Below are positions 1-64,000 of a stretch of DNA of 64,000 nucleotides, one piece after another. The stretch is from NCBI GenBank assembly GCA_045587745.1, contig JAZNCU010000018.1, forward strand, positions 3,434-67,433, in the 5' to 3' direction. The stretch comes from Eubacteriales bacterium. Its GTDB lineage: Bacteria > Bacillota > Clostridia > Oscillospirales > CAG-382. Made by a program: the position numbers and the translations under genes. The notes under the pieces are model-generated. The model saw only the letters and a list, made by a program, of their open reading frames with translations. It ran no database searches and was not told the origin of the DNA. Numbering within the stretch: the stretch's first letter is position 1; the number at the start of each line of letters is the position of its first letter.

Positions 1-1013
1 CCCGAGGGAAGGTGCTCAAACGAAAGCCCGAGGTCTGCAAAAACCTTGAGGACCTTCATACCAAAGCCTGCCTCCTGGTTCATCATATCCTTTTCGATAC
101 GGATGGCGGCAAAGCCCTTTTTGCCCGCAATACCCGTAATGATATCGTCGTTGCGGTAGCCCTCCGCCGAGGTAACGATAAGCGTTCCTATATCGGACGG
201 TCGGTTGGTGTTGCGTATGTTTATGGGAATTCCTGCCAGCTTTACGGGGAAAATGCTGTCCTCGTGAAGCACGGTTGCGCCCATATACGAAAGCTCACGA
301 AGCTCACGGTATGTAATAATCTTGATGGGACGGGGGTTATCCACGATTCTCGGGTCGCACATCATAAATCCCGATACGTCGGTCCAGTTCTCGTAAATGT
401 CCGCCATCACCGCCCTTGCAACGATCGCTCCCGTAATATCGCTTCCGCCTCGGCTGAAAGTCTTTATGCTTCCGTCGGGAAGCGAGCCGTAAAAGCCGGG
501 AATTACCGCACGGTCGGCAGTTTTTAATACCTCGGACATAACGATATCGGTTTTTGTGGGGTTGAATCGACCGTTTTCGTCAAAGAAAATAACGTCCTTG
601 GCGTCTATAAACTCATAGCCGAGATAGCTCGAAAGAATAAGCCCGTTGAAATACTCACCTCGTGAGGCGATATAATCGAGCGTTGCGCCGTTGGCAACCG
701 CCTGTTCAAAAACCCCAAACGCCTCATCGATCGACATATCCATACCGAGACCGACAATAATATCGGTGTAACGTGATTTGATCTCCTTTATCACGTCCGA
801 GTAATCCTCACCTGCAGATGCCTTTTTATGGCACAGGATAAGCAGGTCGGTAACCTTTGTGTCGCCGTCGAATCGCTTTCCGGGTGCGCTGGGCACGACA
901 AACCGCCTTGTCGATTCGGCTCTTATTATTTCGGCGCACTTTTTGATCTGCTCAGCCGATGCAAGCGAGCTGCCGCCGAATTTTACTACTTTTTTCTCGT
1001 TTAATACTCTCAT
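1..1013 (-). CDS. aspartate kinase (N-terminal ~337 codons; C-terminus lies beyond the left window edge)
   Basis: Absent from the ORF track because it is open at the edge. Minus-strand translation from ATG 1013..1011 reads MRVLNEKKVVKFGGSSLASAEQIKKCAEIIRAESTRRFVVPSAPGKRFDGDTKVTDLL... and ends ...GMKVLKVFADLGLSFEHLPSG at base 1. The KFGGSS and VPSAPGKR signatures match amino-acid-kinase-fold aspartokinases. The + ORF 12..527 is its antisense shadow. Confidence 0.8.
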   Translation of the reverse strand, partial: MRVLNEKKVVKFGGSSLASAEQIKKCAEIIRAESTRRFVVPSAPGKRFDGDTKVTDLLILCHKKASAGEDYSDVIKEIKSRYTDIIVGLGMDMSIDEAFGVFEQAVANGATLDYIASRGEYFNGLILSSYLGYEFIDAKDVIFFDENGRFNPTKTDIVMSEVLKTADRAVIPGFYGSLPDGSIKTFSRGGSDITGAIVARAVMADIYENWTDVSGFMMCDPRIVDNPRPIKIITYRELRELSYMGATVLHEDSIFPVKLAGIPINIRNTNRPSDIGTLIVTSAEGYRNDDIITGIAGKKGFAAIRIEKDMMNQEAGFGMKVLKVFADLGLSFEHLPS

Positions 1014-1138
1014 AATACCGTATCCACAACAATATTTCATTTTATTCTATCACATCATTTCGGATTATTCAATACCTCTTTTGCATAAAAGAGAGGCGGT
1101 TACACTATAATTATATGCTCAAAAATCACCGAAAGCAC

Positions 1139-1167
1139 TTGACAAAAAAGTGGCATTAGAGTAAAAT
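1139..1167 (+). promoter_or_regulatory. sigma-70-like promoter for tRNA-Arg
   Basis: TTGACA (1139-1144), 17-nt spacer, TAAAAT (1162-1167), about 40 nt upstream of the tRNA. Confidence 0.5.
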
Positions 1168-1206
1168 TCACTTACGCCTTGCGAAAAGGCAAAAATCAAT
1201 ATCCGT

Positions 1207-1281
1207 GCCTCCATAGTTAAATGGATATAACAAGCCCCTCCTAAGGGTTAGTTGTGAGTTCGATTCTCGCTGGGGGTGCCA
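1207..1281 (+). tRNA. tRNA-Arg (anticodon CCU)
   Basis: Cloverleaf folded by eye. Acceptor GCCTCCA/TGGGGGT (two G-U pairs), D stem GTTA/TAAC, anticodon stem AGCCC/GGGTT with loop CTCCTAA, T arm GTGAG-TTCGATT-CTCGC, discriminator G and encoded CCA. Confidence 0.85.
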
Positions 1282-1282
1282 G

Positions 1283-1312
1283 AAAAAAGCAGGTCTGATG
1301 ACCTGCTTTTTT
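1283..1312. terminator. bidirectional rho-independent terminator
   Basis: AAAAAAGCAGGTC-tgat-GACCTGCTTTTTT: perfect stem flanked by an A-run and a T-run, between the tRNA and the convergent gene ending at 1320. Confidence 0.8.
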
Positions 1313-1319
1313 CAACGAA

Positions 1320-2075
1320 TTAAAACTGTCTTCTTCGGTAAATCGTCACGAGTGCGACAAGCATCGCAAACGAGGCAAGGCTTATCAGCGCAAACACGGT
1401 CAGCGAGCCGCTGTCACCCGTTTGGGGAGTGGATAAATCATCTGTAGGCAGACTGCTTTCGGTGCTGCCCGAAGCATCGTTTGTGCCTGTCAGTACCGAG
1501 ATTTCATCGATAAAAACCCAGCCTGCATTCTTCTCGGCACCCGAATCATCGGTGAACGTACCAAGATGCTCGACAGTTACCTTTACATACCGTGCCGTTA
1601 CGCCCTCCGCAGTGAGGGTTTCGGCATAGGTTTCGGAAAGACCTGCCGAGACACCCTTTGCCGTGTTGAGCGTGCCGACGTCGGTATAGGTGCCGTTGCG
1701 CTCATCCGATACCGAAAAGGTTACGCTCTTGGGTGCAAAGATTCCGATATCCGTCTCGTTAAGAAAGCCGATGGTAAAGGCGCTAATATCGCTTTGCGTA
1801 CTGCCGAGGTCAAGGATAATCACAAAATTTCCGTCGCCGTCTACGTTTGCCTGGTTAAATCCGACGTAATATCCGCTTGAATAATAGCCGGATGCTCCGT
1901 CGGGCAGGGTAGCAAAAACACCGTCGGTAAGCTTTGCGCCGTCATCGGGGTATGCCTCGGAAGCCGGAGTGATAAGACTGTATTCCGCCTGCTCGGACAC
2001 GACCGCCGCATCTGTCGGAAGCAAAAACATTGCCACTGCAAGCATGACCAATATCAATGCTGTAATTTTTTTCAT
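1320..2075 (-). CDS. secreted discoidin (F5/8 type C)-like binding-domain protein with C-terminal cell-wall sorting signal (TPQTG)
   Basis: Signal peptide MKKITALILVMLAVAMFLLPTDA. Motifs KLTDGV...ARYVKVTV...FIDEISV resemble the N-terminal domains of 2228..4312 and 58427..60052. The C-terminus TPQTGDSGS + hydrophobic helix + RRRQF has classic sorting-signal architecture. Confidence 0.75.
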   Translation of the reverse strand: MKKITALILVMLAVAMFLLPTDAAVVSEQAEYSLITPASEAYPDDGAKLTDGVFATLPDGASGYYSSGYYVGFNQANVDGDGNFVIILDLGSTQSDISAFTIGFLNETDIGIFAPKSVTFSVSDERNGTYTDVGTLNTAKGVSAGLSETYAETLTAEGVTARYVKVTVEHLGTFTDDSGAEKNAGWVFIDEISVLTGTNDASGSTESSLPTDDLSTPQTGDSGSLTVFALISLASFAMLVALVTIYRRRQF

Positions 2076-2227
2076 TATAATTTCCTTTCAAAAATTTTTG
2101 TTACGAGTAAATTATCCCTCGATTTTACAAAAATATACCGAGACCGGATCAAAATAAAAAACGAAAGCCCGACTTCATTCTCCCTGAAGTCGGGCAATTT
2201 GTAAACAGAATTTACAGTAAGGCTAAC

Positions 2228-4312
2228 TTATTTTCTTCTCCTGCGTGATGCGAATATAATTACGTTTGTGATAAGTAATATTGAAATACATATCAGCCAG
2301 ATCGCAGTATTGTTATCGGAAGCGCCTGCCGCAGCGGGCTCGGACTCCTCGGATGATGCCGCAGACTCGTTGCCTTCCCCGGCATTGGGAAGCACCGTGA
2401 CGTTTACCGTGTTGCTGCCTATCAGCTTGCCGCCAAGGTATATTTCGTACGTAAATACGTCATCACCCTCAAAATTCCTGTCGGCACGGTAGGAAAAGCT
2501 GTTTTTGTTGCTGTCAAAAATCGCAACACCGTTTTGGGGGTACTCGGTCAATTTATATTCGTAATACCAATCACCGACAGCACCCGTGCTTCCGCTTACA
2601 CGCTCGTTGCCCACTGCGGTGAGAGCCGTATCGGGCGAAACGGGTGTGGTGTCCTCGGGAAGCGAGAGAGTATGCTTGATAAATTTATACGTAGCATCGT
2701 ATATCCAGCGTGCGTATCCGTCGGCTCTGCAGGCATCGTAAAAGGTTCCGGGACCCGCACCGTTGTAATATGCATGCACGGTATCGGTCATAAGCGAGTT
2801 TGAGGATGCCGAAATGAGATACTGCTCGTAAAATTTTCCGTAGTTCTCGGGCTCCCATCTAAAGCCGTCGGCAAGCTCCATCTGTATTCCCAGACCGTAT
2901 TTCATTGCCGTTTTGTAAAAATCCTCCATCGTTCCCGCAGGGTCGTCCTGCAGGCTGGCGTTGAACGAAAGATTTGGCTGCATCAGTGCCGCATCATAGC
3001 CGATATCGTAAACCGAATCGATGCCGACCGCCTGATAAAAGGGAATCATCACCGAGTAGAGTCCGTAAGCGTGAATTGCCTCGACCGTACGGGGAGCAAG
3101 CTCAAACTCATAGTCGTGGAACTGTCCCGTTATGGATTCGGAATAGTAAAAATATCCCTTGAAAGTGAGGTTTTTGTATCCCTTTTGAGTCCAACGGGCG
3201 TTTACCTCGTCCATAAACCATTTTATAACCTCGATACAATCGTCAACGCTCTCGATCCTGTCATCAACTCCGTCACCCGTGTAGTCACCGAAAACAGCTG
3301 TGCTGATTTTGGGGAACGGGATAGTCAGATAAACCGAGGTGGTGTGGTCGTCAGGCAGGCCAAGCGTTGATTTTACCGCCGAAGTAGCCTTGTCAAGTGC
3401 GGTGAGGTTATATTCATCGCTGAAATAGCTGTCGAGAAGCATATTCCAGTCCGAAATAACGGTAGCGCCGCCGTCAATCGTCAGCTTTCCGCCCGACGGA
3501 CAGTTGCCCTGCAGGGTCAAAAACATAACCGAGTCGAACATCGTGTCGGTTATCTTTCCGTTGTCGCTTTTGTAGCCGACATAGGGCATAAAGAAATCCA
3601 CTGTGTTATTGACGAGAGACTCGTTATCGGGCGAGTAGCCTGCGTGGAAGCAAACGATATCCCTGTCGCCGCCGAGCCTTTCGGGAGTGACAAGCTCGTT
3701 CATCGGCTCAAATCCGACGCAGCAGTAATCGGTCGGGGGTGTAAGGCTACAGCCCTTTTCGCCGTATACCGCAATCTCATCGCAAAAGGTGTTGACCGAA
3801 ACGTCAAACCTCACCGCAACGTACCTTGCACAAACAGGTGTTAGGACGATATCGTGATTCGAAACAATGTGATCGGCAGCCGACTGAGTGGTCTTTACGC
3901 TCGGCACGTCACCCGATATAATATCGTTTTTGCAGTAATTCTCACCGTCAACCGAGGTATAAACCTGAATATATCTCGGGGCGTAGATTCCCCAGCTGTT
4001 GTTCTGAAGAAATCTCGTTTCGACCCCCGTAACGGTGCAGTATTCGCCGAGGTCAATATAAATAACTCTTGCCGTAGCACGGTAAAACCACGCCCATTTT
4101 GAATTAAAATCGTTCGTGTCGCCGTAAACACCGTCGGTAAGCACGTCGAGATTCTTTTCGTGCTCGGGATAGCTGTGCTCGTTGGCGGACTCGGTTACGA
4201 TATTGTATTCCTTTCCAAAAGCAAGGTTTTCTTCCTTGGCGTAGGCGAGGCTCGCCGTACCCGGCAAAAGAAGCGTAACCAGCAGGATAAAAGCAACAAC
4301 TCTTTTCAGCAT
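2228..4312 (-). CDS. secreted discoidin-domain + DUF4855-like protein with Ig-like module, acidic linker and C-terminal TM anchor
   Basis: Signal peptide ...ASLAYA. Discoidin-like block (VLTDGVYGD...ARYVAVRF...CDEIAVYG). The central ~330 aa align visibly with 58427..60052 (FMPYVGY...DTMFDS, KW..DE, QPN..FN, YKFIKHT). The tail is SSEESEPAAAG + TM + SRRRRK. The DUF4855 label is from memory of that family, not a search. Confidence 0.7.
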   Translation of the reverse strand: MLKRVVAFILLVTLLLPGTASLAYAKEENLAFGKEYNIVTESANEHSYPEHEKNLDVLTDGVYGDTNDFNSKWAWFYRATARVIYIDLGEYCTVTGVETRFLQNNSWGIYAPRYIQVYTSVDGENYCKNDIISGDVPSVKTTQSAADHIVSNHDIVLTPVCARYVAVRFDVSVNTFCDEIAVYGEKGCSLTPPTDYCCVGFEPMNELVTPERLGGDRDIVCFHAGYSPDNESLVNNTVDFFMPYVGYKSDNGKITDTMFDSVMFLTLQGNCPSGGKLTIDGGATVISDWNMLLDSYFSDEYNLTALDKATSAVKSTLGLPDDHTTSVYLTIPFPKISTAVFGDYTGDGVDDRIESVDDCIEVIKWFMDEVNARWTQKGYKNLTFKGYFYYSESITGQFHDYEFELAPRTVEAIHAYGLYSVMIPFYQAVGIDSVYDIGYDAALMQPNLSFNASLQDDPAGTMEDFYKTAMKYGLGIQMELADGFRWEPENYGKFYEQYLISASSNSLMTDTVHAYYNGAGPGTFYDACRADGYARWIYDATYKFIKHTLSLPEDTTPVSPDTALTAVGNERVSGSTGAVGDWYYEYKLTEYPQNGVAIFDSNKNSFSYRADRNFEGDDVFTYEIYLGGKLIGSNTVNVTVLPNAGEGNESAASSEESEPAAAGASDNNTAIWLICISILLITNVIIFASRRRRK

Positions 4313-4371
4313 AATAACCTCCGTTTCCTTTTTACAGTATAAATCAACCGTGCCAAAAAATCAATGCCCTG

Positions 4372-4400
4372 TTGCATTCCTGCCCATTTTAATATATAAT
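4372..4400 (+). promoter_or_regulatory. sigma-70-like promoter for cysK
   Basis: TTGCAT (4372-4377), 17-nt spacer, TATAAT (4395-4400). Confidence 0.5.
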
Positions 4401-4427
4401 GCCTGTAACCTGGTTGGAGGTGCTTTT

Positions 4428-5342
4428 ATGATTTACAACGGAATTATTCCGCTTATAGGAAATACACCGCTTATCCGTCTCGAACGGTTTTCGGCCCGTG
4501 TCGGCGCAAAAAGAGCAATTCTCGGAAAGGCAGAGCGCTTTAATCCCTGCGGCTCGGCAAAGGACCGCCCCGCACTTTTTATGCTCGAGGAGGGTATAAA
4601 GCAGGGGAAGATCGACTCGGACACCGTTATTATCGAGGCAACGAGCGGCAATACGGGTATTGCGCTTGCGGCAATCTGCGCCTGTAAAGGGCTTGAGTGC
4701 GTTATCGTTATGCCCGAGAATATGTCGGCAGAGCGTCAAAGGCTCATTTCACTTTACGGAGCAAGGATTGTTTTGACTCCTGCATCCGAGGGGATGATCG
4801 GTGCCGCAAAAAAAGCCGAGAGCCTTGCAAAGGAGTACAAAAAAGCCTTTATTCCCGACCAGTTTTCAAATCCCGCAAACCCTCTTTCGCACTACGCAAC
4901 CACCGCCGGGGAAATTTGGAATTCTTGCGAGGGCAAAATAGCCGCAGTCGTTATCGGCGTGGGTAGCGGAGGGAGCATAAGCGGCATTGCTCGCTCCCTC
5001 AAGGAAAGGGACAGCGGCATCCGTGTCTTCGCTGTCGAGCCGCTCGGCTCTGCGGTGCTTTCGGGACAGCCTGCGGGCAGTCACGGAATACAGGGAATCG
5101 GAGCAGGATATATACCAAAAAATTACGATCAATCTCTCGTTGACGGAGTGATTGCGGTCAGCGACGGAGATGCGCTCGAATATGCCTCTCTGCTTGCAAA
5201 AACCGAGGGACTGCTCTGCGGAATTTCATCGGGTGCGGCGCTTTACGGAGCGAGGGAGGTTTCGCTTGACGAAACGATTGGCGATGGCGAAATAGTCGCT
5301 CTCCTTCCCGATACCGGCGAACGCTATCTTTCGGTTTTTTGA
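4428..5342 (+). CDS. cysK: cysteine synthase A (O-acetylserine sulfhydrylase)
   Basis: IGNTPLIRL, NPCGSAKDRPA (PLP lysine), TSGNTGIALA and GVGSGGSISG motifs. Start trimmed from 4350 to ATG 4428, which follows GGAGG (4416-4420). Confidence 0.93.
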   Translation: MIYNGIIPLIGNTPLIRLERFSARVGAKRAILGKAERFNPCGSAKDRPALFMLEEGIKQGKIDSDTVIIEATSGNTGIALAAICACKGLECVIVMPENMSAERQRLISLYGARIVLTPASEGMIGAAKKAESLAKEYKKAFIPDQFSNPANPLSHYATTAGEIWNSCEGKIAAVVIGVGSGGSISGIARSLKERDSGIRVFAVEPLGSAVLSGQPAGSHGIQGIGAGYIPKNYDQSLVDGVIAVSDGDALEYASLLAKTEGLLCGISSGAALYGAREVSLDETIGDGEIVALLPDTGERYLSVF

Positions 5343-5367
5343 GGGATGTTAAAAACGCATCGAACAG

Positions 5368-5440
5368 GGTGATGAGTGATGAGTCAAGGAGGATTTTGCC
5401 TTGCACAATAACTTATCACTCATCACTTATCACTCATCAC
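5368..5440. repeat. inverted repeat / slippery hairpin made of ATCACTCATCAC-type units
   Basis: Left arm GGTGATGAGTGATGAGT (5368-5384). Right side has two perfect tandem 14-mers TTATCACTCATCAC (5413-5426, 5427-5440). The arms can pair in three registers. It sits 26 nt after the cysK stop. Confidence 0.8.
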
Positions 5441-5522
5441 TGAAATACTCCTGCGATAAAGCAGAGACTTTCTTGGGATGACAAGGGCGGGTTTTTGCGG
5501 TATACTTCAATTAAAGAAAGTC

Positions 5523-5692
5523 GTATAGTATGTATACAGACAATACAGACAATACAGACATACAGACATACAGACATACAGACAATACAGACAATACAAA
5601 CAAACAACTTATTTGTGTCTTGTCTGTATAGTATGTCTGTATAGTATGTCTGTATACGCACAATACAGACAATACAGACAAACAGCAGACAC
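5523..5692. repeat. dense octamer array (ATACAGAC) with internal inversion
   Basis: Seven forward ATACAGAC copies at 5534, 5543, 5552, 5560, 5568, 5576 and 5585 (spacing 8-9 nt). Three inverted copies GTCTGTAT at 5622, 5635 and 5648 (spacing 13). Two more forward copies at 5663 and 5672. Intergenic. Confidence 0.9.
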
Positions 5693-5856
5693 AAAAAATG
5701 TTTTTAATAAGCGGTTATTTAACAGAGGAGGGACGAAAACGGACGATATAAACCTCTGACGGCGTTTGCGATATATTGCTCACGCAATGCGATATATCCT
5801 CGGTGCGATATGCTTGCTTTGCAAATACGAAAAGCGGAGTTTTCGGTATAAATTTG

Positions 5857-5885
5857 TTGACAAAACACGACGAAGGTTATATAAT
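5857..5885 (+). promoter_or_regulatory. sigma-70-like promoter
   Basis: TTGACA (5857-5862), 17-nt spacer, TATAAT (5880-5885), upstream of the membrane-protein gene. Confidence 0.55.
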
Positions 5886-5911
5886 TAACAAAAAATACGG
5901 AGGATATGATT

Positions 5912-6445
5912 ATGAACGATAATTTTAATCCCGATTTCACCGATAATAATGCGGATTCCACCGCTTCCTTTGTGCCGCCGCAGGAGCTGCCCGAGGAAAA
6001 CGTTTTTGCCGGCATTATCGGTGCGCTTCTTTTCTCGCTCGTCGGCGGTATCGTATGGTTTGTGCTTTATCAGATCGGAATCCTTGCCGCATTCAGCGGA
6101 ATTGTCGGCGTTATCTGTGCCATCAAGGGTTATTCGATATTCAGCAAGCGCGAGAGCATTAAGGGCATTGTTATTTCCAGCATTATTGCCTTTCTCGTTA
6201 TCGTTATTGCGTGGTATGCCTGCCTTTCCTATGACGTTTATCTTGCGTATCAGGATTGGTTCGCAAACGGCGAAATCGATTTTACCGTAACCTTTTTTGA
6301 GGCCGTGAGCGGAGCATACCTCTTCCTTGAGGAGTCCGATATAGCGATTGCTTATTTTAAGGATCTCGGCATCGGTCTGCTGTTCTGCATTATCGGCGCA
6401 TTCGGCTACGTCAAGGGTGCCGTTGCCAAAGTAAAAAACAAATAG
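5912..6445 (+). CDS. hypothetical integral membrane protein (4 predicted TM helices)
   Basis: ORF 5906..6445. ATG 5912 is 8 nt after GGAGG (5899-5903), so it is preferred over 5906. Hydrophobic segments such as FAGIIGALLFSLVGGIVWFVLY. No family recognised. Confidence 0.7.
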   Translation: MNDNFNPDFTDNNADSTASFVPPQELPEENVFAGIIGALLFSLVGGIVWFVLYQIGILAAFSGIVGVICAIKGYSIFSKRESIKGIVISSIIAFLVIVIAWYACLSYDVYLAYQDWFANGEIDFTVTFFEAVSGAYLFLEESDIAIAYFKDLGIGLLFCIIGAFGYVKGAVAKVKNK

Positions 6446-6475
6446 CCCGGTAAAACCATCATTAACAAAAGAGCC

Positions 6476-6526
6476 GCCCGAGATAGACAGCTTCATGGCG
6501 AAGTGTCTCCCTCGGGCAGATTTTTT
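6476..6526. terminator. bidirectional terminator between convergent genes
   Basis: GCCCGAGATAGACA ... TGTCTCCCTCGGGC stem (2 mismatches) followed by TTTTTT (6521-6526). Confidence 0.6.
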
Positions 6527-6528
6527 AC

Positions 6529-7971
6529 TTACTTAAAAAACTCGGTAGCGATATCATACACCTTTTGCTCAAGCGCGGGAACGCTCTTGCGGTCCGTCCA
6601 GCTGCACCAATAGGTATAGCCGCCCAGCGTAAGAGTGCGTGGCGTTGCCATATAGCCAAAGTAGCCGTTGCACTGATCAACCGTTACGGTGTTCGAGCCC
6701 GCAAGCATACTGCGAAGCCTTACCGTCGTTTCGCAAAGACTTTCGCCCGGCAGACCGATAAAGCAAAATTCGCCAAGCCTGAAACAGGGAATATCTATCG
6801 AAACCGTCCGATTTGCCAGCGTTTCGTCGTCAAATCCGCAGGAATCAAACACAATGTGGCGTGTGTATCTCGCCTTGTAAAGATCGTCGATTGTCCTCTT
6901 GACCTCGGCAGGAGTGGAGGAGGGAGCGCTTTTGGCTTTTTCAAAATTACGGAGGGCTGCCTCGATTTTTTCGTCCTGCTCACCTGCTTCGTTACGGCTG
7001 CGAGGTATATCCTCACGGAGAGGGATATTTATCCTAAAGGTGTCTACCTTTAGGTTATCGCAGTCAACGGGGACGCTGTTCCTTTCAAAACCGCTCAGCA
7101 GATCGTCGGCAATCGCAATACCGATCCTTTTACACTCAGCATCGCTGTCCTCAAAGCCGTCAACTCCCTCATAGCCCTTGCGTGAGGTTAGGTCGCCGCA
7201 GGGCCCGTTTATGTACATCGAGCATCCGCCGAGCACCCTTTCGAGCTCCTCGGAGAGATAGCCGGGCCAATCAAAATCGTAGTGATACATGGTGTGCTTG
7301 TTCTCAAGCGGCCTGTGCTCAAAAAGCACCGCCACGTCGGGATGCGCCGCAAACCTTGATATACTTCCGATAACGTCTCCGCTCTCGTTGCAGAACACAA
7401 AAAGATATGCCATCGGGTCGTTCTGATTGTCAAAGGGAACGGGCTTTTTGAGCACGGGAAGGTCTGGACGGTAGTCGAGCAAAAGCATCTTGCCCGGGTC
7501 CTGAATGCAGGGAGTTCCCTCCTCGTCGTACCGCATTCCCGTCCATACGGTCACTCCGCCGAGCCCCTCGACGTATTGCTCACGGCAAAAGCTGTGCTTT
7601 CCGCCGAAATTGCATTTTACGGCACGGCAACTAAAGGGAACGGCGCTTTGGATGAGTGCGTTTACCGCAGGCACCGCCCGTGCAATTATTTCGTCCATCG
7701 CAACCGCCATCTGGTGAGTGTCGGGTGCGGCGTGTACCTGAAGCTCATGGAAGATTATTGCGTTTTTGGGGATACCGCATTGCTCGGATACCGCATCCTT
7801 AAACCTTTCGGCATCGCGGGCAAAGGTGCCGAGCGAGTCAAAGGCGCACAAAAGCATCCTCGAGCTCTCGCTCTCGATATAAAAGAGCCTGGCGTACAAA
7901 TCGGTATGATACGGCCAGACGGGTGTAAAGGTGCCCTTAATCGAAAATTTACCAAAAGAACATTTAGCCAT
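6529..7971 (-). CDS. hypothetical protein, possibly neutral/alkaline-ceramidase-like hydrolase fold (low-confidence family call)
   Basis: 480-aa ORF with no signal peptide. Blocks ISRFAAHPDVAV and FIGLPGESLCE resemble ceramidase-N-like bacterial proteins. The gene call is solid but the family call is weak. Confidence 0.55.
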   Translation of the reverse strand: MAKCSFGKFSIKGTFTPVWPYHTDLYARLFYIESESSRMLLCAFDSLGTFARDAERFKDAVSEQCGIPKNAIIFHELQVHAAPDTHQMAVAMDEIIARAVPAVNALIQSAVPFSCRAVKCNFGGKHSFCREQYVEGLGGVTVWTGMRYDEEGTPCIQDPGKMLLLDYRPDLPVLKKPVPFDNQNDPMAYLFVFCNESGDVIGSISRFAAHPDVAVLFEHRPLENKHTMYHYDFDWPGYLSEELERVLGGCSMYINGPCGDLTSRKGYEGVDGFEDSDAECKRIGIAIADDLLSGFERNSVPVDCDNLKVDTFRINIPLREDIPRSRNEAGEQDEKIEAALRNFEKAKSAPSSTPAEVKRTIDDLYKARYTRHIVFDSCGFDDETLANRTVSIDIPCFRLGEFCFIGLPGESLCETTVRLRSMLAGSNTVTVDQCNGYFGYMATPRTLTLGGYTYWCSWTDRKSVPALEQKVYDIATEFFK

Positions 7972-8182
7972 AATATCTATCTCCTTTTTTGTATTTTAAC
8001 ACAGAAGCGCATTCATATTCAAGTAAAAGAGTATTAAAAAATGAGCAAATTCCTCATTAAACCGATAGCGTAACCCTGCAAAGGAGGGATTTAACCAAAC
8101 CGAAAGCACAAAAACACCGCAGGGTGCCGATGTTGCGCTTTGGCTTTTTGGCAATCGTTGCAAAAATTTCCCGAATAAGGTA

Positions 8183-8211
8183 TTGATTTGCAAAAAAGTA
8201 TGTGCTATACT
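8183..8211 (+). promoter_or_regulatory. sigma-70-like promoter
   Basis: TTGATT (8183-8188), 17-nt spacer, TATACT (8206-8211), upstream of the LRR-dockerin gene. Confidence 0.45.
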
Positions 8212-8257
8212 AAATAGGTAATAAAATTTTGATACACATAAAAAAGGGAGAATAGTC

Positions 8258-9163
8258 ATGACAAACACTTCTTTCACGAAAATACTTGCGGTCCTCGTAT
8301 CTGCAGTTCTTATCGCAGTAAGCATTCCTTTTGCTGCTTCCGCTGCTTCCGAGGGACTTTATTTTGTGTCCAACGGTGACGGCACCTGCTACGTTGCAGG
8401 CATCGGCTCCTGTACCGATACCGCTATCGTTATTCCCGCAACCGCCCCCAACGGTGATGCTGTTGTTGCTATAGCTGACAACGCCTTCTCCGGTGAGGAT
8501 GATATCGTTTCTGTTGATTTCGGCTCTGTAACCGAGATCGGCAAGTTCGCTTTCTCGGGCTGTGCCTCGCTTGCGACTCTTGACGTTACTTCGGTAAAGA
8601 GTATCGGCGACGGTGCTTTTGAGGATTGTATCGCAATCGAGGAAATCGCACTTGGCGGCGATCTTGACGTTATCGGCATCGGTGCGTTCTACGGCTGTAC
8701 CGGCCTCGCCGAGGTTGTTATTCCCGAAAGTGTTACTGCTGTTAAGAACTTCGCCTTCTCGGATTGTACCGCTCTTGCCGGCGTTACTGTCGGCGGCAGT
8801 GTAAGCTCTATCGGCTCCTTTGCCTTCTCCGGCTGCGGCGAGCTTGTTGAGATCAACTACAACGGCGATCACAACGATTGGTCTGCTATCTCCAAGGGTG
8901 CGCTCTGGAACGATGGCACCGGCGAGTACATCGTTAACTGCACCGACGGTACCTATGGTACGGACGGCGTGTTCGTTCCTTCTGATGATACGCAGCTCGG
9001 CGATCTTAACGGCGACACCGTTATCGACCTGCTCGACCTCAGTGAGTTTGCGGTTGCACTTGCAAACAGCGAGCTTCCCGAGGCGTCTGTTGCCGACATT
9101 AACGGCGACGGTATTGTCGATCTGCTCGACTACAGCGACCTTGCGGTAAGCCTTGCCGGCTGA
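8258..9163 (+). CDS. secreted BspA-type leucine-rich-repeat protein with C-terminal type I dockerin
   Basis: Signal peptide ...PFAASA. Repeated ..I.D.AF..C..L..V.. units (IADNAFSG, IGKFAFSGC, IGDGAFEDC, IGIGAFYGC, VKNFAFSDC, IGSFAFSGC). The C-terminus has a duplicated Ca-binding segment, DLNGDTVIDLLDL ... DINGDGIVDLLDY. Confidence 0.85.
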   Translation: MTNTSFTKILAVLVSAVLIAVSIPFAASAASEGLYFVSNGDGTCYVAGIGSCTDTAIVIPATAPNGDAVVAIADNAFSGEDDIVSVDFGSVTEIGKFAFSGCASLATLDVTSVKSIGDGAFEDCIAIEEIALGGDLDVIGIGAFYGCTGLAEVVIPESVTAVKNFAFSDCTALAGVTVGGSVSSIGSFAFSGCGELVEINYNGDHNDWSAISKGALWNDGTGEYIVNCTDGTYGTDGVFVPSDDTQLGDLNGDTVIDLLDLSEFAVALANSELPEASVADINGDGIVDLLDYSDLAVSLAG

Positions 9164-9231
9164 TCGAAAGGCCGCAAAGCGAAAATCTCCTGCAAAAAGC
9201 GGTTTTCCAAAAACACATAAGCTTTCAAAAA

Positions 9232-9275
9232 ATACCCAAGTGTCCATAGTGGCACTTGGGTATTTTTGTTTTTGA
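9232..9275 (+). terminator. rho-independent terminator
   Basis: ATACCCAAGTG-(10 nt)-CACTTGGGTAT followed by TTTTGTTTTT. Confidence 0.8.
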
Positions 9276-9374
9276 GTTGTGAATCGCTATTTTTTTATTT
9301 TCATAACAAATCCATTACAAGTTTGCAGTAATATATGGTATGATAAGTATATCAGCAAAGGCGGTGAGAATAAA

Positions 9375-10022
9375 ATGGCAAAAATTCTTGTTGCGGAAGA
9401 TGAAAAGCCGATAAGGAATCTGATAATGCGCAATCTCGAGCTTACGGGACATACCTGTACGGGCGCCGGCGACGGGCTTGAGGCATCGCGCCTATTGGAA
9501 ACCGAGCAGTTTGATCTGCTTATTCTTGATATAATGATGCCAAGGCTTTCGGGATTTGAGGTGTTTGAGCTTGCAGAGGGCACACCCGTTATTTTCGTTA
9601 CGGCAAAAAACCGATTGGATGACCGCATAAAAGGGCTCAGCCTCGGAGCTGACGATTATATCGTAAAGCCGTTTGAGATACAGGAGCTTTTGTTAAGAGT
9701 CAAAGCTGTGCTCAGACGCACCTGCCGTGAGGAGCACAAGCTCGCATTTGGCGAGGTTGTTATCGACTTTTCGGCGAAAAAGGTTTTTTTAAGAGGAAGC
9801 GAGATCGTTCTTACGCCAAAAGAATATTCGCTTCTTGAAACATTGGTCTGCAATCGTAACGTAGCGTTGTCGCGCGATAAGCTGATCTCGCTGGTGTGGG
9901 GCTATGATTACGAGGGTGACAGCAGGACTGTGGACGTGCATATCCGTCAGATACGAGCCAAGCTGGAGCTAAAGGACAGACTCAAAACGCTTTATAAAAC
10001 GGGATACAGGTTCGAGCTATGA
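9375..10022 (+). CDS. OmpR-family response regulator
   Basis: MAKILVAEDE..., receiver Asp in LLILDIMMP, winged-helix tail VDVHIRQIRAKL...GYRFE. Start trimmed from 9279 to ATG 9375. Confidence 0.92.
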   Translation: MAKILVAEDEKPIRNLIMRNLELTGHTCTGAGDGLEASRLLETEQFDLLILDIMMPRLSGFEVFELAEGTPVIFVTAKNRLDDRIKGLSLGADDYIVKPFEIQELLLRVKAVLRRTCREEHKLAFGEVVIDFSAKKVFLRGSEIVLTPKEYSLLETLVCNRNVALSRDKLISLVWGYDYEGDSRTVDVHIRQIRAKLELKDRLKTLYKTGYRFEL

Positions 10023-11371
10023 AATTCAGAGAAAAAACTTATCTTGTCACCCTTGTTTTGTTTTTACTGTTCCTTAATGCAGGTGTATTTTCTCTTGCTT
10101 ATTATACCCAAAGCCGCGCCATCGTTGCCGAGGAGTCTATTTGCCATACCGAGCAAAGCCTTATAGTCAAGGCGTTTGAGCAGGATGCAGAGAACACGGG
10201 TAAGCATGGCAAAATAATGATAATGTACTCCTACGGAAGTTACTATAAGGAAAATGGTGTGTTTCTCGGTTTTACCTGCAATGATGCGTTGCAGTATAAC
10301 AGTCTGCCCGAGGGTGTTACACCGCCCGATTCGGGATATGCTTCGACGCAGCGTGTTGACGGGAAACGGTATTATGTTATGACCGAGCAGCTCAGCGACG
10401 GTTATATATTCGCCTACGCTAAGGACGTCAGCTATCTGGACGAGGACTTTAAGAGTATGTGCACCGTTTTTATTGCTGCTTCGGTCGGTGCGTCGGTGAT
10501 TCTTGCCGTGGTTTTGTTTTTTGTCCTTCGCAGACTTTCGGCTCCGCTCGAAAAGCTTAGGAAAGCGACTGCGGAGATAGCGGGCGGAAATTTCGGAGCG
10601 CGTGCTTCGGTTGCGGGAAAGGATGAGTTTTCGATGCTGGCGTCCGATGTAAACAAGATGGCAGACAAGGTGCAGGAGCAGCTCTGCAGCCTCGAGGAAA
10701 GCGCCGAGACCAAACAGATGATGCTTGATAATCTCGCACACGAGATGCGTACTCCTCTTACATCGATAAGAGGATATGCCGAATATGTAATCAACGCGAG
10801 AATCGACGAGCAGGAACGCAAAGAGGCGCTCGAGTATATAATATCCGAAGCCGAGCGTATGCGTCATATCAGCGAACGACTTTTGGACGAGGCATTTATA
10901 CGCGAAAACGGTATAAAGCCCGAGCCTACCGATTTGAGCACACTCGTCTTTAATGCCCAAAAATCGCTTATGCCCAAGGCTGTCGAAAAGGAAGTTTTGA
11001 TAAATACAACCGCCCAAAGCATTACTGTTAACTGCGATCCGCTTCTTATCGGACTGGTGATAACCAACCTTACGGACAATGCAATTAAAGCGTGTCGAAA
11101 AAACGGAAGAGTAGAGATAAATTGCCGAACCGAGGACGGGAGCGTTGTTGTTTCGGTGAGCGACAACGGAATCGGAATGTCTGCAGATCAGCTTGAGCGC
11201 ATAACCGAGCCGTTTTACCGCACCGACAAATCCCGATCGCGAAGTGACGGAGGAACGGGACTCGGGCTTTCGCTTTGCGACAAGATAATCAGAGCTCACG
11301 GCGCAAAGCTTATATTTTCGTCACTGCCCGGAAAAGGCACGAAAGCTTTTATTATTTTTACAAATCTATAA
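10019..11371 (+). CDS. sensor histidine kinase (two TM, HAMP, HisKA, HATPase_c)
   Basis: H-box LAHEMRTPLTSIRGY, N-box NLTDNAIKA, G-boxes DNGIGM and GGTGLGLS. ATGA overlap with the response regulator. Confidence 0.92.
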   Translation: MKFREKTYLVTLVLFLLFLNAGVFSLAYYTQSRAIVAEESICHTEQSLIVKAFEQDAENTGKHGKIMIMYSYGSYYKENGVFLGFTCNDALQYNSLPEGVTPPDSGYASTQRVDGKRYYVMTEQLSDGYIFAYAKDVSYLDEDFKSMCTVFIAASVGASVILAVVLFFVLRRLSAPLEKLRKATAEIAGGNFGARASVAGKDEFSMLASDVNKMADKVQEQLCSLEESAETKQMMLDNLAHEMRTPLTSIRGYAEYVINARIDEQERKEALEYIISEAERMRHISERLLDEAFIRENGIKPEPTDLSTLVFNAQKSLMPKAVEKEVLINTTAQSITVNCDPLLIGLVITNLTDNAIKACRKNGRVEINCRTEDGSVVVSVSDNGIGMSADQLERITEPFYRTDKSRSRSDGGTGLGLSLCDKIIRAHGAKLIFSSLPGKGTKAFIIFTNL

Positions 11372-11438
11372 CAACTTCCGAATAAATCCAGAACAGCGCT
11401 GTTTTAGAATCCTCTTACAGAAAGGAGGAGTGTACAAA

Positions 11439-12788
11439 ATGAAAACAAAAACACTCGCTATCACTACCGTAGCATTGATTACTGCTGCGGCGTTTATTCT
11501 CACGGCGGGTCTCTCGTTGCTCAACGGCTCGGCTGTCGGCGAGGCTCTTATTTCGAGCGAGTCGGCATTGCCCGATGCTTCCGAGGCTGTTGTTACCGAG
11601 CTGCCCGAGGTCGATCCCGATGCAGGCGTTCCCGCTGAGGATCAGCCCGAGAACGGCGTTATCGCCGATGATATGCCCATGCTCGACGCAGAGGGCATAG
11701 ACGAATCCGGCGATAATGCACAGGAGGATGGCAACGGCAGGGATGAGATCCCGGACAGAGATGCGTTTGACGGAGTTATTGCCATTGACATTTATGCTCA
11801 GAGCACCGCAGAGTATGTTGGCCAGGTAATCATCGACTCTGAGGAGGCGTATAGCCGTCTGGAGGAGCTCTTTTACGAGTATGCCGAGAACAGAACTTAC
11901 CTGTTTGACCCCAATTACGGCACGGTCTCGAGTGAACATTGGCTTCCCAAGGCAAAATACCGTATCGAGGTAATGGCAGGCTCGATTTTTGCTTATTCTT
12001 ACGGTGTTGAGAACAACACTGTTATGGAATCGCTTCAGTCGGGAGTTACCTTTGCCGGCGGTGACGAGGTTATCGCGTTCATCGACAGCCTTATAGCTGA
12101 TGAGATCGACGCTATCGAAAACGGCATCAACAAAAAGCCCAATCCGCAGAACGCTATAGTTGAAGTGGAAAAACTGCTTCAGTACTGGTGCGGCGGCTAC
12201 AATGAGGTGCTCGGTACCGATCTTCCCGCTCACGGACGCAAGACTCCCAGATTCCCCTACAAACAGGGAGCCAACGAAGAAGGCCTTTACGATATGGTGC
12301 TGGTAGACGTTTATGAGCATTCGACAGGAAAGCTGGTTGGCAGAATCGACCTCTCCACTACCAAGAACTTTAACGCAGTTCATGAGGCCGCCGACGTTTA
12401 CTTTAACGGTGCGATCAGCTCAAACGACCCTGATTACGCCGACAGGGAGCAGTGCGTGCTTCCCAACGCAGACTACAGAATCGAGATCTTCGCATTTACT
12501 GCAAATGAGTTCGGCGGATATCGCGATGGTCTTTTTCTTGCTTATTCCTACAACCTCGGCGAGGGTGCAGTGGGCGATAAATTTGAGCTTGTTCAGATCG
12601 GTATGAGCTTTAACGGCGGTGCACAGCTTACTGCGGCTCTCGATGCTCTTATCGAGGCAGGAATGCAGGATATCTCCGCAGGAAACGGTGTTATTCCCGA
12701 GATCGCCGCATCCGCATTGTCGAGATGTGAGGACTGCTGGAAGGTCAACGGACGTTATTCTGAGAGATTTCCTTATATCTCCGAATAA
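11439..12788 (+). CDS. hypothetical secreted/membrane-anchored protein with an internal tandem domain duplication
   Basis: ATG 11439 is 10 nt after AGGAGG (11423-11428). N-terminal hydrophobic segment. The two halves align (IAIDIYAQSTAEYVGQVII / MVLVDVYEHSTGKLVGRIDL; KAKYRIEV / NADYRIEI; FAGGDEVIAFIDSLI / FNGGAQLTAALDALI). Confidence 0.7.
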   Translation: MKTKTLAITTVALITAAAFILTAGLSLLNGSAVGEALISSESALPDASEAVVTELPEVDPDAGVPAEDQPENGVIADDMPMLDAEGIDESGDNAQEDGNGRDEIPDRDAFDGVIAIDIYAQSTAEYVGQVIIDSEEAYSRLEELFYEYAENRTYLFDPNYGTVSSEHWLPKAKYRIEVMAGSIFAYSYGVENNTVMESLQSGVTFAGGDEVIAFIDSLIADEIDAIENGINKKPNPQNAIVEVEKLLQYWCGGYNEVLGTDLPAHGRKTPRFPYKQGANEEGLYDMVLVDVYEHSTGKLVGRIDLSTTKNFNAVHEAADVYFNGAISSNDPDYADREQCVLPNADYRIEIFAFTANEFGGYRDGLFLAYSYNLGEGAVGDKFELVQIGMSFNGGAQLTAALDALIEAGMQDISAGNGVIPEIAASALSRCEDCWKVNGRYSERFPYISE

Positions 12789-12925
12789 TTGCAAAAACAG
12801 CATCGCACAAATGCGTGGTCCTAACAGAGAAATTCATAATTTTTCAGCTCCTGTTTATAAAAAGCAGCATCGCATTTGTGTGCACAAATTCAGTCGGGCA
12901 GTAGCCCAAAACCACCAATAATATA

Positions 12926-12965
12926 AAAGAGAAGATTCGTTTTTCACGAGTCTTCTCTTTTTTCT
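12926..12965 (+). terminator. rho-independent terminator
   Basis: AAAAGAGAAGA-(loop)-TCTTCTCTTTTTTC. Confidence 0.65.
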
Positions 12966-13084
12966 GTTATGTAATATGTCGGCTTTCGTAAGCGTAATAT
13001 TTTTGTGTTAAAAGCCTTTTTCGACTTGTTTTATGTAATGTAGGGAACATTTTGGTCCCGTTACCGGAAAACCATAATAAGTAA

Positions 13085-13672
13085 TTAACTATACACAAAG
13101 CTACACCTCACCGCAACATATTCCATAGAATAGGCATCACGGCAAAAGAGAGTCAAGTCATAATCCGCACTGATAAGCCAATTGCTATCGGCGTTTTTGG
13201 AACGGTCAACACGGCTAACGGTATAGAGAAACTGCGTTCCTGTCATATCTGTTACGATGATAACGGTTCCGTTGTCGATTTTGTCGCAAAAAGAAAATTG
13301 ATGAGAATAATCACCTCCGCCGATTACCAAGGTATGATCATAAGAACTGCCATGAAAACGAGCGGGAGAGGCAAAAAGTTGGTCGCTGTTCCATTCGTCC
13401 GCCACAGGAAGTGTAACGTTTAGGGAAGCGATTTCAAGCATTGCTACATAATCCACACCGTCAATTTCCAAGACCGGCATATTTGGATTGGAATATATTC
13501 CGGGCATTCCTGCATTTCTTTCCGACAACAGCTCATTCATTTTTACCGCAACTTCCTGACTTTTGAAAGAGCCGATATGTACACGGATTTGAAACACAAC
13601 GACCAATGCAAAACTAACGAAAATCAACGAGACTCCCAGAACAAGCAGGATCGGAAGTTTGCGCTTTTTCAT
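13085..13672 (-). CDS. sortase-family protein, divergent (Gly at the canonical catalytic His position)
   Basis: N-terminal TM helix. Sortase-like order of blocks: LEIASLNVTLPV, ARFHGS, then VIGGGDYSHQF where sortases have IAGHR/T, then DLTLFCRD (the TLxTC position, Cys kept) and EYVAVRCSFV (Arg kept). ATG 13672 overlaps the upstream stop (ATGA). Confidence 0.65.
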   Translation of the reverse strand: MKKRKLPILLVLGVSLIFVSFALVVVFQIRVHIGSFKSQEVAVKMNELLSERNAGMPGIYSNPNMPVLEIDGVDYVAMLEIASLNVTLPVADEWNSDQLFASPARFHGSSYDHTLVIGGGDYSHQFSFCDKIDNGTVIIVTDMTGTQFLYTVSRVDRSKNADSNWLISADYDLTLFCRDAYSMEYVAVRCSFVYS

Positions 13673-14598
13673 AGGCCACGCTTCCTCCTGCCGTACATGC
13701 CTGCTATGATCAGCATAATTCCGGAAATACACATTGTTAAAATCCAGGGCAGTAAGCTTGTGCTGTCTCCGGTAGGCGGGGTATCGGAAATATCCGAGTC
13801 AGAGTCATGAGTATTGATGATAGAAAACGAGCTGTTGTTCTGCTGAACCGTTACGGTATAATTATCCGAAACATCACGTTCTGCAACTGTCCACTCACTA
13901 TGGTCTTCCTCAGACACATACCATACATAAGACCAGTTGTTGCTCGCATTGAGAATTTGGCTTTCCTGTAGCGTTCCATCCTTGTAGATATCCACAGTAA
14001 TTTGATCCGGACGATCATCCTGGTTGCCTGCATCCTGCCAAAGCTTTGTCACTCTGTATTCGGTTTTGGGTACGTAATTCGCGCACTTGGGCTGGGCTTC
14101 GACAGTATAGTCAAAAGAACCGTCAAGCTGCGGGGTGGGAAGGTAAACCATAAACTGGTTAAATATATAGGTGCCGGTGTTATTTTCGGCCACTATCTCG
14201 CGAATGAGATATAATCCTGTTTCCAAATGCTCAAACGTTGCCGTTCCTGTCTCATCGGTTCTTTCCGTGCGATATGGGGCAAGTTGATTTGCAACAATAT
14301 AGGAGCTTAATGTCTCGGCGATATTATTCCACTGCTCTTGCATAGTGATATTATGAATATTGACCGGGTAGGAAGCAAACGGATCTATCAGCTCAAATGT
14401 GCCGTCCGGGAAGGCTTCGGCAACTCGGTAGATGCTGATTGGAAGATCCGAAAACACCTGTTCCTCTTTTTGATAGCACAAAGTCAAGCCGGCATCGGCC
14501 GCAGGATCCAACGGGGTTGCCGCATATGCATATAACGGGTATAACATTGCTGTGCAAAAAACAACCAAGCATATAAACCGTGCAATTTGTTTTCTCAT
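13669..14598 (-). CDS. minor/basal pilin candidate: Cna-B-type domain protein with TPPTG sorting signal
   Basis: Signal peptide ...LYAYAA. Cna-B-like block YRVTKLWQDAGNQDDRPDQITVDIYKDGT...NWSYVW. C-terminus TPPTGDSTS + TM + GRRKRGL. ATGA overlap with the sortase gene upstream. Confidence 0.75.
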   Translation of the reverse strand: MRKQIARFICLVVFCTAMLYPLYAYAATPLDPAADAGLTLCYQKEEQVFSDLPISIYRVAEAFPDGTFELIDPFASYPVNIHNITMQEQWNNIAETLSSYIVANQLAPYRTERTDETGTATFEHLETGLYLIREIVAENNTGTYIFNQFMVYLPTPQLDGSFDYTVEAQPKCANYVPKTEYRVTKLWQDAGNQDDRPDQITVDIYKDGTLQESQILNASNNWSYVWYVSEEDHSEWTVAERDVSDNYTVTVQQNNSSFSIINTHDSDSDISDTPPTGDSTSLLPWILTMCISGIMLIIAGMYGRRKRGL

Positions 14599-15428
14599 AT
14601 ATTTTCTTCCCCCAAGGATACTTTCTTTACGGGTGCAAACATAACATAAATAAGCAGTACAAAAATAATCGGAAGCGCAACAATCGGCATAACAATCAGC
14701 GGCTCGATACGATATGCTTCGTTGGCAATATATAGGTTTCGTATCTGCGTTGCATCTATCTGATGTCCGCGCACCAAAAGACGTTGTGTATTGATTCCGT
14801 AAGGCGTACAGGTCAGAAGCGTACAGTAATCCTTTCCATCCTTTATTTGAATCAGGCTTGAGTCATCGGGTTCAACAATACGTATTTGATCTACTTCGTA
14901 AGAAATTGTGCGGTCAAGGATAGTGAAATAAAAAACATCACCGATCTCCATTCTATCCAAATGCGTAAAAAGCACAGCAGTCGGAAGTCCTCGGTGTGCA
15001 GATACTACGCAGTGAGTGCTCTCGCCGCCCACCGGCAGACTGGTTCCTTGTAGGTGACCCACCGCGACGCTCAGAACACCATCCGATGTTCCGTGATAAA
15101 CGGGTAATTCCTGACTGATCTTCGGTACAGTGATGTATCCCATCATACCGGTGCCGCCAACATTGAGAATACTGTTATAATCCGGCAGTCGGTTGTGTTC
15201 AACGAGCGGCTCGCTCAGTTGTGAAAGCTCTTTGTTGTAGGCATCGGCTTCCGCAAAAATAGCGGCATAATCCTCCGGTTTGTACTGCAACAACATAGAC
15301 TCGTAGTCAACAATAGCCTCGCTTTGTGTCTTGGAATTCCAGTAGCTGCTAACAGAGGGGTATAACAGCACGGACAGACCTACGAAAAAAGAAACGAGTA
15401 GTATAATCGTCGATTTTTTACTTCTCAT
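14595..15428 (-). CDS. srtC: class C (pilus-assembly) sortase
   Basis: VVSAHRGLP (His), YCTLLTCTPYG (TLxTC Cys), QRLLVRGH (Arg), N-terminal TM and C-terminal hydrophobic anchor typical of class C. Start trimmed to ATG 15428 behind GGGAGAGG. Confidence 0.9.
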   Translation of the reverse strand: MRSKKSTIILLVSFFVGLSVLLYPSVSSYWNSKTQSEAIVDYESMLLQYKPEDYAAIFAEADAYNKELSQLSEPLVEHNRLPDYNSILNVGGTGMMGYITVPKISQELPVYHGTSDGVLSVAVGHLQGTSLPVGGESTHCVVSAHRGLPTAVLFTHLDRMEIGDVFYFTILDRTISYEVDQIRIVEPDDSSLIQIKDGKDYCTLLTCTPYGINTQRLLVRGHQIDATQIRNLYIANEAYRIEPLIVMPIVALPIIFVLLIYVMFAPVKKVSLGEENI

Positions 15429-15454
15429 AAGCCTCTCCCTAATGTTATGGATGC

Positions 15455-15481
15455 CCCGGCAGGAGCAAAGCCCCTGCCGGG
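15455..15481 (-). promoter_or_regulatory. intercistronic GC-rich stem-loop between major pilin and sortase genes
   Basis: CCCGGCAGG-(8 nt)-CCTGCCGGG perfect 9-bp stem with no T-run on the minus strand. May be a stability or attenuation element. Confidence 0.5.
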
Positions 15482-15510
15482 ATTGCATTATGTAATCAGA
15501 ACGTTTACGA

Positions 15511-16965
15511 TCAATCCTTGATCATAGCCATTCTCTTCTTGGTAACCAGCAGAACGCCGGCAGCCAGAACTACGATTGCACCGAAGGTAATGAACAGAAC
15601 GGTACCGATACCGCCGGTCTCGGGCAGCATAGAGCCGGTCTTGTTTACTACATGAACACCGGAACCGGTGGAGTAGATTTCACCATTGAAGGTTGCATCC
15701 AGATTGCCGTCGGAGATGATAAACTTCTGACGGGCACTAAGCTTATTGTAGCCGTCGGGAGCCTCGGTCTCTTCCAGATAGTAGGTGCCGTTGTCGAAAC
15801 CGACTACACGTACCTTGCCGTCCTTAACCACGATATCGATGCCGATCTCGTCAGCTCTTGCGCGGCGATAGGTAACGCCATCGTCCATCAGAACTACAGC
15901 AATCTCATTGCCATCGGTAGCAGCATCGTAAATCTTAAATTCTGCACCGTCCAGCAGAGTGTTCTGGGAGTCGGTCTTGACAATATCTATGCCGTAGGTG
16001 TAAGTGGTGACGGAGTCCTCGTTGGACTTGTGGTCTTCGCCAAAGGTCAGCCATGCGGTGTTGACGTTGCCACTGCCTGCGATAACTGCATTGCGGTTGA
16101 GCATAGCAGTATAATGAACGATGATCTTGTCATTGGTCTCCAGCTCATCGCAGAATTCCTTGGTGAAATGCACTTCGAAATCACAACCGTCGGAAGAAAC
16201 ATCCGCACCGGTCTTTACGGTGTACTTGTTCGCATCAACCGCGTGAGTATCGTTGCCGGGAACGACATGCTCAATACCGGTCACCTGCTGATAAGTCAGA
16301 CCGTCGGCCATGATATCGTGCAACACATAGTTTTCTGCACCGGCATGAACATTGACGGTTACACGGTATTCCACTGTCTGACCGATGTCAGCGCTGTTCT
16401 GGGCACCCCACTGAGCAGTGGAATCTTCCTTAACCTGCTTGTCAATAGTGGGAATGCCGTTCTTGGCATTGATGGAAGCGTCGGGGTTGGTGGTAGTCAG
16501 ACCGCAAAGGGCACCTACAGTGGAGTCCACCAAGTAGTAGCCCAGCTCCAGTTCGGAGAACTTTCCGGAGTCTGCGGTAATTACAAAGTCACCGGTATTT
16601 GCGGAGGATTTCACAGGGGCAATACTGTTGGTCTTAGCATAGGCCAGAGCCAGTTTTGCAAACGCTGCTTTGGTATCATCGTCTTCTGACGAAGTCCAAG
16701 TAACGTAGCCATCTGCATCGGTAGACATATACGCCTTGGCATCGTCGGTAGCAAAGAACGCTGCCCAAGCGGCATTTGCCTTGTAGGAGTATGCGCCTGC
16801 AGCTACATCGTAGCTTTCAAGATCCAACAGCTTGTAGATTGCGTAGGTGCTGTCTGAGTTGACACCGTTAATGGTAATGGAGCCGGTTTCTCCTGCCGCC
16901 AAAACCGTAACGGAAAGAGATGCGATCAGCATCAGTGCGAGGATCAAAGAGATGATCTTTTTCAT
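15511..16965 (-). CDS. major pilin (SpaA/FimA-like backbone subunit), LPETG
   Basis: Signal peptide, GSITINGV...YAIYKLL start typical of Gram-positive pilins, E-box-like GTYYLEETEAPDGY, C-terminal LPETGG + TM + KKR. Confidence 0.85.
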   Translation of the reverse strand: MKKIISLILALMLIASLSVTVLAAGETGSITINGVNSDSTYAIYKLLDLESYDVAAGAYSYKANAAWAAFFATDDAKAYMSTDADGYVTWTSSEDDDTKAAFAKLALAYAKTNSIAPVKSSANTGDFVITADSGKFSELELGYYLVDSTVGALCGLTTTNPDASINAKNGIPTIDKQVKEDSTAQWGAQNSADIGQTVEYRVTVNVHAGAENYVLHDIMADGLTYQQVTGIEHVVPGNDTHAVDANKYTVKTGADVSSDGCDFEVHFTKEFCDELETNDKIIVHYTAMLNRNAVIAGSGNVNTAWLTFGEDHKSNEDSVTTYTYGIDIVKTDSQNTLLDGAEFKIYDAATDGNEIAVVLMDDGVTYRRARADEIGIDIVVKDGKVRVVGFDNGTYYLEETEAPDGYNKLSARQKFIISDGNLDATFNGEIYSTGSGVHVVNKTGSMLPETGGIGTVLFITFGAIVVLAAGVLLVTKKRMAMIKD

Positions 16966-17054
16966 AATACTTTTTTCCTTTCAAAAAAATTATTTTTGTT
17001 TTGTTTATGGGAGGAATCAGATTCACGGCGCAACAATTGCCGCGATAAGAAGGC

Positions 17055-20000
17055 TTATTTCATCCTCCTTTCCCGCTTGCGCCTTGATCCGATTCCATAT
17101 GTCAGTGCGGTTAGCATAATGCCTGCACCGCACAGTACATACATCAGTCGGGCCGGTGAGCCGGTAGAAGGCAGCTCAGGACCGCCCGGATGGTAGGTGT
17201 TGGTGATTTCAACGGAGTAGGTAGGCGGAGAGCTGTCGGACACTCGGATTTCTCCGTAAGCCGTAGACCATTTCTCCTTTTCCCAAACCTCATCAACCGT
17301 ATACAGGATCACGTTTCCGTTTTCATCCTTGTAGGGAAGACCCTGGAAAACACCTTGCCAGTTGTTTTTGAGTGTCAATGTCATGCTGCGGCCGGTATTA
17401 ACACCGTTGGCAAACAATCGCACCGTCACGGCAAATTCGTGATACAGCGAAGCATCGTAGCCTGCGGGTATCACCCATTCCTTTGTCACGGCAAAGGAGG
17501 TTTCGTTATTGACAGCCAGCGGTGTATTGGTAATCTGATATGCCCAGTCTCCCACCTCCATCGAGGTGGAGATCGTAATTTTTTTCATGGGGATCAGTAT
17601 CAGAGAGCTGTTGGCATTGGTGCTGTAATTGAACTTCTGGGAACCGTTCATGCTGTTTGCCAGGTAGTAGTTATTTCTATCTTGCTGGTAGAAGATCTGC
17701 AAGCCGCCGGAACGATTGCTATAGGAAAACTCCTGCCTATCCTGGCTTTGCGGCGATTCGATCCTGGCGTAGAAGTCCGTTGGACTGCCTCCGTTGTAAT
17801 AGAAGGTGATCGTCTGTCCGACACCGTTGGTAAACTTCACCCTTCCGCCGTTCACCGTAGTGGTCCACAGAGCGTTCGGCGAGGATTTCGCCGTTTCCTC
17901 ATCCACCCACGTGTAGCCGGTATCCGCTCTGTTGTCCAGGGTAGACAGATAACCGCTGCCGGATCGCAGAATGTAGGTTTCGCCGTTTTGGAAGGAGAGT
18001 GCTTCTGCCCATTGGGTCGAGTCAATGACGATTTCCGTGATTCTTCGAACCGTAGAATAATAACCGGATTCATAAGATTCCTCGACACCGTACTTAACCT
18101 CTGTCAACGCATCATAATCATATTTGGGCAGATTGGTCCAGATGTACATCCAATTATTTTCGTCACTCAGTGTGACCTCACGGATGCGTCGGATCGTACC
18201 GTCCGCATCGGTCACCGTCAGGTAGGCCCGGATATAATCCTTGCTGTGATCGGCTGTATCCTCCCACTTTTTGATGAGCTGCACCGTTGTGGTTTCCGTC
18301 ACGGTTTCGGGTGCATTGGTCACAACGAGGTAGACAATCTGAGTCTCCTCATCGATCTTCACACCGTGGACAGTAAAGCCGTTGGAAGGCTCGTTTCCGT
18401 CGGCATCCGCAACCACATCCACATGGTAGGTGGCTTGTCCTTCCTTTTCAATGGTCAGGCGGATAACACCGTCCGCAAGACCGTAGCCTTCGGCTAAGGG
18501 AGGGCCTGTCTCTTTTATGTAGTAGGTATTGCCGGAGCCCAAGCCCCAAATATTGGCAATCCCGTTATTGACAGTGAAGGTGCTTTGGAATTGGTCCAGC
18601 ACACCGTCTGCGTAGTCTTGATTGTAAGCCTCTTCACTTGCCCAAAGGGTTGCACTCCGGGTGCAGGCAAAATCCTCATAGACGGTAAATTGCGTACCAT
18701 CCAGAAGCTGTTGCGTCAAAACATCTTCTTTTTGCAGCTGAAGACCAAATCGTGGAGCCAGGTTAAAATAGATGGAGCAGTTGGACAAAGAGGAACCGCG
18801 CTCCAAATAGAGGATACTCAGCGTATGATCACCGGCGGTGATTCCCAGATCCATCAGGCTGGTTTGCTGTCTGCCCTGTACGGTTACCTGTCCGGTGGAA
18901 AAATCGATTACACCGCTCTCGGCACCGTGTATGCCGCCGATATCCAGCACCAACCGGCCGTCGATCAAAACCCAAAGGTCATCGTCGCCACTAAATTGGA
19001 ACTGCATATCGTTTCCGTACAAATCCTTGTTGCCGTCGGTGCCGGGCTCGTTGGGGAGATAGAACTTGATGTCCGTCCGCATACCGTAGGCGTAATCCGT
19101 CTGCACGTTGTTGACGGAGTTATAGTTGCCGGAGTTGTATTTGGAATCGTAGCGGTAGTGAGGAACGCCTTCGTATTCCCCGTCCACACCGTCGTAACTG
19201 TACGTGCCCACCGTTTTGCCGTTTGTATTGGCATAAGGGGAGTTCAGGGGCAGGAAGTCCGAGTAGGTAGAGTCAATGGCGTCGGACGTACCCGCAAGAT
19301 ATTCGTATACATAAAACCGGTTGTTGCTCTGGTTGTAGGATGCGGCATTGCGCTTGGAATCATAATAGTAATAGCCGTAATGCTCGTCCGCAGGGTCATC
19401 CATAATCTGGAACAGATGGTCACCCGTTCCCAAATAGGTCTTGCCCAAAACGCCCTGTCCGGTTGCCGGGTCAAAGCAGTTGTCTGTCGCAAACAGCAGC
19501 TCCCCAATAGCATCGGAATAGATGCCCGGAGTCACAATTCCGGAGCCGGGATAAACGTTGTGAGAGCTTCGGTTATCGGGCATACAAAGCAGCCCGCCTG
19601 TGTCGTTGTCAATAAATATAAAATCCAGGGTCTCTCGGTTTCCGTGGGCAACATTACCCGAGGTTACCATATACCACGTCTCCGAGTGAGAGGATGCACT
19701 TATGGAGGACTGCGCCCTTGAAGAATGGATATTCAGCAGATAGTTGTAGTCAAACATATGGGTCGTAATAAAGGAATTGGTGCTGACCGTATCTGCTACC
19801 TGTGCATTGAAAATACCGATATCGTATGTACTTGCTACCCAGTCGGCATAAAGGACTGCATTGCCGGTTACTTCCATTTCGCCTCCCGGCAGGTAATAGC
19901 GGGCGTTGGTAATATCGTACCAGCCGCGTAGCTTGTAGCTGTACTTGCTGGGAGATGTCCATTCCGTGGGCAGTTTCAAAAGACTTCCGCCTTCGACAGT

Positions 20001-20900
20001 GTAGGCTCTGTTGGGAGAACCCGTCAGATACCCCAGTCCGCCGTCGGTACCGTCCAACCAAATCGTGTAATTCACGGCCGCAACGGAGGGCTCGTCCAAA
20101 ACGGTAATGCCTTCTGCCTCGGGAACAAGTCCGTATCCCATAACCACAGTGCCATCAAGCTGATATCGGGCTTCGGCAACCGCATTGCTCAGGTCGCCCT
20201 GGATAACCGTAATGGATGTATCATCAAAACCGGTAATAATCGCAACCGCATTGGCTCCCGAAGCGGCAGAGCCCTCTTTATGCAGAAAAACAATGTTGCC
20301 GATTTCGGGTAAACGCTCTTCAGCCGCTTTATAAAGCCCCTCTTCTTCCCATTCCAACCGCATGGATTCCGGGCCGGCGTTCATCGGCAAATCCGTGCCG
20401 CCTGCATATTCAAGGCAGAAAGAAACGAACATAGCCGACCAGTCACCATAGGGATTTCCGTACCATTGACCGTATCGGGTGATGCCGCGGCGGACACCGC
20501 CCGCATCCACCTGGAAATTCAAAGTGCTTTCTGTATAGCCAAGCTGAGATTGAGCCACCAAAACCGCATTGGCCTTGGTGGTGGGACCGCGAGCCATATC
20601 GGTCAAGGTCATTTCCCAGTCATCACTGGTTTCCAAATCAGCGTTAATATTACTGTAGCAACCGGCCTCATGGGTATGTTCTTCTTTGACACAGCTGATA
20701 CACTCTTCGCCGTGTATATGCTCTTCTTTGCCGCAGAACGCTTCTCCCGCAACTCCGATTCCGGTAAGCTTAAGGCTCCAAAAAACAATCAATATGACCA
20801 ACATAGAAAGGGCAGGAATGATCTGCCGGAGCCTAAAACGATCCTTATTGCTTATATTCAGTTGTTCTAAAATCTTTTCTCCGCTCGTTGGCAAGACCAC
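17055..20900 (-). CDS. pilus tip adhesin candidate, 1281 aa: Cys/His motif, CHAP-like module, Flg_new/InlB-B-like repeat, fibro-slime (PA14-like) domain, Cna-B/SpaA-like domains, LPSTG
   Basis: SYKLRGWYD...VLYADW (Flg_new-like). FQFSGDDDLWVLIDGRLVLDIGGIHG (fibro-slime hallmark). YYIKETGPPLAEGY and Cna-B-like blocks (KKWEDT...NWMYIWTNLPKYD; TKEWV...NNWQGVFQGLPYKD). C-terminal LPSTG + TM + RRKRERR. TTG 20894 is 7 nt after GGAGG and may be the true start rather than GTG 20900. Confidence 0.85.
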   Translation of the reverse strand: MVLPTSGEKILEQLNISNKDRFRLRQIIPALSMLVILIVFWSLKLTGIGVAGEAFCGKEEHIHGEECISCVKEEHTHEAGCYSNINADLETSDDWEMTLTDMARGPTTKANAVLVAQSQLGYTESTLNFQVDAGGVRRGITRYGQWYGNPYGDWSAMFVSFCLEYAGGTDLPMNAGPESMRLEWEEEGLYKAAEERLPEIGNIVFLHKEGSAASGANAVAIITGFDDTSITVIQGDLSNAVAEARYQLDGTVVMGYGLVPEAEGITVLDEPSVAAVNYTIWLDGTDGGLGYLTGSPNRAYTVEGGSLLKLPTEWTSPSKYSYKLRGWYDITNARYYLPGGEMEVTGNAVLYADWVASTYDIGIFNAQVADTVSTNSFITTHMFDYNYLLNIHSSRAQSSISASSHSETWYMVTSGNVAHGNRETLDFIFIDNDTGGLLCMPDNRSSHNVYPGSGIVTPGIYSDAIGELLFATDNCFDPATGQGVLGKTYLGTGDHLFQIMDDPADEHYGYYYYDSKRNAASYNQSNNRFYVYEYLAGTSDAIDSTYSDFLPLNSPYANTNGKTVGTYSYDGVDGEYEGVPHYRYDSKYNSGNYNSVNNVQTDYAYGMRTDIKFYLPNEPGTDGNKDLYGNDMQFQFSGDDDLWVLIDGRLVLDIGGIHGAESGVIDFSTGQVTVQGRQQTSLMDLGITAGDHTLSILYLERGSSLSNCSIYFNLAPRFGLQLQKEDVLTQQLLDGTQFTVYEDFACTRSATLWASEEAYNQDYADGVLDQFQSTFTVNNGIANIWGLGSGNTYYIKETGPPLAEGYGLADGVIRLTIEKEGQATYHVDVVADADGNEPSNGFTVHGVKIDEETQIVYLVVTNAPETVTETTTVQLIKKWEDTADHSKDYIRAYLTVTDADGTIRRIREVTLSDENNWMYIWTNLPKYDYDALTEVKYGVEESYESGYYSTVRRITEIVIDSTQWAEALSFQNGETYILRSGSGYLSTLDNRADTGYTWVDEETAKSSPNALWTTTVNGGRVKFTNGVGQTITFYYNGGSPTDFYARIESPQSQDRQEFSYSNRSGGLQIFYQQDRNNYYLANSMNGSQKFNYSTNANSSLILIPMKKITISTSMEVGDWAYQITNTPLAVNNETSFAVTKEWVIPAGYDASLYHEFAVTVRLFANGVNTGRSMTLTLKNNWQGVFQGLPYKDENGNVILYTVDEVWEKEKWSTAYGEIRVSDSSPPTYSVEITNTYHPGGPELPSTGSPARLMYVLCGAGIMLTALTYGIGSRRKRERRMK

Positions 20901-20932
20901 ACCTCCTTTCCGATTGCTTTATTTATTGGGTG

Positions 20933-21529
20933 TTAGTCTATGAACTCAAATTCTGATAAAGGCCAGGATTTGCAAATAATCTTTCCAACAATTTGATCCT
21001 CGGAAACACAACCGATCACACTGCTGCGGCTGTCAATTGAGGTTTCTCTTTTATCTCCCATCACAAAGTAACAGTTTTCCGGTACCTGGTAAGGAAATTC
21101 AACGTCGCATTCGCCCAAAGCCTTCTCGCTGATGTACGGCTCGTCTAACGGGTTGCCGTTCAGAAAAACTGTACCGTCGGATTCAATCCAGATATAATCT
21201 CCCGGGGTGGCAATGACCCGCTTGATCAGAATTTTATTCGAGTAATAAAATGCACACAGATCACCGGTTTCCAAATTCTTCTTTTTTACCAGCAGAACAA
21301 TGTCTCCGTCGTTCAGATTCGGCTCCATGCTGGTGCCGGCGATTTGCAGAACCGGTAAAACCAACGTAGCTACCAGTGCGGCTACTGCGGCAACAACGAT
21401 CAAAGCATTTACGGTGCTTCTCAGTAATTTGCGGAAACGCCGCTTATAACGTTCCCGTTTTAATTCTTTTTGCAGAGCATCGACCGGCGGAAGCCCTCTT
21501 GTGCTGTGCGTTTCAATGTGTTTTTTCAT
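20933..21529 (-). CDS. type I signal peptidase (S26 family) encoded inside the pilus operon
   Basis: N-terminal TM, GTSMEPNL (Ser box), ILIKRVIATPGD (Lys box), GDKRETSIDSR (box E). Confidence 0.88.
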   Translation of the reverse strand: MKKHIETHSTRGLPPVDALQKELKRERYKRRFRKLLRSTVNALIVVAAVAALVATLVLPVLQIAGTSMEPNLNDGDIVLLVKKKNLETGDLCAFYYSNKILIKRVIATPGDYIWIESDGTVFLNGNPLDEPYISEKALGECDVEFPYQVPENCYFVMGDKRETSIDSRSSVIGCVSEDQIVGKIICKSWPLSEFEFID

Positions 21530-21535
21530 ACGTTA

Positions 21536-21874
21536 TCATTCACCTTTAATGCGACTCGCTTCTTCCAACGCTTGGGCGATAATGCCGGCACTTTTTCTAT
21601 AAGCTTCTTCCTTGATTTCTTCCGCCTGTTTCTTTGCCGCATCAATATACATATCTGCAGCTTCTTGAGCCGCCTGAAAAACGCCTTTTAAGTGCAAAGA
21701 TGCTTCTGCAATTGAACCCAAGGCGGAAATGTTAATTTCCTGATCATTTAAACGCCGCTCTGCTTCCTCTAAAGCTACTTGTAATTTGTCAGCACGTTCT
21801 GTTTGAATAATAAGCAGTTCCAAAAGCTGATAGCGATTCAGTTTTTTTAACTCTTTCTCCGTCACAGAATACAC
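21536..21874 (-). CDS. small coiled-coil protein (DivIVA-like heptad character), first gene of the pilus operon
   Basis: The 112-aa ORF is charged and helical (LQVALEEAERRLNDQE...AAKKQAEEIKEEAYRK). It is 6 nt from the signal-peptidase gene. The GTG at 21865 is better spaced from AAAAGAGG than the ORF-track start. Confidence 0.6.
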   Translation of the reverse strand: MYSVTEKELKKLNRYQLLELLIIQTERADKLQVALEEAERRLNDQEINISALGSIAEASLHLKGVFQAAQEAADMYIDAAKKQAEEIKEEAYRKSAGIIAQALEEASRIKGE

Positions 21875-22012
21875 CTCTTTTCATTATCTAATAACAAAAA
21901 AAGTAAAGCTTCCAAAGAGGTATGGTAAACCATATCTCTGACATGGCTTTTGAGATCTAAATAAGGGTGCAGGGCAAAAATAGGTACATTTATTCTGTAT
22001 GTCTGTCAAGAC

Positions 22013-22042
22013 ATTGTACCACGCTGCCATTTCAAATTGCAA
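22013..22042 (-). promoter_or_regulatory. candidate promoter of the pilus operon
   Basis: Minus strand reads TTGCAA (22042-22037), 18-nt spacer, TACAAT (22018-22013). This leaves a ~130-nt leader before the first ORF. Confidence 0.45.
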
Positions 22043-22107
22043 CCCCTTCCCTTGCATATTTGCATATAATTATAGATATTATATTATATCACAAAAGTTT
22101 ATGTCTT

Positions 22108-22509
22108 TCAATGGCTTTCTTCACTTTTCTCAAAAAGTTTGGAATTGTTTTCGTGCTCATCAGAAAGGTTTATTACAGCATTGCCTTGCTTCATTGCATA
22201 ATCTACCGTCTGCCAAGCACCGCCTTTTTCGTGCTCAATGTAGCAGATGATCGGGTCGGCACGATCAACCATTTCCCGGTTGCGAATTTGGATAGCGGAT
22301 TTAGGATGTGCAATTGATGCGGCACAAGAAATCTCGATGCCGGTATAATAGTCATAAAAGTAATTTTCGTTATTAAGATACTCCTCCGTGGGATACGGCA
22401 GCACCAATACAAGGGCTCTGTTATCGTCCCTATGATTTTTTCGTACGCGAAGTACTGAGGATGAGACGCATTGATCAAAGTCCCCGTTGCGTCCAACCAA
22501 AAAATCCAC
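22108..22509 (-). pseudogene. SLOG/DUF1273 (YpsA-like) gene, apparently N-terminally truncated
   Basis: DFLVGRNGDFDQC...LVLVLPYP...IRNREMVDRADPIICYIEHEKGGAWQTVDYAMKQGNAVINL follows the YpsA-like pattern. The expected N-terminal ~35 aa (GHRP region) are missing, with TAA TAG in frame just upstream and no RBS. Confidence 0.4.
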
Positions 22510-22706
22510 GTACTCATTTTCGTCAGCAGTTTGTCTTTTCCGGAACTATTATCGACAATACCAAAGTACATCATTTCAATAGCCGTTATCACAAACGGTA
22601 GCATCGGCAGTAGTTCTGCGGCAAGAAAGAGAACTGACCATACTCATAACCATGACCAAAAATTGGATAACAAGAACGATTGCACGCATGGGTGTTGACC
22701 GTATTT

Positions 22707-22880
22707 TCAGGACAAAAAACATGGCAGCAGTGTTGAGAGTAAATAGAACGTCAACAGCATAGGTGAAAGTGCAAGAAAGTCTTTCAAGTAAAAACCGAGT
22801 AACAGGTTGTATATAAGTGCGATAGCAAAGAAAATGATTCTTGATCTTGTGTTGGTTTTAGATGCTTTTTTAGTCTTCAT
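22707..22880 (-). CDS. small hydrophobic protein (57 aa), below the ORF-track size cutoff
   Basis: ATG 22880 is 8 nt after AAGGAG. Translation by hand: MKTKKASKTNTRSRIIFFAIALIYNLLLGFYLKDFLALSPMLLTFYLLSTLLPCFLS. Basic N-terminus plus two hydrophobic stretches. Confidence 0.4.
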   Translation of the reverse strand: MKTKKASKTNTRSRIIFFAIALIYNLLLGFYLKDFLALSPMLLTFYLLSTLLPCFLS

Positions 22881-23043
22881 TTCAAATCTCCTTTATGTAC
22901 GAAAATTCTTTGAAACGAAGAAGCGGCAGTACAGAGTGTATTGCTCTGTACTGCCACAAACAAAGACTATTTAACATCTTTTAAGAAAACAACAAACCCG
23001 AACGTTTCACCGATTGGTAAAAGGTTCGGGTTTGAATGCTTTA

Positions 23044-23061
23044 GTGCGGCTGATGGGACTT
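23044..23061 (-). repeat. exact 18-bp duplicate of the 3' end of tRNA-Leu (att-like scar)
   Basis: GTGCGGCTGATGGGACTT at 23044-23061 is identical to 23271-23288 (T-arm 3' half plus acceptor 3' strand of the tRNA), in the same orientation, with 209 bp between the two copies. Confidence 0.85.
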
Positions 23062-23225
23062 TTTTCTCGCTTTCGCCGCTTGCCGCATTGCTCCGCAATG
23101 CTCTCGCCTGCTTCGCTCAAAAACCTGTGTCGGTAACATACCCCAATAATGCGTTCCGCATTTTCGGGGGCCCTATTAAAACGTGTCACCGACACGTTTT
23201 TACCCGACCTTCAAGTCCCCTCGAA

Positions 23226-23268
23226 TCAAAAACAAAACAGCACCCGCTTTGCGAGTGCTTTTTGTTTT
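23226..23268 (-). terminator. terminator immediately downstream of tRNA-Leu
   Basis: Minus strand reads AAAAACAAAA-AGCACTCGC-AAA-GCGGGTGCT-GTTTTGTTTTT. Confidence 0.7.
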
Positions 23269-23351
23269 TGGTGCGGCTGATGGGACTTGAACCCATACGG
23301 TTGCCCACACGCCCCTCAAACGTGCGCGTCTGCCAGTTCCGCCACAGCCGC
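23269..23351 (-). tRNA. tRNA-Leu (anticodon GAG)
   Basis: Minus strand reads GCGGCTG...CAGCCGC-A-CCA (perfect acceptor). Anticodon stem CACGT/GCGTG with loop TTGAGGG, long variable arm, T arm ATGGG-TTCAAGT-CCCAT. Confidence 0.9.
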
Positions 23352-23404
23352 ATATCCAATTAACGTGCATCCAAAACAAGAGGGCTTCAAAATGCACAAG
23401 TGAT

Positions 23405-23432
23405 ATTATACACAGATATTCGGTTTTGTCAA
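23405..23432 (-). promoter_or_regulatory. sigma-70-like promoter for tRNA-Leu
   Basis: Minus strand reads TTGACA (23432-23427), 16-nt spacer, TATAAT (23410-23405). Confidence 0.55.
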
Positions 23433-23467
23433 CCCTTTTTTGCAAATTAAAGAGTAATTTTTTGATA

Positions 23468-23680
23468 CTAAATCTCAACGAACTCTGTCTCGCCGTCAAG
23501 AGGCAACGCACGGGGAACGGGGGCAATTTTAAGCAAATCAAGTGTAAACCTACGGCAAACGCCCTCGGATCTCACTGCGCCCTCGTGAACACAGATGCAC
23601 ATATCCGACTCATTTATTATTACCGCATGCTCACAGTAAGCGCAGATTTTGTCAACCGAATCGGGAAGGTTCTTTTTCAT
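23468..23680 (-). CDS. small Cys-rich (putative zinc-ribbon) protein, 70 aa
   Basis: ATG 23680 is 7 nt after AGAGGAGG. Cys pattern CAYC...CIC...C. Lies downstream of the ylbJ-like gene on the same strand. Confidence 0.6.
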   Translation of the reverse strand: MKKNLPDSVDKICAYCEHAVIINESDMCICVHEGAVRSEGVCRRFTLDLLKIAPVPRALPLDGETEFVEI

Positions 23681-23728
23681 CCGTCTGCCTCCTCTTTTTT
23701 TCTAATATACCCCAAAATTCCTGTTTTG

Positions 23729-24601
23729 TCAACCGAAAATCACTGCCAGCAGATACATCAGGCTGCCCTGCACCAGCTTTCCGGTCAGGTAGGGCTTTAC
23801 CGAAAGCTTTCCTCCCACGATACCCGCCACCTGCGCAAGCACGCATATACCCGAAAATCCGAGTGTAAGAGCGCACATCTCAACGGGATTATTCATTTCC
23901 GATGCGTAGCGGCAGCCCGATGAAAACTCAAGCATCAGCCTAAGCGCCGAGCCGACAAAAGGAACCGAGCCGAAAATATACGCCAGCTCGTTCCCTATCA
24001 CAGAAAAAAATACAACGCTTGCACACACGGTAAATAGTACGTCTGCCGAGCCCGTAACCGCTTTTGGCAATGATACAGCCGAGCTGAAGCGCAGGCTCGG
24101 ATTTTCGGCTTTGTTCCGCCCGTACATCAGCAGACGCATTATCACGGCGCAAGCCGCACAGGACACCAGCTGATAAACGAGCAGCCGCACCCCTACCCCG
24201 ATATCCTCAAACAGCGCCTGTCCCACAAAGCCTAAAAGAAAGGATACCGATACTCCCCCCGTAAACGAGCAAAGGTACTCGGCATATTTTTTGTTTATAC
24301 AGCCCGATTCGTACAGCACAAGCGCATTGCTTGCGCCCGAGGGACAGCCGCACAGCGTGCCGAGCAGCAGCATACAGATCTCGGGGCCGACTTTTTTGCA
24401 AAGAAAGCCCGTAACGGGAAGCGTTACGATTATCCTCGACAGCACAAGGTACACGAACATTGACGGCACAAGCACCCGAGCACAAAACCCAAGGCTCTCA
24501 GCGGTTGATGCACTCACACGGGACGGAAAAACAAGCATATATGCGAACAGTAATACCGCCCCTGCCGAGCAGATCGACAAAACAGTTTTTCGCAGTTTCA
24601 T
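23729..24601 (-). CDS. ylbJ: YlbJ-like sporulation integral membrane protein (nucleoside-recognition/Gate-domain type)
   Basis: Start trimmed from 24874 to ATG 24601. Polytopic. VLVPSMFVYLVLS and GCPSGA resemble YlbJ blocks (PSLFPF, GYPVGA). Divergent from yqfC/yqfD. Confidence 0.6.
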   Translation of the reverse strand: MKLRKTVLSICSAGAVLLFAYMLVFPSRVSASTAESLGFCARVLVPSMFVYLVLSRIIVTLPVTGFLCKKVGPEICMLLLGTLCGCPSGASNALVLYESGCINKKYAEYLCSFTGGVSVSFLLGFVGQALFEDIGVGVRLLVYQLVSCAACAVIMRLLMYGRNKAENPSLRFSSAVSLPKAVTGSADVLFTVCASVVFFSVIGNELAYIFGSVPFVGSALRLMLEFSSGCRYASEMNNPVEMCALTLGFSGICVLAQVAGIVGGKLSVKPYLTGKLVQGSLMYLLAVIFG

Positions 24602-24644
24602 AAAATCACTCCGACAGGAGTATATTTTATCGGTGAGGCGATTT

Positions 24645-24890
24645 ATGAAGCTGAATTGGAAAACTTTTTTTACCTCTAATCTGCGAGGAGAGGTTTTTGC
24701 CGAGATACGCGGCAGGAAAACCGTTATAGCAGAGGGCTTTTTCGGCCTTTTGCTGTACAGCGGAGAGAGAGTTCTTCTCGGCAGTGCCGAGGAACGCATA
24801 AGCATTGAGGGCAAAGGCCTTGAGCTGAAACATATGAGTAAGGGCAGAATAGCCGTTGACGGAAGGATTGACAAGGTTGAGTTTTTATAA
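24645..24890 (+). CDS. yqfC: sporulation protein YqfC (YabP family)
   Basis: ATG 24645 follows GGTGAGG. 81 aa with the pattern ...EIRGRKTVIAEGFFGLLLYSGERVLL...ISIEGKGLELKHMSKGRIAVDGRIDKVEF. Confidence 0.8.
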   Translation: MKLNWKTFFTSNLRGEVFAEIRGRKTVIAEGFFGLLLYSGERVLLGSAEERISIEGKGLELKHMSKGRIAVDGRIDKVEFL

Positions 24891-26067
24891 GGTCATCCAT
24901 TATATTTTCGGTGAATACGTAATAAACGTAGAGGACGGAGGCTTTGAACGGCTGATAACACGGCTGGGCGAAAATGGCATAGCTTTTTGGAGTGCGGAGC
25001 GAAGCGAAGACGGGTGCAGACTGAACACCTCGCTTTTTGCCTGCGAGGATGTGATAAAGCTTGCAGGTGAGCACAACATATCCGCAGCCATTGCCGACAG
25101 GCGCGGCATTCCTTTTTGGTTTTTGCGCTACAAGCGCCGATACGGGCTCCTGCTCGGAATGGTACTCGGGCTGATACTGCTGTTTTTATCGGAGATGTTT
25201 ATATGGAAGCTAACTGTCAGCGGAAGCGTGACTGTTCCCGAAAGCGAGATTATTTCGGTTTTGCAGGAGCACGGAATATCGGTCGGAGCGTTTATTCCCG
25301 ATATTGACCCCGACCGAAACGCAAATGAAATCCTGTTGACCGAGCATAGAATATCGTCGCTTGCGCTGAACATACACGGAACTCATCTCGAGGCGGTTAT
25401 TCTCGAGCGCACTCCGACACCCGACATTACCGACACTGCGGGATATTACAACGTGATAGCCACTCACGACGGCACTGTGGTGGATATTGATGCCTACGAC
25501 GGCACGCCCGAGGTTAAGTCAGGTGACACGGTTTTTGCCGGTCAGCTGCTGATAAACTCGTTTATGGAGCGGCGCAACGGCACCTTCTGCCCCACTCATG
25601 CAAGAGGTATGATACTCGCCGAGGTGGAGCTTAAATACGAAATAACCGTACCTCTCGTACAGACACAAAAGCATTTCACGGGCAAAACCGCCCGGAAAAC
25701 AGTTCGGTACGTACTCGGAAGAAGTCTGAACGTTTTTTCGGCAGAGAGTCCGTTTGAATACTCGGATTTTATTGTCGGGGGCGAGGACGGCTCGATTTTA
25801 GGTTTTATTGAGCTGCCCGTCAGTAAAACGGTTATCACCTACTACGAATACTACCCTGTCGAGGTTACCGTCACCGATACCGAGGCAGAGCTGATAGCAA
25901 ACGGTGAGCTAAAGCGGCTGTTGAGCGCCGAGGGCTACGAAAGCCTGCTCAGGCTCGACACCGAGCTGAGGATAGACAGAGAAAAAGGCACCTGCGTGCT
26001 GTACGCAGATGCCAAGGTGCTGATGAATATCGCAAAAGAGGTTCCGTTTTTTATGCAGTCGGGTTGA
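24856..26067 (+). CDS. yqfD: sporulation protein YqfD
   Basis: Follows yqfC with overlap. GEYVINVEDGGFERLITRL..., RRGIPFWFLRYKRRYGLLLG + TM, then a C-terminal beta-rich domain. The start is uncertain (TTG at 24856, 24868 or 24877). Confidence 0.8.
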   Translation: MTEGLTRLSFYKVIHYIFGEYVINVEDGGFERLITRLGENGIAFWSAERSEDGCRLNTSLFACEDVIKLAGEHNISAAIADRRGIPFWFLRYKRRYGLLLGMVLGLILLFLSEMFIWKLTVSGSVTVPESEIISVLQEHGISVGAFIPDIDPDRNANEILLTEHRISSLALNIHGTHLEAVILERTPTPDITDTAGYYNVIATHDGTVVDIDAYDGTPEVKSGDTVFAGQLLINSFMERRNGTFCPTHARGMILAEVELKYEITVPLVQTQKHFTGKTARKTVRYVLGRSLNVFSAESPFEYSDFIVGGEDGSILGFIELPVSKTVITYYEYYPVEVTVTDTEAELIANGELKRLLSAEGYESLLRLDTELRIDREKGTCVLYADAKVLMNIAKEVPFFMQSG

Positions 26068-27442
26068 CGCTCGAAAGGTTGAGAAGCGAGCGGACAAATA
26101 TATTCATACCGCCGAAAAACTCGGTATGCGAGATATATTCGTCACGCTGATGAGGACCTCCTCTGCCCTCTCCGAGGCGGGTACGCTCCGAAACGATTCC
26201 CGAGCCGAATGCCACCGTATTGGGGAGCGAGCGTGCATAGGTGCCTCCGCCCATCGTATACGGCTCGCAGGGGATACCGAGAACACTCTCACAGGCAGTT
26301 GTCAGCGCGCGGATGCGGTCATCATCCGCCGATACAAAGTATCCCTCGGATGCCGAAACAAGCTCAGCATCAAGACCGTAGTCCCCTACAGCGATGCAGA
26401 TGGCTTCAAAAAGTGTTTTTCCGTTAAATTCTGGAGTGTAACGGATATTGAAATTCTGAACGATATTTCCGTCACGCACACCGATAACGCCGCCGACACA
26501 GGTAAGGTACCCGAAATCGGGGTTATCGCATCCGATTCCCAGCGTTTTTCCAAGATACTCGGAGCATGCCGAAGCGAGGAACTCAAAGCCCCTCTCGTTA
26601 CCCTCGCAAAGCCTATTTTCAAGCAGGTAAGATGCAAGCAGGCCTATTGCGTTAACGCCCTGCTCGGGCATTGCGGCATGGGCAGGCTTTCCGTGAGCCG
26701 TAACGATATAGCCCTGCTCGGTTTTTTCAAGCGTGACAGCCTCGTTTCCGCAAAGCTCGCTCTCGGTAACCACCTCGGCATGAGCCTCAAAGGGAACTGC
26801 ATTTGCAACCGTACCGCCCGAAAGCTCACGGATACACACGGGCAGCTTGCCGACGTTAACGTTAACGCCCGCAATACCCTTTTCGCCAATGCAAACGGGA
26901 TACTCGGAATCGGGGGTGAATGAAAACCAAGGCGCCCTGCAAACCGTTTGGAAGTAGGCAAGATCGCTGCTTCCGACCTCCTCGTCACTGCCGAGAATAA
27001 GCCTTACACGGAACGGAAGCTTTATGTTATTTTCCTTAAAAAATCTGATGGTATACAGCGACTGGATGAACGGACCTTTATCGTCATGTGCTCCTCTGCC
27101 GATAAGCAAGCCGCCTTTGTCGGTAAGAGTGAACGGATCGGTCTCCCAGCCGTCGGTCGCCGGAACGATGTCGAGATGGGTAACAATACCTACCTCATAA
27201 TCTCCCTCGCCAAACAGGACGCTGAGACAGCGGTAATCGTGATTGATGACCTCAAAGCCGTATTTGACGGCAATGCCGGTTGCAACGTCGAGCGCACGTG
27301 CACACTCCCTTCCGAACGGGAAGCCTTCCTCGGGCGAAGAAGCCACCGAGTTTACGGCAATTATTTCGGAAAGGTCGGCTATTGCCTGTTTTTTAATATC
27401 CTCACGCTCAAAATATTCCTGAGCCAAAAGTTCGTAGTTCAT
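26051..27442 (-). CDS. pepV: M20-family dipeptidase (PepV-like)
   Basis: THLDIVPA, GRGAHDDKGP and LILGSDEEVGS motifs. Start trimmed to ATG 27442. Confidence 0.85.
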   Translation of the reverse strand: MNYELLAQEYFEREDIKKQAIADLSEIIAVNSVASSPEEGFPFGRECARALDVATGIAVKYGFEVINHDYRCLSVLFGEGDYEVGIVTHLDIVPATDGWETDPFTLTDKGGLLIGRGAHDDKGPFIQSLYTIRFFKENNIKLPFRVRLILGSDEEVGSSDLAYFQTVCRAPWFSFTPDSEYPVCIGEKGIAGVNVNVGKLPVCIRELSGGTVANAVPFEAHAEVVTESELCGNEAVTLEKTEQGYIVTAHGKPAHAAMPEQGVNAIGLLASYLLENRLCEGNERGFEFLASACSEYLGKTLGIGCDNPDFGYLTCVGGVIGVRDGNIVQNFNIRYTPEFNGKTLFEAICIAVGDYGLDAELVSASEGYFVSADDDRIRALTTACESVLGIPCEPYTMGGGTYARSLPNTVAFGSGIVSERTRLGEGRGGPHQRDEYISHTEFFGGMNIFVRSLLNLSSVNPTA

Positions 27443-27458
27443 AATAATCTCCGAAAAA

Positions 27459-28031
27459 TCAGTTATCGCCAAGTCCCTCACGGAGCTTGGAAAGTGCGCT
27501 GTCAAACCTGCGCTCGGTCTCGGCAAGCGAGTTGTTCATCTCGCTTTGACGCCTGCGAAACTCATCTGCGGATGCCTTAAGCTCATCGCATTTGCGGCAG
27601 GTATCGTCGATAAGCCTTTTTGCCTCGCTGTTTGCTGAGGAAATAATCGCCTTTGCCTCAAGGCTTGCATCGTTCCTTGCCTTTTCAAGTATCAGTCCTG
27701 CCTCACGCTCGGCGTTTGCAAGAATATCGGAGGCACGTTTATCGGCAACGATCATCCGCTCGCCTATCTCGGAGCAAAGCGCATCGTACTCGGTCTGCTT
27801 TTTGGCAAGCTGCTCGGCGTGCTCGGCACAAAGCCTTTCGATCTCATTGCCGAGAGCTTCTGTCTCGCTCTCAAGTCTGCGGTGCTCCACCTCCGCCTCG
27901 TTGAGACGGGTGGTAAGCTCCTTTTCGTTTTTTTCGTATTTATCCGAAAGCTCGGTTATAAATGCCTCAACCTCGTGAACGTCATAGCCGCGTGCGCGCT
28001 TTTTGAAATATTTTTCCGCCAAATCATTCAC
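27459..28031 (-). CDS. DivIVA-domain protein
   Basis: N-terminal KKRARGYDVHEVEAFITEL (DivIVA motif) followed by a long coiled coil. Confidence 0.8.
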   Translation of the reverse strand: MNDLAEKYFKKRARGYDVHEVEAFITELSDKYEKNEKELTTRLNEAEVEHRRLESETEALGNEIERLCAEHAEQLAKKQTEYDALCSEIGERMIVADKRASDILANAEREAGLILEKARNDASLEAKAIISSANSEAKRLIDDTCRKCDELKASADEFRRRQSEMNNSLAETERRFDSALSKLREGLGDN

Positions 28032-28077
28032 TCCTTATACCGTTTTATATCACAATACCACATTTCTCTGTGCTTTG

Positions 28078-28836
28078 TCAACATTTTGACAGCTTCATAA
28101 CGAGCGAGTGGGGCAGCAGCTTTGCCAGCACACGGTAGAGCTTATACAGCCCTCCGGGAGTATAAAAGCCCTTTCCCCTGATAGCCGCCTTTACCGATTT
28201 GTACGCAACGTCGGGAGCGTGACTGTAGGGGAGATTACGAAACGCACTGGAGTTCTCGTCGGTTATCTCGGCAACACCCAAAAACTCGGTTCTCATCGGG
28301 CCCGGGCATACCGCAAGCACGCCTATCTTTTTGGGCTTGAGCTCCTCGCGCAGTCCCTTTGAAAACGCAGAAACGTACGCCTTGGTGGAGGAATAGACCG
28401 TCATTCGCGGGGTGGGCGCAAACGAGGCGATGGATGAAACGTTGATAATGCTGCTTCCCATTTCCATATAGGGTATTACCTCAGCAGTCAGCCTGGTAAG
28501 CGAGGCACAGTTCAGCTCAACCATACCCTCCTGTGCCTCGGGAGAAAGCTCGGCAACGCAACCCAGCTTTCCGTAGCCTGCATTATTGATGAGCATCAGC
28601 ACGTTGGGTTTATCGGCACGAAGAAGCTCCGAAAAGGATTTTTTGCCCTCGTCCGACGTAAGGTCGCACTCAACCAGCCTGCAATCGGCATCGGCACAGA
28701 GTGCGGCGGTCTCGGCAAGCCTGTCGGCTCGCCTTGCGACAAGATAAAAGCGTGCATCGGGGAAAATGCGGTGGCAGGCAAGAAAATACTCACGTCCCAA
28801 GCCGGACGATGCGCCTGTGATAATAATACTCTTCAT
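28078..28836 (-). CDS. short-chain dehydrogenase/reductase (SDR)
   Basis: TGASSGLG, NNAG and YSSTKAY motifs. Start trimmed from 29004 to ATG 28836 behind AAGGAAG. Confidence 0.88.
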   Translation of the reverse strand: MKSIIITGASSGLGREYFLACHRIFPDARFYLVARRADRLAETAALCADADCRLVECDLTSDEGKKSFSELLRADKPNVLMLINNAGYGKLGCVAELSPEAQEGMVELNCASLTRLTAEVIPYMEMGSSIINVSSIASFAPTPRMTVYSSTKAYVSAFSKGLREELKPKKIGVLAVCPGPMRTEFLGVAEITDENSSAFRNLPYSHAPDVAYKSVKAAIRGKGFYTPGGLYKLYRVLAKLLPHSLVMKLSKC

Positions 28837-28887
28837 GGCAAAACTTCCTTTTAATTTCTTTCTTTTATAATACCACTTTTTATATTT

Positions 28888-30162
28888 TTGTGCAACAGCA
28901 ATACGCAAAGGGAGGAACAAAAAATTATATCGGCAATCAAGGACACACTCTGGGGTATGCCGACCGTGCTGATAATAACGGTTTTCGGAATATATTTTAC
29001 CCACAGAAGCGGTTATCTACCGATAATCGGCATGGGCAGGGTGCTGAGGAGCACGGTGTTTGCCCGTTTTGGCAAAAAGCAAAGCGGTACCTCACCGTTT
29101 GCGGCGGCAATGGCTGCTATCGGAGGCACGGTAGGAGTAGGCAGTATAGCAGGTATGGGCTTTGCTATCGCCACAGGCGGTGCCGGAAGCATTTTTTGGA
29201 TGTGGATATGCTCGATTACGGGTATGGGGCTGAAATACGCCGAGGTCAAAACCGCACTCGGCGGCGGCTGCGGCGGCACTCCGTACAGGCTGAAGGCTCT
29301 GGGTAAATCAAGAATGTCGGCACTTTTTTGTGTTACCTGCATTCTATCCTCCTTCGGCACGGGAAACCTCACTCAGCAAAACGCTTTTTCCGAGTCAGCG
29401 GTATCTTTGGGCGCAAATCGGCTGATCGTTGCACTGTCGGGCGCACTGCTCGTGGGAATTGCGGTATTCGGCGGCAAAAGACGTATCATCCGCATTAACT
29501 CAAGACTCGTTCCGATCGCATCCGCAGTTTACCTCATTACGCTTGTCTTACTTATGCTCCTGCTCCGTGACGGGATTGCGAATGCGTTTTCACAGATATT
29601 CGAGGGCGCTTTTGGTATAAAACAGCTTGCCTCCGGCACGGCGGGAGCAATGATCGCACGCTCGGTTCGAGAGGGATTTGCAAGAAGCGTATTTTCAAAC
29701 GAGGCGGGGCTGGGATGCTCAACGCTCGCACATTCCGAGTCGGACGGCGATAGCGAATTGCAGGCAAGATGGGGGATTTTTGAGATATTTTTCGATACCT
29801 TTATCATATCGACTCCCACCGCCGTCGTACTGCTTGCCTCGGGGGCTACCGATTGCACCGCTGTTTTTCAAGCGGCATTCGGCGATTTTGGAAAAATGCT
29901 TTTTGCGCTCCTGACGGCGGTTTTTGCGTTTGCATCGGTAATCAGCTGGTGCTGCTATGCCGAAAAATGCATCACGTGCCTTGGCGGAAAAAGGAACGCC
30001 CTTATTGCCTACCGCATCCTTTCGGTTGCAGTTGCGTTTATCGGTGCGACGGTCAGCAAAAGCGTTATCTGGGAGCTTGCGGATATACTCAACGCCATAC
30101 TGTTGATTCCCAATCTGTTTATGCTGTTCCTCTGCCGAAAAGAAATTTACAAAACGGAGTAA
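28888..30162 (+). CDS. alanine/glycine:cation symporter (AGCS family)
   Basis: Polytopic. N-terminal LWGMPTVLIITVFGIYFT and FSNEAGLG blocks are typical of AGCS. The start is unclear: TTG 28888 has no RBS, while in-frame ATT 28924 lies 8 nt after AAGGGAGG. Confidence 0.8.
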   Translation: MCNSNTQREEQKIISAIKDTLWGMPTVLIITVFGIYFTHRSGYLPIIGMGRVLRSTVFARFGKKQSGTSPFAAAMAAIGGTVGVGSIAGMGFAIATGGAGSIFWMWICSITGMGLKYAEVKTALGGGCGGTPYRLKALGKSRMSALFCVTCILSSFGTGNLTQQNAFSESAVSLGANRLIVALSGALLVGIAVFGGKRRIIRINSRLVPIASAVYLITLVLLMLLLRDGIANAFSQIFEGAFGIKQLASGTAGAMIARSVREGFARSVFSNEAGLGCSTLAHSESDGDSELQARWGIFEIFFDTFIISTPTAVVLLASGATDCTAVFQAAFGDFGKMLFALLTAVFAFASVISWCCYAEKCITCLGGKRNALIAYRILSVAVAFIGATVSKSVIWELADILNAILLIPNLFMLFLCRKEIYKTE

Positions 30163-30166
30163 TTGT

Positions 30167-32647
30167 ATGTGGTATTCAAAATCTCTTGCCGAGCTTTTTA
30201 GGCTGACCGAGTCGTGCAAAAACGGACTTAACAGCGAGGAAGCCCAAATCAGGCTTGCAAAGCACGGAAAAAACGAACTGCAGACAGCAAGAAAAAAGGG
30301 AGTGATTTCAAGGTTTTTTGCGGCACTGTGCGACCGTATGACGGTAATACTGCTGATTGCGGCGGCAATATCCTTTGGCGCTTCCTACCTCGAGGGGGAT
30401 ATGTCGGCAGACCCGATAATTATACTGATGATAGTCCTGCTCAATGCAGTTATTGCGGTTGTTCAGGAAACGAAAGCCGAAAAAGCGCTTGAAGCGCTAA
30501 AAAGGCTGTCATCACCCGAGGCAACCGTGCTCCGTGACGGTGTACAGACCGTTATACCTGCAAGTGAGCTGGTTACGGGGGACGTGTTCTTCCTCAAAAA
30601 AGGTGATATCGTACCCTGTGATGCAAGGCTGATAGGCTCAAACTCACTGACGGTAGACGAGTCGGCTCTTACGGGAGAATCGATGGGAGTGAGCAAAAAC
30701 GCCTCGGCAAAGCCCGTAGGCTCGGTATCCGACTCTCTCGGCTGTGTTTTCTCCTCCACCTCGGTGCTAACCGGCACGGCATCGGCACTGGCAGTTAAAA
30801 CCGGCTCCGAAACTCAAGTAGGGCTGATTGCCGGAATGCTCACGGGGGAAGCCGAAAAAACGCCGCTTCAAAAACGGCTTGCAAGGCTGAGCGCACTGCT
30901 CGGCAACGTGACTCTGGTGATATGCTTTTTGATCTTCGGGCTGTCGCTGCTCAAGCATATGGACGTGGGCGAGATGTTTTTAACGAGCGTATCGCTATCG
31001 GTTGCGGCTATTCCCGAGGGACTGCCTGCAATAGTGACCGTCGTGCTCTCGGTGGGAGTACGGACCATGGCAAGAAAAAAAGCCGTCGTAAAGCGTCTTC
31101 CCGCAGTTGAAACGCTCGGCTGTGCAGGCGTTATATGCTCGGATAAAACGGGTACGCTGACCTGCAACAAAATGACCGTGACCGAGGTACACGGCGATAC
31201 CGAAGCACTCCGGCTTGCGTTTGTGCTGTGCAACGACCTGTCCTCGCCTACCGAAGCCGCGCTGAACGATTATTTTGAGGGCGGCGATGCTCTTCGGGCA
31301 GAATATCCGAGGGTCAAGGAAATACCCTTTGACTCCTCCAAAAAATATATGATAACGGCGCACAGGGCGGGCAACCGCTACAAAATAATAGTCAAGGGCG
31401 CTCCCGAGGCGGTTTTTGCGCTGTGCAGGGAAAAACGGGATTTCTCACGTGAGATTGCCGAAATGACCTCACGTGCGCTCAGGGTGATGGCGTTTGCCGA
31501 ATATGAAATCGGTGTGCTTCCCGATGAGCTTTCCGCAAAAAGCTTCCGACCGATAGGAGTTTGCGGTATGTCCGACCCTCCCCGCCCCGAGGTAAAGGAT
31601 GCCATAAGAGTGTGTGTCCGTGCGGGAATACGCCCGATCATGATAACGGGCGACCATCCCGATACTGCGCTTGCGATCGCAAGAGAGATCGGGCTCGCAG
31701 GAGAAAATGCATCGGTTGCAACAGAAAAGGATATATCGGGTGCAAGCGAGCGTGCGCTGATACGGCTGGTCAAAAAAACGAATGTATTTGCCCGTGTTAC
31801 TCCCGAATCCAAGCTCCGAATCGTCGGAGCGCTCCAAAAATCCGGTGCCGTCGTTGCAATGACGGGGGACGGAATCAACGATGCACCCGCCCTCAAAAAG
31901 GCAGATATCGGATGTGCTATGGGCAAGAGCGGAACCGAGGTTGCAAAGGAAGCCTCCGACCTGATACTCACCGACGATAATTTTGCAACGATCGTCACGG
32001 CGGTACACGAGGGCAGAGGCGTTTTTGACAATATACGCAGGGCGGTTCATTTTTTGCTGTCCTGTAATATCGGAGAGCTTTGCACGGTGTTTTTTGCACT
32101 GCTGCTCTCAATGCCCACTCCCCTATCGGCAATTCAGCTCCTTTGGATAAACCTCACCACCGATTCGCTTCCCGCAATAGCACTCGGGCTTGAGAGGACT
32201 CCCGACTCGGTAATGCTGAGGCCGCCCGTAAGTCCCGACTCGCCGCTGTTTCCGATAGGCAGGGCGTTCCGGATAGCTTTTGAGGGCATTCTGATAGGTA
32301 TGCTCGCTACTGCGGCATTCTTTATCGGAAGCAGAACCGATTTTACGACCGGCAGGACGATGTGCTTTGCTGTGCTCGGTATGTCCCAGCTTTTCCATTC
32401 CTTTAACCTGCGATGCGAAAACAGCGTTTTTGCCAAAAGCGAAACCAAAAACCCCTTTGTTGCGGCGGCATTTGCAATATGCCTTGCAATGCAGGCCTCG
32501 GTGATACTTATTCCTGCCGCAAGCTCGCTTTTCGGTGTTTGCGGTATCGGGATTTCGGACTGGGTAATCTGCCTGCTTTTGTCGGTCTGCCCGATTGCGG
32601 CAAGCGAGATTTACAAATTGTTCAAAATAAACCGCATTAAATGTTAA
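30167..32647 (+). CDS. P-type ATPase, Ca2+-transporting type (P2A, YloB-like)
   Basis: TGES, CSDKTGTLT, MITGDHP and GDGINDAPALKKADIG motifs, with 10 TM-like segments. Confidence 0.9.
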   Translation: MWYSKSLAELFRLTESCKNGLNSEEAQIRLAKHGKNELQTARKKGVISRFFAALCDRMTVILLIAAAISFGASYLEGDMSADPIIILMIVLLNAVIAVVQETKAEKALEALKRLSSPEATVLRDGVQTVIPASELVTGDVFFLKKGDIVPCDARLIGSNSLTVDESALTGESMGVSKNASAKPVGSVSDSLGCVFSSTSVLTGTASALAVKTGSETQVGLIAGMLTGEAEKTPLQKRLARLSALLGNVTLVICFLIFGLSLLKHMDVGEMFLTSVSLSVAAIPEGLPAIVTVVLSVGVRTMARKKAVVKRLPAVETLGCAGVICSDKTGTLTCNKMTVTEVHGDTEALRLAFVLCNDLSSPTEAALNDYFEGGDALRAEYPRVKEIPFDSSKKYMITAHRAGNRYKIIVKGAPEAVFALCREKRDFSREIAEMTSRALRVMAFAEYEIGVLPDELSAKSFRPIGVCGMSDPPRPEVKDAIRVCVRAGIRPIMITGDHPDTALAIAREIGLAGENASVATEKDISGASERALIRLVKKTNVFARVTPESKLRIVGALQKSGAVVAMTGDGINDAPALKKADIGCAMGKSGTEVAKEASDLILTDDNFATIVTAVHEGRGVFDNIRRAVHFLLSCNIGELCTVFFALLLSMPTPLSAIQLLWINLTTDSLPAIALGLERTPDSVMLRPPVSPDSPLFPIGRAFRIAFEGILIGMLATAAFFIGSRTDFTTGRTMCFAVLGMSQLFHSFNLRCENSVFAKSETKNPFVAAAFAICLAMQASVILIPAASSLFGVCGIGISDWVICLLLSVCPIAASEIYKLFKINRIKC

Positions 32648-32728
32648 CAATCATTCCCTAAAAAGTAGTAAAATTGCGATAGCGGATTCAACAAAATAAT
32701 GACATCAAAAAAGCAAGGACGGTCGGAA

Positions 32729-33760
32729 ATGATTAAAAACGTTAATTCTCAACAGCCTCCCGTTGAAATTGCAAATAACCCAAATATTTCGATCATCGGC
32801 AGACATACCGTGATTGACGGAATGCTTGCCTGCGATTGGAGCAACAGCGGATTTACTTTTGTGTTCTCGGGAACGGGATTTATTGTTTCGCTCGGTGAGT
32901 ATACCGACAGTATCCCTGCCTACGTTGTGTTCTTTGTAGACGGAAAAAGACAGCGCTTTGCGGTTGTCAACGGAAGCGAGAAGCTCGTTATAGAGGGACT
33001 TCCCTTTAAGCGGCACAAGGTTACGGTACTCCGTGTCACCGAGGGCGAGATTCCGCTGCTGTTCAGCACCGTTTCGATCATAGGCCCCAACTCGGAGTTC
33101 CTCAATCCTCCGCACAAATATCCCAGAAAAATCGAGTTTATCGGTGATTCCATCACTGCGGGATACGGCGTGCTCGGGCTTCCCAGCGATCCTACTTATC
33201 TCACATATCAGCAGGACTCCACATATTCCTACGCCTTTATTGCCGCCTCCTCGCTGGATGCCGAGATACGTACTCTTTGCATATCGGGCAAGGGCATCAT
33301 TTGCAACTGCGAGGGCAACCGAGAGGACGTAAGAGGCATTGAATACTGCGATTATCTTACCCGCAAGGGCGGAACGGTCAACGACGGCTGGGTCCCCGGA
33401 GTTGTGGTTATCAACCTCGGCACAAACGATTCGGGCGGGGCGGTCCCCGATGAAGAGTTTACCGAGGCGGCAAAGGAGCTTATTCTCCACAACCGCAAAA
33501 AATATCCCGATGCGCACATCATCTGGCTTTACGGTATGATGAATCAGCCCTATGTTTCGGCTCTTAAAAACGCCTTCCGTGATTTGATCCCCGAGGATAA
33601 AAAGCTCCATTTGATGATCACCGAGAGCATTTATTCGCAGGAGCACGAGGTAGGAGCAAACGGTCATCCCAACGTGCGTGCCAACGTGCGTGTTGCATCC
33701 GAGCTTACAAAAAAAATCCGCAGTATCACCGATTGGAAAACCGCAAAATCCGAGCATTAA
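32729..33760 (+). CDS. SGNH/GDSL hydrolase, carbohydrate-esterase family 2-like
   Basis: N-terminal beta-sandwich region followed by IEFIGDSITAGYG (Ser block), NLGTNDS and GANGHPN (His block). ATG 32729 follows AAGGA. The 350-aa minus ORF is antisense. Confidence 0.8.
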   Translation: MIKNVNSQQPPVEIANNPNISIIGRHTVIDGMLACDWSNSGFTFVFSGTGFIVSLGEYTDSIPAYVVFFVDGKRQRFAVVNGSEKLVIEGLPFKRHKVTVLRVTEGEIPLLFSTVSIIGPNSEFLNPPHKYPRKIEFIGDSITAGYGVLGLPSDPTYLTYQQDSTYSYAFIAASSLDAEIRTLCISGKGIICNCEGNREDVRGIEYCDYLTRKGGTVNDGWVPGVVVINLGTNDSGGAVPDEEFTEAAKELILHNRKKYPDAHIIWLYGMMNQPYVSALKNAFRDLIPEDKKLHLMITESIYSQEHEVGANGHPNVRANVRVASELTKKIRSITDWKTAKSEH

Positions 33761-33780
33761 ATCAACAGCCGATATTTACG

Positions 33781-33815
33781 AAAGCTGTCGCAGAAGCAAA
33801 ACTGCGACAGCTTTT
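33781..33815. terminator. bidirectional terminator
   Basis: AAAGCTGTCGCAG-aagcaaaa-CTGCGACAGCTTTTT. Confidence 0.8.
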
Positions 33816-33834
33816 TATCGTGGGTGCAAATCAT

Positions 33835-35934
33835 TTACCGCCCGAGTCTTTTAAGATGCTCCCTTATACGCTCCTCGGCAATACCCGACAGCTCGCTTGC
33901 GTACTCCGACATACTGCAGGAGATAACGAGCCTGAGGCCGTGCTCGGCACTCGGAAACACGCTGACCGAGCCTTTTTCGAAATCAAATCCCGCACGTGAT
34001 CTGTGATGCTCCTCCCGTATGGCGGAGATCAGCGAAGGAATATCGTCACGGTCAACCTTGTAGTAGCTTCCCAATACCGAAAACCTCGGAAGCTCGCACA
34101 GCGCTGCCGACAGCGAGCGGCCCTCAGAATGCAGATGCGCCGCAACGGTCAGTATCACCGATATCCCGTTTTGGTATAGCCCGTCCTCCGATGCCCTTTT
34201 GCGTTCATCCGAATCGGAATCACCGTAAAAAACCGTGCTTATCCCCTTGCCGTCAAGAATACTCACAAGGCTGTCGGGTGCGTCGTTTGGCAGAAAGACC
34301 TCCCTGCGGTGCGAAAGCATACAGGCAAGCGCAAACAGCCGCCCGTGCGACACCTGCTCACCCGACTCGGTGATGGCGCAGGCCGTCCTGCCGTCCTCCG
34401 AAATGAAATAACAGTCCCCCGATTCGAAATCCGGCACTGCCGAAAGAAGCCTTGCGACCGCGATCAGCTCGCGGCTACATCTGTCGGGACAGCATACGCC
34501 GAGCAACATACCCTCCGTTTTCGGGAGCCTTTCGGATAAATAGCCCGCATACAGCCCGTAAAGACGGGACGGTGTGATTGTTTTAAGTCTTCCGTATGAT
34601 GACACGCTTTTGGGGGCGAGCTTTTTAAGCCTGCTTTCGCAAATCGGCATACCGTTGCGGTCAAATATTCTGATACGTTTATTTCCGTTTTTTTGGGAGA
34701 TATGAACCGAGCAGGAGCAGCCCAGCAGACCTGCCGAAAGTGCGCAGATTGCCTCGGAGCAATCTCCCAGATAACAGCAATCCGTGCCGCATTCACGCAC
34801 TCCCGTTGCTAAAAGACCTGCTTTTGAAGTACATTCGGCTCCCGAATAACCCACCGCAACGGGCAGCTCATCCGCAAGACATCTGCCGAGCGTGTAGGGA
34901 AGGTCCTCGCTGTCGCAAATAATACAGCCGTCGCCAAGCGTAAAACAGCTTCCCGACGAGGGGAACATAGCCCCTGCGCTGTTCCCGGATGCGGTTTCGC
35001 CCGGCATCAGCACACTGCCGGTGGAAAGACATACACCGTCGGGCAGAACGGCACCCGCACCTATAACACAGCCTGCAGGGATGATACAGCCGTCACCTAT
35101 ACGGGCATTCTCTGCCACGATGCAGCCCGTGAGGATACTTCCGCCGATATGCGCTCCGTCAAAAATTATGCTCCCGAAAATACTCGCTTTCTTTGATACA
35201 ACAGCAGAACCCGATATACAGTTCTCGCCGCCCGACAGCATCATATTGCAGTTATAATACTGCGAAAATGAGCCTATATCATACCAATATCCCTCGGGTA
35301 CGGTGCCTCTGATACGGATGCCCTTTTTGAGTAGCATAGGGAAAAAATCCCTTCCGAAATCGTAAAAAGTTCCTTTCGGTATCAGCTCAAGCAGATTTTT
35401 GGAAAGAATATAAATGCCCGTGTTTACGAGATCCGAGAGCAGGTCACGCAGAGATGGTTTTTCGCAGAAGGCGGTGATACAGCCCTCCTCGAGAATCACC
35501 GAGCCGTAAGAGCACACCGAGCTGCTTTTTGCGAGCACAACCGTTGCGCCGCAACCCGATTCGATATGCTCGTCAAGCAGTGCACGCAGGTCAAAATCGC
35601 ACACCGCATCGCCCGAGATAATAAGCACGTTATCACCGAGATGCCCGTACAGCTCACGCACGGCGCCTGCGCTCCCGAGCGGCTGTTCCTCACGGAAGCA
35701 GGTAAGATTTCCGCTTCCGTATTCAAACGCCTCAACCTGCTCGGGCAGGTACATCGTTGTAACTGCGGTATCAAGAAAACCGTTTTTTCGGATGAGGCTC
35801 ACAATTCTCGAAAAAACGCTCTCGCCGCACATCGGGAGCATTGGTTTTGGTATGGTTTCGGTGAGGGGCGACAGTCTCGTGCCAAAGCCGCCGGCAAGAA
35901 TAACCGAGTCAAAAGGTCTGTATATTTTTTCCAT
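33835..35934 (-). CDS. sugar-phosphate nucleotidyltransferase (NTP_transferase + left-handed beta-helix) fused to a PGM/PMM-like module
   Basis: ILAGGFGTRLSPLT..PKPM at the N-terminus and hexapeptide repeats in the middle. The C-terminal ~380 aa follow the phosphohexomutase layout, but the active-site loop reads VHISQKNGN instead of TASHNP. Start trimmed to ATG 35934. Confidence 0.75.
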   Translation of the reverse strand: MEKIYRPFDSVILAGGFGTRLSPLTETIPKPMLPMCGESVFSRIVSLIRKNGFLDTAVTTMYLPEQVEAFEYGSGNLTCFREEQPLGSAGAVRELYGHLGDNVLIISGDAVCDFDLRALLDEHIESGCGATVVLAKSSSVCSYGSVILEEGCITAFCEKPSLRDLLSDLVNTGIYILSKNLLELIPKGTFYDFGRDFFPMLLKKGIRIRGTVPEGYWYDIGSFSQYYNCNMMLSGGENCISGSAVVSKKASIFGSIIFDGAHIGGSILTGCIVAENARIGDGCIIPAGCVIGAGAVLPDGVCLSTGSVLMPGETASGNSAGAMFPSSGSCFTLGDGCIICDSEDLPYTLGRCLADELPVAVGYSGAECTSKAGLLATGVRECGTDCCYLGDCSEAICALSAGLLGCSCSVHISQKNGNKRIRIFDRNGMPICESRLKKLAPKSVSSYGRLKTITPSRLYGLYAGYLSERLPKTEGMLLGVCCPDRCSRELIAVARLLSAVPDFESGDCYFISEDGRTACAITESGEQVSHGRLFALACMLSHRREVFLPNDAPDSLVSILDGKGISTVFYGDSDSDERKRASEDGLYQNGISVILTVAAHLHSEGRSLSAALCELPRFSVLGSYYKVDRDDIPSLISAIREEHHRSRAGFDFEKGSVSVFPSAEHGLRLVISCSMSEYASELSGIAEERIREHLKRLGR

Positions 35935-36073
35935 AGAAGAACGCACCTGTCTTTTTGCTTTTATTTTTAGTTCAGGGCGCCGAAAATATACTATGCGAGT
36001 TGACAAAAAGAGGTAAAGCGGGTATTATATCATTATCCGGTATTATGCGGTCTTTTTTGAGGTGCAAATAACG

Positions 36074-37033
36074 ATGAGCTCCGATTTTTGCAAAAACGGT
36101 ACATTGAATATAAAATATCTCGCCCCCATCGGGTCAAAAAACGTCTTTGCCGTTACGGCAGGGATTTTTGACGGCGTGCATATCGGGCACAGGGCTTTGA
36201 TTGCCGAGGCAAAAAGACAGGCGGATGCGCTCGGGATACCCGTTTGCGTATTTACGTTTGACCGGGGCGGAAGCGCAAAGGGAAATCCCCCGCTCCTCAG
36301 CACCGGAGCGCAAACCGAGAGTCTGCTCCGTAAGTCGGGTGCCGATGCGGTGTGCTACGCTTCGTTTGATGAGCTTAAAAATATGTCGGGCAGGGATTTT
36401 TTGCAGGACGTTATACTCTCGGCACTGGGAGCAAAAGCTTTCGTTTGCGGAAACGATTATCGGTTTGGCAAAAACCGCGAGGGCGATACCGGGCTGCTCA
36501 GGTCAGTGCTGGAGGAAAATCAATGCCTCTGCACTGTGCTTGATACCGTAACCGACGGGGGAATACCCGTTTCGAGCACGCTGATACGCAGGCTGATAGC
36601 CGAGGGAAACATAGAATCGGCAAACAGGCTCCTCGGACGGCGATACTGCTTTGAAGCGGAGGTGGTGCACGGCGACGGAGTGGGAACACTGATCGGCTCA
36701 CCTACGCTGAATCAAAAATTCCCCGGCAGTATGCAGGCGCCGACTCAGGGCGTTTATGCCGTAGAATGCGAGATCGGAGACAAAGTCTTTTACGGTGTGA
36801 TGAACTACGGCGTCAAGCCTACGTTTGGCAATGGGCATCCTCCCGTTTGCGAGACGTATCTGTTCGGCTTTGACGGCAAAATTTACGGAATGACGGTCAG
36901 AACGAGTCTCGTTGCCTTTATACGGGGCGAGCAGGTGTTTGCCAACGCAAAAAGCCTTTCCGAAAGGATAAAAGCCGATTGCGACGAGGCAATGCGTATT
37001 CTGGGGCAAAAGGAGTTAGAATATGAAAATTAA
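36074..37033 (+). CDS. ribF: bifunctional riboflavin kinase / FMN adenylyltransferase
   Basis: GIFDGVHIGHRALI, then the C-terminal kinase block GVMNYGVKPTF. ATG 36074 follows GAGGTG. Confidence 0.9.
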   Translation: MSSDFCKNGTLNIKYLAPIGSKNVFAVTAGIFDGVHIGHRALIAEAKRQADALGIPVCVFTFDRGGSAKGNPPLLSTGAQTESLLRKSGADAVCYASFDELKNMSGRDFLQDVILSALGAKAFVCGNDYRFGKNREGDTGLLRSVLEENQCLCTVLDTVTDGGIPVSSTLIRRLIAEGNIESANRLLGRRYCFEAEVVHGDGVGTLIGSPTLNQKFPGSMQAPTQGVYAVECEIGDKVFYGVMNYGVKPTFGNGHPPVCETYLFGFDGKIYGMTVRTSLVAFIRGEQVFANAKSLSERIKADCDEAMRILGQKELEYEN

Positions 37034-38507
37034 AAAGGTGTTTATATATCTTTTGCTGTTGTGTATGACGGCTTCGATGTTTGCGGTTGAGAGTTCCGCC
37101 GCAGATGCGCCCGAGTCATCAACGGGCAACGCAATGATTGCATATTGCATTGACGACACTCAGTTTTTGTACGCACAGAGGGGTGACGAGTCGGTTGCGC
37201 CCACAGTTGCCACCAAGCTGATGGCGGCGATGGTTATTTACGATATTTTTACCGAGAACGGAAAATCCCTTGAGGATACTCCCGTTTCGATAACAGCCGA
37301 TTCGCTTCAGTCCATCGGTGCGGTTGGTGATATCAGCGCGCCGATGCTCGGGCTGTCGGCGGGCAGCACCTACTACGCCTCCGACCTTATGTCGGCAACA
37401 CTGGTTGCCTGTGCAAACGATGCCTGCTCAGCTCTTTCGTACTATGCCGCCGACACCTTTCTTTACGGCGGAATTACCGAGTTTATCGAGCGCATGAACG
37501 AAAAGGCGGAGTCGCTCGGTCTGACGAAGACCAACTTCGTCAACGTAACGGGACTTGATAACATTATGCAGACCTCAACACCCAAGGAGGTTGCTCTTAT
37601 CTCGGCGGCGTTCTACAAATACGATTATCTTGTAAAGCTGTCGGACGTCGAGTCCTTTAAGTTTAACGGCAGGACCGTTATTCGTAACAAAAACTACCTA
37701 CTTTCAAACTTTTTCGTTAACGGATTCCTTAACAAAAGCGCAATAGGACTTATTGCCGGACAGCGAAGCGCAAAGGGGGATTACTGCGTTATAACCGCCT
37801 CCGAGATTGACGGGCGCTCATATGTTTTTGTGGTTATGTGTGCATCGGGAATGATCGTTGATGCCGAGGGCAACCGCTCGTTTGATTCAAACAACGCCTA
37901 CGATGATATCAACAAGCTCATCGCCTGGACAAAAACCTCGTTTGAATATATGCTTGTTGCCGATACGGGGGACACCGTTGACGAAATAAGAGTGAATCTC
38001 GGCAGAGATTCCGACTACGTGCTCGTTGTTCCTGCCGAAAAGGTTGAGCGTCTGGTGCTGATAAATGCCGACGAGAGCAGTATCCAAAAAATAATCAAAT
38101 ACAACGATACCGTTTACCAAAGTGATTTTGAAGGGGCGTCGGTCAACACTGTAGATGCACCGATCACGCAAGGTCAGGTGCTCGGAACGGTCACCTATAC
38201 GTATAACGGTCTTGAGCTTGCAACAGTCGAGCTGGTTGCCAAAAGCTCTATCGAGGCAGGCGAGCTGCTGACCGCCCTCGACGGCATTAAGAGCTTCCTT
38301 ATGGGTGAGACGATGAAAACAATCATTATCATCCTCATATCGATAGTCGTTTTGTGGATACTCGTATCAATAGCTTCTGCGATTCTGCGTGCAGTAAAGA
38401 GTGCAAAGGGAAGCGGCTCGGGCTCGGGAGCAAAAAGGCAGGGCAAAAAAAGGCCCGCCGAGCAAAAACACGATTCAAATACCGACACAAAGCCGATGGG
38501 AAAATAG
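37023..38507 (+). CDS. PBP5/DacB-like D,D-carboxypeptidase homologue with substituted catalytic motifs; C-terminal TM anchor
   Basis: Signal peptide. S11-peptidase layout, but SxxK reads VATK, SxN reads CAN and KTG reads IAG (by-eye alignment to the Bacillus DacF pattern). C-terminal TM plus a Lys/Gly-rich tail. Confidence 0.75.
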   Translation: MKIKKVFIYLLLLCMTASMFAVESSAADAPESSTGNAMIAYCIDDTQFLYAQRGDESVAPTVATKLMAAMVIYDIFTENGKSLEDTPVSITADSLQSIGAVGDISAPMLGLSAGSTYYASDLMSATLVACANDACSALSYYAADTFLYGGITEFIERMNEKAESLGLTKTNFVNVTGLDNIMQTSTPKEVALISAAFYKYDYLVKLSDVESFKFNGRTVIRNKNYLLSNFFVNGFLNKSAIGLIAGQRSAKGDYCVITASEIDGRSYVFVVMCASGMIVDAEGNRSFDSNNAYDDINKLIAWTKTSFEYMLVADTGDTVDEIRVNLGRDSDYVLVVPAEKVERLVLINADESSIQKIIKYNDTVYQSDFEGASVNTVDAPITQGQVLGTVTYTYNGLELATVELVAKSSIEAGELLTALDGIKSFLMGETMKTIIIILISIVVLWILVSIASAILRAVKSAKGSGSGSGAKRQGKKRPAEQKHDSNTDTKPMGK

Positions 38508-38654
38508 AAGTGTGAACAGTTTGTGAACCAATGTTAAATTTTTATATTTAGTATTGCTTTTGCGACAGGCTTGTGATATTATTATTGGTACTTGCGGATT
38601 GCTTGCAATTCAGCACCGTTTCATCTTTTTGATTTTTGAAAGGAATTTATTATA

Positions 38655-39113
38655 ATGACACCTCTTGAATATGTAATTGGCGGTATTCTTCTTGCGCTTG
38701 CAATAGCTCTTGTTATCTGCATCGCTCTGCAGCAGAGCCAGAGACACGGTCTCGGCAGCTCTATCGCAGGCACCGGTGCTTCGGACTCTTATATGTCCAG
38801 AAACAAGATTGCCACCAAGGAAAAGAAGCTTAAAAAGACAACTCTGATCCTCGCTATCGTTTTTGCTGTACTGGTTCTGGCTCTTTACATCGTTCACTCC
38901 AGCGGCAACCAGTCCGGTGATACCTCCTCCACCGTTTCGTCTTCTACTTCTTCGACTACCTCTTCCACCACTTCCTCTACCACTTCCTCTACTACTTCCT
39001 CTGCTACCAGCGAGGCTGAGTCCGAGGCTGAGTCTGAGGCTGAGTCTGAGGCTGAGTCCGAGGCTGAGTCTGAGGCCGAGGAGTCTGCCGAGGAGTCCGT
39101 TGACGAGCAGTAA
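38655..39113 (+). CDS. secG: preprotein translocase subunit SecG with ~70-aa Ser/Thr- and SEAE-repeat C-terminal extension
   Basis: The first 80 aa are a typical two-TM SecG (GLGSSIAGTGAS loop). The tail is (SSTT)n followed by SEAESEAESEAESEAESEAESEAEE. Confidence 0.8.
   Translation: MTPLEYVIGGILLALAIALVICIALQQSQRHGLGSSIAGTGASDSYMSRNKIATKEKKLKKTTLILAIVFAVLVLALYIVHSSGNQSGDTSSTVSSSTSSTTSSTTSSTTSSTTSSATSEAESEAESEAESEAESEAESEAEESAEESVDEQ
39012..39077 (+). repeat. 12-bp coding tandem repeat GAGGCTGAGTCY (about 5.5 copies)
   Basis: Read directly from the sequence. Encodes the (EAES)n tail of SecG. Confidence 0.9.
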
Positions 39114-39157
39114 TCCGGCATATAACCGGTTATTACGGATAACCAAATAGCACTATG

Positions 39158-39190
39158 CTGTCGGTCCTTTATCGGGCCGACAGTTTTTTT
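39158..39190 (+). terminator. rho-independent terminator after secG
   Basis: CTGTCGG-(loop)-CCGACAG followed by TTTTTTT. Confidence 0.7.
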
Positions 39191-39253
39191 GCACAGCAAA
39201 AGGAGCCGCCGCAGGTCATTGACCGCAGCCGCTCCTTTTTTTGTTACAAAAAT

Positions 39254-40909
39254 CTATTTGATTGACAGAATTATCACCGGCGTGCCCTCGTCCTCGCTCG
39301 ATATTTCAAACTCAAGCTCATCACCGACGGCAACGAAGGGAAGCTCGGCAGAAACGCTTATATCCGCCTTGAATATCCTTCCGTCACCCTCTATTCGGAT
39401 GTAATAGCAGCTGTTGCCGTTCTCGACAGCGGCGGCTATTCCGCTGACGGTGCCCTTTACCGTTTCGGTAACAGGCTTTGAGTTGTCCTCGATATCTGCT
39501 CCATTTTCGGCAAGCTTTTTGCTGTAATTCTCTCTTGCCTCGCTCACGGTAGTACCGGTTGCAACAATCTGGTACTGCTGAACATCAACGAAGGCGTACA
39601 TCTTTACGAGCCCCGCATCGTCCTTGAGCGACATAAAGTAAGTAGGTCTGTCGGCAACGTTGAGAAGAATGGGGAAGGTAGATTCATACTTGAGGTTTTG
39701 CACCTGTCCCTCTGCTGAGCTCATCGCCGAAAATTCCTCGGCACCGGGTACTGCATAATACTTTGTTTCCTTGGTGCGGAGGTTTACGAGCACAAAGCCA
39801 ACGTTGGACTCGTCGCCCGCAACGCTCGTCATGCCTGTATACAGCCATACGTCATCACCGATAGTGATATAGTTGTAGCCGTCGGTGGTCTGCAGAACAC
39901 CCTTCTGACCGAAAATGGAGTTGAGGTAGCCCGATTGATACTGTCCGTTGTAGGTAAGCTGCTCGATCACAAGATCCGAAACAAATACCTGATCGACCCA
40001 CGCAGGGATATCCGAGCAGTCGTAGTACCGAGACTCGCCCGTAACGGCGTTTACGAGCACTGCGCCCGCAATGTCACGTCCGCTCCAAAGAGCGATCTCA
40101 TAGTGGACCGTAGGAGCGATCCAGAAGGGAGTGCCGTTTTCATCCACCTCAAGATGTATATCCTCAAAAATTTTCGTAGGATAATTAAAGCGCAGATAAC
40201 GGTTGATATTCCTCATAAAATACTCGCTCTCGGAATATTTTATACCCTTATCAAGGCGCACGAGCGTGGTTTCCTGAGTGGTCATATTCACCAGAATATA
40301 GCCCGGAATACCATCCTCACGGTTACCCAGCCATTTGAACAGATCGCCGTAAGCGAGATTCGTTATACGGTACGGCGAGCCGTGGTAATTGATTTGAATA
40401 TAATCCTCGGTTACCTCAAACTGCGAGACGAGATCCGACATCTCACCCAGCTTCCTGAGTCCGAGACGTGATGCCGAATCCCTGTCTACTATGGGGATCT
40501 GGGACATCGAGAGCTCGGCAACCTCGGAGCTGAAATCGCCCTCGGTACGGACGATAAGATCCTTGTATTGCCCCGAGAAGAAGAACGGGGAGCCCACTAT
40601 ATCGGCAACCAGACCGATAAGCAGGAGAGCGATGATAATGATAGCAATCCATTTTGTTACCTTGTCAAGGCTCTTTATACGCAGCTTCCCGTTAGAAAAA
40701 ATCTCCGTGGCACGATCACGGGTAAATATAAAAACGTTAAGGAAATAGATGATCAGCGCCGTAATGATTGCAAATGTCCAAAAATCCCTGCTTTGGAAAT
40801 GAATGGGCGGCAGCATAAACCAATAAATCAAAAAGATTATCAGTGCAGTCAGTATCGCTCTGACAGTAATGGCAAGCTTTGATTTTGTGTTAGCGTAAAT
40901 GTTTCTCAT
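39254..40909 (-). CDS. conserved-looking membrane protein of unknown function (3 N-terminal TM helices + large extracytoplasmic domain)
   Basis: ATG 40909 is 7 nt after AGGAGG (trimmed from 40957). 551 aa. No family recognised. Confidence 0.7.
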   Translation of the reverse strand: MRNIYANTKSKLAITVRAILTALIIFLIYWFMLPPIHFQSRDFWTFAIITALIIYFLNVFIFTRDRATEIFSNGKLRIKSLDKVTKWIAIIIIALLLIGLVADIVGSPFFFSGQYKDLIVRTEGDFSSEVAELSMSQIPIVDRDSASRLGLRKLGEMSDLVSQFEVTEDYIQINYHGSPYRITNLAYGDLFKWLGNREDGIPGYILVNMTTQETTLVRLDKGIKYSESEYFMRNINRYLRFNYPTKIFEDIHLEVDENGTPFWIAPTVHYEIALWSGRDIAGAVLVNAVTGESRYYDCSDIPAWVDQVFVSDLVIEQLTYNGQYQSGYLNSIFGQKGVLQTTDGYNYITIGDDVWLYTGMTSVAGDESNVGFVLVNLRTKETKYYAVPGAEEFSAMSSAEGQVQNLKYESTFPILLNVADRPTYFMSLKDDAGLVKMYAFVDVQQYQIVATGTTVSEARENYSKKLAENGADIEDNSKPVTETVKGTVSGIAAAVENGNSCYYIRIEGDGRIFKADISVSAELPFVAVGDELEFEISSEDEGTPVIILSIK

Positions 40910-41022
40910 ATCCGTACCTCCTGCCGTAATTATACCAACAAGTCGACCGAAAATCAAGACGTTAAGATGATTATTGCAACTTTGGTCAAAATATGTTATA
41001 TTGTTTACGAAAGAGGTGCGAT

Positions 41023-42855
41023 ATGAAAAAGCTGCTTATTATCACCAACCGCCCGTCGGATCTGTCCGAGACATTTGCTTCCTGCGCAAGCGCCGAGCTT
41101 GTAACGGTACTGCAGGCATTTGATACAAATCTTGACGTATACGATGCCATCGCTCTGCTCGGCGGCACCGAGGAGAATGCGGTCATTCTCCCCGCAGGTC
41201 TGCGTATAAAGCTCGAGTCGTTTGCCGACAGCAAAAAGCCGATGTTCCTCGAGTATATAAACAGTTTTAGATGCGTTTACTCTGCTCCCAAAAAGCAAAT
41301 ATCTCACCACAGGCTCATCAGTCTTACGGATAGTATTACCGGCATCGAAAAGGGAGGACTGCTTGACAGCCATTACTGCAGCTATGCACGTCCCTACTAT
41401 TCTATGCCGAATGCCGTCTCCCTGCTTGAATACCGTGACTACATCCCGTCGCACGATACGGCAGATACCGAGGGTGCGGGCGATACGGCGTTCTGGCAGG
41501 ACGGAAATCTGCTTTGCTGTGCGTTTAGGATGTGCAACTACGCCAAGGCGCGCTTTGCTCCGAGGCAGAGATGGGAATCGCTGGTAAAATATATTTGCTC
41601 CTTCCTCGGTGTGACCGAGTTTACTCTCCCCGAGTATCCCCTGCGTATGCCCGTCGGAGCCGAGGCAGAGCCCGATAAATGCATCGACCGTGCGCTGGGC
41701 TGGCTGGAGCAGTTTTTGGTGGGTGACGGAAGCGAGGGAATACGCGAGGGATTGAGTCACAACATTCTTCCAGACGGTACACAGCTCCACGCCACCAACA
41801 TCCGCACCGATTGCAGCGGAGAGGCGGCAGGTGCGTTTATATTCTCTGGCAACGAAAAGTATATCGGATACGCCGAGAGGCTTTTTGACTTTTGCTTTGA
41901 CAAGATGATGATAAAGGGCGGAGATTTTGACGGTATGCTCCGCTGGACCGAGGAGGCGTGGGAGGTTTGCTATCAGGATGACGTTGCACGCACCGTCATT
42001 CCCGCACTGCTTGCCTCGCGGTACGGGATTACAAAAAAATATCTTCCCGACGTATTCCGTGCCCTGAGATTTCTCGTCCGCTCGACCTGCAAGGACGGAC
42101 TGCGCCCCGCAAGGACCGATAATCTTGAGTTCATCCGTGAGAGCAAAAGCATCGAAACGCTCAAGGATGTCGAAAGCGGCTACCCCAGCGCACATTACAA
42201 CGCCTGGTACTCGGCGGCACTGCTTCTCGCCTATATGGAGGGCGGTGACGGTGAATTTTTGGAAACGGGTGTGAGAGGACTTGAGAGCCTGATGAAGCTC
42301 TATCCCGACACAACCCGTGAGCACAGCGAAACGAGCGAGATGTGCCGTCTCATATTCCCTCTTGCCGTGCTCTATGCCGCAACGGGAAAAAGAGAGCACA
42401 AGGATATGCTGATGCGTGTCACCGATGACCTGCAAAGGGTCAAGCACCCTTCGGGCGGCTACGCCGAGTGGGACACGGGATACAAGGCTGCCTGCTCAAA
42501 GGCGGTAGGCGGCGAGTGCTCGCTCCTTGGCGACAACGGCGATCCCGTTTGCGACCTGCTTTACAGCGTTAACTGGCTGCCGCTCGGATTTGCGTTTTCC
42601 TACGACGTTACGGGCGAGGAGAGATTTTTGGAGCTGTACGGCGAAATCGAGCGGTTTATCTGCTCCTGTCAGAGCATAAGCGAGAATCCTCTGCACAGCG
42701 GCTGCTGGGGACGCGGATTTGATATGGACAGATACGAAAACTACGGCATCCCGCACGACGTAGGCTGGGGTCCCTGTGCGGCAGAAAGCGGCTGGACGGT
42801 ATCCGAGCTGGCAATGGGACTCGAAATAGGAAGGCTGATAAAAACCGCCGAATAA
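41023..42855 (+). CDS. hypothetical cytoplasmic protein, 610 aa, function unknown
   Basis: ATG 41023 follows AGAGGTG. Coding-like composition and no signal peptide. The 480-aa minus ORF 41005..42447 is Arg/His/Cys/Gly-rich antisense. Confidence 0.7.
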   Translation: MKKLLIITNRPSDLSETFASCASAELVTVLQAFDTNLDVYDAIALLGGTEENAVILPAGLRIKLESFADSKKPMFLEYINSFRCVYSAPKKQISHHRLISLTDSITGIEKGGLLDSHYCSYARPYYSMPNAVSLLEYRDYIPSHDTADTEGAGDTAFWQDGNLLCCAFRMCNYAKARFAPRQRWESLVKYICSFLGVTEFTLPEYPLRMPVGAEAEPDKCIDRALGWLEQFLVGDGSEGIREGLSHNILPDGTQLHATNIRTDCSGEAAGAFIFSGNEKYIGYAERLFDFCFDKMMIKGGDFDGMLRWTEEAWEVCYQDDVARTVIPALLASRYGITKKYLPDVFRALRFLVRSTCKDGLRPARTDNLEFIRESKSIETLKDVESGYPSAHYNAWYSAALLLAYMEGGDGEFLETGVRGLESLMKLYPDTTREHSETSEMCRLIFPLAVLYAATGKREHKDMLMRVTDDLQRVKHPSGGYAEWDTGYKAACSKAVGGECSLLGDNGDPVCDLLYSVNWLPLGFAFSYDVTGEERFLELYGEIERFICSCQSISENPLHSGCWGRGFDMDRYENYGIPHDVGWGPCAAESGWTVSELAMGLEIGRLIKTAE

Positions 42856-42860
42856 AGAAA

Positions 42861-42896
42861 AACACCCGATTTACCGAAAAAGGCAGATCGGGTGTT
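42861..42896. terminator. bidirectional terminator
   Basis: AACACCCGAT-(16 nt)-ATCGGGTGTT followed by TTATTATT. Confidence 0.7.
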
Positions 42897-42928
42897 TTAT
42901 TATTACTTTAACAGCTCCAAAAGCGGCG

Positions 42929-44320
42929 TTATCCTGCGAGCATAATAGCCAGCCCGGACAGATCGATAAGATCAACGGTGCCGTCACTATTGATGTCGTT
43001 TTCATCACAGACCTCAACGTATCCATTTGAAAGCAACGTTGCAAGCTCGGACAGGTCAAGCAGGTCCACTATGCCGTCATAGTTGATGTCACCGAGCAGG
43101 AAATCGGGCTGCGGAACATCGGGATATATTATCACGACCTGATTGTCCAATTTGGTGTTCGCATCGCAATTGGGGGATGTGTTTGGCAAATATGTGAGGG
43201 TTCGGGTTGCCGCATCATAATCAAATCCGTAAATCGAGCAGTATTCTCCCTCCGGCAAATCGGGCTGATAAAACAGCTCGCATATTCCCGTTTCGGGGTT
43301 ATAGCTCCAGATAGAATCCGACAGTGAGTACAAAAGAGCGCTTCCGTCGTTGGAAAGCCTGGAATAGTTGCCTCCCCAGAAGCTGCCCTCGTCTGCCATC
43401 CACGTATCATCAACCGACAAAAGCTCGACTCCGTCGGCACGACGAAGCGTTTCGGTTGCCGAATCAATATAGTACAGCTCGCCGCCAAGATACTGTATCT
43501 CAGCGTCGCTGGACTCCCAATATTCGCCCTCAAAGGACTTATCAAAGGGTGTCGTTTCGAAATCGCTTGCGTTGTGACCTCTTGAAATAAGCGTTTGGGA
43601 GGAAATCAGGAAGTTATCGTGATATACACGTCCCGTGACGTCCCACACGGGATCGTCAAAGGTGACGTCAACATGATATTCCATGCCGTTTATAGTGACG
43701 ATGTTCCATACGTGGTTGAGCGCATCCGAATCACAGCTACGGCTCTTTATACCCACAGCGTTCAAAAGCATCGTGTAGGCAAGAGTGTAGCCCATACAAA
43801 CCGATTTGCGATTTACGAGCGCACCGTAGGCGGTATAGGAGGAATCGGGTATCGTTCCGTTAAGATAGCTTTGATAGTCGTACTCGGTGTGCACCGCAAG
43901 CCTGTCGTGAAGCACGAGTGCCTTTTCGGCATCCGATATATCGGCATCAACAAGATCGGCGGTCATACTGTCCACAACGTCACGAAGCTCGGCAAGCTCC
44001 TCGGCATAACCGTCGGTATAAAGGTAAACAAAGCCTAATCCGTTTATCTTGCTGCCCGAGATGATCCAATAAATGGCGCTGACGTGAAACGCCTCGGGAA
44101 TATCGTAAAACACGAAATTGAGCAGATCACTCTGGTTATCGGCAGTTTTGTTGACAGGCACGGAAAAATATACCTGTTCCTCGCAGTTTGAGACCGCCTC
44201 GGATATCTCCGATGCGAGCAAGTACCAATCGGGCTCTCCTGCGGCGGAGGTACAGGTAACGGTTGCCGTGAAAATCATAATTACGGCAAGAACAGCACAC
44301 ACCGTTTTTGAATATCGCAT
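42929..44320 (-). CDS. secreted transglutaminase-like (papain-fold Cys-His-Asp) protein with C-terminal type I dockerin
   Basis: Signal peptide. Core KSVCMGYTLAY...NHVWNIV...YHVDVTFDD. C-terminus DINYDGIVDLLDL ... DINSDGTVDLIDL. ATG 44320 is preferred over TTG 44341. Confidence 0.8.
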   Translation of the reverse strand: MRYSKTVCAVLAVIMIFTATVTCTSAAGEPDWYLLASEISEAVSNCEEQVYFSVPVNKTADNQSDLLNFVFYDIPEAFHVSAIYWIISGSKINGLGFVYLYTDGYAEELAELRDVVDSMTADLVDADISDAEKALVLHDRLAVHTEYDYQSYLNGTIPDSSYTAYGALVNRKSVCMGYTLAYTMLLNAVGIKSRSCDSDALNHVWNIVTINGMEYHVDVTFDDPVWDVTGRVYHDNFLISSQTLISRGHNASDFETTPFDKSFEGEYWESSDAEIQYLGGELYYIDSATETLRRADGVELLSVDDTWMADEGSFWGGNYSRLSNDGSALLYSLSDSIWSYNPETGICELFYQPDLPEGEYCSIYGFDYDAATRTLTYLPNTSPNCDANTKLDNQVVIIYPDVPQPDFLLGDINYDGIVDLLDLSELATLLSNGYVEVCDENDINSDGTVDLIDLSGLAIMLAG

Positions 44321-44381
44321 AGTAACAGCTTCTTTCTTCAAAACTTTGTATGTCGGTTAATAAACTTTAAGCAGTCGGGAA

Positions 44382-45821
44382 TCAATAAGCCTTTGCCCAA
44401 ACTACGTTATGGATCGCATCCTTGCCACAGCAAGCGCACTTTTTACCCTCGATGTTGACCTCGTCAAAGATACAGCGGGAGCCGACACCGGTCTGCGCCT
44501 TTATCGCATCCTCGCAAGCCTCGTCACCGCACCAGGGAGCAAATACAAATCCGTCTCCCTTTTCGTCAAGAACGGCTTTGATCTCCTCGATGCTGTCGCA
44601 TCCGTAGGTATGACGTTCGCGGTTCTCGAGTGCCTTGTTGAACATATCCTTGTGAGCCGTTTCGAGAGCCTTAATAACCGTCTCTCCGATATTTTCGAGC
44701 GAAGCGACGGTCTTTTCGCCGGTGGAACGGGAAACAATAACGCAGTTACCTGCCTCGATATCCCTCGGTCCGAGCTCGATTCTTACGGGAATACCCTTCA
44801 TCTCGTACTCGGCAAACTTCCAGCCTGCACTCATATCGCTGTCATCCAGCTTTACACGGATGCCTGCGGAAAGAAGCTCCTCCCTGAGTGCCGAGCAACG
44901 CTCAAGCACTCCCTCCTTGTGCTGAGCGACAGGGATAATGACCACCTGCACGGGAGCAACCGCAGGGGGAAGAACAAGACCTCTGTCATCGCCGTGAGTC
45001 ATAATGATCGCGCCGATAAGACGGGTGGTAACACCCCAGGACGTCTGGAAGGGATGAACCTTTTTGTTCTCTTTATTGGTATAAGTAATATCAAACGCTT
45101 TTGCAAATCCGTCCCCGAAATAATGGCTGGTGCCTGCCTGAAGCGCCTTACCGTCGTGCATGAGCGCCTCGATAGCGTAGGTCGCCTCGGCGCCTGCAAA
45201 TTTGTCGCTTTCGGTCTTTTTACCCTTTATGACGGGAATAGCAAGGCTTTTCTCGCAAAAATCGGCGTAGACGCCTAACATCTGCTCGGTCTCGGCAATA
45301 GCCTCCTCGGCGGTAGCGTGAACGGTGTGGCCCTCCTGCCAGAGGAACTCACGGGTTCTGAGGAAGGGGCGGGTGGTTTTTTCCCAGCGGACAACACTGC
45401 ACCACTGATTGTATTTTTTGGGAAGGTCTCGGTAGGAATGGATTGTACCCGCGTAATGCTCGCAAAACAGAGTCTCGCTGGTGGGACGCACGCAAAGGCG
45501 CTCCTCGAGAGGCTCGCTTCCGCCGTGAGTGACCCAGGCAACCTCGGGCGCAAAGCCCTCGACGTGATCCTTTTCCTTTTGGAGGAGTCCCTCGGGAATG
45601 AACATGGGCATATACACGTTTTCGTGTCCGGTACGCTTGAACTCGGAATCAAGAATTTTTTGTATATTTTCCCAAATGGCGTAGCCGTACGGACGGAGAA
45701 CGAGACAACCCTTTACCGAGGTGTAATCGCAAAGCTCCGCCTTCTTTACTATATCAGTGTACCATTGGGCAAAATCAACCTCCATTGAGGTGATCTCTTC
45801 AACTGCCTTTTTATCTGCCAT
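44382..45821 (-). CDS. proS: proline--tRNA ligase (archaeal/eukaryote-like type with C-terminal Zn-binding domain)
   Basis: FAQWYTDIV..., class II motifs, and a C-terminal PWCGDEACE...CACCGKDA. Confidence 0.93.
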
Positions 45822-45908
45822 TATTTATCATTCCTTTCGGCTAATTTTAATTTTGTTTACAACACGGTGTTGCATTATTTGAAAAAATCATTATAATATA
45901 CTTGATTA

Positions 45909-45937
45909 AGTATAACAGATAAACGTTTGGTTGTCAA
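45909..45937 (-). promoter_or_regulatory. sigma-70-like promoter for proS
   Basis: Minus strand reads TTGACA (45937-45932), 17-nt spacer, TATACT (45914-45909). Confidence 0.5.
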
Positions 45938-45974
45938 TCATCACAGGCGATTATTTTGTTTTCGGAGGACCGCT

Positions 45975-48110
45975 ATGAAAAAACTCGTTTCGCTTTTTGC
46001 ACTGCTTCTTGCGTGCTTTATGATCTTTACCTGTTTCGTCTTTCCTGTGGCTGTTTCGGCCGAGGGAGAGGAGGACAGCTCGTCCGAATCAACTCCCGAG
46101 GAATCAACTCCCGAGGAGTCGGACGGTGAGGAATCAACTCCCGAGGGACCTGTATTTACCGTTACCGTAACGGGCAATCCCGAGGGTGTTGACGTATACT
46201 TTAACGGCAGCGAAGCTCCCGCATCGGAGTTTTCCTCCGCCGAGGACGGAAACGTTGATGTGCGAGTGGTGGCAAAAGAGGGCTACGAGCTTATAAGCGT
46301 AAGCCTTGACGGAAGATATGACAAAACGGTCGATGGCGGCGAGTGCTCCTTTACCGAGAGGTTTAAGGTCAGCGTCGGAAGCTATACCATTGAAGTTGTT
46401 GCCGTTCCCGTTATCGAAAAGGTCAGCCTTTCGGTAGCTGCAGTCGGCATTACGGGTATTACCGTAAACGGAAGCGAATATTCCTCCTCCCTCGAGTTTG
46501 ACAAGGGTACCGAGGTTGCAGTCGCATTCGGCGAAGCCGAGAGCTTTGACGCATCGCTTGCGGTGCTTATCGTTAACGGAAGCTCCCATTCGATGAACGA
46601 CAATACATATACCTTTACCATCGAGAGCAACACCGAGCTGGTGCTCAAATACAACGTGTCTCCCGTTACCGTTACCCTCTCGGGAGGACTGGGCTCTGTC
46701 ACGATATGCGGACATACCGAGTCGCTTGAAGACGCAACGGGCAGCACAGCCTACACCTGCGACGTGACCAACGGCGAGACCGTGACCTTTACCGTTGCTC
46801 CTTATGCCAACTACAAGGTGACCGCCGTGCTCGTGGACGGAATTGCCGTTACGGAGTCGGAGGGTGTTTACTCTGCGGTAGTTTCGAATAGCACCTCTAT
46901 TTCGGTAGTTTTTGCATCCTCGGGCGGAACAACCGTTACCACCAACTACTCACTCACCTTGTCGGTAGGCGCCGGCGGCGTGATTACATATAACGGTGCA
47001 CCCATAAGCGGAACCAGCACCAAGACCGTTGCGGCAGGCAGTCTTGTCACCCTGACCGTGGTACCCGACACGGGATATCAGGTAAAGGCCTTCCGTGTAA
47101 ACGGCGCTGATTGCGCTCTTACCGACAATGCCTACATCATTCCGAGCGTTACGGGCGAGATATCGGTAGTGGTAACGTTTGAGGAGATAGTCGTTCCTCC
47201 CGTTATCACCGATGAGCCCATCAAGGTTTCGGACATCAACTGGAGCGGAAATCAGATCGTGGTTGACATTACCAACCAGACCGAGGTCTCCAAAGAGGTA
47301 TTTGACAAAATTGCCTCTTACACCAACGACGGTGTTTCGTATATCACCTTCAGAGGCACTAACATCATCTGGATGATCGAGCTCGGCTCCAACGTTACCG
47401 TAAGCGGCGACTCGGTCAACCTTGCCGCAACCAAGCTTACGAGCGGAAGCTACTACGATGAGATCGCAAACAGCATAAAGAATGCCACCGATGCCGAGGT
47501 TACCTTCTCGGTATTCACGGTGGACACGGGCGCTCTGTTCCCCGAAACGGTTAAGATTTCGGTTCAGCTCGGCGAAAAGTTTGTCGGCGGCTATGCAGTT
47601 ATGCTCGTTTACGAAAACGGCACCTTCTCTTCCAAGGACAACGCACCCGATGCAGTTCTTGTAGGCACCAACGGCTGGAGCGCCTACTATCCCTACGACA
47701 ACGAGGCTACGCTGTTCTTCTCCAAGAACCTCGGCACTCCCCAGATATCAGTCACCGCCACTGCAGGAATCGGCGGTCTTATCAGCCCCTCGGGAGTTCA
47801 GTCGATTGCTTTCGGCTCGTCGGCGTCCTATACTATCACCGCAAACGAGGGATTTGTGATCAAGCAGCTCCTCGTTGACGGCGTTGCCGTAACCGATGCG
47901 GCAGGTAAAAGTCAGTACGTTTATACTATCGGCTCGGTTGAGTCGGACAAAATAATCGCCGTTGAGTTCGTTTCGGCAGCCGAAGCGGGAGATTCTTCCG
48001 ATGACGGCGGCAGCAATACGATGGTCGTTGTAATAATCATCGTTCTCGTTATTGCTCTGCTGGGTGCGGCATCGCTGTTTATCGTCAAATGGCGTCAGGA
48101 AAAATTTTAA
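45975..48110 (+). CDS. cell-surface protein with multiple Ig-like / divergent InlB-B-repeat-like modules, acidic N-terminal stalk and C-terminal TM anchor
   Basis: ATG 45975 is 6 nt after GGAGG. Signal peptide. Repeated ~75-aa modules (e.g. YSLTLSVGAGGVITYNG...GYQVKAFRVNG...ISVVVTFE; ISVTATAGIGGLISPSG...GFVIKQLLVDG...IIAVEF). Ends in TM + KWRQEKF. Confidence 0.75.
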   Translation: MKKLVSLFALLLACFMIFTCFVFPVAVSAEGEEDSSSESTPEESTPEESDGEESTPEGPVFTVTVTGNPEGVDVYFNGSEAPASEFSSAEDGNVDVRVVAKEGYELISVSLDGRYDKTVDGGECSFTERFKVSVGSYTIEVVAVPVIEKVSLSVAAVGITGITVNGSEYSSSLEFDKGTEVAVAFGEAESFDASLAVLIVNGSSHSMNDNTYTFTIESNTELVLKYNVSPVTVTLSGGLGSVTICGHTESLEDATGSTAYTCDVTNGETVTFTVAPYANYKVTAVLVDGIAVTESEGVYSAVVSNSTSISVVFASSGGTTVTTNYSLTLSVGAGGVITYNGAPISGTSTKTVAAGSLVTLTVVPDTGYQVKAFRVNGADCALTDNAYIIPSVTGEISVVVTFEEIVVPPVITDEPIKVSDINWSGNQIVVDITNQTEVSKEVFDKIASYTNDGVSYITFRGTNIIWMIELGSNVTVSGDSVNLAATKLTSGSYYDEIANSIKNATDAEVTFSVFTVDTGALFPETVKISVQLGEKFVGGYAVMLVYENGTFSSKDNAPDAVLVGTNGWSAYYPYDNEATLFFSKNLGTPQISVTATAGIGGLISPSGVQSIAFGSSASYTITANEGFVIKQLLVDGVAVTDAAGKSQYVYTIGSVESDKIIAVEFVSAAEAGDSSDDGGSNTMVVVIIIVLVIALLGAASLFIVKWRQEKF

Positions 48111-48130
48111 TCTTTTGAAAGAGTGAAATA

Positions 48131-48565
48131 ATGAATCGGATACGTGAATTTGCAGGTCGGACGGTAAAGCTTCTGTCCCTGCTTTGGAAACATCACCGTC
48201 CGTTGGTGATAGGCGTTATTGCGGTGCTTGTCGCAGTGACGGTCTTAATCGTCTGTCTGGCAGGCCCGGGCGGAGAACAGTCCTCCGAAGCATCGGGCGA
48301 TGCCGCCGACTACTCGGAGGGATATCCCGAGTTTGATGGTGAGCTGATAAAAAAGGAGCTGCTTGCCTCCTCGACGGTTTACTATTACAGCGGCGTACAC
48401 CGTGAGGACGTCGATGCTTACGCAAAGCTGCTCGAGCAGGAATGCGGAGCCTCGTTTGGGTCGAGCGGATATCCCACATCGATAGTATGCGAGGATGTGG
48501 TAATTACACTGCACTATAACGCATCCGAGCTTGAGTTTTCGGTTACGTTCACGCATTCAAACTGA
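48131..48565 (+). CDS. hypothetical membrane-anchored protein
   Basis: 144-aa ORF with one N-terminal TM (LVIGVIAVLVAVTVLIVCLA). No family recognised. Confidence 0.6.
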   Translation: MNRIREFAGRTVKLLSLLWKHHRPLVIGVIAVLVAVTVLIVCLAGPGGEQSSEASGDAADYSEGYPEFDGELIKKELLASSTVYYYSGVHREDVDAYAKLLEQECGASFGSSGYPTSIVCEDVVITLHYNASELEFSVTFTHSN

Positions 48566-48586
48566 CTTTAACGCGAGGAATATGCC

Positions 48587-49021
48587 ATGAAAATCAGTAA
48601 CTCCATAAAAGCCATTATAATTGAGGGAACAAAGCTGCTCACCGTCAAGATGAGGTCGGATGAGGGCGTTGAATACTACACTCTTCCCGGCGGAAAACAG
48701 AGAGCCGACGAGCTTATGCTCGATGCGCTCAAGCGAGAGGTCTCGGAGGAGACGGGCTATATTATCGAGCCGAAAAGCCTGCTTTTCATCCGTGAGGGAT
48801 TTAAAGAAGAAAGTCACAGGATCGAGTTTATGTTCATTTGCGATATTGTAGGCAATTCCGACGAGACCGACAGATCCTACGACCGCAATCAGATAGGCAC
48901 AAAGTGGCTGTCGATAGACAACATTCTCCACGAGGAGCTTTATCCTGTTGATATGCGCAATGTTATCAAGCAGTATTTTTTGGGCAAGAGCAACGCCATA
49001 TATCTGGGAGAAATGGAGTAA
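48587..49021 (+). CDS. NUDIX hydrolase
   Basis: Nudix box GGKQRADELMLDALKREVSEETG. Confidence 0.88.
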   Translation: MKISNSIKAIIIEGTKLLTVKMRSDEGVEYYTLPGGKQRADELMLDALKREVSEETGYIIEPKSLLFIREGFKEESHRIEFMFICDIVGNSDETDRSYDRNQIGTKWLSIDNILHEELYPVDMRNVIKQYFLGKSNAIYLGEME

Positions 49022-49026
49022 CAGTT

Positions 49027-50445
49027 ATGTCTGCACACGTTTATACCGCACCCTGCGTAAATACCCATGCGGTTGAGGAATACATAAAAAAATGTGTTGC
49101 CATCAACACCTTCCCAAAATGCATTCAGATACACAAAGGTGATGAGCCGATGCTGAGGATGTGCTTTGCACCCCACTCCTATGATGAGAGGATGCAGGTA
49201 TATTCGCTTTCCAAATCGTTTACCTCTATAGCCTGCGGAATCTGTATGGACGAGGGACTTTTATCCCCCGACACGAAAATTTGCGAGCTGTTTGCCGATA
49301 AAATACCCGCAAATCCCCATCCCTATATACTTCAAATGAGGCTTTGCGACCTCCTTTCGATGCAGAGCGGTCACGGCTGCTGTGCGCTCCCTCTGATGCG
49401 AAATTCCGAGGACTCGCTCAAGACCTTTTTTGAGCAGCCCCTCCCCCACGAGCCGGGCAAGACCTTTGTTTACAGCACGGGTGCGACCTGTCTTTGCGGT
49501 GCGGCGGTAGAGCGTGTTACCGGCAAAAAGCTGGTGGATTTTCTTTACGAGAGGCTATTCTCGGTGCTCGGCATCGAGCGCCCCCTCTGGCTCGAAACGC
49601 ACGACGGACAGACTCTGTCGGGTACGGGACTGCATATTTCGAGCAACGATCTGACAAAATTCGCTCTTTTTCTTAAAAACAAAGGCGTTTGGAACGGCCG
49701 GCGCATAGTCAGCGAGGAGTACATAAAGCAGGCGACGAGCTTCCATTCGGTCGACCCTAACAACGGCTCTCCCGATTGGGTTGCGGGCTACGGCTGGCAG
49801 TTTTGGCTCAACGCAAGGGGCGGATTCAGAGGTGACGGGGGATTCGGACAGTTATGCCTCGTTATGCCCGATGAGACCACCATAACCTTTCTCGGCGAAT
49901 CCGGCAATATGCACGATGAGGTAAGGCTGATCTACGGACTTCTTGATACGATGTATCTCCCCGAGGAGGGCGAGAAGGCTGACCTTGAGGGACTTGTTGC
50001 AAGCCATTACAGCCTCGCAAGAAGCGATAAGGGCGAGCTTGATTTTTGCGTTTCGGTGGAGGAGAATCCCACCGAAATAAGCGAGATATCCTTTACGGGC
50101 GACGAGATACTTCACGTTGTGATGGAAACGGCGTACGGCAAAAAGGAGATTGCCTGCGGAAACGGCTTTTATATCGGCAACCACCTTATGCTCAGATATC
50201 TCTCGGTTTCGATCAACCAGTTCGATTCGAGATTTGGCAGCGTTGAGCCGATATCTGTATACGCCTGCTACACGTTTGAAAACGATAAGCTCTGCGTAGT
50301 TCTGAGGCATATCGACACTCCCCACGTCCAAAAATGGACGTTCGATACCGAAAAGGGCGAGTGGAATATTCACAGCATCACAGGCGAATTAAAGTGCAAA
50401 AGCTTTAAGATACACCTTAAAGAAAACGATTCATCCGATAAGTAA
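49027..50445 (+). CDS. serine hydrolase, beta-lactamase/PBP4* (class C-like) family
   Basis: SxxK as YSLSKSF, followed by a YST block. 472 aa with no signal peptide. Confidence 0.75.
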   Translation: MSAHVYTAPCVNTHAVEEYIKKCVAINTFPKCIQIHKGDEPMLRMCFAPHSYDERMQVYSLSKSFTSIACGICMDEGLLSPDTKICELFADKIPANPHPYILQMRLCDLLSMQSGHGCCALPLMRNSEDSLKTFFEQPLPHEPGKTFVYSTGATCLCGAAVERVTGKKLVDFLYERLFSVLGIERPLWLETHDGQTLSGTGLHISSNDLTKFALFLKNKGVWNGRRIVSEEYIKQATSFHSVDPNNGSPDWVAGYGWQFWLNARGGFRGDGGFGQLCLVMPDETTITFLGESGNMHDEVRLIYGLLDTMYLPEEGEKADLEGLVASHYSLARSDKGELDFCVSVEENPTEISEISFTGDEILHVVMETAYGKKEIACGNGFYIGNHLMLRYLSVSINQFDSRFGSVEPISVYACYTFENDKLCVVLRHIDTPHVQKWTFDTEKGEWNIHSITGELKCKSFKIHLKENDSSDK

Positions 50446-50502
50446 AGCAACCTAAGCCAATAAATTATTTTATTAAATAAATAACGGAGGATTTCCACAC
50501 AC

Positions 50503-51384
50503 ATGAAACGCATTATTTCCATTCTCTCTATCATTGCACTCGTTTCGGCACTCTTTCTTGTAAACGTATCTGCCGCTGACGGTCTTTCCCTCATTCCCGA
50601 GGATGGCACTTGGCTCAAAAACGATAACGGCGGTGCATCCTGTAATCTCGAGTTTGTCGACGGCGCTGCCGTATTCTCGGGCAGCTTTGCAGGCACCTGG
50701 CCCGACACCACCTGCTACTACGATGCCGAGGACTACATCACCGCAGATATCGACGAGTATTCTCTCCACTACGATTTCAACGTAACGGGCGGATTTACTA
50801 ACGTTTCGCTTTTGTTTGCAAACGGCTCAGGCTCCTTCTCCTTCCCTATTGCAAACTCCACTCTCGGCGCAGTTAACTACGATGCCGGAAGCGGCGATCT
50901 CGGTGAGGGCGATTACAGCGGCTACGTTGCGCTGAGCGATTTCGTTAACTCCACCAAGCTCTACGACAACAGCACTTTTGACCAAAACTGTATCGTTGAC
51001 AACGCTATCACCTTCTGCGGTATTCAGGTTTACTCCGTAAGCGGCGGTGTTATTACCGTAAACGCTCTCGAGGTAATTGCAAACGACGATATCGTAGAGG
51101 AGGAATCCAGCGAGCCCGAGGAGTCCACCGAGGAATCTGTCGAGGAATCCGCAGAGGAGTCCGCACAGGAATCCGCAACCGAATCCGACGAGCCTGCCGA
51201 TGAGTCCGAGAAGGCACCTGTCGACGAGTCCGCACAGGAATCCGCAACCGAATCCGACGAGGCACCCGCAGATGACGATTCCGCCGATACCGATAGCGGA
51301 AACGGATGGCTTATCTGGGTCATCATAGCTGTAGCTGCAATAGCAATAGTTGTGGTTGTCATTATCATTCTCAAGAAGAAATAA
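50503..51384 (+). CDS. secreted protein with beta-rich domain, acidic repeat stalk and C-terminal TM anchor
   Basis: Signal peptide ...VNVSAADG. Stalk EESSEPEESTEESVEESAEESAQESATESDE... with a duplicated ~34-bp DNA unit. Ends in TM + KKK. Confidence 0.7.
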   Translation: MKRIISILSIIALVSALFLVNVSAADGLSLIPEDGTWLKNDNGGASCNLEFVDGAAVFSGSFAGTWPDTTCYYDAEDYITADIDEYSLHYDFNVTGGFTNVSLLFANGSGSFSFPIANSTLGAVNYDAGSGDLGEGDYSGYVALSDFVNSTKLYDNSTFDQNCIVDNAITFCGIQVYSVSGGVITVNALEVIANDDIVEEESSEPEESTEESVEESAEESAQESATESDEPADESEKAPVDESAQESATESDEAPADDDSADTDSGNGWLIWVIIAVAAIAIVVVVIIILKKK

Positions 51385-51400
51385 TAAAGCATAAGCGCTC

Positions 51401-51439
51401 AATGGGTTGTTGCTTTTTGCAACAACCCATTATTTTTTT
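51401..51439 (+). terminator. rho-independent terminator
   Basis: AATGGGTTGTTGC-ttttt-GCAACAACCCATT followed by ATTTTTTT. Confidence 0.85.
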
Positions 51440-51496
51440 GCTCTTCGGCTTGTATTCATTAACGGGAGGGACGGCGCATATATTTGGTGTAAAGAG

Positions 51497-53053
51497 GTGA
51501 GGACAATCAAAAAAAACGTTACCTTTTTACTCAAGGGTGCCGCAATAATGACGGTTTTTTCGCTTATCGGAAAAAGCATAGGTGTGTTTTTGCGTCTGTT
51601 TCTCTCGGCACGCATAGGAAGCGAGGGAATGGGACTTTATCAGCTCATAATGAGCGTTTACACAATGTTTTCGACCTTTGCAACGGCAGGATTTACGGTT
51701 TCGGTATCCCGTCTGGTTGCCGAAAAGGACGTCCGTTCTCACTCGGACGCAAGGCTTTTACTCAAAAGCTCCTTTATTGCAAGCGTGGCACTGAGTGCGT
51801 TTTTTACTCTTGCAATGATTTTCGGCTCAAACTATATTGCACGTGCCTTTCTCGCCGACGAAAGATGCGGTCTGCCGCTGCGGATACTTGCGCTCAGTAT
51901 GCCGTTTATGGCACTTGCGGCATGCCTCAAGGGGTGGTTTATCGCCCACGGACGGGTAAGCGTAACGGCAAGCGCATCGCTGCTGGAGCAGCTGATAAAG
52001 CTGGGGGTAATATATCTGTTTCTGTCAGTGATAATGTCCCGTACAAATGATATCGGGGTTCTCTGCTCGGGAATAGTAATAGGCGTTACCGTAAGCGAGG
52101 TCTGCTCGTTTTTGTGCCTTCTGCTTTGCCGATATTTCCCCCGTGATCCAAGCGCAAAAAGTCTCCCGACAAGCACCGAAACCCCTGCCGATTCCATGCG
52201 CTCCCTGCTCAAAGTTACGGCTCCAATCAGCCTCTCGGTGTGGCTGACGAGCCTTCTGCATACAGCCGAAACTCTGCTTATTCCTTTTGTGTTCGAGCAT
52301 TATTCGGGTGACCGGGGCAGTGCGCTCTCGTCCTTTGGAATGATACGTGGAATGGTGGTTCCCCTGCTCTTCTTTCCGTTTGCCTTCCTATCGGCAATGG
52401 TATCGGTTTTTACTCCCGAGATCAGCAGGCTGAATATGCTCCCATCCAAAGCCGAACGCAACTCGCGCATTTCGACGATGATGTCGTTTTCGGTTATGTT
52501 CTCGATAGCGGTCGGAGGTCTGTTCTTCTTTTTATCGCAGGAGCTGGGCGAGGCATTTTACCCCGGAGAGAACACAGGCTACGCAATAAAGCTGCTTGCC
52601 GTCGTGACGCCGTTTATGTATATCGAGACCATCAGCGACGGACTGCTGAAGGCTATCGGAGAGCAGACACAAACCCTTAAATTTACGGTCTACAACTCGG
52701 TTTTGAGAGTGACGTTCATTCTGCTTTTCGTAACGAAAAGCGGCGAAAACGGCTACCTGTGGCTGTTAGTAATTTCAAACACGTTTACATTTCTGCTGTG
52801 CTATTTACGGCTTAAAAAGGTCACGGACATACAGTTGCGTCTATTTGCCGATTGGGGGCTTGGGTTGCTTTACGCCTCCCTTGCGGGACTCGGAGCGAGG
52901 CTGTTTTCGCAGTCGGTGCCGTTTGCCGGCAATACCCTTGCGGCAATGGCAACAGCGGTATACATAGGACTTTTTACTACACAGCTTTTGGTGTTATCCT
53001 TCCCGCGTGTAAGAAATACCCTGTCAAGGATGAGGGCTGCCGAGAGCGTATGA
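51497..53053 (+). CDS. spoVB: stage V sporulation protein B-like MOP/MurJ-superfamily flippase
   Basis: Polytopic. N-terminal LLKGAAIMT..SLIGKSIG...RIGSEGMGLYQL pattern. Directly precedes and overlaps spoIIIAA. The start is uncertain: GTG 51497 is chosen, and the ORF opens at 51407. Confidence 0.75.
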   Translation: MRTIKKNVTFLLKGAAIMTVFSLIGKSIGVFLRLFLSARIGSEGMGLYQLIMSVYTMFSTFATAGFTVSVSRLVAEKDVRSHSDARLLLKSSFIASVALSAFFTLAMIFGSNYIARAFLADERCGLPLRILALSMPFMALAACLKGWFIAHGRVSVTASASLLEQLIKLGVIYLFLSVIMSRTNDIGVLCSGIVIGVTVSEVCSFLCLLLCRYFPRDPSAKSLPTSTETPADSMRSLLKVTAPISLSVWLTSLLHTAETLLIPFVFEHYSGDRGSALSSFGMIRGMVVPLLFFPFAFLSAMVSVFTPEISRLNMLPSKAERNSRISTMMSFSVMFSIAVGGLFFFLSQELGEAFYPGENTGYAIKLLAVVTPFMYIETISDGLLKAIGEQTQTLKFTVYNSVLRVTFILLFVTKSGENGYLWLLVISNTFTFLLCYLRLKKVTDIQLRLFADWGLGLLYASLAGLGARLFSQSVPFAGNTLAAMATAVYIGLFTTQLLVLSFPRVRNTLSRMRAAESV

Positions 53054-53946
53054 AGGGGCCCGATGTACTGTTCAGATACCTGCCGTTTCGCATTTCAAAA
53101 GCGGTGATGTCGCTCCCATCGGGCATACTCGGTAACGCAAACGAAATACGTCTGCGCTCGGGGGGTGCGCTTACCGTAACATCGGGCGGCAAAAATATCC
53201 CCGTCTCGTCAAACGGCCGTCCCTGCAGGCTCAGCGAGGCAGTCAGGACAACGAAAAGCGAGATTGAGGAATGTGTTGCACTCATCACCCAAGGCTCGCT
53301 GTACCGTTACGACGACTGTGTTTCGCAGGGGTTTGTGCCTCTGCCCGAGGGCGGCAGAGCAGGCATTTGCGGAAAAGCGTTGGTGCGTGACGGAAGGATA
53401 ATCGGATTTTCGGAGATACTTTCGGTCAATCTGCGTATACACAGGAGCGTAAACTCGTTTGCTGAGCCGCTTATACGGCAATTCGGGCGTAACGGGATTT
53501 CGGGAGCAATCGTAATATCTCCGCCCGGGGTGGGCAAGACCACCTTCCTCAGATCAGCGGCATTTTTACTCGCAACGGGTGACGGCACCGATTGCCACAG
53601 GGTTGGTATTGCGGACGAGCGGGAGGAGCTTACTGCCGGGCTTGACTGCATAGGTATGACCGATATAATCACCGGAGTCAAAAAGGAAAGGGCTATTGAA
53701 ATGCTTGTCAGGACGATGTCCCCCGAGGTGATAATCTGCGATGAAATATCCCCCTCCGAGGAGGCAGGCGTTATGGCGGCGCTTAACACGGGAGTAAGTG
53801 TAATTGCATCGGCACACGCAACCGACCTGCAAATGCTGATGGCACGAAAGGGCATGAGAGATATGCTTCTTTCGGGGGCATTCAAAACGGCGGTCGAGCT
53901 CGGAGCCGATAAGGACGGGCGCACCGTGAGGCTTGTTGAGATATGA
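53050..53946 (+). CDS. spoIIIAA: stage III sporulation protein AA (ATPase)
   Basis: Walker A SPPGVGKTT. ATGA overlap with spoVB. Start trimmed from 52852. Confidence 0.88.
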   Translation: MKGPDVLFRYLPFRISKAVMSLPSGILGNANEIRLRSGGALTVTSGGKNIPVSSNGRPCRLSEAVRTTKSEIEECVALITQGSLYRYDDCVSQGFVPLPEGGRAGICGKALVRDGRIIGFSEILSVNLRIHRSVNSFAEPLIRQFGRNGISGAIVISPPGVGKTTFLRSAAFLLATGDGTDCHRVGIADEREELTAGLDCIGMTDIITGVKKERAIEMLVRTMSPEVIICDEISPSEEAGVMAALNTGVSVIASAHATDLQMLMARKGMRDMLLSGAFKTAVELGADKDGRTVRLVEI

Positions 53947-54431
53947 GATATATTTTGTGCGTGCTTATCGTGCTGTGCGCTTATATGGCAGGCTCGGCGG
54001 CGGCAAAAAGCGAAAAAGAAAGGCTGACGACCCTGTCCTCGGCACGGTCGTTTTTACGGTTTATACTGCACCGTACCGAATATACCCACGACTCGGTGTG
54101 CGAAATCTTTTTACATTTCCGCAACGAAACGCTTGAAAGGAACGGCTTTTTGGCTCTGCTCAACTCGGGCGGAGTACGGAGAATGAACGAAAGGTGGACA
54201 AAAGCCACCCTTCTGCTCGGCTTGCCAAAACGCTCCGAGGAGGCGTTTTTGCGGCTTGGAGAGGAGCTCGGAAGGCTCAGCTATGAGGAGCAGAGGAATC
54301 GGATCCTGCTTTGCGACAGTATACTCAAAACCGACGAGGATGAGCTCGGCTCCTCCCTGCCCTCCCGCACAAAATGCATCCGTACCGTAAGCACTCTCGC
54401 AGGGCTTCTTGCGGGAATATTAATAATTTGA
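53943..54431 (+). CDS. spoIIIAB: stage III sporulation protein AB
   Basis: Position in the operon, N-terminal TM, size 162 aa, ATGA overlap. Confidence 0.8.
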   Translation: MRYILCVLIVLCAYMAGSAAAKSEKERLTTLSSARSFLRFILHRTEYTHDSVCEIFLHFRNETLERNGFLALLNSGGVRRMNERWTKATLLLGLPKRSEEAFLRLGEELGRLSYEEQRNRILLCDSILKTDEDELGSSLPSRTKCIRTVSTLAGLLAGILII

Positions 54432-54439
54432 GGTAGCCG

Positions 54440-54634
54440 ATGAACGTTGCTTTAATACTGAAAATCGCAGGCGTGGGACTGATTGTGAGCGTTGCGGCAC
54501 AAATCCTGCAAAAAAACGGACGTGACGAACAGGCGACCTTTGTGGTTATTGCAGGCGTGGTGATGGTAATGATGCTGCTCGTGCAGGAAATAAGCTCGCT
54601 GTTCTCGGCGCTGAGGAGCGCATTCGGGCTTTGA
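54440..54634 (+). CDS. spoIIIAC: stage III sporulation protein AC
   Basis: 64-aa two-TM protein, LKIAGVGLIVSV...LQKNGRDEQA. Confidence 0.85.
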   Translation: MNVALILKIAGVGLIVSVAAQILQKNGRDEQATFVVIAGVVMVMMLLVQEISSLFSALRSAFGL

Positions 54635-55011
54635 GCGTTCTGTCGGTATGCGTTTTTGCGATTGCAAGCGCAGGTATCCTGGCGCTTTTGCGGCAGCTCC
54701 GCCCCGAGCTTGCCGCAGTATCGGGTGCGCTGGCAGGCACGGTGATTTTGGCGTACTGCATAAGCGGATTTGCGCCCTACGTAGCGGAGCTCAAGGGATT
54801 TGTCGAGGAAAGCGGCGCCGAGGGAGCTTTTAGCCTGCTTATAAAGGCGCTGTCGATGGCAGTCTGCTGTCAGTTTTCTGCCGATATATGCCGTGACTGC
54901 GGCGAAAATGCGCTTGCAGCCCGAGTTGAAACAGCAGGAAAAATAGGAATTATCATCATCAGCCTTCCGACCGTATCGGAGCTGATCTTAATAGCAAAGG
55001 ACCTGATGTGA
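54631..55011 (+). CDS. spoIIIAD: stage III sporulation protein AD
   Basis: 126-aa polytopic protein, TTG start overlapping the spoIIIAC stop, ETAGKIGIIIISLP block. Confidence 0.82.
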   Translation: MSVLSVCVFAIASAGILALLRQLRPELAAVSGALAGTVILAYCISGFAPYVAELKGFVEESGAEGAFSLLIKALSMAVCCQFSADICRDCGENALAARVETAGKIGIIIISLPTVSELILIAKDLM

Positions 55012-56117
55012 TGAAAATTTACCGTGCTTTTGCAATACTTCCGTTAATACCCCTGATATGGAGCCTTTTGCTCTCTGCCTCCGCCTACTCCGACCCCGAA
55101 ACCTCCTTTATTGCCGACGAGGCGGGAATATACGACGTGAGCAACGATTATATAGACGCCGAGGAGCAAAGCGGTGACAAGAGCATAAATGTTTTTCAAA
55201 AAGCTCTTTCGCTGACCGTTGAGGCGCTTAAGGACGGCGGAAAAACCGTTTTGAATTCGTTTGGAACAATACTTGCGGTGCTTGTGTTGGCATCGGTTAT
55301 GGGCGCACTCAAGAACACCGCACGGTCGGAGACGATGTCAAACACCTACGATTTCGTTTCGATCATAGCGCTGTCGGCAGCAGCCTATGCGTCGTTTTAC
55401 AGGCTTTTTGTCTACGTAAAGGCGACACTTGAGGCTCTCTCGCTCGCAATGACAAGCCTTCTGCCCGTTATGGCATCGCTGTACGTTATGGGCGGAAATA
55501 CCGTTGCGGCAAGCGCATCGCTGCACGGAATGCTTACGTTTTTGTCGGTGATCACGCTCATATCCGCAAAGGTTATTATGCCGCTTTTGCAGATCTCCTT
55601 TGCGCTCTGTCTTGCAGGCGCAATTCCGGGCTCGGTCGACCTTAGCCCTTCGGTATCGCTGCTCCGATCCACGGCAACCACCGTAATGGCGTTTTTGTTC
55701 ACCCTGCTCGGGTTTTCGCTCTATCTGCAAACCTCTATTGCGGCGGCAGGAGATAACTACGTCACACGCAGTGTGCGGTTTGCATCGGGGGTGTTCGTAC
55801 CGGTCATCGGAGGTATGCTGGGCGATGCCTCACGCACCGTGATCGCCTCGGTATCGGTAATAAAATCCACCGTCAGTGCATCGGGCGTGGTTATGATACT
55901 CGGAATCCTGCTTCCTCCGATAATAACGGTGATTTTGTACCGCCTCGGGCTCACGTGCTGCACATCGGCGGCAAGAATGCTGTCCTGCGAGCGCGAGGCA
56001 CGCTTTTTGGGAGAGCTGGGCGGAATAACGGGGGTTCTGCTTGCGTTGCTTATCGGGTGCACGGCGGTATGCCTTGTTTCAATGGCTCTGCTTATAAAGA
56101 TAGGAGTGGCTGTATGA
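55008..56117 (+). CDS. spoIIIAE: stage III sporulation protein AE
   Basis: Signal peptide plus a polytopic ~370-aa protein at the expected operon position. Confidence 0.82.
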   Translation: MMKIYRAFAILPLIPLIWSLLLSASAYSDPETSFIADEAGIYDVSNDYIDAEEQSGDKSINVFQKALSLTVEALKDGGKTVLNSFGTILAVLVLASVMGALKNTARSETMSNTYDFVSIIALSAAAYASFYRLFVYVKATLEALSLAMTSLLPVMASLYVMGGNTVAASASLHGMLTFLSVITLISAKVIMPLLQISFALCLAGAIPGSVDLSPSVSLLRSTATTVMAFLFTLLGFSLYLQTSIAAAGDNYVTRSVRFASGVFVPVIGGMLGDASRTVIASVSVIKSTVSASGVVMILGILLPPIITVILYRLGLTCCTSAARMLSCEREARFLGELGGITGVLLALLIGCTAVCLVSMALLIKIGVAV

Positions 56118-56563
56118 GCAGATATTTTATTGCGCTTTTGGTGACCTCGGTAGTGGGATCAATATGCACCCTGCTGGCATCGGCTAATTTTTCACGCTAT
56201 ATAAAATACGTAGCATCGCTGATATGCGTTTTTTTGATAATAACTCCGCTGAAGCAAATCGTGAGCGACGGTATGGCATACGAGATATCGATTCCGACCG
56301 AGGAGCTTTCGACACCCGACCTCTACGGGATAACCGCATCTATAGCGGAAGAAAAAACCGAATCATACATATCCGAAACGGTAATGGCGGAGTTTGGCAT
56401 AAAATATGCCTGTGCCGACATAGATATAGATTGGGACGGCTCCGAGCCGACCGTATACAAAACCGTGGTAACGGTTTCGGAGGACGGAACCGAAAAGCTG
56501 AGTGATATAGAGGCGTTTGTAAAGGAAATATTCGGCGGTGAGGTGAGCGTTATTGGAGAATAA
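56114..56563 (+). CDS. spoIIIAF: stage III sporulation protein AF
   Basis: ATG 56114 (ATGA overlap). Two N-terminal TM helices, 149 aa. Trimmed from ORF 55955..56563. Confidence 0.78.
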   Translation: MSRYFIALLVTSVVGSICTLLASANFSRYIKYVASLICVFLIITPLKQIVSDGMAYEISIPTEELSTPDLYGITASIAEEKTESYISETVMAEFGIKYACADIDIDWDGSEPTVYKTVVTVSEDGTEKLSDIEAFVKEIFGGEVSVIGE

Positions 56564-57080
56564 AAAATCGCTGTTACAGCTATGGAACCGAATAAAAAAC
56601 ACAAAAACGCTTCCGTATATCGTCATCGGTGCGGCGGCATTTTTCGTACTGTTGCTTTTCCCCGAGTCGGATGTCGGGAGCGAAGCCGAGCCAAGCGGCA
56701 CTGCCGTCACCTCGGCAGAATACTGCGCTCTGCTCGAGAGCAAGGCAGAGGAGCTTATATGCTATCTGGCGGAGGTCAAGGACTGCTCGGTTTTTATTAC
56801 CCTTTCGGAGGGCTATACCTATATTTACGCAACCGACCAGAAGGTAAACGAAACAAACTCGCCCGATAGCACCGGCTATTCGAAAAGCACCGAAAAAACG
56901 ATCGTACTTGCCGAAGCGGACGGCGACTCCCGCCCCATCCTCATCAATGAGAAAATGCCGGAGGTAGCAGGCGTTGCGGTGGTCTGTCGGGGAGCATCCT
57001 ACGAAACACAGTACAAGATAATCGAGCTGATGTGCGCTTTGTTTGACGTCAGCAGTAACAAGATCAGTGTTCAGACATAA
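56553..57080 (+). CDS. spoIIIAG: stage III sporulation protein AG
   Basis: N-terminal TM. C-terminal EVAGVAVVCRGA...IELMCALFDVSSNKISV block typical of SpoIIIAG. Confidence 0.82.
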   Translation: MENKKSLLQLWNRIKNTKTLPYIVIGAAAFFVLLLFPESDVGSEAEPSGTAVTSAEYCALLESKAEELICYLAEVKDCSVFITLSEGYTYIYATDQKVNETNSPDSTGYSKSTEKTIVLAEADGDSRPILINEKMPEVAGVAVVCRGASYETQYKIIELMCALFDVSSNKISVQT

Positions 57081-57101
57081 TTCATATACACGGAGGAGAA
57101 T

Positions 57102-57728
57102 ATGAGAATCAAAGAGAAGCTTTCCAAGGTATGGAGCAGGGTTAAGGAATACGACTACAAAAAGATCGTCACCACAAAAGCGTTTATCGCCTCGAGCTGT
57201 GTGCTGATGGTATGCGTTGCGGTATTGATCAGCACTCTGGTCGGAGGCGGTACGGGCAGCAGAAGCGAAACCTCGGAGGAGGGCAACAAAATTCTGGGCA
57301 ACAGCATTCTCGTTGATGCCGAGGTAAGCGGAAGCACCAATGAGGATGTCGACACCGACGTAAGTAATACCGAGGACTTTTTTGCGATGGCAATAATCAA
57401 CCGGACACAGGTGCGTGATTCTGCCATCGAGGTGCTTCGCGAGATTGCAGAGAGCCCCGACTCGCTTCCCGATGCCAAGGAGGATGCGCTTGCCTCGATT
57501 GCCGAGATAGCCGACGATATGAGCGCCGAGGCGAATATCGAAACGCTTATCAAGGCAAAGGGAATTGCCGATTGCATTGCGGTAATAAGCGATAATACCT
57601 GCTCGGTAGTGGTCAACACGTCCGGTCTGCTTCCCGAGGAGCTGGTACAGATCACCGAGATCGTATATGAGCAGGCAGGAATTCCCGTTGCGAATATTAC
57701 GGTAGTCGAAGCGAAAAAATCCGAATAA
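57102..57728 (+). CDS. spoIIIAH: stage III sporulation protein AH
   Basis: N-terminal TM and a C-terminal YscJ/FliF-like region. Last gene of the operon. Confidence 0.78.
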   Translation: MRIKEKLSKVWSRVKEYDYKKIVTTKAFIASSCVLMVCVAVLISTLVGGGTGSRSETSEEGNKILGNSILVDAEVSGSTNEDVDTDVSNTEDFFAMAIINRTQVRDSAIEVLREIAESPDSLPDAKEDALASIAEIADDMSAEANIETLIKAKGIADCIAVISDNTCSVVVNTSGLLPEELVQITEIVYEQAGIPVANITVVEAKKSE

Positions 57729-57736
57729 GCAAAAAA

Positions 57737-57768
57737 CAATGCTTCCCGAACAAAAACGGGAAGCATTG
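57737..57768. terminator. bidirectional terminator
   Basis: CAATGCTTCCCG-aacaaaaa-CGGGAAGCATTG, a perfect 12-bp stem between convergent genes. Confidence 0.8.
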
Positions 57769-57786
57769 CTTGCTTTATATGTTTTA

Positions 57787-58260
57787 TCAGCCTTTGGGAG
57801 TATTGTCGGAGGTCCAGGTTACGTAATACATAATGATCTCGGTGCCATCGGTAACGACCGCATCCGACTCAACGTTGTTGATGCCGTCAATAGAAAACAG
57901 CCACTTGCCGATGTTCTGAACGTACTCGGAAACCTGCTCACTGCCGTCAATATAGTCGTTAAGACCTGCGAATTTGATCTCGCCGTCAACCTCCACGGTA
58001 TTACAGGTAACGCCGTCAACGTTTTTGTCAAGATAATCAATTACGTCGAGAATGGTAACCTGATCGCCGCTGACACTGACAGTGCCCTCATAAAGTGTCT
58101 CGTCCTGCTCGAAATCCGCAAGAAGAAGCTGATCGTCTTTGCCGATAGTTCCTACGTAAATCTTTACGTTAACGTTTGCAACAGCCTCTTCGCCGCAGGA
58201 GGTAAGGAGGCAGGACACAAGCACAAGAACCGCCATAGCGAGTGCAACAAATTTTTTCAT
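57787..58260 (-). CDS. lipoprotein, DUF4430-like
   Basis: ATG 58260 follows AAGGAG. Lipobox LLTSC. Mature domain of ~135 aa. The family label is tentative. Confidence 0.65.
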   Translation of the reverse strand: MKKFVALAMAVLVLVSCLLTSCGEEAVANVNVKIYVGTIGKDDQLLLADFEQDETLYEGTVSVSGDQVTILDVIDYLDKNVDGVTCNTVEVDGEIKFAGLNDYIDGSEQVSEYVQNIGKWLFSIDGINNVESDAVVTDGTEIIMYYVTWTSDNTPKG

Positions 58261-58362
58261 CTTCAAATCTCCTTTGGTATTTATTGTTCCTTGTATATTA
58301 TAGATGCAAATAAGCATTTTGTCAACAGATATATGTGCAAAAACAATAATTACTGTAGCTTA

Positions 58363-58391
58363 TTGCAAAATGACCTTGGTTGTGTTATAAT
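58363..58391 (+). promoter_or_regulatory. sigma-70-like promoter
   Basis: TTGCAA (58363-58368), 17-nt spacer, TATAAT (58386-58391). Confidence 0.5.
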
Positions 58392-58426
58392 GAGAAAACA
58401 AGTTAATGTATGAAAGTGAGGACGCT

Positions 58427-60052
58427 ATGAAAACGGTTGATTATTACGGAGATTTTTCTATCACTTCGGTTGAGCGGAGCGATTTTACGCCGAGCAACGA
58501 AAGATGCAATCTGTTACTCGGGCTTCCCTGCAAAATTAAAAACTTCGAAAATATTTCTGATCAGCACAAAACCGATTGGTTCAATTCCCCCGTAAGTGAA
58601 AAGGGGCTTACCGACGGGCTTTATGCCTCGGTTGCCACCTGCCACGATCCGGCGTTCTTCCGCTTTACGGCAGGTATGGCGAGGAGTATTCTGTTTGACC
58701 TCGGCGGTATATGCTCAGCCGACTCGGTGCGCATCGGCGCACTCAAGGAGGACAGCACGGGTGTAAGGCTCCCCGTAAGGATTTCGGTGCTCGTCTCCGA
58801 GAACGGCGAGGGTTGGGAAACCGTGTGCGAGCTTACAGGCTTCGACAGCAAAAATCCCGAGGATGTGATACGCCTTGAAAAAAGCTTTGGCAAATCGGTC
58901 AGAGCCAGATACGTAAAATTCAATTTTGCCGTTGTAACGCATATATTTATCGATGAAATTGAGCTTTTCGGCTGTAAAAACGCTCTCGGAGCGCCCGTTG
59001 CTCCCGATAAATGCGGCGACAGCGAATATCCCGACAAATACGCTTCCACCGAGCAGCTCGGCGCAAAGGACGTGCTTTTGGCTTATTTTTGCCACAAGAA
59101 CCTCGCCCCCATCACCACCGACATCTTTCTGCCTCACGTTGCTTATATGGAAGGGGACGAAATAAAGGATACCCTGTTCGACAGCTACCTGTTTCTTCCT
59201 TACGTTGCCTATCTCTATGAGGGCTACAAAAAGCGTCCGCTCAAAAAAGAGGACTGGCAGTATTATATCGATCAGCAATACAGCGAGGGCGTAAATATGG
59301 ATGCGCTCGAGGAGGCCGCCGCCATCGTTGGCGAAAAGCTTGGCATTCCCGATTTTAAGGTGAGCGTGTTCCTATCCATTCTTTACCCTGTCAGCGAGGT
59401 AAGCGAGTTTGGCGAGATCGACGGAAGAAACCTTAATTTTTCGGACGTGGAGGACCGTAAGGCAGCACTCAAATGGCTTATTGACGAGCAGTACGAGGGA
59501 TTTAAGAAAAAGAACTACAAGCATATCACCCTCAACGGCTTTTACTGGTTTACCGAGGAGATCAGCTACGGCGATACCCAGCTGATCGAGATGCTCAGGT
59601 ATACCACCGACTATGTGCGCTCGCTGGGGCTCATCACTACCTGGATTCCCTATTATCACGCAAGCGGCTTTAACGATTGGCGGAACCTCGGCTTTGACGT
59701 TGTGTGCTATCAGCCCAACTATGCGTTCAATCAGGGCGTTCCCGATATCCGTCTTTTTGATGCCGCATCAACGGCAAAGCTGCTCGGAATGTGCATCGAG
59801 CTCGAGATAGGCGGAACGCAGGACTGGCACATTGAAAGGATCAAAAAATACTATGCCGCAGGTGCGCTGACCGGCTATATGAAGGATGCCGCACATATGT
59901 ACTATCAGGGCGGTGTTCCCGGTGAATATTACAAAGCGTACAAATCCGATGATCCCCTGCTTCACTCGGTCTATACCGATACCTATAAGTTTATCAAGGG
60001 AACCTTTGATCCCAGCAACGTAAAATTTGACATTCCGGAGGACAACAAATGA
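58427..60052 (+). CDS. cytoplasmic discoidin-domain + DUF4855-like protein (paralogue of 2228..4312)
   Basis: No signal peptide. LTDGLYAS...ARYVKFNF...IDEIELFG, then FLPHVAY...DTLFDS, KWLIDE, QPNYAFN and YKFIKGT blocks shared with 2228..4312. ATG 58406 is an alternative start. Confidence 0.75.
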   Translation: MKTVDYYGDFSITSVERSDFTPSNERCNLLLGLPCKIKNFENISDQHKTDWFNSPVSEKGLTDGLYASVATCHDPAFFRFTAGMARSILFDLGGICSADSVRIGALKEDSTGVRLPVRISVLVSENGEGWETVCELTGFDSKNPEDVIRLEKSFGKSVRARYVKFNFAVVTHIFIDEIELFGCKNALGAPVAPDKCGDSEYPDKYASTEQLGAKDVLLAYFCHKNLAPITTDIFLPHVAYMEGDEIKDTLFDSYLFLPYVAYLYEGYKKRPLKKEDWQYYIDQQYSEGVNMDALEEAAAIVGEKLGIPDFKVSVFLSILYPVSEVSEFGEIDGRNLNFSDVEDRKAALKWLIDEQYEGFKKKNYKHITLNGFYWFTEEISYGDTQLIEMLRYTTDYVRSLGLITTWIPYYHASGFNDWRNLGFDVVCYQPNYAFNQGVPDIRLFDAASTAKLLGMCIELEIGGTQDWHIERIKKYYAAGALTGYMKDAAHMYYQGGVPGEYYKAYKSDDPLLHSVYTDTYKFIKGTFDPSNVKFDIPEDNK

Positions 60053-60336
60053 TCAATAAAATCAAAGATGCCAACACCGATAAGCTCGCCGAGGCGATTG
60101 CCAGCATAAAGACCGTTGACGAGGCGTACCGCTTTATGGGCGACCTATGCACCATCAGCGAGATAACCGAAATGAGCAAAAGGCTCGTTGCGGCAGAGAT
60201 GCTCCGTGACGGTAACACCTATGCCGAGATTGCCGAAAAAACTCATCTCTCCACCGCCACTATCACCCGTGTAAACCGCACTCTCCGCTACGGAAACGAC
60301 GGTTATATTATGGTGCTTGACCGTATTGCAAAATGA
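60049..60336 (+). CDS. yerC: YerC/YecD family TrpR-like protein
   Basis: 95 aa. LCTISEITEMSKRLVAAEMLRDGNTYAEIAEKTHLSTATITRVNR pattern. ATGA overlap with the upstream gene. Confidence 0.85.
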   Translation: MINKIKDANTDKLAEAIASIKTVDEAYRFMGDLCTISEITEMSKRLVAAEMLRDGNTYAEIAEKTHLSTATITRVNRTLRYGNDGYIMVLDRIAK

Positions 60337-61052
60337 GTGCTTTTTCGCTGTTTTACGATGAGATTAACGGTAGTTCCTTTGAGAGCTACGCCGATTATCT
60401 CGAAAAAATTTTCAAGCAATCCGATATTCCCGTTAAAGAGGTGCTTGACCTCGGCTGCGGCACGGGCGGAATATGTGCCCTGCTGAGCGACAGAGGCTAC
60501 GATATGGTAGGCATTGACCTCTCTCCCGATATGCTTACGGTCGCACGGGAGCGAAACTCGGGCAAAAACACTCTGCTTCTGTGTCAGGATATGCGCTCCT
60601 TTGAACTGTACGGAACGGTGCAAGCGGTGTATTCCTCCTTTGACTGCATCAACTACCTTGAATCGGCCGAGGAACTGAGGGACGTTTTTTCGCTGGTACA
60701 TAACTATCTCGAGCCCGGCGGAGTTTTTGCCTTTGACGTCAATACCGAGTATCGCTACAGGGAGGTCTACGACGGCAAAAGCTACGTTTTTGAAAACGAA
60801 AACGGAATGCTGATACTGCGTGCAGGCTACGATGCCGACAAAAAAATTTGCGAATTTTATATAGACGGCTTTACCGACTGCGGCGACGGATATTACCGCC
60901 TTGACAGCGAGATACAAACCGAGAGACTGTTTTCGGACGATGAAATAATGAGCTGTACAGAGGGCTTTGAGCTGCTTGAAAAAAGCTGTGCAAAGGGCTT
61001 TGACGGCTGTGCACCCGACGAAAAAACATACTATGTATTCAAGAGGCAGTAA
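60333..61052 (+). CDS. class I SAM-dependent methyltransferase
   Basis: VLDLGCGTG motif I and GIDLSPDML. ATGA overlap with yerC. Confidence 0.85.
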   Translation: MSAFSLFYDEINGSSFESYADYLEKIFKQSDIPVKEVLDLGCGTGGICALLSDRGYDMVGIDLSPDMLTVARERNSGKNTLLLCQDMRSFELYGTVQAVYSSFDCINYLESAEELRDVFSLVHNYLEPGGVFAFDVNTEYRYREVYDGKSYVFENENGMLILRAGYDADKKICEFYIDGFTDCGDGYYRLDSEIQTERLFSDDEIMSCTEGFELLEKSCAKGFDGCAPDEKTYYVFKRQ

Positions 61053-61910
61053 ATGAAGGTTACAGATATTTTAGCATCAAAAAAAGTTACCGTATCCTGC
61101 GAGCTGTTTCCACCCAAGCACGGTACAGAGCTCGAAAAAGCACGTCACACGGTTGCCGAGACGGTTGATCTGCGTCCCGATTTTATTAGCGTGACCTACG
61201 GTGCGGCAGGAAACACAGCGCAATTTACCGCCGAGATTGCCGAGGAGGCAGTATCGAGAGGCGCATCGGTGGTAGCGCACCTTACCTGCGTTTCGGCTGA
61301 CAAAAGCGATGTTCACGAATATCTTGATACGCTCAAAAAATACTGTGTTGAAAACGTGCTTGCGCTCAGAGGCGATATGCCGCAGGGACGGGAGCCGAAA
61401 ACCGATTTTCTCCACGCCTCCGACCTGGCGCTCGAGATCGCAAAATACGGCGATTTTTGCATTGGCGGAGCCTGCTATCCCGAGGGACATCCCGAGGCAC
61501 CCTCGCTTGCATTTGATATTGAAACGCTCAAAATAAAATCGCAGTGCGGTATTTCATTCTTTACCTCACAGCTGTTTTTTGACAACGAGATTTTTTACGC
61601 ATTTCTTTCCAAGCTCCGCAGAGCCGGAGTTGACACCCCCGTTATTGCAGGCGTAATGCCGATTTTCAGAGCAAGCCAGCTTTCCAACGCACGCTCGCTA
61701 TCGGGTACAATGCTTCCCCGCAGACTGCGTGAGATAGTCGAGAGGTTTGGGGATGACCCTGCCGCAATGCGGCAGCCAGGCATTGCCTATGCCACCGAGC
61801 AGATAATCGACCTTATTGCCAACGGCGTTAACAACATCCACGTATATACAATGAACCGCCCCGATATTGCAGGGTGCATTCTTAACAATCTTTCGGAGAT
61901 CTGGAAATGA
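61053..61910 (+). CDS. metF: methylenetetrahydrofolate reductase
   Basis: SCELFPPK, ISVTYGAAG, ALRGD and TQLFFD blocks. Confidence 0.9.
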   Translation: MKVTDILASKKVTVSCELFPPKHGTELEKARHTVAETVDLRPDFISVTYGAAGNTAQFTAEIAEEAVSRGASVVAHLTCVSADKSDVHEYLDTLKKYCVENVLALRGDMPQGREPKTDFLHASDLALEIAKYGDFCIGGACYPEGHPEAPSLAFDIETLKIKSQCGISFFTSQLFFDNEIFYAFLSKLRRAGVDTPVIAGVMPIFRASQLSNARSLSGTMLPRRLREIVERFGDDPAAMRQPGIAYATEQIIDLIANGVNNIHVYTMNRPDIAGCILNNLSEIWK

Positions 61911-64000
61911 GTATTTTTGAAAACCGTACCGCCCTTGTTTTTGACGGCGGTATGGGTACGATGCTTCAGGCGGCAGGACTCAGGGCAGGCGATATGCCGG
62001 AAAGCTTTAATTTCACTGCGCCCGAGGTGGTTTTTGACATTCACTCAAGGTACATAAAAAGCGGTGCTGATATTATTTCGACCAACACCTTCGGCGCAAA
62101 CGCAATAAAGCTGTCGGGAACGGGTCTCGGCGTAGCCGAAACCGTCAAAACGGCAGTAGGGATAGCAAAAAAAGCCGTGCTCGAATCGGGCAAAAAATGC
62201 CTCGTTGCCGCCGATTTCGGTCCTACGGGACAGCTTTTTGAGCCAAACGGAGAGCTTAGCTTCGAGAGAGCAGTCGAGGTGTTTTCGGAATGCTGTGCCG
62301 CCGCAGAGAAGGCAGGCGCAGACCTGATATTTTTTGAAACGATGAGCGACCTGTACGAGTGCAAGGCGGCACTTATTGCCGCAAAGGAGAGCAGTCGGCT
62401 TCCTGTTGCGGTTTCGGTAACGCTGGATGAGAGCGGACGAACCCTTACGGGCGCGGATATCGATTGCGTTTGCACTTATCTATCCTCGCTCGGCGCCGAT
62501 GCGATAGGCATCAACTGCGGTCTCGGTCCCGACCGGATGGAGCCGCTTGCGCTCAGGCTTGCTGCCATTTCCCCCCTGCCCGTTATCGTCAACGCCAATG
62601 CGGGGCTCCCCCGTATCGAGGGCGGAAAAACCGTTTTTGACGTTGGTGCGGACAGGTTTTACACCTTTGCATTTTCGCTTGCAAAGGGCGGAGTATCCGC
62701 TATCGGCGGATGCTGCGGAACCACACCCGAGCATATAAGCGAGGTGCGCCGTGCGGCAGACGCGGTGAGCACAGTTATTCCTGAGAAAAAACCGTTTTTC
62801 GCGGTCTGCTCGGGTACGAGGGTACACAAATTCGGTTGCCGCACCGCAGTTATCGGTGAGAGGCTCAACCCAACCGGAAAGCCGAGACTCAAAAAAGCCA
62901 TTATCGACGGTGATATCTCATATATCTGCACCGAGGCATCGGCACAGACCGACAGCGGTGCAGACCTGCTTGACGTCAATATGGGGCTGCCCAATATCGA
63001 CGAAAAGTCGGCTCTCTCAAAAGCGGTCAGGGCGGTGCAATCGGTTACCGACCTTCCTCTCGTGCTCGACTCGGCATCTCCCGACTCGCTCGAGTACGCC
63101 GCAAGAATATACGACGGAATCCCGATTATCAACTCGGTAAACGGAAAGCGCGAGGTGCTTGACTCGGTGCTTCCGATAGTTAAAAAATACGGTGCATTCG
63201 TTATTGCGCTGTTGCTGGACGAAAACGGAATACCCGATACCGCCGAGGACAGGCTCGTAATCGCCGACAGGATTCTTTCCGAGGCAAAAAAATACGGCAT
63301 CGACCCGAGCCGAATACTTTTTGACTCGCTTACGATGACGGTTGCCACCGACGCAAGGAACGGCGATATCACGCTCGAATGCGTAAAAAGCCTTACGGAC
63401 AGAGGGCTTTTGACGGTGCTCGGTGTTTCTAACATCTCCTACGGTCTGCCCGACCGTGAGAACGTAAACGCATCCTTCCTCGGTGCGGCTATAAACAGGG
63501 GGCTTTCGGCCGCGATAATCAACCCCTCATCGGAGTGCGTAAAAACGGTGCTTGCCGACCCGAGCGGAATAACCGAGTTTATGCTCGATCAAAAAATAAT
63601 CGCCTCGTCCGACGGCAGTGCCGAAAAGGGCGAACTTACGCTGAAGGAGGCTGTTGAAAAGGGACTTGGCGGCCCTGCGGCGGAGGGCGCAAGGGCGTTG
63701 CTTGCAAAGGGGCTGACACCGCTTGAAATAATCAACGGTGAGCTCATCCCGGCACTCACCGCACTCGGTGAGCAGTATGAGAAAAAGCAGATATTCCTCC
63801 CCCGTCTGCTCGGCGGTGCGGATGCGGCAAAATCGGCGTTTTCGGTACTTGACGAGGCGATGAAGGATACGGATAGGTCGGGCGGAATGCCTGTTGTGCT
63901 TGCCACGGTCAAGGGGGATATCCACGATATCGGAAAGAATATCGTGTCAACTCTGCTTTCCAATTACGGCTTTGACGTTATCGATCTCGGCAAGGACGTA
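61907..64000 (+). CDS. metH: methionine synthase (cobalamin-dependent, MetH-type), partial: runs off the right window edge
   Basis: Absent from the ORF track because it is open-ended. ATG 61907 (ATGA overlap with metF). LVFDGGMGTML...STNTFGAN (Hcy-binding domain), GERLNPTGK (pterin-binding domain), and KGDIHDIGKN (DxHxxG of the B12-binding domain) near the end. Confidence 0.88.
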   Translation, partial: MSIFENRTALVFDGGMGTMLQAAGLRAGDMPESFNFTAPEVVFDIHSRYIKSGADIISTNTFGANAIKLSGTGLGVAETVKTAVGIAKKAVLESGKKCLVAADFGPTGQLFEPNGELSFERAVEVFSECCAAAEKAGADLIFFETMSDLYECKAALIAAKESSRLPVAVSVTLDESGRTLTGADIDCVCTYLSSLGADAIGINCGLGPDRMEPLALRLAAISPLPVIVNANAGLPRIEGGKTVFDVGADRFYTFAFSLAKGGVSAIGGCCGTTPEHISEVRRAADAVSTVIPEKKPFFAVCSGTRVHKFGCRTAVIGERLNPTGKPRLKKAIIDGDISYICTEASAQTDSGADLLDVNMGLPNIDEKSALSKAVRAVQSVTDLPLVLDSASPDSLEYAARIYDGIPIINSVNGKREVLDSVLPIVKKYGAFVIALLLDENGIPDTAEDRLVIADRILSEAKKYGIDPSRILFDSLTMTVATDARNGDITLECVKSLTDRGLLTVLGVSNISYGLPDRENVNASFLGAAINRGLSAAIINPSSECVKTVLADPSGITEFMLDQKIIASSDGSAEKGELTLKEAVEKGLGGPAAEGARALLAKGLTPLEIINGELIPALTALGEQYEKKQIFLPRLLGGADAAKSAFSVLDEAMKDTDRSGGMPVVLATVKGDIHDIGKNIVSTLLSNYGFDVIDLGKDV

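Follow-up and report, generated by a model that had tools for sequence, protein, structure and literature searches.

Sequence evidence marks the seven genes at 13085-21874 of the window (the whole stretch of 64,000 nucleotides that was analysed) as a genuine sortase-dependent surface pilus operon from uncultured gut Clostridia. The host is a Faecousia-like, spore-forming gut Oscillospiraceae bacterium. We lean towards an explanation of the whole locus in which it produces a heterotrimeric, sortase-assembled pilus and the last gene product, g7, would act without catalysis by binding or presenting the sorting signal of the small pilin g6.

A conserved seven-gene operon

The features of the locus are as follows.

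22083-22111, minus strand: candidate sigma-70-like promoter 5' of g1 (TTGAAA-17-TATAAT, extended TG; 11/12 consensus match)
22013-22042, minus strand: earlier promoter candidate (TTGCAA-18-TACAAT, TG; 9/12 consensus match)
21536-21874, minus strand: g1, cytoplasmic coiled-coil protein, 109-112 aa, without a signal peptide (ORF; weak DivIVA/AhaH-like matches)
20933-21529, minus strand: g2, S26 type I signal peptidase, membrane-anchored at its N-terminus (Peptidase_S26, TIGR02227; Ser67/Lys103 intact)
17055-20900, minus strand: g3, LPSTG tip adhesin, 1281 aa (Cna_B, SpaA and fibro-slime matches)
15511-16965, minus strand: g4, LPETG backbone pilin, 484 aa, with a signal peptide (GramPos_pilinBB, SpaA, LPXTG anchor, NF033902, TIGR04226)
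14595-15428 (longest ORF 14595-15488), minus strand: g5, class C sortase, 277 aa, with a C-terminal membrane helix (NF033745; SAHRG, TLLTC, QRLLVRG)
13669-14598, minus strand: g6, two-domain pilin, 309 aa, candidate basal pilin (pilin D1-like domain and Cna-B; TPPTGD)
13085-13672 (longest ORF 13085-13732), minus strand: g7, membrane-anchored sortase-fold protein, 195 aa, candidate pseudo-sortase (Foldseek and profile alignments)
12925-12961, both strands: bidirectional intrinsic-terminator hairpin shared by g7 and a convergent plus-strand gene (16-bp stem, with TTTTATATTATT after it on the minus strand)

The ORF check found all seven genes co-directional, and the tight coupling described in the earlier note was borne out. 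Read from the sequence, ATGA overlaps join g5 to g6 (14598-14595) and g6 to g7 (13672-13669), and 6 nt separate g1 from g2 (21530-21535, TGA-taacgt-ATG). For g1, g5 and g7 the longest ORF exceeds the probable coding region and later starts were preferred, probably GTG 21865 for g1, with an AGAGG ribosome-binding site ahead of it, ATG 15428 for g5 and ATG 13672 for g7. The 3' end of the operon is marked by the hairpin and T tract at 12961-12925. At the 5' end, the promoter proposed earlier at 22042-22013 does resemble the consensus but is outscored by the candidate at 22111-22083.

Among related loci from Faecousia/Oscillospiraceae gut MAGs, 22 were long enough to cover the whole block, and every one of them had g1 to g7 in the same order. 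In shorter related loci the visible genes were in register in 13 of 14, the exception being L036. Conservation on this scale goes beyond a chance arrangement of the seven-gene block. In each of the 22 complete loci, and in the distant locus L043 as well, g1 directly precedes the signal peptidase gene.

Pilus components

Domain models and synteny agree with the earlier reading of the locus as a pilus operon, in which a class C sortase is encoded together with three pilins (tip, backbone and small). Models for g2, g4 and g5 scored above curated cut-offs, and the three claimed sorting motifs, LPSTG, LPETG and TPPTG, were each read in the translations.

The tip adhesin g3 opens with a conserved signal peptide, after which come two CxxxEHxHxxxC motifs and a degenerate CHAP-like domain (about residues 95-260). 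These are followed by a Listeria-Bacteroides repeat, a fibro-slime domain (628-710), a SpaA domain and two Cna-B domains, and the protein ends in LPSTG, a membrane helix and a basic tail. The LPSTG motif is conserved across related loci, and the signal-peptide/cleavage region (FW.LKLTGI..AG[ED]AFCG) is unusually so. The backbone pilin g4 scored 120 bits against NF033902 (cut-off 95). Its Lys168, in the pilin-motif-like context iNaKNg, is 100% conserved, its E-box, YYLEETEAPDGY, is also conserved, and LPETG was present in 28/28 loci where the C-terminus was visible. Both the LPETG backbone pilin and its E-box thus stand as first described, as does the assignment of g5 to class C, the polymerising class of sortases: g5 reached 259.8 bits against the class_C_sortase model NF033745 (cut-off 160) and its three motifs were kept across 32 sequences.

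The signal peptidase g2 scored 116.5 bits against Peptidase_S26 and 125 bits against TIGR02227 (cut-off 47). Its closest solved relative is S. aureus SpsB, with which the catalytic Ser and Lys align. The motifs SM.P, KR[VI]I and GDxRxxSxDSR were kept in 22/22 loci, with Ser67 and Lys103 among the conserved residues. Judged by these residues g2 is a catalytically intact signal peptidase, confirming the earlier claim that its Ser/Lys boxes, unlike those of SipA, are complete.

The Cna-B protein with a TPPTG motif, g6, was likewise found as described, with a Cna_B match and a non-LPXTG motif. It carries an invariant Lys171 (PKC) and ends in the sorting signal TPPTGD, a membrane helix and RRKRGL; the family motif xPxTG[DE] was present in 33/35 loci. 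An AF2 model (pLDDT 86.8) matched Gram-positive pilins, including the basal or ancillary subunits RrgC, EbpB, GBS52 and SpaE. On this modelling g6 is a pilin and a candidate basal subunit.

A sortase fold without a sortase active site

The last gene, g7, had been described as a second, atypical sortase. The fold was upheld; the active site was not. By profile search g7 reached neither the Pfam Sortase cut-off (21.9 bits against 26.6) nor any NCBIfam sortase class cut-off. Its AF2 model (pLDDT 82) returned sortases for all of the best 50 Foldseek matches (prob 1.0). Profile-to-PDB alignments with solved sortases placed the catalytic His of SrtD (4d70) and Ebp SrtC (24rr) at position 120, the catalytic Cys at position 177 and the catalytic Arg at E184 or Y185. 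Among 142 family representatives, position 120 was Ser, Thr, Ala or Gly and never His (0/142), and no alignment column exceeded 22% His. The catalytic Arg position was Arg in 0/142, with Tyr at position 185 in 124/142. The nucleophile position was Cys in only 10/142, including the window copy, and was thus missing in about 93%. With His and Arg never found at their catalytic positions and Cys so seldom at its own, g7 looks like a pseudo-enzyme rather than an extra transpeptidase, and is probably not a second working sortase.

Cys177 occupies the canonical TLxTC site in the window g7 and in 26 close loci. In the divergent syntenic operons L027-L035 the same position is Ala, Val, Thr or Ile, and Arg189 is missing in 5/9 of them. 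The window g7 and its close relatives keep Cys177 together with Cys129, and because the two co-occur in 9/10 Cys177-bearing representatives, the pair fits a structural role better than a free nucleophile. Acyl-enzyme activity independent of His and Arg is possible in this subfamily. Two further cysteines, Cys190 (128/142) and Cys104 (87/142), are widely kept and either could be functional.

Searches at E<=1e-10 placed g7 in a family of 2016 clusters at 50% identity. By its sequence the family, large and so far undescribed, has retained the fold of sortases but not their catalytic residues. Its size and the ATGA translational coupling of g7 to g6 nevertheless suggest that g7 is still functional.

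Pairing of g6 and g7 and a proposed assembly mechanism

Genes like g6 and g7 were adjacent in every context seen but one. Both are present in L043/L044, where class C sortase and backbone pilin are absent, and L041 and L047 contain the pair only. The pairing is not absolute, since in L045 a canonical-looking sortase follows the g7 homologue and no pilin precedes it. Of all gene pairs, g6-g7 showed the strongest correlation between distance matrices (r=0.92, partial 0.72), a figure confounded by shared phylogeny, with the partial value computed against a crude background; the correlation for g5-g7 was r=0.85. Relative to g2 and g5, both g6 and g7 diverge about 2.4 times as fast. The g6+g7 pair is the evolutionarily constant unit, and this lineage combines it with the backbone pilin and class C sortase.

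We infer that g7 is a pseudo-sortase binding or presenting the xPxTG[DE] pilin g6. Pilin precursors would be processed at predicted cleavage sites by the operon's own signal peptidase, whose main substrate is probably g3, given the unusual conservation of its cleavage region. The class C sortase would then cut LPSTG and LPETG and link subunits via backbone Lys168, until g6 takes the fibre on Lys171 as the basal subunit and so stops polymerisation. The substrate groove of sortases, which alignment suggests g7 retains, would bind, hold or present the non-LPXTG signal of g6, g7 itself carrying out no transpeptidation. Having done so, g7 may pass its partner on to a sortase, either class C or housekeeping, or leave it tethered to the membrane. 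By analogy, the role of g7 would resemble that of inactive SipA, which is needed in streptococcal pilus assembly.

We consider it unlikely that g7 is a true second sortase, cleaving TPPTG and anchoring g6 and the finished pilus to the wall through Cys177 with non-canonical helpers. The fold, the TLxTC placement of Cys177, a partner motif that lacks the Leu usually read by class A and C sortases, and a co-divergence with g6 like that of enzyme and substrate would all suit such an enzyme. Yet every member lacks the catalytic His and Arg, two residues that, to our knowledge, the sortases studied to date all need. Most members also lack the Cys, some of them within seven-gene operons that are maintained all the same, and the Cys129 pairing again speaks for structure over catalysis.

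More doubtful still is a regulatory role, in which g7, instead of serving g6 in particular, sets pilus length or timing by forming a heterodimer with g5 or competing for pilin sorting signals. Membrane anchoring like that of g5, a shared operon, pseudo-enzyme residues and the correlated divergence of the two proteins are consistent with it, but g7 homologues accompany g6-like pilins in loci from which a class C sortase is absent (L043/L044, L041, L047), and g7 outpaces g5 in its evolution while following g6 more closely. We regard it as very improbable that no polymeric pilus is made, with the sortase merely anchoring three separate adhesins and g7 a decaying relic. An adhesin module without backbone pilin or class C sortase does exist in L043; against this, g4 has an above-threshold SpaH/EbpB major-pilin signature, an invariant pilin-motif-like Lys and an E-box, g5 is of the polymerising class, and g7 has been conserved over the long term in >2000 clusters, with a full-length frame and translational coupling.

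Comparison with known pilus systems

The operon follows the same logic as the S. pyogenes FCT and S. pneumoniae/S. oralis PI-2 loci, which also combine tip, backbone and small basal-type pilins with a signal-peptidase homologue and a sortase of their own, and need an enzyme-fold accessory protein beside the sortase. By sequence g2 matches SipA (4n31, E 2.6e-12) and LepA (4k8w, E 1e-11). In SipA, however, Asp and Gly replace the catalytic Ser and Lys (PMC4049620), whereas in g2 both are intact and conserved, and g2 is closer to housekeeping SpsB. The degenerate enzyme-fold protein here is a sortase paralogue instead of a peptidase paralogue, and the cytoplasmic coiled-coil gene g1 is extra. A class B sortase serves in some FCT types (PMC8088525), in contrast to the class C enzyme of this operon.

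In C. perfringens, the VR-10B (CnaA/FimA/FimB) necrotic-enteritis locus encodes three pilins, a signal peptidase and a sortase in about 9 kb as one transcript, alongside a two-component system and with a non-class-A sorting signal on the basal pilin (PMC8088525). Our operon shares its clostridial setting, its size of about 9 kb, its gene content within a single transcription unit, the adjoining two-component system and the atypical basal signal. VR-10B differs in having a class B sortase and no sortase-like pseudo-enzyme. The neighbouring two-component system here is convergent and does not accompany the cluster in other species, and the tip architecture, with its degenerate CHAP and fibro-slime domains, is also different.

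Among the canonical class C pili (C. diphtheriae SpaA-type, Enterococcus Ebp, L. rhamnosus SpaCBA/SpaFED), the major pilins belong to the same SpaH/EbpB family as g4 and the sortases to the same class as g5, and the g6 model is similar to EbpB and SpaE (basal), RrgC (ancillary) and GBS52 (minor). Those systems encode neither a signal peptidase nor an inactive sortase paralogue, and they leave attachment of the basal pilin to a catalytically active housekeeping sortase of class A or E. With the sortase superfamily (PF04203, classes A-F) g7 shares the eight-stranded barrel and N-terminal membrane anchor, and solved sortases of classes A, C and D match it in fold and weakly in profile, but it departs from them in its catalytic triad.

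Flanks and accessory status

A tRNA-Leu lies at 23269-23351, and 17 nt of its 3' end are repeated exactly at 23044-23060, where 0.12 matches would be expected by chance. The earlier note had taken this att-like scar as a sign that the pilus block is accessory. The tRNA and repeat are real, but the repeat marks a different element. A strain 98.9% identical (L037) is collinear with window positions 3070-23047 and breaks exactly at the repeat, with a large serine recombinase gene at the break on the tRNA side. The scar therefore marks another element, and the pilus block lies outside it. The composition profile showed only a mild lowering at the two block ends (0.40-0.44 against about 0.50). It is the unrelated flanks of the cluster in other species, not the scar, that make it plausible from sequence that the cluster is accessory or mobile between species.

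Organisation and conservation of the operon

An earlier note had described seven consecutive genes on the minus strand, and an ORF listing returned them with exactly the same coordinates, from g1 (21536-21874) through to g7 (13085-13732 as the longest ORF). The tight coupling it reported could also be read directly. ATGA overlaps join g5 to g6 at 14598-14595 (atATGAgaa) and g6 to g7 at 13672-13669 (cctATGAaaa), and a 6-nt gap at 21530-21535 separates g1 from g2 (TGA-taacgt-ATG, read at 21538-21527). The other intergenic gaps are 32 nt (g2-g3), 89 nt (g3-g4) and, if g5 starts at ATG 15428, approximately 82 nt (g4-g5). For g7, g5 and g1 the true start is probably later than that of the longest ORF. 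At the promoter position proposed previously (22042-22013) a consensus match was indeed found, but it scores only 9/12 and a stronger site lies elsewhere.

Signals and revised starts of the transcription unit
22111-22083, minus strand: better candidate promoter, TTGAAA-17-TATAAT with extended TG, matching the consensus
21865, minus strand: probable GTG start of g1, with an AGAGG site ahead of the GTG
15428, minus strand: probable ATG start of g5
13672, minus strand: probable ATG start of g7 (MKKRK..., 195 aa, matching the length of nearly all homologues)
12961-12925, minus strand: terminator at the end of the transcription unit, a hairpin of 16 bp and then a T tract

An Rfam scan of 12500-23500 returned the tRNA and two matches far below gathering scores, and nothing else. 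A riboswitch or leader RNA upstream of g1 was considered and rejected, as no Rfam family was found there and, at z = -2.2, the fold of the leader is no more than mildly stable.

The g5 protein scored 259.8 bits on the class C sortase model NF033745 (cut-off 160). Its motifs SAHRG, TLLTC and QRLLVRG, which supply the His, Cys and Arg of the catalytic triad, are kept across 32 sequences. The g4 protein matched the SpaH/EbpB major pilin model NF033902 (120 bits, cut-off 95) as well as TIGR04226, and curated models placed GramPos_pilinBB, SpaA and LPXTG anchor domains within it. LPETG was found in g4 at every locus with a visible C-terminus. An E-box (YYLEETEAPDGY) is present and Lys168, within iNaKNg, is invariant; we infer that K168 is the linking lysine. 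By gene content the window thus holds a class C sortase-dependent pilus cluster, predicted to build covalent pilin polymers of high molecular weight on the cell surface. The source organism is known from metagenomes only, and that the cluster forms no polymeric pilus is very improbable given the pilin and sortase matches. The window also encodes YqfD, which marks its host as a spore-former.

When a single genome was scanned for each species, 36 loci with relatives of the cluster came to light, in Faecousia, Acutalibacteraceae, Oscillibacter and unclassified Oscillospiraceae or Eubacteriales MAGs from human and ruminant guts. In tblastn searches with the seven window proteins, all 22 sufficiently long loci had the same seven-gene order and 13 of the 14 shorter loci had their visible genes in register. 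The exception, L036, shows g1, g2, the start of the tip gene and then a g7 fragment, with g4-g6 undetected by tblastn. The same operon occurs in L037, a human-associated ENA assembly (ERZ28593913, scaffold_346, 34 kb) with 98.9% DNA identity to the window. The operon itself is ordinary in principle.

Divergence of the shaft subunit g4 follows a different course. Its distance matrix correlates with those of the other operon genes at only 0.34-0.56, against 0.63-0.92 for the others among themselves, and over L001-L035 it is between 50 and 92% identical to the window copy, independently of the identity of neighbouring genes. This uncoupled divergence suggests that the shaft subunit is exchanged by recombination or is under diversifying selection.

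An operon signal peptidase with an intact dyad

The g2 protein matched Peptidase_S26 (116.5 bits) and the signal peptidase I model TIGR02227 (125.2 bits, cut-off 47). Its closest solved relative is S. aureus SpsB, and it also matches SipA (4n31) and LepA (4k8w). The catalytic dyad of SpsB aligns to Ser67 (GTSMEP) and Lys103 (IKRVIA), and both residues, together with box E (GDxRxxSxDSR), are kept in 22/22 related loci, in agreement with the intact motifs noted earlier. With family model, dyad and box E all present, g2 is predicted to be a type I signal peptidase (S26A). In streptococci, pilus operons of the FCT and PI-2 types likewise include a signal-peptidase-fold protein, SipA, but that protein is inactive; in S. 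pyogenes SipA, Asp and Gly replace the catalytic Ser and Lys (PMC4049620). As Ser67 and Lys103 are intact, g2 does not appear to be a SipA-type non-catalytic protein.

The cytoplasmic coiled-coil protein g1 gave only weak matches of that type (DivIVA, AhaH) and has no signal peptide; curated domain models assigned it to no family. Its N-terminus is conserved as (E/K)KELKKLNR.QLLELL..QTERADKL. The gene always lies directly ahead of the signal peptidase gene, even in the sortase-less locus L043, where the g1-like gene is at 3374-3850.

A tip adhesin with a degenerate CHAP domain

Models matched in the 1281-aa tip protein g3 were two Cna_B, SpaA and the fibro-slime model TIGR02148 (49 bits, cut-off 45), with a weak match to the Listeria-Bacteroides repeat; the Cna-B and SpaA domains form the stalk. 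LP[ST]TG is retained across loci. Residues ~95-260 (window 20100-20620) are CHAP-related: Pfam gave no match to the N-terminal domain alone, and the link comes through the homologues P0291 and P0303, which carry PF05257, one homologue being annotated as a CHAP-domain protein. P0303 reads WCAMF, DHVGIV and IEGN, retaining C/H/N, where the window reads WSAMF, NAVAII and IQGD, so that the catalytic Cys and His are replaced. Ser also stands in place of the CHAP Cys in 22 of the 23 other aligned tip sequences, and Asn does so in L034. On these alignments the domain is probably a second degenerate enzyme domain in the operon, kept as a binding module that is lectin-like or peptidoglycan-binding rather than an amidase.

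Upstream of this domain, directly after the signal peptide, are two CxxxEHxHxxxC motifs (CGxxEHxHxxxC; residues ~55-85, window 20640-20740), which may bind metal. Their copy number varies, from two in the window to at least four in some loci. Among L018-L021, L027, L028, L034 and L043, some loci carry long acidic or Pro-rich insertions beside CGxxEHxHxxxC. The g3 signal peptide and cleavage region (FW.LKLTGI..AG[ED]AFCG) is kept even in distant loci, from which we infer that g3 is the dedicated substrate of the adjacent signal peptidase g2.

The g7 protein has a sortase fold but lacks the catalytic His and Arg

The g7 protein had been described as a second, atypical sortase. An AlphaFold (AF2) model built on 29 homologues (pLDDT 82.3) shows a barrel of eight strands behind a membrane helix at the N-terminus. 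In a Foldseek search of the PDB with this model each of the top 50 matches was a sortase, from class A, C or D (prob 1.0, query-normalised TM-score ~0.5). A single-sequence search of the PDB returned only chance matches (xylose isomerase, E 0.05), so a profile was needed. On sequence models g7 scored 21.9 bits on Pfam Sortase (PF04203), under the cut-off of 26.6, and at best 16 bits on an NCBIfam sortase class model with a cut-off of 165.

Catalytic positions were mapped by aligning a 23-member family profile to solved sortases. An hhalign comparison of the g7 family with g5 (prob 0.5%) skipped the His strand and was discarded for this purpose. Position 120 of g7, in the motif VIGG-x-D, is where the alignments place the catalytic His of both C. 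perfringens SrtD (4d70) and E. faecalis Ebp SrtC (24rr). This position is Gly in the window and G/A/T/V/E across the window and its close relatives, next to an invariant Gly119. The catalytic Cys of the solved sortases maps to position 177, and the catalytic Arg to E184 in the alignment with 4d70 or to Y185 in that with 5dv0, a SrtA chain. The class C/D 'VRG' motif has a second Arg, which is not catalytic, and it is this one that Arg189 of g7 matches. The window and 26 close loci have Cys177 (LTLFC). In the divergent but fully syntenic loci L027-L035 this cysteine is replaced by A, V, T or I, and in 5 of these 9 (L030, L032-L035) Arg189 is F/S/C or the adjacent Cys190 is Gly.

The same losses were found across a large family. 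No exact match to the window protein exists in protein records, where its 99% relative P0001 does appear, and 346 relatives, nearly all ~195 aa, were found in a 90%-clustered database; the few that are named are called 'sortase' and come from Oscillospiraceae or Clostridia MAGs. Run exhaustively against 1.84 billion representatives, a g7 HMM recovered 2016 clusters (threshold E<=1e-10), almost all of which are 185-205 aa long. Residues were counted over 142 sequences (141 representatives and window g7). Position 120 is S/T/A/G/V/N and His in none of the 142, and no other column of the alignment exceeds 22% His. Position 177 is Cys in 10/142 and otherwise mainly A (48), V (37), I (17), T (11) or S (10). 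Position 185 is Tyr in 124/142 and never Arg; Arg occurs at position 184 in 5/142.

Conservation lies elsewhere, at M65-P66, P89, P103, R105, G108-S109, Y111, G118-G119, Q125, T141-D142, G145, F176, Y185 and C190. Cysteines also follow a pattern. Cys129 accompanies Cys177 in 9 of the 10 members with Cys177, the window subfamily among them, whilst most other members have Cys104 and Cys190 instead; Cys190 occurs in 128/142, and Cys104 (PCRF) in 87/142, with Ala in the window subfamily. Such a pattern could reflect compensatory relocation of a cysteine pair. Of five sortase properties checked, g7 has the fold; it lacks the catalytic His and Arg and scores below the family cut-offs, and its nucleophile position is Cys in the window but seldom in the family. 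The description as a second sortase therefore holds for the fold and not for the active site. We read the family as one kept by selection after the apparent loss of its His-Cys-Arg machinery.

g7 is partnered with a pilin carrying a non-LPXTG signal

Curated models found a Cna_B domain in the 309-aa small pilin g6, with weak pilin D1 and SpaA matches. Its AlphaFold model (pLDDT 86.8) resembles Cna-B repeats and Gram-positive pilins, including the basal or ancillary pilins RrgC (4oq1), EbpB (9lr7), GBS52 (3phs) and SpaE (6jbv). Two of its lysines never vary: Lys185, and Lys171 at the domain junction (PKC). The sorting signal is not LPXTG but xPxTG[DE], which fits 33 of 35 loci and never has Leu in first position; instances include TPPTGD (window), SPQTGD, TPQTGD, VPKTGD, APQTGD and PPETGD.

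Over 23 complete clusters, g6 and g7 were the most divergent genes of the operon (mean pairwise distances 0.43 and 0.44, against 0.18 for g2/g5). Their distance matrices were also the best-correlated pair (r=0.92), and the correlation remained 0.72 with g2/g5 divergence regressed out. The two genes are thus associated and diverge together.

Wider contexts of g7 rest on five distant members from metagenomes. In L043 (2626-10615) and L044, genes for a coiled-coil protein and an S26 peptidase are joined by those for a tip-like adhesin of 1545 aa, a pilin resembling g6 (SPVTGD) and a g7-like protein, with backbone pilin and class C sortase absent. L041 (3880-5411) and L047 have only a g6-like (PPITGD, GPKTGD) and g7-like pair, with overlapping stop and start codons. 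L045 (687-2162) differs, with a g7-like gene followed by a canonical-looking sortase (VVYGHH, LLLSTC, ARYVLAG). As these contexts, L045 excepted, retain the pair, the persistent unit is the xPxTG[DE] pilin with its pseudo-sortase, to which the window lineage adds a backbone pilin and class C sortase.

A proposed role in pilus assembly

In the proposed mechanism, g2 would mature the pilin precursors, above all g3, and g5 would polymerise g3 and g4 through K168. The basal subunit would be g6, taking the fibre on K171, and g7 would bind or present the xPxTG[DE] signal of g6 without catalysis. This role can be likened to one suggested for SipA, the binding of a pilus component (PMC4049620); g7 would be the sortase-fold counterpart of this pseudo-peptidase.

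A bolder reading, slightly less likely than not, is that the g7 family consists of widespread, hitherto undescribed non-catalytic sortase paralogues of gut Clostridia, forming a two-gene module with an xPxTG[DE] pilin, with or without a class C sortase, and acting as a dedicated sorting-signal receptor or chaperone. It is unlikely that g7 is an active non-canonical sortase in the Cys177-bearing subfamily: the window protein has the fold and this cysteine, but the His and Arg are absent and divergent syntenic loci have exchanged the cysteine too. Less likely again is that g7 modulates the class C sortase, a partner that accompanies it in the window lineage and is missing from L043 and L044.

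Among the adhesive fibres of Gram-positive bacteria sortase pili are the chief kind and, to our knowledge, their assembly is understood almost entirely from pathogens. Here, a conserved pilus variant occurs in gut commensals that are abundant but uncultured, Faecousia and other Oscillospiraceae. Its three closest known systems are the streptococcal FCT and PI-2 pili with their inactive SipA, the C. perfringens VR-10B locus, and canonical SpaA/Ebp-type class C pili. The variant differs in having an operon signal peptidase with intact catalytic residues, a tip adhesin whose dead CHAP domain and fibro-slime domain are likely binding modules, and a triad-less sortase-fold protein fixed beside a pilin with a non-LPXTG signal. 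If the receptor or chaperone reading of g7 is true, pilus assembly in Gram-positive bacteria has drawn on dead enzymes derived from each of its two processing steps. A pseudo-sortase serving as sorting-signal receptor would be a new kind of assembly factor, and a natural sortase groove that binds a signal without cleavage would help both the study and the engineering of sortase specificity. Thousands of database 'sortase' entries are probably not transpeptidases. A full-text literature search, with most subscription journals outside its coverage, returned no relevant report of non-catalytic sortases and nothing relevant on Faecousia or Oscillospiraceae sortases. The conserved module of pseudo-sortase and pilin seems not to have been described before and is experimentally tractable.

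Flanks of the operon and the tRNA-Leu repeat

The earlier note had taken an att-like scar at the tRNA-Leu as a sign that the pilus block is probably accessory. The features concerned are as follows.

Features flanking the pilus operon
9279-12788, plus strand: OmpR-type response regulator, HAMP histidine kinase and 452-aa secreted protein (family unassigned)
22108-22500, minus strand: 130-aa ORF
22700-22880, minus strand: 57-aa hydrophobic ORF
22957-22923: strong terminator-like hairpin
23044-23060 and 23271-23287: 17-nt direct repeat of the tRNA-Leu(GAG) 3' end

The repeat is real (0.12 expected by chance), but it marks something else. L037 is collinear with the window over 3070-23047 and breaks exactly at the repeat. 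On the tRNA side of the break, L037 1-707 holds the end of a gene whose 484-aa product is a large serine recombinase with Resolvase, Recombinase and Zn_ribbon_recom domains. In this strain the tRNA-proximal site seems to be taken up by a mobile element. Since collinearity ends at the repeat with a recombinase beyond it, the polymorphic element lies between tRNA and repeat, and the pilus operon is outside it. In the window only ~210 bp separate the two repeat copies. No third copy with <=3 mismatches was found at the far end of the block, which therefore has no bracketing att sites.

A check of base composition had also been proposed. GC is lower at both block ends and in the 22-23 kb spacer (0.40), but the rest of the block is near the window average (0.43-0.51 within the block, ~0.50 for the window). 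None of the other 36 species has the window's downstream genes beside the cluster, which is thus a module that is portable or rearranged between species, with no sign that the tRNA scar defines it.

The 9279-12788 genes converge on the 3' end of the operon, as they do in L037 and in none of the other species. [quoted passage not shown]

Upstream, the 130-aa ORF travels with the cluster in L001, L007 and L009 (and the strain L037) and nowhere else; it had no Pfam match and no exact protein record. It sits in the AT-rich spacer, with the 57-aa ORF further upstream and the terminator-like hairpin between both ORFs and the tRNA.
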